Origin: Psammoneis japonica
Taxonomy: Eukaryota
Direction: 5' to 3'
NCBI GenBank assembly: GCA_008632985.1
Contig: QPGO01000276.1
Span: 56,994 to 76,993 of the forward strand
Length of the DNA stretch: 20,000 bases
In this document: positions 1-20,000 of the stretch, in pieces
Layout of the letters: the number at the start of each line of letters is the position of its first letter
Position numbering within the stretch: the stretch's first letter is position 1
Program-made: the position numbers and the translations under genes
Notes under the pieces: generated by a model
Database searches by the model: none
What the model was told of the DNA's origin: nothing
What the model saw: only the letters and a program-made list of their open reading frames with translations

Positions 1-612
1 CGCAACTATACTGTCTTTTTCTTTCTCTTCTTCTTGTTGTAGTTTAATAAAAGCGTCCTCCCACTCGGTAAAGGTGCGAGTGACCACAAACTCTTCAATC
101 TTGAACTCGTCATTGAGTCGAAACCGCGTTTGACCTTCCACCGCCATGGGAGTATTCTTTGGAGCAATGCCACAACTCGTTCCAGTCCATGTTCCGGTTT
201 CATACCAATGCGCCACAACCCAATCGCCTCGTTGACCGCATTCTGGACCGTAATGAAATTTAACGACGCAATCCGGGTGAGCCGTGACAAAATCCATGCA
301 CCGATCCACCAAATCCTGTGCCTTGACAGTGCGTTTGCTATCGTTGATTCCACAAACGTCGCGAATTGTTGCCTCTTGAGCAAAACAATCAAGAATCATT
401 TCTGGATCTTGTTGATTGACTCCCTCAAAGTACTGCTGAACAACAGTCTCCATGGCTGCTTTTGTTTCTTGATCGGAAAGAGTAGTAGAAGAAAAAAGAC
501 TCATTCTGTTGGTGTTTGTGTCACATCGAACTTTATTGAGTCCCACTATGCTAAAGGCGCTTGACCTCGATTAAAGAGACGCCAGTATAATGAGCTTGCT
601 CTTTAGCATCAT
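1..612 (-). CDS. SnoaL-like/NTF2-fold protein, 3'-partial (runs off the window start); putative bipartite plastid presequence interrupted by one in-frame TAA at 573-571; frame open from Met at 504
   Basis: My translation of a minus frame absent from the ORF track (no stop inside the window): MMLKSKLIILASL*SRSSAFSIVG...MSLFSSTTLSDQETKAAMETVVQQYFEGVNQQDPEMILDCFAQEATIRDV...DFVTAHPDCVVKFHYGPECGQRGDWVVAHWYETGTWTGTSCGIAPKNTPMAVEGQTRFRLNDEFKIEEFVVTRTFTEWE. The pattern V..YF...N..D......F...A / GD.V...W...GT..G...GI.P......V.G......D.KI is typical of SnoaL-like proteins. TpA, CpG and Tyr content are normal here. Confidence 0.8.
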
Positions 613-658
613 TGTCACACTACAACTCAAAGAAATAATGACAGCCGTCGACGTGTGT

Positions 659-865
659 TGTCGGAGGGAGTTCCCGAGATTGAATCGGATTAGTCGGGAA
701 TCCCGTAGAAGATCTTAGAGGACGAAGAAGTTCGAAGAACAGCAAGACTCAGAAGACATTTGACAAGATTGAATTTAGACAGAACAGATCAGAAAGATCA
801 TAATTTTAGAAAAGCAAAAGTTTACAGAGAGACAGAATACGTACAGCCCTTGAAGCCCTCGAACA
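659..865 (+). repeat. 5' LTR (207 bp)
   Basis: TGTCGGAGGGAG...CCCTCGAACA; aligns without gaps to 7409-7615 with 15 mismatches. Confidence 0.97.
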
Positions 866-935
866 TACTTCGAAGTATAATAGGCGAAGGCCCAAGAGGC
901 TGGGAGACTAGAGAGACACTTGAGTGTTAAGTAAG

Positions 936-1086
936 ATGGAGATTGCAGGAGAGAAATCGGTGCGCTTACCAAGCTTTGATGGTGAGCATAAGAACTTTCA
1001 GATCTGATGGATGAGGATGCTTGCGCATGCTAGTGTGTGCGGATTTGCGCAGGCAATGAACAAGACAGTTGAAGCAGCGGACTTGC
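936..1086 (+). pseudogene. copia gag N-terminus, interrupted by the nested DNA element
   Basis: MEIAGEKSVRLPSFDGEHKNFQI*WMRMLAHASVCGFAQAMNKTVEAADL has the copia gag LP.FDG..NF..W..R motif; it continues after the insertion at 3727 (PDAETDVVDETADD). Confidence 0.85.
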
Positions 1087-1162
1087 GGCAAAGATTTCAT
1101 GCTCGTGGCTGGTTAACGACAAGCCCATGACCCAATCTCTTTGTCTGACTTCGAGCCAAAGT

Positions 1163-1270
1163 GTTAGTGTAAATCGTTAAGTGTCATTTCCACTTCGACA
1201 CAAAGAAAGCTAAATGGTTAGCGTAAATCGTTAAGTGTCATTTCCACTTCGACACAAAGACAGCTAAATG
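1163..1270 (+). repeat. Subterminal tandem duplication, 2 x 54 bp
   Basis: GTTAGTGTAAATCGTTAAGTGTCATTTCCACTTCGACACAAAGAAAGCTAAATG (1163-1216) is repeated at 1217-1270 with 2 mismatches. Confidence 0.95.
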
Positions 1271-2575
1271 CTTAACGGCAGTGGTCAGATTTCAAAATCT
1301 GAGCAATACAGAAATGTCAATGATGAATTAGGATTTTTGATTGCATCTGCCGTAAATGTCATTACGCCAATTGCACTAATGAATACACAAATGAATTTGT
1401 ATTCCATCCTTTTCCTGAACTTTGATCTATCGGCATTTTCGATACGAGTACGCGATGACAACAATAAGGCATGCTTGTGTGTGTCATGGCCATAAGCTGT
1501 GAGGCGTACCATCACATTTGGATTGAACTCGGGGATCTTGATGTCGAAAGTAGCCATTTGTTTGACATTCGTGATTTTTCATCGCCCACAAACTGGGATT
1601 TCAACTGAGTCGAGTTGATGTTGGACGTGTTTCAAAGCACTGCATTTGATGAAACAATTGAGGGCTCTGGAATTATGGCATTTTATGCCATGGAGACTTA
1701 AAACAGTAAATGGGTTGACAATCAAGCAGTGATCGGGTTTGCCAACATTTCCAAAAATGTGACAACAAAAATTGCATCACTCAACAACCAACAACATCTC
1801 AAGAGATAGAAACAAGAAAAGTGACTCCTCTTTGCACTTGAATTAAAAGAGACAACAATGCACAACAAACATTTGAGAAGGACAAGAAGCTCTTGAATGC
1901 ATGGAACAAGAAGAGAGTCAATGAATCGCTCTTGCTTCGAACCTCATGACCTGTTCTCTCCATGATGGTGGTTGGCTGAAAGTTTGGTGGTGGTTTTTTA
2001 TGTGACTTGCAGCTTGAGGCATGTTGATGCATGAACACATGGCCCATGTGTGGTGTCACCTTTGGAATGTGCCACTTGTGGAGTTTGAGTGGACAACTCT
2101 CTGTGCTCAACCTTTGTCCGCCAAATGCTCCGTCAAAGTCCAGATGCTGCCCCATCCCACCCGACCATTGACACAAAACAGTTCTTGCAAAATGTTGTTG
2201 CCTGTTTCCCTCTTCCTCTGCAGAGCAGCTCTCTTGGTGACAGTGCTGCCCACATACCAGAATGTGCTCAAGAATGCTTTCCATTTTGCCAGCCAAGACA
2301 CCCAACTCGGGGCTGTGTGGGCTCGAATCTCTCTCAAGACAAGCTGACATTTGTGCCTGGCACTGGTGGCAACGCTGAGCCCTCCTTCCTGTTTGACTTC
2401 CCAGGAGTGTGCCCAGACCTCCTGCATGCTGGGTGGCTCAACCACAAGAGTTGCTGTCTTTGTTGGTTTTGTCAGCAGGATGTGCCAAGGCTGCTCTGGC
2501 CATGTGTGCACGCCTGGCTGGCACCACAAGTCCCGGTGCAAGGACAGCTCCGACAGCACTTTCTGCTGTCAGCAA

Positions 2576-2802
2576 AGAGTGTGAGCTGGCTGGACTGCCA
2601 AACCCCACACTTCACAGCTCCTTGGCAGTCACTCCAAATCAAGTGCCAACTTGGGGTCAACTGCACCTGGCTGGCTGCAATGCAAAGACAGCTGTGGCAG
2701 CACTTTGTGACAAAAAAGAGAGTGTGAGCTGGCTGGGCTCCCAACCCCACACTTCACAGCCCCTCAGCACTGGCTCCCAATCAAATGCCAGCTTGGGGCC
2801 AA
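2576..2802 (+). repeat. Diverged internal direct repeat, ~85-bp copies 143 bp apart
   Basis: AGAGTGTGAGCTGGCTGG...AACCCCACACTTCACAGC...AATCAA.TGCCA.CTTGGGG.CAA at 2576-2660 and 2719-2802. Confidence 0.8.
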
Positions 2803-3726
2803 TGGCTGCAAAGCCATTGTTGCAAATCCCTGTGCCTGCTCCCTCACACAGCTGTGCACAGGGTCAACATGTGTGGCCTTTGCAAGATGGGCCCCTGGCT
2901 GGCTGCTGACTCCTCAGCCACGGCTTGCAACAAGCCACCACAACACAGAGCATTGTGGGGTGAGTGCAGCACAGCTTGAACAAGCAAACCATGCTGAGAT
3001 CACCCAGAGTTGGCTGCTGTCCTGGGGCTCCATTCAAAGCTGAGCTGGGCTGCTTGGCTCCTTGGTGTGCAGCACATGCTTGGCATCACATTCTTGTCGC
3101 CAAGCAGCCACATGGCATGTGCCCACCATTTGTGCCTGCAACAGTGACCCCAGCCACAAAGAAGCCAACAAAAAGTTGAACCTGTTTTTGTGGTTGAAGA
3201 GTGAAGAAACAGTGAGCAAAGTTTGGTTCAAGATTTGTTGGCAATGCCAAGTGCTGGGCAACCAAAAAGAGGTGCCAAAAATGGCTGTTCTCACTCATTT
3301 CTCAAGAGGAGCTTGCACTCATGATGCAGGGTCTGAAGCAAGCACCAGTCAAGATGACAGTTTTTTCTCTCTGCTCCACTTAAAACACAGCCTTTGAGTC
3401 AATGTGGTGCTCTTTCAACAACTCACGCACACTGGGAGGAGCAGCTGGAGCCAGGGCAGCTGGCCTGGCAGGGCTTGGATGACACCCAAGCTGGGCTGCT
3501 CAGCCTGGTGGCACACACTCAGCGCCACATTGTTGCCCTCCTGCAGCCCGCAATGTGCCCCACTCTTGGCACCTGCAGCAACCACCCTGGACCAAAAGAA
3601 GCCAGCGCAACTCTGGCCATGGTTGCATGGTCAATTGTGTGTGTGTGTGTGTTCAACGGTTGATTCCCCTCTTTTTTTCTCTTTTCCTTTAACCGGCCAC
3701 GAACATGAAAAAATTGCCGGACTTGC

Positions 3727-5318
3727 CAGATGCTGAAACGGACGTTGTTGATGAAACTGCTGATGACGGAAAGAAGAAGAATGAAGCAAAGAAACGAAAT
3801 GTGCCGTTGCAGCAGCAAATTTCACGATGGCGTTTACTGCTGAAGGTCTGATGGGCATTGTGTGTGCTTCTCAGATGACTGAGAGGCCCGGTGGGCTGGC
3901 ATGGAAAACAGTGAAGGCATTGCACGAGATGCACATGCCGCAGGACCTGATTTCGAAGGTCGAGTTGCATCGCGAATTGAACAAAGTGACATTGAAGGAC
4001 AATGAAGAACCTGGAAAAATGTTTGAACAGTTGAAAGGGATTGAGAACAAGTTCAGTGCGGCATCACACAAGATTCCTGATGATGAGTTGATTGCCATCA
4101 CATTTGAGAAAGCACCCAAAATGTGCAAGTCGGTTGTGACAACTGAACAATGCATCCAAGGCAATGATTTGGAAATGAAACATTTGCAAGAAGCAACGAT
4201 GCAGTTGTGGAGGAACACAAGTGGTGGTTCCGAGCAAGAGAGTGCAAATGAAGTGAGTTTGACAGTGACAGAGTCGAGCATCATGTGTTGCAACTGTGGA
4301 GAGAAAGGGCACAAGGCCCATGAGTGCACCAAGCTGAGGAAACCCAAGAAAGGTGGCAGTGGTGGAGAAAAGAAATTTAAAGGAAAGTGCTTCAGCTGTG
4401 GTGAGACAGGTCACAGGAGCAAGGATTGCTGGATGAATCCTGACAACGCGGACAAGGCTCCAGCATGGTTTAAAGAGAAACAGAAGAAGAGCAATGAGAC
4501 CGGATTGTCAAGTGTGGATGCCGGAGCTAAAGTCGAGCTGTTGCTGACAAGCACGGAGACTGTGGAGTTTCCAGCAACTCTGAAATTGTTGGAGTCGGAA
4601 GAAGTGTGGGTGGCAGATTCAGGATCATCAGTTCATTCTTGTGCAAGCATGAGAGGTGCCAAGAATGTTGAGCGAGCAAGTGCTGATGACAAATTGACCA
4701 TCAGCAACAGTGCAGAGGAAGGAGCAAAGTCTGTTGTGGACTCACCTGGTGCCGCATGCAACAAGAATGGATGTGAGCTTGTGGACGCCACTCTGAAGGA
4801 TGTCAGCATTTTGCAACAAGCAACAAGTTCAACCCATTTGGCATTGCCAAGATGCAGATGCAAGGATGGGCACTTGGAGGTGACAAGAATGTGACATGGA
4901 TTCGCAAGAATGGTGTCGAGATGAAATTCGACATCAAGATGCACACGAATCGAGGTGTGGCATTCGCAATGCACATGAAACGAGGACAAGGCGAGTTGTC
5001 CAACGCAATGACACCAAGGAGGCTCAGCATTGAAAGAGCCCATTGTGAGTTGGGACATCCAAATGAAGACAAGACAAGATGCATCACAAAAATGTTGGGT
5101 TGGGAATTGCTCATGGTGGTTTGGTGCTGTGCGAATCGTGTGTGGTGGGAAAAGCCAAGCAAAAGAATGTGCCACAGGAGAGTGAACACAAACCTGCTCA
5201 GGATGCAGGCAACCAAGCATTTTTGGATGTTGCAAGCATCAAGCAAGTCAAGGATGGTCCCAAGGTCAACTCCAAATGCTGTTGGAGGATTGTGGTTGAT
5301 GAGCGCACGCAGTTGAAC
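3727..5318 (+). pseudogene. copia gag (UBN2-like region, two CCHC zinc knuckles), aspartic protease and integrase N-terminus; frameshifted
   Basis: CCNCGEKGHKAHEC and CFSCGETGHRSKDC knuckles; protease VWVADSGSSVH; integrase HHCC region AHCELGHPNE...CESCVVGKAKQK; first core Asp region AFLDVASIK...WRIVVDERTQL. Confidence 0.93.
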
Positions 5319-5401
5319 CCCATGAACGCCAAGAGGCGATTGGAGAGCTGGCGCACCCTGGAGAAGACATTGCACTGGAAGCAACACCTCAAGAACCCCA
5401 T

Positions 5402-7370
5402 GTGGAAGTCGGGGAGAGCACAGATCAACCAACGGAACATGATGAAAATGAAAATGGTGACAACGAAGAGCCAACGGAGTCTGTTGGCGGGGGAGAGATG
5501 AATGAATCGGGTGATTCTGCCAATTTTGCACCAAATTTTGTGCCAACGACTCGATCTGGAAGAGCCATGAAACCGCCCAATGGACTCATTGCAGAGATTC
5601 AAAATGTCAAATTGACACCCGCTGAACAGAAATTTTGTGCTCACATGAAAGAACTGAATGTGTTGTCATCATTCTGTGAAGATGGTTTTGATCTGATGAT
5701 CATGCATGGACTGGAGCCAAAAGGACCAGAAGCATCTTTGGTCGGAGCCGGAGTCGGAGCCGGGTTCGACAATGCGGTGGAATTGAAAGTCATGAAGCAC
5801 AACCAAGCCATGCAGACTGATGATGTGGAAGAATGGAATGATGCAGTTGAGGAAGAGCATGGCAAATTCCGGAGGTGCAAGGCATGGAAAGAAGTGCCAG
5901 CTGATGAGGTGCCGCACGATGCGAAAATCTTAAGTTCAATGTGGGCCATGAAGAAGAAAGCAGACGGAACCTGTCGTGCAAGGATCAATGCTTGTGGGTT
6001 TGAGCAGATTGATGGAGAGCACTGCAAAGAAAGTGACAAGTCAGCACCAGTGGTGAATGACATCACAGCATGAATCGCGTTGGTTTTGATTGTTGTGGCG
6101 AATTTGTGGGCCGAGCTGCTGGGCATTCAAGGGGCATTTCTGAATGGAAGATTTGCTGAAGGAGAGAAACTTTGTGTGAAAGTTCCACAAGGATTTGAGA
6201 GATTCTATCCAGAAAACGATGCATTGTTGTTGTCAAGGACAATTTGTGGATTGAAACAAGCAGCGATGTCATTCTGGTGCAAAACGCAGGAGGCATTCAA
6301 GAAGATGGAACATGCAAGGAGCCAAGCTGATCCCTGCTTGCAGTTCAAGTGGTTCAAGGAAGGATTGGTCATGTGGCTGACATGGGTTGATGATTGCTTG
6401 GTGGCAGGACCAACCAAACAAGTGAAAGAAGTGAAAGATCAGATGAAAGGTCTGTTCAACTGCACCAAGCTAGGAGAATTGAAAGAATGTGTTGGATGCA
6501 AGGTTGACATTGAAAGAGACAAAGGATGGGCAAAACTTGCACAACCAGTGATGATGCAGAGCCACAAAGACGAGTTTGATTTGGGAGAAGAAACTTGTCC
6601 AAGGACTCCAGCGCCGGGAGGCTCATCACTTGTGAAAGGCAAAGACAAGGAATTAATGGAGCACAAGGATCAAAAGATTCACAGATCTGGAACAGGAAAG
6701 TTGCTGCACATGATGAAATGGACAAGACCCGAGATTCTCAATGCAGTGAGAGAGCCATCAAGGCACATGAGTGGTGCTGTGAGAGCTCACATGGCTGCAA
6801 TGAAGTGGGTGATGCGATGCTGTGTGAGAACACCGAAGAGAGGATTGTTGTTGAAACCAAATGCCAAGTGGAGCAGAGCCAAGGAGCATGAATTTGTCAT
6901 TGTGGGCAAAAGTGATTCAGAGTGTGCAAAAGATCAGGAGACGAGGCACAGTGTGAATGATTGGAGCATGCATCTACACGAGGTGCCCATTTCGATGCGA
7001 AGCAAAATGATGCCCGTTGTTGCTCTGTCAGTTGCAGAAGCAGAGTTGTTCAGTGCCACTTTGTGTGCACAGGATGTGATGCATGCTGTGAGGGCATTGA
7101 ATTCCACGGGATTAAAGTGAAGCCACCTGTGAAGTCATGTGTTGACAACAAGGTTGCCAAGGATTTGATCGACAATTGGAGTGTGGGCGGATGCACGAGA
7201 CACATTGAAGTCAAGCAGCATTTTTTGAGAGAACTGAAGGAAGCTGGCATCATTGATTGTGTTTGGGTCAGTGGAGATGACATGACTTCCGACATTTTTA
7301 CAAAGAATTTGTCTGGCCCTACATTTGAAAAGCGTGCAATGAAATTTGTCGGCAATTGCAAGTGCGTGGA
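5402..7370 (+). pseudogene. copia reverse transcriptase and RNase H; one premature TGA and one frameshift
   Basis: WAMKKKADGTCRARINACGFEQ, GAFLNG, VKVPQGF, RTICGLKQAA, ADPCL, TWVDDCLV, TRPEI; RNase H SDSECAKD, ALSVAEAEL, VDNK, TRHIEVKQHFLRE, SDIFTKNL. Confidence 0.96.
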
Positions 7371-7398
7371 GAGCACAACTGAGACACACAAGATTCCT

Positions 7399-7408
7399 GA
7401 GGGGAGAG
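7399..7408 (+). other. Polypurine tract of the copia element
   Basis: GAGGGGAGAG directly abuts the TG of the 3' LTR. Confidence 0.9.
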
Positions 7409-7615
7409 TGTTGGAGGGAGTTCCCGAGATTGAATCAGATCAGTCAGGAATCCCGCAGAAGATCTTAGAGGATGAAGAAGTTCAAAGAACAGCAAGACTC
7501 AGAAGACATTTGACAAGATTGAATTTGGACAGAACAGATCAGAAAGATCGCAATTTTAGAAAAGCAAAAGTTTGCAGAGAGACAGAATGCATGCAGCCCT
7601 TGAAGCCCTTGAACA
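7409..7615 (+). repeat. 3' LTR (207 bp)
   Basis: TGTTGGAGGGAG...CCCTTGAACA, followed by TSD TGTGT. Confidence 0.97.
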
Positions 7616-7718
7616 TGTGTTTCATGGTTGTTGGTTGTCATTTTGATTATTTTTGCTGCAGACCTTGCAAGCGAAACACGTCATCATCAGTCACGAGTGA
7701 CAGATGTTTGAGCCAGTC

Positions 7719-9007
7719 ATGAGTCCAAAGATCCACCCGACAGCAGGCAGATGGCAATGGCACAGAGCATTTGGTTTGTTGCATTTTTTGAGTTTGTTGC
7801 TGTCACTCTTGCTTGTAAGTTTCAAGTTGCTGTGAGGCTTGTGGTCACTGTGATTGCTGTTGTCTTGCATTGCTGACAAAGAGGGACAGGAGACAGGCAT
7901 TGTAGAAATAGATTCAGTTGCCCGTGATGACCGTGTGGAACCTGATGAAAAGAAGCACGTGACAAAAGTCGTGCTGATGGGTCTTGCTTTTGTCTTGCTG
8001 GGCATGTCTCTTGGATTTGCATCCTTCTACCTCATGTTCCTTGCGCAGTGCGGGGACCTTGTTGAAGAACTGGAGGGACATCACAAGTCGTCTGTGCAAA
8101 GGTTGCAATTTCAATGCAAGCAGTGCGTTTCGGAATCCAAGAATGGCACCGAGTTGGAGGAAATCAAGGGATAATTGGAAGCTCAAACCACCCTAAAGCA
8201 GCAGCACCAGGGTGTCAAGGAAGAGCTCATCAAGCTTTGCAATCAAGACAGCATGTTGAATGAGCAAATTCAAAAGCTTCGAGAGCAACTTCACGAAGCC
8301 CAGAATGACCTGTCGCGGTTCATGGATGAGCACAAAAGGGAAAAAGCGGAACAAATTTCTGAGCAAGCCAAGCAAACTTCTGAGCAAGCCAAGAGAGAAC
8401 AAGACAAGTTGCAGGAAGAAAATCAGTGCCAGCTCCTGCAAATCTCTGAACAAGCCAAGAGCTTGCAGATCTCCAATCCACAGCAAACGAGTCAACTCAA
8501 AAAGCACCCAAGCTTGGTGCTTTGAATTTGGACTTGGAGAAATGTCTCTCAGAGGCTCAGGCAGGCATGGAGCCATTTCAGAAAAAGATTGATGAACAAG
8601 CCCAGGAATTGGGGGAACTTTGGGTGGAGAGGATGCAGTTGCTTGAGCACCAGAGCACGTCAGCTGAAACAGTTGCGAAACTCAAAGAAGATTTAAAGCC
8701 CGAGACACACGAGATCATCAAGTGCACGGAACACTTGCAGGCAATGTTGATGCGAGAAAATGTTTTGCATTGATGCAAGCAATCTGCCAAGGATGCATCT
8801 GCCAGCCTGCCGTGTGTGGATGAACATGATGAATGTGAAGCATGGGTGAGCAAGGGCAAATGCACAGCCAGCCCCACCCACATAAATCGATTCTGTCGCA
8901 AAATGCGTAAAATTTGTCCGCAGAATGACGACGACACTGAAATCAAGTGGATTGATGACAAGGCTGCACCAACTCTTGATGAGAAGTTTGCATCGAACAA
9001 GCAGTGA
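7719..9007 (+). pseudogene. Host-type gene remnant: hydrophobic N-terminus, TM helix, long coiled coil, C-terminal ShKT domain; putative intron 7815-7889
   Basis: ATG at 7719, MSPKIHP...FGLLHFLSLLLSLLL; a 75-bp GTAAGT...GCTGAC...CAG intron joins in frame to ETGIVEIDS; TM VVLMGLAFVLLGMSLGFASFYLMFLA; E/Q/K-rich heptads; CVDEHDECEAWVSKGKCTASPTHINRFCRKMRKIC (8813-8917) fits ShKT with one Cys lost. Stops at 8172 and 8771 and a frameshift near 8480-8520. Confidence 0.7.
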
Positions 9008-10382
9008 GAATCTTGCGAGTGCAAACGTGCCCCATGGCAGCTTAGGATGCCCACGCACATGAACCCGTTGTGCATCTGGCACGGAAAATGCCTGCAGCCC
9101 TACAACCAAAGACACTCACATCACTCTGCGCCACATCCAGCATTTTGCTCTTAGCACTGCAGCTCCCGAAAAGACACTCTCGTCAATCACAAGCATGACT
9201 CATCTTCCAACACAGCATTGCACAATTGCGAGCCTCTTGTGAGCAGGCTTTGAATCATTTCCTCAAAGTTCAATCAAAACACCAATGGAGCTCAAGGTTT
9301 CTTGCGAACGCTGCGCTGTTTCTGGACCCAATTGCCCACATGACGATGGATCTTTTTTTTACATTTCCTTGTTGGAACATGACAATGAGCATTGTCACAC
9401 ACTGGCATGTGTTGAAAGGTGTTCAATCTTTCACAGTTGGCATCCAATCCCCTGTGATGTGCATGACCTGACTCCAAACCCCAGTCAAAGCTACAATTGA
9501 AACGAAATTGGTCAGCTAAAGGTTGCGTCAAGCAGCTGCTAGACCGCGTGTCATGGACGGTCCCCTCCGGATGGGGCCCCGACGCAATTTACAATCAGTG
9601 GCAAGTCCTCAAAAAAGCATGCCATGGCTTCTATCCCATTGCAAGTGCTTTTTGAATCCTCCCCACCTGTCTCTTTGCCGTTTTGCCTGGCAGCAAAATT
9701 GCAATTGTTGTGGAATTAGCCGGCTGAACAGTTTTTCAGCAAAGTTTCAATGAGGCAGCAGAGTGAAATGATTGCTTGCCCGTGGAAACCAGCAGTTGAA
9801 GTTTTGGACAGGAAAACCTTCTCACAGGCTCCAGCAAGCAGCAATGTGCAACAAAAAAGGAGGGGGGACAGGTGGCGTAATCTGTCATCTGCTCTGCCAC
9901 TGAGCTACATTGCAATGGCTGCTGTGGTTGGACTTGAACCAACGATCTGATCCTCAGGAGGGCAAGATTGAATTGAGTTGCTGTTTGCCACCTGTTTCTG
10001 TGGAAGTTGTTGAAACATGTAAAGAGTGTGATGAGCAGATGCTCGAGTGCAATTCAATGTACGTGCTGTACACAGCTGGCGCGATGCAGTCTGGATCGGA
10101 TTTTGAGTCATGGCACGCAGAAAGAGACTCTTCGTGCCCCTGTTTAGATGGAGACATCTGGACGTCCGGCATGTCCCACCATTCGAAAATGACTTTTAGC
10201 TTCTCCTTGTGGGAGGGTGGCACCTCCAATCCAAGATGACCGGAAACACTCCTCAGAACTGTGACCGGCAAATCTCTTGGTTCCATCTCTCACTTTTCCA
10301 GCTTTGTTGGAACAGGAACATTGATCACTGTGACTGGATCATCTCAAAAGCTTGGAAAAGTTGCTCTTTCTCTTTTTTCACC

Positions 10383-12853
10383 ATGTCTGACTACTTTGCT
10401 TCGGGTCTTGATGACTGTGCGTTTGTCAACCTCGTGCATCAGCTCGAATCGGATGTGCTTTTGCCTCACTCGTCACAGTCTCCATCGTTGCCCACTCCTC
10501 AGGCTCGCCCCCTTGGGGCTTTGCTTCAGGGGGTCGCGGGGCTTCAAACCCTGGTGTGAGGGGCTCAAGTGCGGGCAGGGACTCTGGGAGTCACAGTCAT
10601 GGGCCTTCAGACATTGACCGGGCAGAATTGGGAGAGGTCATCTCCATTGAGGATGTTGTGCATCCTCTCTTCCGGGAGGGGCAAAGCACCAATGATCAAG
10701 TGTTGGATCGCTCATTGCATGTTGGTTTCTTTGGGCCGGAGGAAGGGAAGAGCAAGCGTGGTGCTGGGGAGACAGAGGAGGAAGGTGCATCTCCTTCATC
10801 ATCTCATGTTCCGCTTTGTTGCATTGCTTGGCTGGAAGGGACCAATGGCAGCCGTTGCCTTGGTGTCAAGGGAGGCGGCGCTGCTTTCTGTCTGAAGAAG
10901 GCGAGAGAGAGTGCCAGGTCAAACACAAGGGAGACAAGCTGCAACTCCCGTCCGATGGGTTGCTGGCAATTCTCAAAACACTGGACACAGCTTTTTGTCA
11001 ACCGGTTTTGGATGGTGGGTTCATTGCCGGTGACGTTTTGGTCAGTTGGGAGACAAAAACTGACACCTTGTCTGGTTGGCGTAAAAAGTTCTTGGTCGTT
11101 GGGGACAGTGAGGAGGTGATGACAGAGGAGGAGCTGGGAGCCTCTCTCCTTGAGTGCAAAGCGGCAGCTGATTTCAAAATGCCCGGTGGGAAGAAAGGTT
11201 CGAGCCTCCCACCTCCAGGTGATGGGAGAGCATTTGGTGCATTTAGCCCTTGCCGGCCGATGATCACAACAACCCCCACTCAGTTTTTGGCAGCAAACAA
11301 GGGTCCATCTGCCTTGGCCTGAGTTGCACAGTCCGTGGAGGATGGCTCACAGAATTTGGGAGAAGTTGGGGTTGACATGGGAAACCACTCTTGCACACAG
11401 GGCAAGCATTCCAACAGTGCAACGGACCTGCTCAGTTGAAAATTGGATCAGTTGGAAGCAGCCGTTGGGGTTCCTCCTCTTGGGTTTGATCAGGCCATCA
11501 AAGCACCTGCCATCTGGGGGACTTTGGCTAATGTCACGGCTGGGTCTCAGCCTCAGAGTGGAACTGACACAGTGGATGAGATCAAGGAGAAGCTCAGGGC
11601 ATTGGACTTGAAGCTTGTGACCCACTCTAACAAGCTGGTTGCGTCCTTCAGTGCACAACTTCAAACCTTTGAGGGTCAGATGTCAGGATTTGCGGCCAGC
11701 AGCGATTTCAACTCCCTGAAAGAAAATGTGTGTCGTGTGCATCAGCAGTTGGCAGCCAAGGTCCGAAATCTGGAATTGTTGGGGCCCCTGGCTGGGGGGG
11801 TGGCTGCAGGAGTTGGTTTGGGCTCGGTCACGTCCAGTGTGGAAGCTCGCATCGCGCGATTGGACCAGGACTTGAGCAAATTAAAGTCCAAGTCAGACAA
11901 AGCGGCTGTGAAGTTCTCCAGAGTGGGCGTTGCCTTGTGCGGAGAGTGCCAGGCTTGGATGGCAAGGCATTTCCTGTCCAGGGCCTGTGGGTGTCTCACT
12001 GATGCAGTTGTCTCAATGGACAGGATCAAGGGAATTGAGCCAGCCGCCCTGTGTCACTGCTTGGGGCAGTGGGCCAAATGTGAACATTGAGACTGAGGAG
12101 GATGCCCGGACCTTGGCAGGGTTCCAGTGCAGGATGCCTCACTTGCTGGACTCAGGCTCAGTCAAGGCAATGGAGTTGCTGGGGTTGCATCCTTCACACT
12201 TGGACAAGGCACCTGCACACGAGCATTGCAGAAACTTGGGAACTGAGCAATTCATTGAGTCAAAAATTGGGACCGCAGAGATGGGCGTGATGGAGGACAC
12301 AAATCAGCGGGTTGCAGCCGGAACCTTTGAGAGCCAGGTGGTGCGGGACACTCTGTCTAAGTCAGTTGCTTTCATTCGTTCCTTGTGTGCCTTCATCAAT
12401 TTGACCTGCAATTCCTTGACAAGTTTGAGCAAGTTTTCAAAGAAACAAGCATGGTCTTTAGCTTCAAAGCTGGTTTGTTGAGTGTTTGATGACATCCAGA
12501 AGGCGCGTTTGGGGGTGTTCACGACGATCAAGGGGACCGATCCGGATTCTGTCTGCAGCAAGATTTTGTGGACAGTCTTTCGCGCCCATGACATTGTGTC
12601 GGAGCACACGTCAGCCAGTTTTGTGTTGATTGCGTTGGAGCATGTCAAGTTCCTGGTGACAAATTCTGGCTTCAAAGCAGTGACGGATCTCCAATCGACG
12701 GTGAACTTGCTCATGGAAAAGTCCAAGAATGCAAGCTTGGCAGCTAAATTGGCACAGGCCGGGGGTGATTTGGCCCACGTGGAAACTGTTGAGCTTTGAA
12801 ACGAGATTAAAGAAATGGGCAAATGGATTGAGACATTGGAAAACAAGAAATGA
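10383..12853 (+). pseudogene. ORF1 (gag-like) of the YR retrotransposon, fragmented
   Basis: Consecutive + strand fragments from MSDYFASGLDD to ...KWIETLENKK*, including a Cys/His cluster (RCLGVKGGGAAFCLKK..CQVKH) and coiled-coil stretches; assigned by position upstream of RT. Confidence 0.6.
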
Positions 12854-12857
12854 GGGT

Positions 12858-15800
12858 CATGGGGACCGGAGAGCGACGACCTCACAGACCCGCTTGTGAA
12901 CCTGTGTCTGCCGGCAGCCCAGGTGACACAAGGCATGTGGTTTGGGGGGCAAAACCCTTTTCTTTCTGTGGTTCATGTTTGGTTGTTGCTTCTGGTCCCC
13001 CTGTCTGGCTGCTGTCTCTGTGGGTGGTAGAATGGTCAGAATTCTTTTTGGCGACCAACGGTGCGGGAGACACACAGTGGACCCAGTTGATTTTGGAACT
13101 CTTTTGATCGCAAATGGGACCTGCGCTCACCCCTGTCCCCTTGAACAAGGCACCCCATGTGGTGGACAAGGTGGACTTGGCCCTGGTGTCAGGCCTGCCC
13201 CCCTTTTTGGAAGCTTCAGGTTGGTTGATTCAAAACTCCCCTGTGATCATGGTCCCGGTGGGGAGGGGATCCCGGTGGTCTTTAAAAGGTTTGGGCCACT
13301 GTGACAGCCTTGGTGTGTCACACCCTTCTGTGGGGGGTGTTGCGTCATTCCGGATGACCCTGTTTTGACAACGAATCATCCTCCCGATTCTTTTGGATGG
13401 GCTGCACCTGTCCATTGGCCACATTCTAGACCATGAACTGGCAGCCCCTCCGGTGGATCCCCGCTTTCCTGGCACTTCTTACCGGGAGGACGACAAGCTT
13501 CATCCGGGGTCTCTGACCCGACCCATTGTTTGCCCATCCCACAGGTCACAGACAGGGTGGGTCACCCGCACACCATCTCCAGATGAAATGCTTGCAGCTT
13601 GGGACTTTCCCCTTCGACATTGCAGCCCGGTGGTGGTGGAGAAGGTTCGGGGAGGGGAGGGTCTCTTGGCCATCATCCCTTTGAACATTCTGTTGGCACC
13701 TCTGGAGTCATTTGTCCATGGGGTTGGTGCAAAATGAGGGTCTTGTACCTCTGGGGTCCAAGGGGGATCAACGCCAGCCGTCGGGCAATGAGCAACAGCA
13801 ACATGGCTCAAGGGAGTGGGTGGCTGCTTGCCCCACTTGTGGACTGACATCTCTCTCATCACCACCAAGGCTGCAAAAGGGGACAGCATGGCCCCCCCAT
13901 TCTGGCTGTGGGACAAGCAAGTTACGTTGGTGTTTCCAGAATTTGGGGCCACCTTGCCTGCTCTCTGGACTTTGGGATTGCGGCAGTGGCCCTGGCACAC
14001 CACTCGTTCTTTTCTCAGCTGTCTGTGGCACACATGTGGGTTGTCCTGGTCAGACTCTTTGGGGGTTCTCTGCAGGGAACACGGGGATGCCGAGGGGCAT
14101 CGTCAGGGGGGGGGTGTTGCCAACCCCCGCTCCCGCCCTTGTTGATGGACACAACTTCAGGGGTGGAGGTTCTTCTCCAGGTGACGGAGAGTTCCTGGTG
14201 GGGGTGGGACAGCGGCTCCTCACTGCTGTTTTGGCGGTGTCCTGCTCCCGCACAACGCACTGCCATGCATGATGGCATCCCAATCTTCGTTGAGGGACCC
14301 CTGCCGTGTAATTGGAAGAGGCAATGTGTGAGAGGAACCCCTCAGGAAATCCAGCAAATGGCAGACAAGATTCAGAAAGTGTGGACCCAAGGACACATTC
14401 AGCGGGGTCATGTGGTGAGTCTTGCTGATTGCTTCTGGGTCCCCAAGACAGTGCAAATGGAGACCCAGGGTCAAAATTTAGTTGAGGTTGTGGAAGATGT
14501 CCCCGCATGGTCTGCAATGGGACCTCTTTGGGTTTGAATGAGGCGCTGTGGGCCCCCTCCTTTTTCTCACCCACCCCAGCTTCGGTCTTGGGCTGTGTGA
14601 CAGTGGGTGCTTTTTCTGTGGACCTTGACCTAAGTGACATGTTCCTAAATTTTTTCATGGATCCAGCGATTTGCCCATGTGCTGGGGTGGACTTGTCCCC
14701 TCTCACCCTTCATCTCCCAGGAGAATTGACTCCTCCCAGCTTGAAGCGGTGGACGAGACTTTTCATGGGAATGCGACCGAGCCCACATCTTGCTGTGCGG
14801 TGCTGCCATTGGGCCAACGAAGTGGCAAGAGGTGACCCACTGAGAGCCAACAACGCAATGGGTTTCAACAAGGTCATTCTAAACTTGCCAGGTGACCCAA
14901 ATTTCAGCGTGAGTGAGCCGATGGTCATGAAATGGAACACGAAGGCATGATCTCTTGCAGGAGACGTAAAAACCTTTGTTGATGACTTGCGTGGGGTGGG
15001 TTTGGGTGAGGAGGCGGCATGGCAGGTGGGCCACCAAATGGCATCTAGGCTCCAACATTTGGGGCTGCAGAATGTGAGTCGAAAGGTTCGGCCTCCATCG
15101 CAAGCGGAAACGGGGGCCTGGGCTGGCTGCATTTTTTGCATTGCAAATGGTGACGTGACACAGTCAGTGTCTCAAGCCAAATGGGACAAGGCAAAGGGCA
15201 TTGTTGCTGACCTTCTCCAAATGCAAGAGGGCACACCAGACCAGTGCTCACCCTCCTTTGGACACAAGGACTTGGAATGTAAGCGAGGCTTCCTGGTTCA
15301 CTTGGCAATGACCTGCCCCTGGCTTGCCCCGTTTCTTAAGGGTGTGCATCTTACCTTGGACTCCTGGTGGCCAAATCGGAAGAAGGACAGATGGGCCATG
15401 TCAGGAAAGGAGTTCTCTAGTTGGGCACACCATGTTGCTGAGAAAAGGGGGACAGACGTGGTTGATCTCACAGAAAGCTTGTCGGGAAGGAAATCACCTG
15501 GTTCTGTAACGGCAGTGCCTAGACTGCAGTCAGACTTGCAAGTCATTGCTCGAATTCTTGAATCTGATGCTCCCTCTGTTCATTTAATTTGGTCTTCAAA
15601 GATCATGGCAGTCCTCTGTGGGTTTGGAGATGCTTCTGGTGAAGGTCTGGGAACATCAGTGGAAACCAAGGACGGGACCATTTTGCACCGCATTGGGGCA
15701 TGGGGGGAAGATGAGGCTGGAAACTCATCAAATTGGAAATGACTGTCTAACACGGTAGACACCATGGAGGAGATGGCTGAGGCAGGTGACTTGGAGGGAG

Positions 15801-16664
15801 TCAGCCTTTGCTTCTTTGCTGACAATTCGGTTTTGGATGCAGCTAATTACAAAGGCACGTTGTCTAGCCTGATGCTGCTTGAGCAGGTGATTTGCATGAA
15901 GGTGCTCAAGGTGAAGCACGGGTTCATGTTCCATCTTGTCCATGTGTCGGGGAGCCGGATGATTGCCCAAGGTGCTGATGGGGTGTCACGGGGTGTCCTC
16001 TCTGAAGGAGTGATGAGTGGTGTGAAGATGTTGTCCTTTGTTCCCCTCCACCTCAGCCCTGCAGCTCAGCCTCCAAAATTGTTTGATTGGATTTGCTCTT
16101 GGGCTGGAGCTCCGACCCCAGAACTGCTTTTGCCTCTAGATTGGTTCCAGAAGGGCCATGACATCTCTGGATGGGAATGTCCAAAACACAAAGCAATGGA
16201 GATGCCCACATTCCATCCCGGAACATGTTGCCAGGATAAAGTGACAGGATTCCTTCCACATTTCTGCTTGTCCAAGGTTGATGACCCTGGAATGGCAGAA
16301 GCAATCACACAAGGCTGCAGATTTAGTTTTCATGGTCCTGGCAGGAGCGGGTCCCTTCTGGCCAAACGAAATGCATGAACCTCTGCTCATTGGCCTTGCT
16401 TTTCCATTTGTTCCTCACAGGCCCTGGCAGTTGTGGGGTGCCCCTAAAATGCACGCAATGAACTGGGCCCTGTGCTGTGTGTGGGAAAATGACAATGTGG
16501 ATGAAAGGAATCTTTTGTGCCAATTTTGTGCACAGTGCAGGTCTCTGGCCACCTTGTCGGAAGGCATGGTGTCCAGGCTGTTGTGCTTCAAGCAGAAGCG
16601 TGACGTTCCATCTGGGGGGCACGACGTTGCAAGAGGATCCAAACAAGGACAAACTAGCTCCTGA
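12858..16664 (+). pseudogene. pol of the YR retrotransposon: long N-terminal extension, reverse transcriptase, RNase H, C-terminal tail
   Basis: RT motifs FWVPK, MVCNGTSLGLN, DLDLSDMFLNF, WTRLFMGMRPSP, KTFVDDLR (FVDD at 14975-14986), WAG; RNase H GFGDASGEGLG, SSNWK*L, FFADNSV, HLVHVSGSRMIAQGADGVSRG. Confidence 0.9.
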
Positions 16665-16728
16665 TGCAGATGGGGGACACGTGGAGGAGAATGAGAGGCA
16701 TTGAAAGCCATGTGACAAGAACAAATTC

Positions 16729-17961
16729 TTGTGCGCTCGTGTGGGGCACCATCTCATGGTTTTCTTTGAGTGTGATTTCTGTGTCTTCCACAAACTGTGT
16801 CAATGGGAGCCCCACCCTACGTTGCCATGGGATGAAGTGGCTTTAGCGTGCATCCATCGGGTGATCTTGGATGCCTTCTGGAGCCGAGAGACAGCAAGGA
16901 GAGGGCTTGCCCTCTCTGAGCACCTCGGGCTCTCAGGACCTCATCTGGAGCCAGGACCACTCCCAGCACATGACCATTGCGGGTGCAAGGTGGCCATGCA
17001 GATTGTTTTGGGATCAACCTCCCCTGGGCGGCATCCCACCTCTTGCACACAGTTCAACACTGTTCGGAAGTTACGGACAGCTTGCACCAACCAGGTTCAA
17101 GCCGCAGCTCAAGCCAATTCTTGCCCCCTGGCTTTAGCTGATTTAGAAAGAAAGCAGCATCTGCAGATGTGCAAGGATCCCTGCACATTGTTGTGGTTCC
17201 AACACTTTGTGACAGGATGCAAGAGACGCATGGGACAAGATTGGTGACCTGACCGAGCTGTCTTGGCAGAGACAATGCAGCACCTCCTCCCTTGAGTGAA
17301 GGAGAGAGATTTCAACTCGGAAAGTGACATGGAGCAGTTCACCTGTCTGGTGGCAGGACTGTGTTTTGTGGCGAGCTTTGTGCTTTTGTTGAGAGGTTCC
17401 GAGTGATTGATGATTGACTTGAATGCCATGGCGAGATGCCTCCCGAGGAACTCCTTGCATGTGATGGCACCTTTGTTGGAATGGGTCAAGGGAGAGCATG
17501 GAAAGCGGTGACACTTGTTGCCATGTGTTGATGTTGCTTTGTCAGGGATCAATGTCCATCAATGGGTGGAACAGGCAGTGTCCATCCACGCAGGTTGAGG
17601 GTGGTCTCGGGGCCTGGCAATCTCTGATGCAGCAGCTGTTGTGCTTTCATCTCATGAGCTGAACTCCCTTTTGCACACTTGCTTGGGAGACATTTGTGAT
17701 GAACATCCTGCTCCATTCACTGCAGACATCGGTTCCCATGCGGACATCCAAGAAAAACATGACGTCAGCCGATCTTTTTGCAGAGGATCAGACTCTTGGG
17801 CTGTGGCCCAAAAGGTTTCACCAGATGACATTGATGTGGTGAACCACTGGAAGAAGAAGGAGGGGGCGGGGGGAGTGAGGCCCACCAACAAGATGCAACA
17901 GCATTGTGCTGACATCTCTCTTCTTCTCCCATCACTCTTACGCTGTGCCAAGGCCATGTGA
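16729..17961 (+). pseudogene. Tyrosine recombinase of the YR retrotransposon
   Basis: Catalytic-order motifs LLRGSE (R), VKGE (K), SRSFCRG (HxxR-equivalent), VNHW (W) and MQQHCAD (catalytic Tyr position, now Cys at 17905-17907); several TGA stops. Confidence 0.82.
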
Positions 17962-18204
17962 CTTGAGTCTGTCCCTGACTTTGGACAGCATTGGAAGGTG
18001 ACGAATTTCTTCTCACTTGTGAGGTGGCCACTGCCTGGGAGTCTCATCAGGGGGGAACATGTGCTCGGCTTGGCCCAGTTTGACCTGGGGAGTCGCTGGA
18101 CCAAGCACTGGACAAGATCAGCAGAGCACTTTCATTCGGTGACCTGTGCTCCGATGTGGGGGAACCGGGTCTGGCATTTCTTCTACAATTTGGGGGGAGA
18201 AAAA

Positions 18205-20000
18205 ATGTTCAAGCCTGAGATGAAGTTGCACCCTTCATCATGCTGAGCAGCAACATTTGCCATGCAACACAAAAAGATGTCAAGGAGAAAATCATCTGCC
18301 ACACACAGAAGGAGTGTGAGCAAGGCATGCATCTGGCAAGATCTCCAGAGGACATGAAATGCAAGGACTGTAGTTCAGAGAACCCCCGTCACAAGCATCA
18401 ATGGTGGAACCTGACATCACCATTGTAGACTGCCAAGAGAAGGTGCAGACAAAAGAGCAAGAAAACAAAGAGCTGAAATGTGAGCACAAAACAGAGCTGA
18501 GTGACTGCTGCAGAAAAGTGGCACAGCTCAAAGTCAAGAAAACAAGATGACAATGATTGCCAAGATCTTAGATGATTCCTGCACCAAGTTGATGAAGCAG
18601 AGAATGCAAGGCAGTCCCACCAGTTGTCCCAGCACAAGGGATGATCCAATCAAGTTGTTGAAACTGATCCAATCTGTTGTGTTTGACTCATGAGAGGTCA
18701 ACATCCATTCTGTGCATGTGCCAATGCCATGAAGAACATCTCAGATGTGAGGCAACAAAAGAACACAACAAAAGAACAAATCACCAAATGACCACCTGCT
18801 CATGTTCAAAACCAGCAAGATGTTGCAAGCAAAGGACTGGGAGACAGGATGCTGGATGGATCCATCTCCAATGCCAAAGAATGTCAAGACAGAGATCATG
18901 CAGCACTGCGCAGAACAGCACTCAAGGGGTCAGCAATCAAGACATGGATGACCTGCCTTCTCATGGCAAACAGCACCAACTGTCATTGCAAGAGTTTGAA
19001 GAAGAGCTTTGTGAGAGTTTGGGTCCAGGCAAAAACACCCACCCGAAGTCTCCAGACAAGGCAATGGATGCATTGTTGAACCACCTGGAAGACAGTGATC
19101 CTCAAAATTGACACAAGAGCAAGAAGAGTGGCAAACAGAAAGACCACAAGGGTGGCAATGGAAACAGTGAGAACAACAACAATCAGTCTGACAATGCAAA
19201 GGACCAGAGCCATGCCCAGAAGAGCAGCAACTGTGAAGTGGCAGTGTGCTGCTCAAGTCCCCAGGCTGCAAACACTGAAGGATGTCATGCACAGCAACTG
19301 GCTCAGGAGAGCAAGAACAAAACCAGACACTGGGGGACAGAGTCATGTGCAGACTCGAGTTGGCAATGACAACCGCTCATTGGTGAACAGTGACAACATG
19401 AGTGCCCACACCACCAGATCTGACCAATCAACCTGCTCTGGCCAAAGCAAAAGTGCTGCATGGCATGGGTTGCAAGCAGCAAACAAGAGACCAGAGACAA
19501 GTGCAAGCCAAACCAACAAAGGCATCAAGAGATGTGAGATCACCTTCAACAATGGCTCTGCCCTCAGCATGGCAGCAAGCCCAAGATTGATGCACAACAT
19601 GCAACCAGCCAAGATCAAGATTGACCTGTCCACAAGTGCAGGAGAGGACACCCTGGACAAGGACTGCACACCATGCCCCAATGGGGAGGGGTGCAAAGCT
19701 TGGAAAAGAGAACAGGACAGCAAACATCCTCAGCCTGCCAGAGCAATGGACAAGTTCAGGTTGCTGGACAAAAGAAGACTGGCAAGCAAGTCATGGTGTT
19801 CAGAGTTGATGACATTGGACCACATGCACTCCTCACACCAAGCCAGCAATTCTTGGACCACACAAAAGATCTCCAAGAAAGTGAGTTGTGTGTGAGCATG
19901 CTGTCAAAGAAAATGAAAAAGAGCAACAAGAAGCACAGGAATGCACCCGGAGCTGTGGCTCCAATGGTGGAACAGAGCTCCAAATGCTTCGCTGAGAGAG
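18205..20000 (+). mobile_element. Second, strongly decayed LTR retrotransposon (diatom copia/CoDi-type) gag-protease, continuing beyond the window
   Basis: Gag-like KPEMKLHP, HATQKDVKEKII..QKECEQGMHLARS.EDM and LCESLGPGKNTHPKSPDKAMDALLNH; protease-like ITFNNGSALSMAASPRLMHNM...LSTSAG (recalled family pattern LDNGST.S...P.LV.NI...TNAG). No LTR identified. Confidence 0.65.

Follow-up and report, generated by a model that had tools for sequence, protein, structure and literature searches.

How did the two LTRs of a single retrotransposon come to differ at CpG and TpA dinucleotides and at no other site? The window, that is, the whole 20,000-nucleotide stretch of DNA analysed here, carries two direct repeats of 207 bp each on the plus strand, at 659-865 (5' LTR) and 7409-7615 (3' LTR), on which a repeat search, a MAFFT alignment and a position-by-position script agree. 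The repeats have TG...CA ends and are flanked by the 5-bp target site duplication (TSD) TGTGT, located by script comparison at 654-658 and 7616-7620. They differ at exactly 15 sites, all of them transitions, with no indels. At seven sites (662, 687, 696, 723, 734, 841 and 860) CG in the 5' LTR stands against TG or CA in the 3' LTR, and at seven others (691, 706, 777, 801, 824, 839 and 843) TA stands against CA or TG. At position 800, CA in the 5' LTR stands against CG in the 3' LTR. The original prediction had described 207-bp LTRs separated by 15 transitions without indels and had assigned every difference to a CpG or TpA context; both statements are borne out, the second down to each coordinate.

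CG and TA occupy 38 of the 207 positions in the inferred starting LTR, and the chance that 15 of 15 differences would fall there is about 9e-12. Divergence is 0.39 per site at these positions, and the other 169 positions show no difference at all (95% upper bound 0.018 per site). The 5' LTR contains 9 CG and 9 TA (rho 1.04 for CpG and 0.57 for TpA), while 3 CG and 2 TA are left in the 3' LTR (rho 0.34 and 0.13). If the direction at the seven TpA sites was from TA to CA or TG, as their compositional surroundings suggest, the 3' LTR has lost 7 of 9 TpA and 7 of 10 CpG, and the 5' LTR 0 of 9 and 1 of 10 (Fisher test, 0.002 for TpA and 0.02 for CpG). The changes would thus be split 14:1 between the LTRs (binomial P 0.001), and the seven TpA sites would have become TpG in four cases and CpA in three.

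The copia element and its neighbours

The element bounded by these repeats is a Ty1/copia LTR retrotransposon, with direct LTRs, a 5-bp TSD and an RVT_2 reverse transcriptase (RT). The RT region is found at 5606-7117 (plus strand) with one internal stop, and matches RVT_2 in Pfam at 3.9e-15 (56.6 bits, cut-off 31.6). It has 150 homologs at E<=1e-10, and PF07727 is present in most of the 120 matches listed. Its conserved Tyr codons are nearly all CAY or TGY. At 3785-4894 (plus strand) is the gag region, which has a zinc knuckle of the CCHC type; zf-CCHC scores above its cut-off (1.9e-07), Retrotran_gag_2 stays below its own (0.0094, 15.9 bits vs a cut-off of 27), and there is no Tyr among 370 residues. 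Before the RT, the ORFs of 4777-6073 gave no Pfam match to an integrase. At 5317-5388 the window has 70 letters against 680 in a paralog contig, a difference that fits a deletion in this copy. The RNase H-side region of pol, in a different frame, was placed at 7096-7485 (plus strand) by tblastn of homologs; the longest homolog alignment of this region extends into the 3' LTR. Immediately 5' of the 3' LTR is a purine-rich tract, GAGGGGAGAG (7399-7408, plus strand), by its position a putative polypurine tract.

The copia leader (866-1077, plus strand) has a near-normal composition, with CpG at 0.70 and TpA at 0.69 in 866-1074. It is followed by a nested, high-copy, non-autonomous TIR element at 1087-3717 (no strand assigned), which has TIRs of about 28 bp and a 9-bp TSD, CGGACTTGC, at 1078-1086 and 3718-3726. 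Word depth inside this element is 5000-9400, vs about 100-250 outside. Logan contigs reveal at least one paralogous copia copy of about 87% identity, of which one contig covers 774-1074 and one joins 1074 to 3718 without the nested insert. In run X1, contigs match the interior of the window's element with 0 mismatches over 969, 871 and 846 nt (2686 nt in three pieces), and one contig spans the 3' LTR junction, from 7400 through the 8 letters of 7401-7408 into the LTR; this run may be the very sample behind the window's assembly, so its match to the window does not count as independent confirmation.

Positions 1-504 (minus strand) hold the 5' portion of a host gene that encodes a SnoaL/NTF2-like protein and runs off the window start (Pfam SnoaL_2 3.1e-09, SnoaL 2.7e-08). 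Its first in-frame ATG, at 504, is probably the true start. The gene has a normal composition and has kept its Tyr codons (Tyr 1.8%), and CpG o/e in 1-500 is 1.06. On the other side of the copia element, a second, unrelated retroelement-like coding region with broken frames is found at 12892-17956 (plus strand) and displays the same codon decay. This region has no Pfam match; its RT-like and RNase H-like motifs were recognised by eye only.

A depleted domain and its edge

The two LTRs lie in different compositional domains. Positions 1-1900, which include the host gene and the 5' LTR, have a normal composition (TpA o/e 0.46, CpG 0.88). From 2001 to the window end at 20000, TpA falls to 0.09 and CpG to 0.35, and CA+TG rises to 1.63. 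Both TpA and CpG drop in the same 500-bp step, 1501-2000. There are 94 TpA remaining in 2001-20000, and rho TpA is 0.23 or less in 18 of 18 1-kb windows of this domain. Cut-offs for TpA-depleted, CpA+TpG-enriched 1-kb windows are given in a preprint (Mettrop et al., bioRxiv 10.64898/2026.01.13.699255, 2026-04-14); 13 of the 20 1-kb windows of the stretch pass both, with consecutive runs of 8 (2001-10000) and 4 (16001-20000). The depleted domain crosses the nested TIR element, the copia element, unassigned DNA and the second retroelement-like unit. Its targets are foreign or mobile DNA, and the adjoining SnoaL-like host gene with its upstream 1.9 kb is spared. The 14:1 asymmetry between the LTRs arises because the 5' LTR sits in the normal domain and the 3' LTR in the depleted one.

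Such an asymmetry is also what would be expected if gene conversion or recombination had exchanged one LTR for that of a different family copy, in which case the pair would be no clock for this locus, and a paralog that could serve as donor does exist. The intact TGTGT duplication speaks against a crossover, however, and a donor diverged by about 13% would have brought in indels and differences outside CG and TA, of which there are none in 207 bp. The domain boundary already accounts for the asymmetry, and the TpA process would still be required to explain how donor and recipient differ. We regard a swap as very improbable.

The extent of the domain also bears on editing before integration. 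RNA-level A-to-I hyperediting of element transcripts by an ADAR-like enzyme, ahead of reverse transcription, draws some support from the neighbouring base: ADAR favours a U just 5' of the A that it edits, and the preprint, in the part available, remarks that this fits the TA motif (Discussion of bioRxiv 10.64898/2026.01.13.699255). Both LTRs are copied from a single template, though, and edits made before integration cannot make them differ. Depletion also affects both strands and continues without a gap across two unrelated retroelements, a DNA transposon and unassigned DNA. Of all the readings weighed here, this one is the hardest to maintain. Animal APOBEC and ADAR systems resemble the process proposed here in that deaminases hypermutate mobile elements and favour certain neighbouring bases; unlike it, they edit cDNA or RNA before integration and leave the LTRs alike, whereas the changes here came after integration and follow a chromosomal domain. 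ADAR or APOBEC editing before integration was rejected, given LTRs that differ at the edited sites and depletion that continues beyond the element to 20000.

The composition switch, at about 1850-2000, falls within the nested TIR element. In the left part of this element, the window's TA at 1808 and 2000 corresponds to TG in the majority of other copies, and its CA or TG at 1253, 1279, 1358 and 1479 corresponds to TA in some or all of them. Some TpA change has therefore occurred in or near the "normal" domain too. The right part shows no TA differences from other copies among the rows listed, so that it was possibly TpA-poor before insertion. The real local boundary of the domain may thus lie anywhere within 1087-3717.

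Direction of change at TpA

In the coding parts, the polarity is given by conserved codons. For the copia element, 60 RT homologs of 44-58% identity were compared over 326 conserved columns. At the 11 conserved Tyr codons of the RT/RNase H region, 9 are now CAY or TGY and 1 is still Tyr. Conserved Tyr has changed in 10 of 11 columns (His 3, Cys 6, Gln 1), vs 69 of the 315 columns with another residue (P 4e-06). A single transition suffices for 41 of the mismatches, which divide into 22 TpA losses (13 to TpG, 9 to CpA), 10 CpG losses and 9 other changes. The second element, compared with 150 homologs, has kept Tyr at none of 10 conserved positions (His 3, Cys 3, Phe 3, Glu 1), and its 40 one-transition paths comprise 19 at CpG, 11 at TpA and 10 others; 13 of its 34 conserved Arg are now Gln, Cys, Trp, His or stop. 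For both elements combined, Tyr is kept at 1 of 21 conserved Tyr codons. No TpA gain was found among the polarised changes of the two elements, and Tyr has not appeared at any column of conserved His or Cys. At two conserved Tyr codons (6023-6024 and 6173-6174), the paralog has CAY where the window has TGY, which indicates that one ancestral TAY was resolved independently in each copy.

The opposite polarity would make the seven LTR sites CA or TG at insertion. The 5' LTR would then have gained TpA via C-to-T change at CpA, by a RIP-like process or deamination after non-CpG methylation, and the 3' LTR would have lost CpG only. This has the merit of needing C-to-T deamination alone, which is well-known chemistry, and it divides the changes 8:7 rather than 14:1 between the LTRs. 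But it demands hits at 7 CpA and 1 CpG in one LTR and at 0 CpA and 7 CpG in the other, and every polarised change runs the other way: 22 and 11 TpA losses in the two elements, Tyr almost entirely lost, and no gain of Tyr at His or Cys columns. RIP also raises TpA, and its signature is a high TpA/ApT with a low (CpA+TpG)/(ApC+GpT). In 2001-20000, where the 3' LTR lies, these indices are 0.10 and 1.86, and the 5' domain is ordinary at 0.52 and 1.37. A reversed polarity is accordingly a very poor prospect. Fungal RIP itself is like the present process in ruining mobile DNA of the genome through transitions at specific dinucleotides, with a lasting trace in base composition; it is unlike it in that C-to-T change at CpA makes TpA, while here TpA is destroyed and CpA and TpG are made. 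With both indices opposite, RIP was rejected.

An artefact, either systematic miscalls at modified bases or a chimeric assembly, has also to be weighed. The original prediction had called for a check of the bases in raw reads. Logan contigs match the interior exactly, but they come from the sole run containing the stretch, which may be the assembly's own sample, and contigs drop rare variants. Against an artefact, the k-mer assembly of run X1 equals the interior over all 2686 nt and crosses the 3' LTR junction, and the pattern keeps to the codons of two protein families and is not the same from one paralog to the next. His or Cys also stands at the same conserved Tyr columns in three database proteins (P0051, P0070 and P0088) that belong to other copia families, and the process in the preprint was called, according to its available part, from Illumina reads of separate lines. 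We give an artefact even less credence than a swap or a reversed polarity. A directional change from TpA to TpG or CpA on both strands of repeat DNA, beside CpG decay, is supported by composition, outgroup codons, the paralog and the preprint.

Candidate processes and their significance

The explanation that we consider probable is that a copia element spans the border of a silenced domain, in which CpG decay is joined by an A:T-to-G:C change confined to TpA. The Ty1/copia element would have inserted about 155 bp upstream of the host gene, and the TIR transposon later. The copia element now straddles the edge of a domain of foreign DNA that is presumably silenced. Within this domain, two context-specific transition processes would run far faster than ordinary substitution. 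The first would turn CpG into TpG or CpA, as by deamination of 5-methylcytosine if the domain is methylated. The second would be a regionally targeted A:T-to-G:C change at TpA, giving TpG or CpA by the strand struck.

Change from CpG to TpG or CpA is the usual footprint of 5-methylcytosine deamination. The decay seen here resembles it in being limited to a silent-looking domain, in the 10 and 19 one-transition paths of the two elements and in its polarity, with Arg codons becoming Cys, Trp, Gln, His or stop. No chlorarachniophyte methylome was found in the literature search; DNMT6 orthologues are reported to have support in Rhizaria (PMC9998398, as far as its consulted part goes).

The TpA process has a close counterpart. 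The original prediction knew of no named pathway, a statement that is now out of date. TpA-to-TpG/CpA hypermutation of integrated foreign DNA has been reported in mutation-accumulation lines of Bigelowiella natans, where two integrated viral regions yielded 231 mutations, 230 of them A>G/T>C, all on TpA (bioRxiv 10.64898/2026.01.13.699255). In the portion of the preprint available, 124 clusters of TpA-depleted, CpA+TpG-enriched 1-kb windows are described, TpA-poor genes show an enrichment of RT and DDE domains, and a RIP-like defence with an ADAT2-like adenine deaminase is proposed, the main target being single-copy. The likeness extends to change on both strands in bounded regions of foreign DNA that leaves TpA-poor, CpA+TpG-rich clusters, to the cluster cut-offs that the present stretch passes, and to the proposal of a RIP-like defence and an adenine deaminase, which the original prediction shared. 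There are also differences. CpG, LTR, retrotransposon and copia have no mention in the available text of the preprint, and the record here, an LTR pair and decayed retroelements, is read from sequence alone. Depletion is deeper here (rho TpA 0.09 vs 0.45 in the NCLDV region), and CpG is lost at a similar per-site level to TpA, while those lines showed almost no GC-to-AT change (1 of 211 mutations in the NCLDV region and none of 20 in that of the virophage; bioRxiv 10.64898/2026.01.13.699255).

Judged by its signature, the TpA process here and that of B. natans are most likely the same. Because of the near absence of GC-to-AT change in the preprint lines, CpG decay is probably a separate process in the same domain and not part of the same burst. 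The CpG losses may be older or slower, which lowers the case for a single burst and leaves that for the same TpA process as it was. Alternatively, and to our mind doubtfully, CpG and TpA loss could be two outputs of one chromatin-targeted system, in which a silent, probably 5mC-marked domain recruits a TpA editor, or a single deaminase acts on both self-complementary pyrimidine-purine steps; it would be halted by the active host gene, the LTRs ageing at rates more than tenfold different.

As for chemistry, adenine at 5'-TA-3' may be deaminated enzymatically to inosine in DNA and read as G at the next replication, a proposal of the preprint that we favour tentatively, at a little short of an even chance. 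The lesion could instead be on thymine, with TET/JBP-type oxidation of T at TpA (to 5-hydroxymethyl- or 5-formyluracil) causing T-to-C change in the same direction and the same domain. Oxidised thymine mispairs with G, or it may be repaired wrongly. TpA being self-complementary, the footprint would be the same: A-to-G change cannot be told from T-to-C change on the opposite strand, and the outcomes are mixed (13 TpG and 9 CpA in copia, 4 and 3 in the LTRs). In the parts of these papers available, TET/JBP homologs of dinoflagellates produce 5hmU that is concentrated on transposons and aids their silencing (PMC11572971), and 5hmU in Crypthecodinium occurs in TA and TC contexts, according to 1980s studies cited in PMC11071213. 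On the other hand, a base-resolution 5hmU map of Breviolum shows no TA preference (PMC11071213), the preprint's candidate is ADAT2-like and not TET/JBP, and neither its available text nor the sequence gives evidence of 5hmU. Oxidised thymine is thus rather unlikely as the lesion, and deamination of adenine is the better candidate.

To our knowledge, mutation bias from GC to AT is near-universal, and TpA erasure runs counter to it. The idea of TpA hypermutation is already published (bioRxiv 10.64898/2026.01.13.699255); new here are an LTR clock, the presence of CpG decay within the TpA-depleted domain, and a domain boundary beside a host gene that looks active. In genomes with such processes, LTR dating fails, because a divergence of 7.2% is seen while none of the 169 ordinary sites has changed. 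Long false ORFs will turn up in gene finding since TAA and TAG have vanished, and protein families losing Tyr escape domain searches. The shared CpG decay raises the question whether TpA-poor clusters are the methylated, silent ones. The locus shows that change takes place after integration, that retrotransposons and a DNA transposon are affected besides viral inserts, and that the domain has a sharp edge near a host gene. TpA erasure from invading DNA is a rare and newly reported form of eukaryotic genome defence, of which this locus gives an independent record. If the window is from B. natans, the locus is probably among the 124 counted clusters and amounts to corroboration, not discovery; if it is not, the process would be present in a further lineage.

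Differences between the LTRs of a degenerate copia element

The element at 659-7615 is a degenerate member of the Ty1/copia group. It is bounded by LTRs of 207 bp (659-865 and 7409-7615), which start with TG and end with CA, and the duplication TGTGT is found on either side. Its interior encodes a reverse transcriptase (RT) of the RVT_2 family, with relatives at 44-60% identity in public data, and also holds a CCHC gag region. No integrase family was detected in this copy. Contigs of four coded sequencing runs, X1-X4, were compared with positions 1-7400 at 80% likeness, and a contig of a diverged copia paralog overlaps 774-1074. At 5317-5388, the expected site of the integrase core, 70 letters are present here versus 680 in a paralog contig, a difference that would fit a deletion in this copy.

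The two LTRs differ at 15 sites, by transitions only and with 0 indels, and both the list of sites and their contexts match the original prediction exactly. At seven sites CG in the 5′ LTR faces TG or CA in the 3′ LTR, at another seven TA faces CA or TG, and at position 800 CA in the 5′ LTR faces CG in the 3′ LTR. CG or TA covers 38 of the 207 positions, so that the chance of all 15 differences falling there is about 9e-12, and the other 169 positions show 0 differences. The 3′ LTR would have lost 7/10 CpG and 7/9 TpA. Divergence amounts to 0.39 at CG/TA sites, with an upper bound of 0.018 elsewhere, so that CG/TA sites must have changed at a rate more than about 20 times that of the remaining positions. 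Methylated CpG is able to reach such a >20-fold faster change. Standard dating gives an LTR divergence of 7.2%, despite the absence of any change outside CG/TA. The polarity of the seven TpA sites (691, 706, 777, 801, 824, 839 and 843) rests on the domain in which each LTR lies, on the direction of change in the interior and on a published mutation spectrum.

Direction of change in the coding regions

Proteins of other organisms served as outgroups for the direction of change. The copia RT/RNase H region was compared with its 60 best homologs, and a column was taken as conserved when 15 or more homologs aligned there and no fewer than 60% of them had the same residue, by which 326 codons qualify. 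Tyr is conserved at 11 of them, and these codons are now CAY (His) at three, TGY (Cys) at six, CAG at one and TAT at one. Tyr columns are thus changed in 10/11 cases versus 69/315 for other residues (P = 4e-06). A path of one transition explains 41 of the 79 mismatches and none exists for 38; the 41 comprise 13 TpA to TpG, 9 TpA to CpA (22 together), 10 CpG losses and 9 others. The reverse change, a conserved His or Cys turned into Tyr, was found at none of the 326 columns. At 6023-6024 and 6173-6174, both within conserved Tyr codons, a paralogous copy has CA and the window TG among the differences listed, which indicates that one ancestral TAY became TGY here and CAY there.

A second coding region, not related to copia, shows the same pattern at 12892-17956. 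When compared with 150 homologs, it keeps Tyr at 0/10 conserved columns (His 3, Cys 3, Phe 3, Glu 1), while 74/313 of the other conserved columns are changed (P = 9e-07). Its Arg columns are also affected, 13/34 being now Gln, Cys, Trp, His or stop. Paths of one transition are CpG losses in 19 cases, TpA losses in 11 and other changes in 10, and 44 mismatches are without such a path. The protein family of this element (P0121-P0270 in our coding of database proteins) gave 1796 matches at E≤0.001, with lengths of 1200-1350 aa in many cases. RT-like (FVDD) and RNase H-like (DAS) motifs were recognized by eye, a Pfam search with four long homologs returned 0 families, and a PDB sequence search with the homolog P0123 returned 0 matches. 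The element may represent an unannotated family of retroelement polyproteins.

To judge from these codons, TpA is lost on either strand and not gained. The directional loss of TpA on both strands, as originally predicted, is supported in direction and kind by this codon polarisation together with the composition of the domain. An RT with nearly all of its Tyr replaced cannot have worked, so that most of the decay is best placed, as we infer, after insertion.

Three database proteins suggest that the process is not confined to this element. Among the 120 copia RT homologs listed, P0051, P0070 and P0088, all from a JGI source and 49-54% identical to the RT of the window, contain less than 0.6% Tyr, versus a median of 3.3%. 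His or Cys occupies 4/5, 7/8 and 3/4 of their conserved Tyr columns, respectively. Since their choices between His and Cys differ from those of the window at shared columns, other copia families have been hit independently. Metagenome scans found no relative with the Tyr-poor P0088, and one weak unrelated locus with the Tyr-poor P0070 (L001, 33% over 47 residues); neither scan yielded an additional hypermutated locus.

Two compositional domains and an edge near a host gene

The composition of the window changes abruptly. At 1-1900, GC is 43% and the observed/expected ratio (rho) is 0.88 for CpG, 0.46 for TpA and 1.29 for CA+TG; at 2001-20000, GC is 51% and the corresponding ratios are 0.35, 0.09 and 1.63. 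CpG and TpA drop together in one 500-bp step, 1501-2000. Only 94 TA are left in the 18 kb of the depleted domain, and 72 are present in 1-1900. Each LTR agrees with its surroundings, the 5′ LTR with the ordinary part (rho TpA 0.57, rho CpG 1.04) and the 3′ LTR with the depleted part (0.13 and 0.34). The 14:1 split of changes between the LTRs under the originally predicted polarity (binomial P = 0.001) is therefore explained by their location in different domains. The most extreme stretch is 18501-20000, where CpG o/e is 0.04-0.10, TpA 0-0.03 and TG 2.2-2.4, and where a strong skew of A over T (0.35-0.39) is also seen; this stretch was assigned to no family.

Loss of TpA changes the stop codons as well. 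TGA accounts for 849/989 stops (86%) at 2001-20000 versus 89/170 (52%) at 1-1900, and stops occur at 27.5 versus 44.7 per 1000 codons. Because TAA and TAG are almost gone, both strands of the depleted domain are unusually crowded with long ORFs, and genes cannot be recognized there by the length of an ORF. With a base composition that differs between the two domains, surviving TpA lie in ATA/TAT contexts in 8/94 cases in the depleted domain versus 28/72 in 1-1900 (Fisher 3e-06), and in CTA/TAG contexts in 51/94 versus 20/72. This bias could reflect a preference for certain neighbours, or new TpA formed from CCA/TGG by C to T changes.

The edge lies within a nested element, and about 1.3-1.5 kb separate it from the beginning of a host gene. 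The nested element, a non-autonomous TIR element of 2.6 kb (1087-3717), sits in the copia leader and is absent from a diverged copia paralog. It has inverted ends of about 28 bp and is flanked by the 9-bp duplication CGGACTTGC (1078-1086 and 3718-3726), a length of target duplication that suggests a Mutator-like element. Its copy number in run X1 is very high, with a summed word depth of 5000-9400 versus about 100-250 around it. In several contigs only 5-9 varying letters separate its end (3718/3719) from its start (1086-1090), and such joins suggest that copies are paired head to tail at different sites. Pfam searches with 14 ORFs from this element and from 10-20 kb gave 0 families. Its right part shows no TA differences from other copies among the matches listed and may have been TpA-poor already before insertion, so that the local edge is bounded only to 1087-3717.

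The host gene is SnoaL/NTF2-like, and its start portion occupies 1-504 on the minus strand, with the first in-frame ATG at 504. About 155 bp lie between its likely start and the 5′ LTR of the copia element, and the direction of transcription is divergent. CpG o/e is about 1 across the gene start and the 5′ LTR, and by composition this part would resemble an unmethylated promoter region.

Relation to TpA hypermutation in Bigelowiella natans

The original prediction knew of no named pathway for such a change, and this is now out of date, since a preprint proposes the same mechanism. According to that preprint, 231/302 nuclear point mutations in 15 mutation-accumulation lines of B. natans fell in two integrated viral regions, and 230/231 of these were A>G or T>C changes, every one at a TpA (Mettrop et al., bioRxiv 10.64898/2026.01.13.699255, version of 2026-04-14). 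The rate was about 1000 times background, with mutations in some lines only, and TpA-poor genes of B. natans were enriched in reverse transcriptase and DDE domains. The authors draw a parallel with RIP, and the enzyme that they propose is an ADAT2-like DNA adenine deaminase (bioRxiv 10.64898/2026.01.13.699255). Literature searches on B. natans and hypermutation found no further paper on the subject. Thirteen of the 20 1-kb windows here pass the cut-offs of the preprint, eight of them consecutive at 2001-10000. The phenomenon is remarkable, yet already reported earlier this year, and the locus is a new, well-resolved instance of it.

The link of the window to B. natans is by signature only and is considered probable, and three differences are evident. 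One is the edge near the host gene, described above. Depletion is far deeper here, with rho TpA of 0.09 versus 0.45 for the NCLDV insert of B. natans. CpG loss accompanies TpA loss in the depleted domain and equals it in the 3′ LTR; in the B. natans lines, changes other than AT to GC numbered 1/211 and 0/20 (bioRxiv 10.64898/2026.01.13.699255). The simplest reading is that CpG loss would reflect slower deamination of 5mC in the same silent DNA. Among the matches listed in literature searches, no chlorarachniophyte methylome was found. A dinoflagellate reading, with 5hmU at TpA, was dropped as the main one because nothing placed the window there, and is kept as a mechanistic rival; a search of the window for a dinoflagellate spliced-leader motif, with up to 3 mismatches, gave 0 matches. 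The clusters nearest to the window in a sequence atlas are eukaryotic and algal or plant-like, and diatoms, plants or haptophytes are the most frequent taxa in them.

A word search of the available preprint text for CpG, LTR, retrotransposon and copia gave 0 occurrences. Three additions from this locus are worth testing, namely the LTR clock, the CpG loss that shares the domain with TpA loss, and the boundary beside the host gene. For the first, insertion ages derived from LTR identity are expected to be gross overestimates in this genome.

Follow-up and report, generated by a model that had tools for sequence, protein, structure and literature searches.

The 20,000-nucleotide stretch of Psammoneis japonica DNA examined here, hereafter the window, raises the question of how the dinucleotide TpA came to be almost erased from most of its length. 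Between bases 1750 and 20000, we counted 97 TpA against 1113 expected (0.09), with CG at 402 of 1152 (0.35) and CA+TG at 3697 (1.63), whereas AT (0.87), AA (1.18) and TT (1.24) were normal. Bases 1–1749 are ordinary (TA 70 of 141, 0.50; CG 0.93), and the roughly 20 or more TpA that a first-pass annotation had seen in bases 1–600 were counted as 20. Its two long TpA-free runs, given as 18571–20000 and about 2260–3380, were located at 18569 to the window end (1431 bp) and at 2255–3381 (1126 bp); another one, absent from that annotation, covers 4528–5931 (1403 bp). With a usual density of about 1 TpA per 20–25 bp, chance cannot account for gaps exceeding 1 kb. The loss of CpG in the same stretches had also gone unmentioned.

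A nest of mobile elements beside a diatom gene

Judged from its sequence, the stretch is a mobile-element nest of about 18 kb adjoining an ordinary diatom gene, and it holds a Copia element, a TIR transposon inside that Copia, a retroelement with RT/RH and recombinase genes, and two further repeats. The following features were recognized:

1–570, minus strand: host gene with a SnoaL-like domain (Pfam SnoaL_2, 3.1e-09), the unedited control, continuing past the window's left end
659–868, plus strand: Copia 5′ LTR, unedited, 10 TpA and 9 CpG retained (direct repeat with 7409–7618)
936–1073, plus strand: Copia gag N-terminus, unedited, TpA present (residues 1–46 of relatives; tblastn, 6 related polyproteins)
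1088–3717, no strand given: nested non-autonomous TIR DNA transposon, splitting gag between residues 46 and 47 (ends, duplication and gag continuity by tblastn)
1750–20000, no strand given: the entire TpA-erased, CpG-poor stretch, with its right limit outside the window
3717–7416, plus strand: Copia gag-pol, edited, broken, in three frames (zf-CCHC and RVT_2 in Pfam; tblastn, 41–61% identity to relatives)
7409–7618, plus strand: Copia 3′ LTR, edited, with 8 of 10 TpA and 7 of 10 CpG lost (site list against the 5′ LTR)
7619–10399, no strand given: edited DNA without a Pfam match (TA 28 of 190, 0.15; CG 0.46; CA+TG 1.60)
10400–18400, plus strand, approximate span: RT/RH+YR element (TA 47 of 434, 0.11; CG 0.37)
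12946–16655, plus strand: RT/RNase H polyprotein of this second retroelement, unrelated to Copia, edited, in three frames (HMMER, tblastn)
16456–17844, plus strand: second gene of the RT/RH element, probably a tyrosine recombinase (31 relatives, 39–51% identity; tblastn mapping)
18401–20000, no strand given: repeat, the most fully erased part, continuing past the window's right end (TA 2 of 93, CG 6 of 93, CA+TG 1.87)

The host gene has its nearest named relatives among diatoms (proteins of Phaeodactylum, 72%, and Seminavis, 66%, as well as of Fistulifera and Chaetoceros), and its TA and CG stand at 0.40 and 1.04 of expectation. Positions 659–1087 gave 0.62 and 0.90. Thus the host gene, the Copia 5′ LTR and the start of gag are all unedited, whereas the ratios within the edited parts range from 0.02 to 0.15 for TA and from 0.06 to 0.48 for CpG. 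This unedited flank is tied to the edited remainder because of the target duplication of the TIR transposon and the continuous residue numbering of gag on its two sides. Downstream, gag-pol keeps 14 of 263 expected TA (0.05), and its integrase core (about residues 580–786 of relatives) is absent at 5315–5393.

The TIR transposon is bounded by a 9-bp target duplication (1078–1086 and 3718–3726) and has inverted ends of about 29 bp, with 24 of 29 positions matching. Its word depth is about 3000–6800 against 25–40 in single-copy parts, head-to-tail joints (3718 to 1090) were detected, and its open frames had no match in Pfam. Its left arm (1088–1749) is TA-normal (TA 0.48, CG 0.88) and its right arm (1750–3717) is TA-free (TA 0.05, CG 0.15). 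As the right arm is TA-free in roughly 100–200 copies, it was inherited in that state at insertion and not edited here. The sharp edge at about 1750 coincides with a feature of the TIR family, and the real boundary of local editing may fall at any point within 1088–3717. The first-pass annotation had described erasure across four unrelated elements from 1750 onwards; the counts hold, but 1750 is no element edge, being inside the transposon, and erasure in place does not apply to all four.

An exhaustive HMMER search gave 517 relatives of the RT/RNase H polyprotein, 11 of which (1235–1427 aa) were used in tblastn. The family consensus has YVDD and DAS...TDN motifs, which we take to be the marks of RT and RNase H, and an Atlas lead pointed to RVT_1 (score 0.95). 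The second gene of this element is probably its tyrosine recombinase: two of its relatives carry LRG-E and H/Y-x-x-R-R-G-S stretches, presumably the recombinase boxes. Pfam and PDB sequence searches with it gave no match, and its fold model, of poor quality, carries no assignment. The repeat at 18401–20000 has a depth of 80–300 and numerous internal skip joints.

Direction of the change and its effect on genes

The two Copia LTRs give the direction. In purine/pyrimidine coding they are identical across 210 nt; as plain sequence they show 16 differences in 210 positions, each within a TpA or CpG, with 0 differences at the other ~168 positions (Fisher p = 2e-12). At eight of the differing sites a TA of the 5′ LTR has turned into TG or CA in its 3′ partner, at seven a CG has done the same, and the last one is a CpG loss in the 5′ LTR. 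Both TpA surviving in the 3′ LTR are TTAG. On the edited strand the eight changed TpA read TAC (5), TAT (1), TAA (1) and TAG (1); the five TAC had been noticed before, out of a total given as seven. All 16 differences falling at TpA or CpG, with AT, AA and TT normal, agree with the earlier claim of a context-specific loss rather than a general drift from AT to GC. As read from this pair, the change is shown to run from TA to TG or CA, in DNA and after integration; the 5′/3′ contrast presumes a correct assembly through the 200-copy repeat. Mass balance against 38 unedited relatives gave deficits of 838 TA and 358 CG and an excess of 1037 TG+CA.

Conserved codons carry the same mark. At 15 conserved Tyr columns of Copia, we found Cys 8 times, His 4 times, and Tyr, Gln (CAG) and Phe once each; the 8 columns of the RT/RH element gave Cys 3, His 2, and Tyr, Glu and Phe once each. 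Combined, Tyr became Cys 11 times and His 6 times, which involves both strands. In a stricter control run, 9 of 12 window Tyr columns held Cys or His, compared with 35 of 830 columns from 78 related loci (Fisher p = 2.5e-10). Other conserved residues were largely retained (e.g. Gly 44/50, Trp 15/17), and ordinary divergence accounts for about half of the conserved columns without a match (Copia 42/81, RT/RH 36/62). The damage shown in the genes is severe: TAA and TAG stops are lost, Tyr is replaced by Cys or His and, across codon borders, Met by Val. Conserved Arg was kept in 14 of 29 columns of the RT/RH element, and the loss of Arg in the edited genes is shown to come from CpG decay. Copy by copy, TG and CA are swapped between the window and other contigs of run X1, at 2464–5, 3355–6, 5986–7, 6023–4 and 6173–4, of which 6023–4 and 6173–4 are conserved Tyr codons.

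Context preference and the candidate process

The 97 survivors of 1750–20000 comprise 51 YTAR, 23 YTAY, 19 RTAR and 4 RTAY. Against expectations derived from 52 unedited relatives, YTAR, mixed and RTAY tetramers stand at 51, 42 and 4 for 20.1, 48.4 and 28.5 expected (chi-square 69, p ~1e-15), the order that the first-pass annotation had predicted. RTAY is the rarest class in Copia, in 7617–10399 and in the RT/RH+YR element; the 47 survivors of the latter are 29 YTAR, 17 mixed and 1 RTAY, much as estimated by eye (about 30 of ~47, and RTAY about once). The reported near-absence of TAT/ATA also stood, with 10 of 97 survivor tetramers containing either. Individual tetramers (TTAA 14, TTAC/GTAA 19, ATAT 0, ATAC/GTAT 1, ATAG/CTAT 4) give an editing order of TAT > TAC > TAA and TAG, and where the ancestor of a mixed tetramer is known, the edit had fallen on the TAY strand in 9 of 10 (binomial p = 0.011). 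These counts indicate that the bias is set by the base 3′ of the A, not by the base 5′ of the T, and that TAY is edited about 3 times faster than TAR, as a preference and not a requirement. The proposal of TAY as the target motif holds for the preference only: YTAR, which presents no TAY on either strand, is still ~74% gone (51 left of ~193 expected). The target is TpA, and a pyrimidine after it raises editing roughly 3-fold. A product-based strand test was weak (A/B 1.28 against 1.06 ± 0.16 for single baseline loci, range 0.75–1.44; 1.08 to 1.67 across elements), and a per-base version, confounded by the window's higher G+C, gave incoherent values.

Hypermutation of the nested elements after integration, from A:T to G:C and at TpA only, is shown by these data, and the overall reading, which we consider quite probable, adds a deaminase, its direction by silencing and a role in defence as inferred parts. 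As the complement of TpA is again TpA, both strands are open to change; an edited site, being TG or CA, is a target no more, and the process runs towards exhaustion, at a rate at least ~100-fold that of ordinary substitution. CpG turns into TG or CA alongside, in the same stretches. The candidate agent is a host deaminase converting adenine to inosine in DNA. It may be aimed at silenced, cytosine-methylated chromatin and spare the neighbourhood of active genes, as the shared CpG loss and the position suggest, and it may serve as defence against mobile DNA.

Other origins have to be weighed against it. The thymine of TpA could be modified by an enzyme, e.g. hydroxylated to 5-hydroxymethyluracil, and then give C by mispairing or faulty repair; the mutation pattern would be the same, as A>G on one strand and T>C on the other look alike in sequence. 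Dinoflagellates do carry 5-hydroxymethyluracil in place of thymine, with a preference for TpA and TpC, but we know of no such base in diatoms, it mostly still pairs with A, and we regard this origin as rather unlikely. The context bias would then concern the neighbour on the 5′ side of the modified T, which is formally equally possible. An unlikely origin of the YTAR-rich survivors, requiring no enzyme preference, is that they are later TpA, formed where ordinary C>T changes struck CA or TG in certain contexts: 55 of 97 survivors contain TAG or CTA, the C>T products of CAG and CTG, and the window has TA at 1808 and 2000, where most family copies have TG. This would leave unexplained why TTAA and TTAC/GTAA survive and ATAT, ATAC/GTAT and ATAG/CTAT are lost, as well as the strand preference (9 of 10) at known-ancestor sites.

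ADAR-like A-to-I hyperediting of RNA before reverse transcription, with copies born edited, would suit the two retroelements and the preference of ADARs for a 5′ U. It is very improbable, since both strands are changed inside one element, the two LTRs of a single insertion are unlike each other, an outcome that reverse transcription cannot yield, a DNA transposon shares the effect, a pyrimidine and not G is preferred on the 3′ side, and ADARs are known as a metazoan family. For Copia itself, RNA editing is refuted by the LTR pair, barring a chimeric assembly. A mild TpA shortage is universal, and the 78 related Copia loci lie mostly at 0.4–0.8, but intrinsic composition, selection against TpA/UpA or GC-biased gene conversion among repeats very likely do not account for ratios of 0.02–0.15: non-coding LTR sequence is changed too, conserved Tyr codons are destroyed, contrary to selection, and GC-biased conversion would also deplete AA, AT and TT. 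An error of sequencing or assembly, for instance modified TA being miscalled, seems least probable of all. Eight pieces among the run X1 contigs are identical to 3692–19220, with 0 differences over 15 kb at depth 25–39, although that run is possibly the window's own source and its match no independent support; moreover, the effect is regional, TA was changed into two different products, and 3 of the 78 loci, from unrelated metagenomes, show a partial TpA loss of the same form.

Relation to known systems

Repeat-induced point mutation (RIP) of ascomycete fungi is likewise a hypermutation of DNA by transitions at one kind of dinucleotide, destroys repeated elements and is linked with cytosine methylation. 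It turns CpA into TpA and yields AT-rich DNA, the opposite direction to the present case, in which TpA is destroyed and G+C rises. APOBEC, on cDNA, and ADAR, on double-stranded RNA, resemble the present case in retroelement defence by editing, clustered transitions and neighbour preference. However, C>T is the change made by APOBEC (seen as G>A), and ADAR, which edits RNA, favours G on the 3′ side; after either, the LTRs of a new insertion are still identical, whereas here the LTRs diverge and both resident DNA strands are changed. In all known tRNA substrates of TadA and ADAT2-ADAT3, the edited A34 follows U33, and the edited A here likewise follows T, a context favoured by the derived base editors; the order TAT > TAC > TAA and TAG is not the one that the U-A-C-G loop of TadA would suggest. 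The CpG part resembles the decay caused by 5-methylcytosine deamination where transposons are methylated (0.06–0.48 overall; 7 of 10 CpG in the 3′ LTR), which does not cover the TpA loss. The two processes are separable, as CpG loss without TpA loss occurs among the 78 related loci (e.g. L002: CG 0.10, TA 0.55).

Our literature search found no report of TpA hypermutation in a diatom. So far, in the literature searched, the signature has been reported once before, in the unrelated alga Bigelowiella natans (Mettrop et al., bioRxiv 10.64898/2026.01.13.699255, 2026): of 231 new mutations that a mutation-accumulation experiment found in two integrated viral regions there, 230 were A>G or T>C. All 230 GC-ward mutations lay at TpA, at ~1000x background, 124 TpA-poor, CpA+TpG-rich clusters were enriched in RT and DDE domains, and the candidate enzyme is an ADAT2 homologue (bioRxiv 10.64898/2026.01.13.699255). 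As far as described there, both cases share a change that takes TpA exclusively to TpG or CpA, may fall on either strand, stays within foreign or mobile DNA and exceeds background by orders of magnitude, and a long-term scarcity of TpA with abundant CpA+TpG in RT/DDE-rich stretches. They differ in host (a diatom, i.e. a stramenopile, against a rhizarian chlorarachniophyte), in targets (transposons against giant-virus and virophage inserts), in TpA ratio (near saturation at 0.02–0.15 against 0.45 in a viral region) and in the accompanying CpG loss seen here; the process was observed in real time in B. natans and deduced by comparison here. The preprint's main text does not treat context (bioRxiv 10.64898/2026.01.13.699255), and, relative to what that text describes, near saturation and the 3′-pyrimidine rule appear to be new. 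If the inferred role is true, the pattern would be the mark of a genome defence that works by editing DNA.

Mobile elements of the window and the extent of TpA loss

The window opens with a single gene of the host, SnoaL-like by Pfam, whose best named relatives are all from diatoms (Phaeodactylum, 72%; Seminavis, 66%; also Fistulifera, Chaetoceros and Mayamaea), which marks the host as a diatom. A Ty1/Copia element starts ~90 bp upstream of it, and the features of the window are as follows.

1–570, minus strand: SnoaL-like host gene (Pfam)
659–868: Copia 5′ LTR, from comparison of the LTR pair
936–1073: start of Copia gag, first 46 codons
1088–3717: non-autonomous TIR DNA transposon of 2.6 kb, flanked by a target duplication of 9 bp and ending in inverted repeats of ~29 bp
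3717–7416: Copia gag-pol body, in three frames, integrase core deleted
7409–7618: Copia 3′ LTR, from comparison of the LTR pair
7619–10399: edited stretch between Copia and the second retroelement (RT/RH+YR element)
~10400–18400: approximate span of the second retroelement
12946–16655: RT/RNase H polyprotein of the second retroelement, unrelated to Copia
16456–17844: probable tyrosine-recombinase gene
18401–20000: multi-copy repeat, internally repetitive

The element at 659–7618 is a Ty1/Copia LTR retrotransposon, as a zinc knuckle gag (Pfam zf-CCHC, 1.9e-07), RVT_2 (3.9e-15) and flanking LTRs are all present, with at most 62% identity to full-length relatives. Around 200 residues (580–786 of the relatives) are absent at 5315–5393. 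Since the integrase core is missing, the element is non-autonomous even apart from editing. A TGA stop was also detected at ~1003–1010, within the first, unedited codons of gag and at the site of a Trp pair conserved among relatives; this is an ordinary G>A change outside the TpA process.

The RT/RNase H family of the second retroelement was recognised by homology and motifs, with 517 relatives in the representative library, and looks like a retroelement clade outside Pfam coverage. None of five relatives of 1235–1420 aa matched Pfam at E ≤ 0.001, nor did any of four at E ≤ 5, and a PDB sequence search with one relative returned chance hits only. Together, these Pfam scans covered six members of the polyprotein family (1235–1427 aa; P0214–P0363), none of them with a match. 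For the adjacent recombinase-like gene, the PDB profile search gave no hits, Pfam gave chance-level matches, the Atlas gave no usable lead and the AlphaFold model had a mean pLDDT of 44.3. The tyrosine-recombinase label of the first-pass annotation is plausible on a motif reading of the relatives, while Pfam, the PDB and the fold model added nothing to it. Membership of a DIRS-like group would accordingly be based on homology and motifs on the RT/RNase H side and on the relatives' motif reading on the recombinase side. Up to E = 5, no Pfam match was found for the 23 open frames outside Copia, many of which owe their openness solely to the loss of TAA and TAG.

The first-pass annotation had described TpA as almost erased over 1750–20000, across four unrelated elements. 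Every number of this observation that could be checked was confirmed, and the count of elements is a fair one, with three classes recognised plus two further stretches. Over 1750–20000, TpA stands at 0.09 of expected and CA+TG at 1.63, with AT, AA and TT normal; G+C is 0.505 in the erased stretch vs. 0.433 in the flank. The observed/expected TA ratio is 0.40 in the host gene (CG 1.04; one host gene in the window) against 0.02–0.15 in the five mobile stretches. It falls from 0.62 at the 5′ end of Copia to 0.05 in its body, and is 0.15 at 7619–10399, 0.11 in the RT/RH+YR element and 0.02 in the last repeat. Gaps without any TpA extend over more than 1 kb, up to a maximum of 1431 bp. Within the repeat at 18401–20000, we counted only 2 TpA and 6 CpG, at a depth of 80–300 and with more than 10 internal skip joints in the contigs. 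Compared with 38 relatives of normal TA and CG, scaled to 18,251 bp, the deficit amounts to 838 TpA and 358 CpG and the TG+CA excess to 1037, so that the gain is accounted for by the TpA and CpG losses together.

Direction, timing and level of the editing

Four independent lines of evidence concur on the direction, timing and level of the editing. Between the two Copia LTRs, identical at insertion, 16 differences have accumulated over 210 positions. Eight of them set TA in the 5′ LTR against TG or CA in the 3′ LTR, seven set CG against TG or CA in the same orientation, and one reflects a CpG that the 5′ LTR has lost. All fall at ancestral TpA or CpG, and the pair is identical when coded as purines and pyrimidines. 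Altogether, 8 of 10 TpA were altered against none of ~168 other positions (Fisher p = 2e-12). These differences indicate that the editing came after integration, and the counts of this one LTR pair give an estimated editing rate at least ~100-fold over ordinary substitution, as a relative figure.

The conserved tyrosines, defined as columns with Tyr in ≥70% of the aligned relatives, showed the same direction. Only 1 of 15 was kept in Copia, with the others read as Cys (8), His (4), Gln (1, CAG) and Phe (1), and 1 of 8 in the RT/RH gene (Cys 3, His 2, Glu 1, Phe 1); over both elements, 17 of 23 columns had moved from Tyr to Cys or His. As a stricter control, we used one reference and 78 related Copia loci from metagenomes, at which Tyr was present at 648 and Cys or His at 35 of 830 conserved columns, against Cys or His at 9 of 12 in the window (Fisher p = 2.5e-10). 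Residues other than Tyr, Arg and Met were largely retained in the outgroup columns. Arg was kept at 18 of 27 columns in Copia and 14 of 29 in the RT/RH gene, being replaced mostly by Gln, Trp, His, Cys and Lys, and Met at 8 of 15 in Copia, with four changed to Val; such reductions are what the loss of CpG, and of TpA spanning codon borders, should produce.

Of the Tyr changes in these sense-oriented genes, 11 gave Cys (TG) and 6 gave His (CA). The presence of both outcomes excludes RNA editing before reverse transcription, which would likewise be unable to make the LTRs differ. ADAR-type RNA hyperediting was rejected on the same grounds, as one strand and identical LTRs would be expected from it, and we found both outcomes in one element and LTRs that differ at 16 sites. 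A paralogous copy in the same sequencing run has CA for TG of the window, or the reverse, at five dinucleotides; among these are two conserved Tyr codons (6023 and 6173), at which the window encodes Cys and that copy His. Contigs of this run (X1), which may be the window's own source, match 3692–19220 exactly at a depth of 25–39, making a base-calling artefact unlikely.

Sequence context of the edited sites

The first-pass annotation had also proposed TAY as the target motif, read from the TpA that survived. We compared the survivors with 52 relatives of normal TA ratio (235 kb) in three classes: YTAR, which has no TAY on either strand; mixed (YTAY and RTAR); and RTAY, with TAY on both. The survivors were 51 YTAR (20.1 expected), 42 mixed (48.4) and 4 RTAY (28.5) (chi-square 69, p ~1e-15). 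RTAY was the rarest surviving class in Copia, in 7617–10399 and in the RT/RH+YR element, and the two smallest stretches had too few survivors for this comparison. Grouped by the nucleotide that follows the edited A, tetramers survived best with G or A, then with C and least with T; ATAT did not survive at all, ATAC/GTAT survived once and CTAA/TTAG 28 times. From the class survivals of 0.26, 0.09 and 0.014, a per-strand hazard for TAY of ~3 times that for TAR is calculated. The proposal therefore holds as a preference in rate and fails as a motif requirement, since about three quarters of the sites without TAY are also gone.

From survivors alone, a 3′ pyrimidine is inseparable from a purine 5′ of the T, and mixed tetramers of known ancestry separate the two. 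In 9 of 10 such tetramers (3 LTR sites and 7 pyrimidine-preceded Tyr codons), the edit was on the TAY strand (binomial p = 0.011), and purine-preceded Tyr codons, with TAY on both strands, gave an even outcome of 5 Cys and 5 His. The products themselves showed an excess of 373 for YTGY/RCAR vs. 176 for RTGR/YCAY (~270 vs. 73 without the CpG share), at a raw ratio of 1.28 that is inside the spread of single baseline loci and ranges from 1.08 to 1.67 among elements; in direction, this would agree with a 3′-pyrimidine preference. A per-base version of the product test (excess of TGA, TGC, TGG and TGT) was discarded as it returned impossible fractions (−0.16 to 1.04), the baseline loci being lower in G+C than the window.

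Three of the 78 related loci (L008, L052 and L056) have TA ratios of 0.18–0.24, and partial forms of the process thus exist in other environmental sequences. The survivor context was not reproduced in these three partly erased loci, L008 having 6 YTAR, 33 mixed and 11 RTAY; either the preference differs between hosts or the survivors lie mostly in unedited parts. In L056 (1–4018), 7 TpA were counted in the first 2.5 kb and 48 in the next 1 kb, a change from TA-poor to normal inside the element. L008 (1–4602) is TA-poor, yet Tyr persists at 10 of its 15 conserved columns, as though selection on an element that is still active were counteracting the editing.

Confinement to mobile DNA and relation to known systems

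No editing is seen, and CpG is normal, in the host gene, the 5′ LTR and the opening 46 codons of gag, whereas the remainder of the Copia insertion is erased and poor in CpG; that its edited and unedited parts belong together is shown by the target duplication and by residue numbering that continues without a break. CpG was lost at 7 of 10 sites in the 3′ LTR vs. 1 of 10 in the 5′ LTR. Such a distribution would fit a process that acts only within a silenced domain, probably one with cytosine methylation, whose limit lies before the active gene is reached. As several of the 78 related loci are CpG-poor with normal TpA (e.g., L002, with CG 0.10 and TA 0.55), CpG loss and TpA loss are two distinct processes.

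The transposon at 1088–3717, identified as a non-autonomous TIR element by its target duplication and inverted ends, interrupts gag between residues 46 and 47 (numbering of relatives). Its left arm (1088–1749) has TA 0.48 and CG 0.88, and its right arm (1750–3717) TA 0.05 and CG 0.15. Word depth in run X1 is ~3000–6800 for the element vs. 25–40 for single-copy parts, both arms being at ~100–200 times single-copy depth, so that the two-faced state is common to the family. The state was therefore inherited, and an edited copy kept multiplying. The visible edge at ~1750 is a feature of the TIR family, and the local limit of editing is placeable only within 1088–3717. Copies of the transposon differ from each other mainly by transitions at TA, TG, CA and CG sites. 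Contigs of run X1 join 3718 back to 1090, with 5–9 variable letters between, which indicates copies placed head to tail or circular. In the unedited left arm, two tandem 54-bp units (1154–1261) are 91% alike, and contigs of the same run skip and back-step there.

Full-text literature searches returned no report of TpA erasure in diatoms and one match, a preprint on Bigelowiella natans; a SPLASH paper that matched on diatom and hypermutation was unrelated. As described in the main text of the preprint, two integrated viral regions were hypermutated in mutation-accumulation lines, ~1000-fold over background and almost exclusively by A>G or T>C, with all GC-ward mutations at TpA; 124 TpA-poor, CpA+TpG-rich clusters are reported and an ADAT2 homologue is the candidate enzyme, and that main text holds no flanking-base analysis (bioRxiv 10.64898/2026.01.13.699255). 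The window shares with this system the transitions at TpA (8 in the LTR pair, with 0 at ~168 non-TpA, non-CpG positions), the A>G or T>C direction that gives TpG or CpA by strand, with the same site TG or CA between copies, the restriction to mobile or foreign DNA with the host gene spared (n = 1 in the window), and a rate far above background, which for the window is relative and from one LTR pair. In B. natans new mutations were observed in living lines, whereas here contigs of one sample were compared. Fungal RIP runs the other way: its C>T changes at CpA add TpA and reduce G+C, whereas in the window TpA is down and CA+TG and G+C are up.

The finding is real, and neither chance nor composition nor artefact accounts for it: mobile DNA has undergone, at the DNA level and after integration, an A:T>G:C hypermutation specific to TpA, and the process is of one kind with that of Bigelowiella. 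In diatoms it is without precedent in the literature searched; it is near saturation, coupled with CpG decay and marked by a 3′-pyrimidine preference. Adenine deamination by a putative host enzyme would be the most likely chemistry, and a route through thymine modification, with which the sequence would also be compatible, seems rather unlikely. More tentatively, and with rather less than even confidence, we suggest that diatoms and chlorarachniophytes may have in common a defence built on a dedicated DNA adenine deaminase and mirroring fungal RIP, which would be steered to silenced, methylated mobile DNA and erase TpA to exhaustion, the 3′-pyrimidine preference being the fingerprint of the enzyme.

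So far, TpA-specific A-to-G hypermutation of resident foreign DNA was known from one 2026 preprint on one alga, and the same signature, almost complete, is now found in a diatom, which belongs to a different major lineage, one of great ecological weight with some species amenable to genetic manipulation. Four additions come from the window: an LTR pair proves that integration preceded the editing; any candidate enzyme now has a quantitative rule of context (TAY ~3 times TAR) to reproduce; the process is coupled with CpG loss; and there is evidence that an edited non-autonomous transposon was still able to multiply. Whether the defence exists outside Bigelowiella, and which enzyme is responsible, are now testable questions. 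If the shared defence is true, the enzyme would be a natural A-to-G editor of double-stranded genomes, and TpA-free islands would serve throughout the SAR supergroup as a general trace of genome defence that is easy to score.

Follow-up and report, generated by a model that had tools for sequence, protein, structure and literature searches.

A chromosomal tract that begins at about position 1100–2000 and continues beyond position 20,000, the end of the stretch of 20,000 nucleotides analyzed here (the window), has probably undergone DNA-level hypermutation after insertion of the mobile elements it carries, with the adjacent host gene spared. TpA and CpG are lost in the tract, and TpG and CpA are gained. 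An initial annotation had noticed part of this pattern in the reverse transcriptase (RT)/RNase H region of a copia element, where tyrosines give way to Cys or His. The signature extends over 18 kb or more and involves several elements, well beyond RT/RNase H and beyond tyrosine, and the loss of tyrosine is a by-product of the tract-wide change. The evidence base is one 20-kb window of one genome.

Organization of the Window

The following features were recognized.

1..570, minus strand: host gene fragment encoding a SnoaL-like protein (Pfam SnoaL_2, E = 3.1e-9; SnoaL, E = 2.6e-8)
654..658, plus strand: left target-site duplication, TGTGT, identical to the five bases after the 3′ LTR (TGTGT is found at 0.25% of tract positions)
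659..865, plus strand: 5′ LTR, TG...CA, 207 bp, in direct repeat with 7409–7615; unmutated, with 9 TA and 9 CG kept
936..1085, plus strand: N-terminal part of gag, translated from the ATG at 936 and interrupted by the transposon insertion (in a contig of another copy, 1074 is joined straight to 3718)
1086..3717, plus strand: non-autonomous DNA transposon with terminal inverted repeats (TIRs) of about 29 bp and a 9-bp target duplication, CGGACTTGC, at 1077–1085 and 3718–3726
2000..20000, no strand assigned: saturated hypermutated tract, delimited by dinucleotide counts and continuing past the window end
3718..4894, plus strand: rest of gag (CCHC zinc knuckle; zf-CCHC, E = 1.7e-7) and protease region (DSG motif in the translation), hypermutated
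4950..5500, plus strand: putative integrase remnants, frameshifted, most of the catalytic core apparently missing, recognized by eye from translations
5750..7370, plus strand: RT/RNase H, from RVT_2 and an alignment to 60 relatives; the RNase H tail is in another frame
7399..7408, plus strand: polypurine tract GAGGGGAGAG, read from the sequence, directly 5′ of the 3′ LTR
7409..7615, plus strand: 3′ LTR, the mutated copy, from ungapped comparison with 659–865
7616..7620, plus strand: right target-site duplication, TGTGT, matching 654..658
14486..16375, plus strand: pol-like frame of a second retroelement, unrelated to the copia (209 relatives at E ≤ 0.001, the named ones all diatom)

The frame 5750–7117 encodes a Ty1/copia RT: Pfam RVT_2 (PF07727) matched 6074–7117 with E = 3.9e-15 (56.6 bits versus a cut-off of 31.6), and a second RVT_2 match covered 5402–6070 (E = 0.0033). 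Other hallmarks of Ty1/copia elements are also present, namely a CCHC gag, TG...CA LTRs, a 5-bp target duplication and a polypurine tract. The Retrotran_gag_2 match within 3718–4894 was weak (E = 0.0098). At about 4950–5500, where Pfam gave no match, the translations contain integrase-like cues, an HxxxxH...CxxC-like stretch followed by IVVDERTQL. The RT/RNase H reading frame is damaged by one in-frame TGA (6071–6073, an Arg column in relatives) and by a frameshift near 7100.

The TIR transposon looks Mutator-like; Pfam analysis of its three ORFs gave no match. In the second retroelement, RVT_1 was found in one of the five full-length relatives that were scanned, where it scored weakly (E = 2e-4) and fell short of the curated cut-off.

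Dinucleotide Composition of the Tract

Between positions 2000 and 20,000, TA was observed 94 times versus 1091 expected (observed/expected ratio, o/e, 0.086; 12-fold depleted), and CG 400 times versus 1143 expected (o/e 0.35). TG and CA were enriched to a nearly equal extent (o/e 1.65 and 1.61), on both strands. All 36 of the 500-nt windows from position 2001 on had TA o/e values of at most 0.27. Some of them deviate individually (10501–11000, for example, with TG 1.15 and CA 1.76), and the GC content of the tract ranges from 0.45 to 0.57. Copia, the TIR DNA transposon, the second retroelement and unannotated or inter-element DNA are all affected. Within 5880–7300, TA occurs seven times (o/e 0.07), with TG and CA o/e values of 1.77 and 1.80.

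Loss of Conserved Tyrosines

We aligned the RT frame to the first 60 of 120 listed relatives, out of 245 with E ≤ 0.001 (unnamed metagenome proteins, at most 55% identity), and called a column conserved for Tyr when at least 50% of the relatives carried it. In the 12 such columns of copia RT/RNase H the window has Y once, C six times, H three times, and F and Q once each, which confirms the observation of the initial annotation. Retention was 1/12 for Tyr versus 222/306 for other conserved residues (Fisher p = 1e-5). Residue shares in the query versus the mean of the relatives were 0.2% versus 3.6% for Tyr, 3.7% versus 1.9% for Cys, and 3.5% versus 2.0% for His. The clusters of five NCBI-sourced copia relatives pointed to no host organism; one cluster member bears the label "uncultured Marinobacter", evidently through mistaken binning. 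As had been stated, a single tyrosine is left: the one in ERFYP (6206) is the sole Tyr among the 456 residues of the RT/RNase H frame and among the 1163 codons translated between 3827 and 7315. Six motifs had been quoted as former tyrosine sites. Five of them are borne out, Tyr being present in 56 (KLCVKV), 59 (TICGLK, TGT at 6245–6247), 59 (KECVGC), 52 (IHRSGT) and 45 (SDSECA) of the 60 relatives; the sixth, GTCRAR, is not, its column containing F in 21, Y in 18 and L in 9 relatives and hence no conserved Tyr.

The second retroelement presents the same picture. On alignment to 60 relatives none of its 10 conserved tyrosines was kept (H in five columns, C in three, F and T in one each), and at 9 of the 30 columns conserved for Arg it now has C, H, W or Q. 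In the two retroelements together, Tyr became Cys nine times (A>G on the coding strand) and His eight times (A>G on the opposite strand); these numbers, like the TG and CA enrichments, uphold the view that both strands were hit. The preceding base was a purine in six of the eight Y>H cases and a pyrimidine in six of the nine Y>C cases, as predicted, in a small sample. Reverting TG/CA to TA/CG was alone sufficient to explain 34 of 95 (copia) and 34 of 147 (second element) replacements at conserved columns. A mirrored-context control explained 14 and 14, numbers that overstate chance because TGT codons fit both rules.

A CG>TG/CA component, equally strong and absent from the earlier reading, is also seen: Arg codons have become Cys, His, Trp or stop, the TGA at 6071–6073 among them.

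The LTR Pair Reveals Direction and Timing

LTRs are identical at integration, as follows from the known way in which they are synthesized. The two LTRs of the copia element come from one insertion, since they have the TGTGT target-site duplication in common. They now differ at 15 of 207 positions: four TA>TG, three TA>CA, three CG>TG, four CG>CA and one other change, so that seven of the eight non-CpG differences are TA>TG or TA>CA. All differences are derived in the 3′ copy, where 7/9 TA and 7/9 CG were converted and other bases were changed 1/171. The pair was identical at insertion and has since diverged; therefore the change took place in DNA, after integration and on both strands. Within the lifetime of the element, the per-site rate of mutation at TA and CG was about 100-fold that of the background. 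The 5′ LTR keeps TA where the 3′ LTR has TG or CA, and the relatives have Tyr at the Cys/His sites, both of which corroborate the direction proposed earlier, from TA to TG/CA.

These data bear on editing of the retrotransposon transcript by an ADAR- or ADAT-like A-to-I activity, fixed by reverse transcription. The A>G change with a 5′ U is the neighbor preference of known RNA adenosine deaminases (bioRxiv 10.64898/2026.01.13.699255) and would fit such editing. However, the LTRs of one integrated element differ, which places the changes after integration; the two strands are affected equally; the signature extends to the TIR DNA transposon and to the DNA between elements; and the 5′ LTR and gag start of the same element are spared. 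We consider RNA-level editing highly improbable, and the earlier argument against editing of a single RNA intermediate stands.

Two other possibilities, fungal-type RIP and a native codon or dinucleotide usage of the element family, are the least probable of those weighed. The tract resembles the products of RIP in Neurospora and other fungi in that repeats, which are the target of RIP, are inactivated at the DNA level by dinucleotide-specific changes that are exclusively transitions, with missense and nonsense changes in transposon genes. Diatom DNMT4 enzymes, moreover, have been grouped with fungal RID, which could bear on the CpG part (PMC9998398). RIP proceeds by C>T, mainly at CpA, and yields TpA and AT-rich DNA, whereas A>G at TpA removes TpA from the tract, which gains CpA; on this ground the objection to ordinary RIP raised by the initial annotation is sound. 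Native usage is contradicted by the relatives, which have Tyr at the affected columns and TA o/e values of at least 0.41, the lowest among 79 related metagenome copia loci in a scan that used one Tyr-containing pattern and was biased against other hypermutated copies. Non-coding LTR sequence carries the same changes, which speaks against both.

The Unmutated Flank and the Left Boundary

The first ~1100 bases of the window, comprising the SnoaL-like gene and its upstream region, were spared by the mutation process; the 500-nt windows within 1–1500 have a normal composition, with TA o/e of 0.38–0.68 and CG o/e of 0.90–1.06. The best named relative of the SnoaL-like protein is from Phaeodactylum tricornutum (72% identity), and the named organisms among its relatives are all diatoms. 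Composition switches from normal to saturated within 1–3 kb.

The left boundary of the tract falls inside a very high-copy transposon: read depth over the TIR transposon is 3300–7200, versus 25–39 for single-copy parts. The number of TA dinucleotides declines along this element, from 23 (1086–1510) to 8 (1511–2000) and 3 (2001–3717). The best-supported variants for 2001–3717 restored no TA. The TA-free interior may be a property of the transposon family that predates its amplification, and the apparent gradient from 1100 to 3700 is to that extent uncertain.

The 5′ LTR and gag start are spared within one repeated element, and hence the limit of the process looks positional, unlike that of RIP, which is bounded by homology between duplicates. 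Targeting of a chromatin domain, rather than of homologous sequence, is suggested because the process stops within 1–3 kb of the host gene and divides one retrotransposon into a spared and a saturated portion.

An unlikely, though not negligible, alternative is ordinary slow decay, in which 5-methylcytosine deamination and a lineage-specific TpA mutation or repair bias act in silent heterochromatin, and transcribed DNA near the gene is kept clean by repair or selection. The copia element is degraded in other ways too (frameshifts, an apparent integrase deletion), as slow decay would have it. TA and CG depletion are weakly correlated over the 36 tract windows (rho 0.31, p = 0.065), and related elements of other hosts commonly show CpG decay with TpA retained (metagenome loci L020, L026, L028, L030 and L034 have CG o/e 0.15–0.19 with TA o/e 0.57–0.70), which makes the two components separable. 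On the other side, the LTR pair has 14 signature changes versus one other change in 171 non-signature bases, and the switch to saturation is completed within 1–3 kb.

Sequence Context of the Surviving TA Sites

The 94 surviving TAs, read on both strands, give 188 contexts, of which eight (4%) have a 3′ T, versus 30% at 6888 TA sites of the relatives (chi-square p = 3e-16). YTAR makes up 53% of surviving TAs versus 21% in relatives, and RTAY 4% versus 29%. Judging from these survivors, TAT would have been the most susceptible context, in the order TAT >> TAC > TAA, TAG. A ratio describing the bias in outcome, (YTGY+RCAR)/(YCAY+RTGR), was 1.28 in the tract versus 1.46 in the flank and is confounded by native and CpG-derived TG and CA.

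Reads and Other Genomic Copies

Contigs assembled from a public sequencing run are identical to the tract over pieces of 871–4143 nt, at a depth of 25–39. Between other copies and the window, the differences are TG↔CA doublets of neighboring bases at 2464/5, 5986/7 and 6023/4, as fits separate resolution, copy by copy, of a single ancestral TA or CG.

A sequencing, base-calling or assembly artefact could take the form of misread modified bases (5-methylcytosine at CpG, modified T or A at TpA) or of a chimera between mutated and unmutated loci. The matching run, with a library type that is unrecorded, could be the source of the assembly itself, so it provides no independent exclusion of a systematic error in the reads; the boundary falls within a repeat of at least 100-fold depth, where mis-joins are likely; and at position 82 all contigs read A, which gives TA, where the window has G. 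Yet k-mer contigs reproduce the pieces without differences, an outcome not expected of noisy long reads, and both target-site duplications (TGTGT and the 9-mer) straddle the boundary and match exactly. The alternative TG/CA resolutions in other genomic copies argue in the same direction, as do two unrelated public pol ORFs from other assemblies (P0080 and P0086), which are also Tyr-less with Cys or His at the same columns. A chimera between duplicates of one composite, furthermore, would leave direction and signature unchanged. We therefore regard an artefact as very improbable.

A Possible Mechanism

In the mechanism that we propose for DNA-level hypermutation, TpA would be converted to TpG or CpA by an A>G transition on either strand, and CpG to TpG or CpA within the same tract. 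TAY codons would thereby become TGY (Cys) or CAY (His), and Arg codons Cys, His, Trp or stop. TAA and TAG triplets are nearly absent from the tract, given that 94 TA are left in 18 kb. The likeliest chemistry for the TpA part would be deamination of adenine in DNA, yielding hypoxanthine, by an enzyme that requires a 5′ T and prefers a 3′ T. For the CpG component, deamination of 5-methylcytosine in silenced, methylated repeats would be the simplest source. UV photoproducts at TA, O4-alkylthymine and GC-biased gene conversion were set aside: AA, AT and TT are undepleted in the dinucleotide counts of the tract, and the effect is regional.

ADAR hyperediting and the ADAT2/3 (TadA-type) enzymes likewise convert A to I, so that A>G is scored, with a preference for U or T on the 5′ side; in the natural tRNA substrate of ADAT2/3, U33 precedes A34. 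In their established roles these are RNA enzymes, and their known 3′ preferences, G for ADAR and C for TadA, differ from the 3′ T preference found here. Methylation-driven decay of silenced transposons also loses CpG and gains TpG and CpA, as at the seven converted LTR CpGs. Unlike the pattern in the tract, CpG methylation decay alone accounts for half of the changes and for none of the loss of Tyr.

Comparison with Bigelowiella natans

TpA>TpG/CpA hypermutation has been reported for integrated NCLDV and virophage DNA of Bigelowiella natans (Mettrop et al., bioRxiv 10.64898/2026.01.13.699255). In two viral regions, that preprint counts 231 de novo mutations, 230 of them A>G or T>C (210/211 and 20/20), all at TpA, and the de novo rate in mutation-accumulation lines was about 1000-fold above background (bioRxiv 10.64898/2026.01.13.699255). 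The same source describes 124 clusters depleted in TpA and enriched in CpA and TpG (cut-offs ≤0.43 and ≥1.52), with RT and DDE domains enriched among TpA-depleted coding sequences (bioRxiv 10.64898/2026.01.13.699255). A host with a candidate ADAT2-like deaminase that acts on DNA would be expected for a system of this type, and ADAT2 homologues reported to deaminate DNA are cited in the preprint (bioRxiv 10.64898/2026.01.13.699255).

The tract shares with the B. natans system, as the preprint presents it, the TpA target, the TpG and CpA products, the involvement of both strands and the location in foreign or mobile tracts that adjoin normal host DNA. With Rho_TA of 0.086 and TG/CA of about 1.63 it lies within the cut-offs used for the B. 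natans clusters. Judging by protein similarity, the host here would be a diatom-like stramenopile, unlike B. natans, which is a chlorarachniophyte and thus a rhizarian. The elements hit are a copia element, a TIR transposon and another retroelement, in contrast to the giant-virus and virophage inserts reported in B. natans, and the tract is near saturation (TA o/e 0.086), unlike the B. natans NCLDV region (reported TA o/e 0.45). The spectrum differs as well: compared with the almost pure A>G/T>C spectrum reported for B. natans, 7 of the 15 LTR differences here are CG>TG/CA, which places half of the signal outside the precedent. The bias for a 3′ T (TAT) that we observed finds no mention in the main text of the preprint. 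In a literature search by titles and abstract starts, the signature was described only in the B. natans preprint, and no description was found for diatoms. The TpA part of the footprint matches B. natans hypermutation and would extend it to transposons of a diatom-like host.

Taking these observations together, we tentatively suggest, as a reading that is plausible and still somewhat doubtful, that the tract records a diatom genome defense in which adenine is deaminated at TpA (preferably TAT) in a targeted chromatin domain, alongside CpG-methylation decay, until nearly all TA and most CG are lost.

Significance

Hypermutation of invading DNA by A>G changes at the DNA level first came to light in the 2026 preprint, in a single chlorarachniophyte. 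If the present reading is true, TpA hypermutation would occur in a second major lineage, one that is ecologically dominant and genetically tractable. The signature points to a process that resembles RIP or APOBEC editing but uses adenine, and that may be common among SAR protists; shared by a stramenopile and a rhizarian, adenine editing in DNA would be an ancient feature of SAR as a whole, comparable to RIP in fungi. Transposons of the non-autonomous kind, which need their termini alone, could survive such a process and amplify later, a possibility hinted at by the lack of TA inside the high-copy TIR transposon. Testable specifics are provided by the TAT preference, by a boundary that resembles a domain edge beside a presumably expressed gene, and by the co-occurrence with CpG decay.

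There are also consequences for annotation. Degraded proteins of such tracts escape domain models, and Pfam analysis of 21 stop-to-stop ORFs of the tract outside copia gave no match. Scarcity of TAA and TAG triplets leads to long spurious ORFs in six frames; the 20-kb window contains 105 ORFs of at least 80 amino acids.

Anatomy of the copia Insertion

The stretch in which the initial annotation claimed a systematic replacement of conserved tyrosines lies in the reverse-transcriptase (RT) frame of a copia element with the following parts.

654–658 and 7616–7620: target-site duplication TGTGT, on the outer side of each LTR
659–865 and 7409–7615: LTR direct repeat, 207 bp, starting with TG and ending with CA
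936: start of gag, which is broken at 1085 by the 2,632-bp TIR element
1077–1085 and 3718–3726: 9-bp target duplication of the TIR element, CGGACTTGC
1086–3717: TIR element, 2,632 bp, with terminal inverted repeats of ~29 bp
3′ of the TIR element, in order: rest of gag with CCHC knuckle, protease, integrase remnants, RT, RNase H
4950–5500: integrase remnants, frameshifted, N-terminal, most of the core missing (assigned by eye only)
5402–7117: RT frame, with one in-frame TGA at 6071–6073
near 7100: frameshift in RNase H
7399–7408: polypurine tract, immediately 5′ of the 3′ LTR

The LTR repeat, the flanking TGTGT, and the polypurine tract together define one copia insertion, 659–7615. With its integrase reduced to remnants and a length of only ~4.3 kb without the TIR element, it was possibly a deletion derivative prior to hypermutation. 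The TIR element is a non-autonomous DNA transposon within the copia gag; its ~29-bp inverted repeats and 9-bp target duplication form a pattern typical of Mutator-like elements. A public-run contig of another copia copy, in which 1074 is joined straight to 3718, confirms the insertion. Word depth in that run is 3,300–7,200 in the TIR element versus 25–39 in single-copy parts. Several contigs link the end of the element (3718) to its own start (1090) with 5–9 letters in between, and its copies may thus form head-to-tail arrays or circles; the element also carries a 54-bp tandem duplication at 1163–1274.

Loss of Tyrosine from the copia Polymerase

The RT frame matches RVT_2, the Ty1/copia reverse-transcriptase model, with E = 3.9e-15 for 6074–7117 and E = 0.0033 for 5402–6070. 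The read-through translation of 5750–7117 has 245 relatives at E ≤ 0.001 (top identity 55%), and the first 60 of the 120 listed were aligned. At the 12 columns where at least half of these relatives have Tyr, the window has Cys at six, His at three, and Tyr, Phe, and Gln at one each, which confirms the initial observation. The loss is Tyr-specific, since other conserved columns were retained at 222 of 306 positions (Fisher p = 1e-5 versus Tyr). Overall Tyr content is 0.2% compared with 3.6% in the relatives, with Cys and His each almost doubled. Five of the six motifs quoted in the initial annotation are sound as Tyr sites (Tyr in 45–59 of the 60 relatives, Cys or His in at most one); the column in GTCRAR is variable (Phe 21, Tyr 18, Leu 9).

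Direction and Timing of the Changes

The established mechanism of LTR synthesis makes both LTRs of an insertion identical when it integrates. The present pair differs at 15 of 207 positions: four TA>TG, three TA>CA, three CG>TG, four CG>CA, and one other, an A>G adjoining a mutated TA. At the TA/CG differences, the TA or CG state is always in the 5′ LTR, bearing out the proposal that ancestral TA became TG or CA. As the copies were once identical and now differ, the changes arose in DNA, after integration. Changed sites comprise 7/9 TA and 7/9 CG, compared with 1/171 of the remaining bases; the per-site mutation rate of both dinucleotides was therefore ~100-fold that of the remaining sequence.

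Depletion of TA and CG Across the Tract

From ~2000 to the window end (the tract), 94 TAs are observed against 1,091 expected (observed/expected, o/e, 0.086), and 400 CGs against 1,143 (o/e 0.35). TG is enriched 1.65-fold and CA 1.61-fold; AA, AT, and TT are unremarkable. All 36 of the 500-nt windows from 2001 onward have TA o/e ≤0.27, while the first three (1–1500, which include a partial SnoaL-like host gene encoded on the minus strand) have TA o/e of 0.38–0.68 and CG o/e of 0.90–1.06. The minimum TA o/e was 0.41 among 79 related copia loci from metagenomes, which were collected by two peptide patterns, one containing Tyr, so that the scan is biased against finding other mutated copies. The effect is thus confined neither to tyrosine nor to the copia gene, and the initial inference was correct but too narrow.

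An unrelated retroelement (region ~10400–18000) of a family that lacks a Pfam model lies within the tract.

14486–16375: pol-like frame of the second element, 630 codons, 209 relatives at E ≤ 0.001

Its named relatives are all diatom hypothetical proteins (Fragilaria, Cylindrotheca, Seminavis, Cyclotella). A Pfam search of the frame itself gave no match; RVT_1 matched weakly, below threshold, one of five full-length relatives scanned. The window has His at five, Cys at three, and Phe and Thr at one each of the 10 conserved Tyr columns of this frame, which makes the element an independent replicate of the Tyr loss, and 9 of 30 conserved Arg columns have become Cys, His, Trp, or Gln. Over the two elements together, Tyr>Cys (A>G on the coding strand) occurs nine times and Tyr>His (A>G on the opposite strand) eight times. 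Given this balance and the equal enrichment of TG and CA, both strands are affected, as had been argued from the motifs.

Reverting only TG/CA to TA/CG accounts for 34 of 95 conserved-column replacements in copia and 34 of 147 in the second element, compared with 14 in each for a mirrored-context control that is not fully clean. Replacements explained from TA sites include Y>C/H, T>A, M>V, and V>A; those from CG sites include R>C/H/W/stop, A>V, and T>M.

With TAA and TAG almost gone, stop codons are scarce in all six frames of the window, which in its 20 kb has 105 ORFs ≥80 aa long and, read from stop to stop, 42 frames of ≥140 aa. The majority of these are surely spurious, and gene callers would over-predict in TA-depleted tracts of this kind. 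Depletion is most extreme at 18000–20000 (CG o/e 0.04–0.23, TA o/e 0–0.10), where there is also a strong A-over-T skew (AT skew 0.25–0.39) and depth rises to 160–580. Many "skip" joints in contigs from 18365 to 19772 suggest a variable internal repeat.

Sequence Context of the Surviving TA Sites

For the 94 surviving TAs read on both strands (188 contexts), the base 3′ of the A is T in 4%, C in 21%, G in 34%, and A in 41%. The corresponding values for 6,888 TAs in 35 related loci that are unmutated are 30%, 24%, 19%, and 26% (chi-square p = 3e-16). YTAR makes up 53% of survivors versus 21% of the reference, and RTAY 4% versus 29%. We conclude that the process acts most readily on TAT, less so on TAC, and most slowly on TAA and TAG. 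Both surviving TAs of the 3′ LTR are TTAG, i.e., TAR on both strands.

The Boundary of the Tract

TA density is normal to ~1510 (23 TAs in 1086–1510), falls to eight in 1511–2000, and to three in 2001–3717. Among the variants listed, the TIR copy of the window differs from the high-copy majority by TA>TG/CA at 1129, 1253, 1279, 1358, and 1479 and by CG>CA at 1511 and 1644, so low-level mutation of the same signature extends into the apparently normal zone. None of the best-supported variants listed (40 of 758) restores a TA in 2001–3717; the TA-free interior may therefore characterize the family as a whole and date from before its amplification. The exact boundary and gradient are therefore uncertain.

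A simple mis-join is argued against by the TGTGT and CGGACTTGC duplications, which straddle the boundary as exact matches. Since one repeated element contains both the spared 5′ LTR and gag start and the saturated remainder, the extent of homology does not set the limit. In RIP it does, whereas here the limit looks positional; it would correspond to the edge of a chromatin domain close to the promoter of the neighboring gene.

Other Copies and Other Elements

Public-run contigs showed no differences from the tract over 969, 871, 1,937, 4,143, 3,907, and 919 nt, an agreement that is not independent proof of real DNA, as the assembly may itself have been built from this run. Among other copies in this run (≥85% identity), 489 of 628 variant places are transitions. 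At adjacent doublets (2464/5, 5986/7, and 6023/4) the window has TG and another copy CA, or the reverse, the outcome to be expected when copies convert a shared ancestral TA or CG independently of each other. At position 82, in the host gene, all covering run contigs have A (TA) and the window G (TG); the change is of the signature type and may reflect allelic variation, a different strain, or an error in the assembly.

Two public copia pol ORFs are also nearly devoid of Tyr. P0080 (JGI metagenome, contig of 10,326 nt) has Tyr at 1 of 10 conserved columns, Cys at five, and His at two (0.55% Tyr overall); P0086 (Logan assembly) has Tyr at 0 of 12, Cys at six, and His at three (0% Tyr). With 52% and 44% identity to the pol of the window, respectively, they are different elements, and the footprint is thus present outside the window. 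Because both are Tyr-depleted throughout, neither is an intact, active relative that carries Cys or His at these positions.

Relation to Known Systems

A literature search for the signature found one description (bioRxiv 10.64898/2026.01.13.699255). There, two integrated viral regions in mutation-accumulation lines of Bigelowiella natans mutate ~1,000-fold faster than the rest of the genome, and 230 of the 231 mutations in them are A>G or T>C changes, each at a TpA. The genome contains 124 TpA-depleted, CpA+TpG-enriched clusters, and RT and DDE domains are enriched in TpA-depleted coding sequences. The study suggests an ADAT2-like DNA adenine deaminase as the enzyme responsible. Its text makes no mention of CpG, LTR elements, flanking context, or diatoms, and our search found no report of such hypermutation for diatoms.

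The host gene shares 72% identity with a protein of Phaeodactylum tricornutum; of the 120 matches listed, all that carry an organism name come from diatoms, like the named relatives of the second retroelement. As far as similarity tells, the window is not from B. natans, and its host appears to be a diatom. The TpA component is of the same kind as in B. natans, but the window represents a different lineage, transposons, and near saturation. The window clearly exemplifies TpA>TpG/CpA hypermutation after integration, along with CpG decay, the latter being absent from the B. natans spectrum. The CpG part may be attributed to 5mC deamination in methylated repeats, if methylation at this locus follows that of diatom TEs generally; these are methylated, and become de-repressed upon loss of DNMT5a (PMC9998398). 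Five related copia loci from other hosts, taken from metagenomes (L020, L026, L028, L030, and L034), have CG o/e of 0.15–0.19 with TA o/e of 0.57–0.70. The two components are therefore separable; CpG decay alone is common, and TpA loss is the unusual part.
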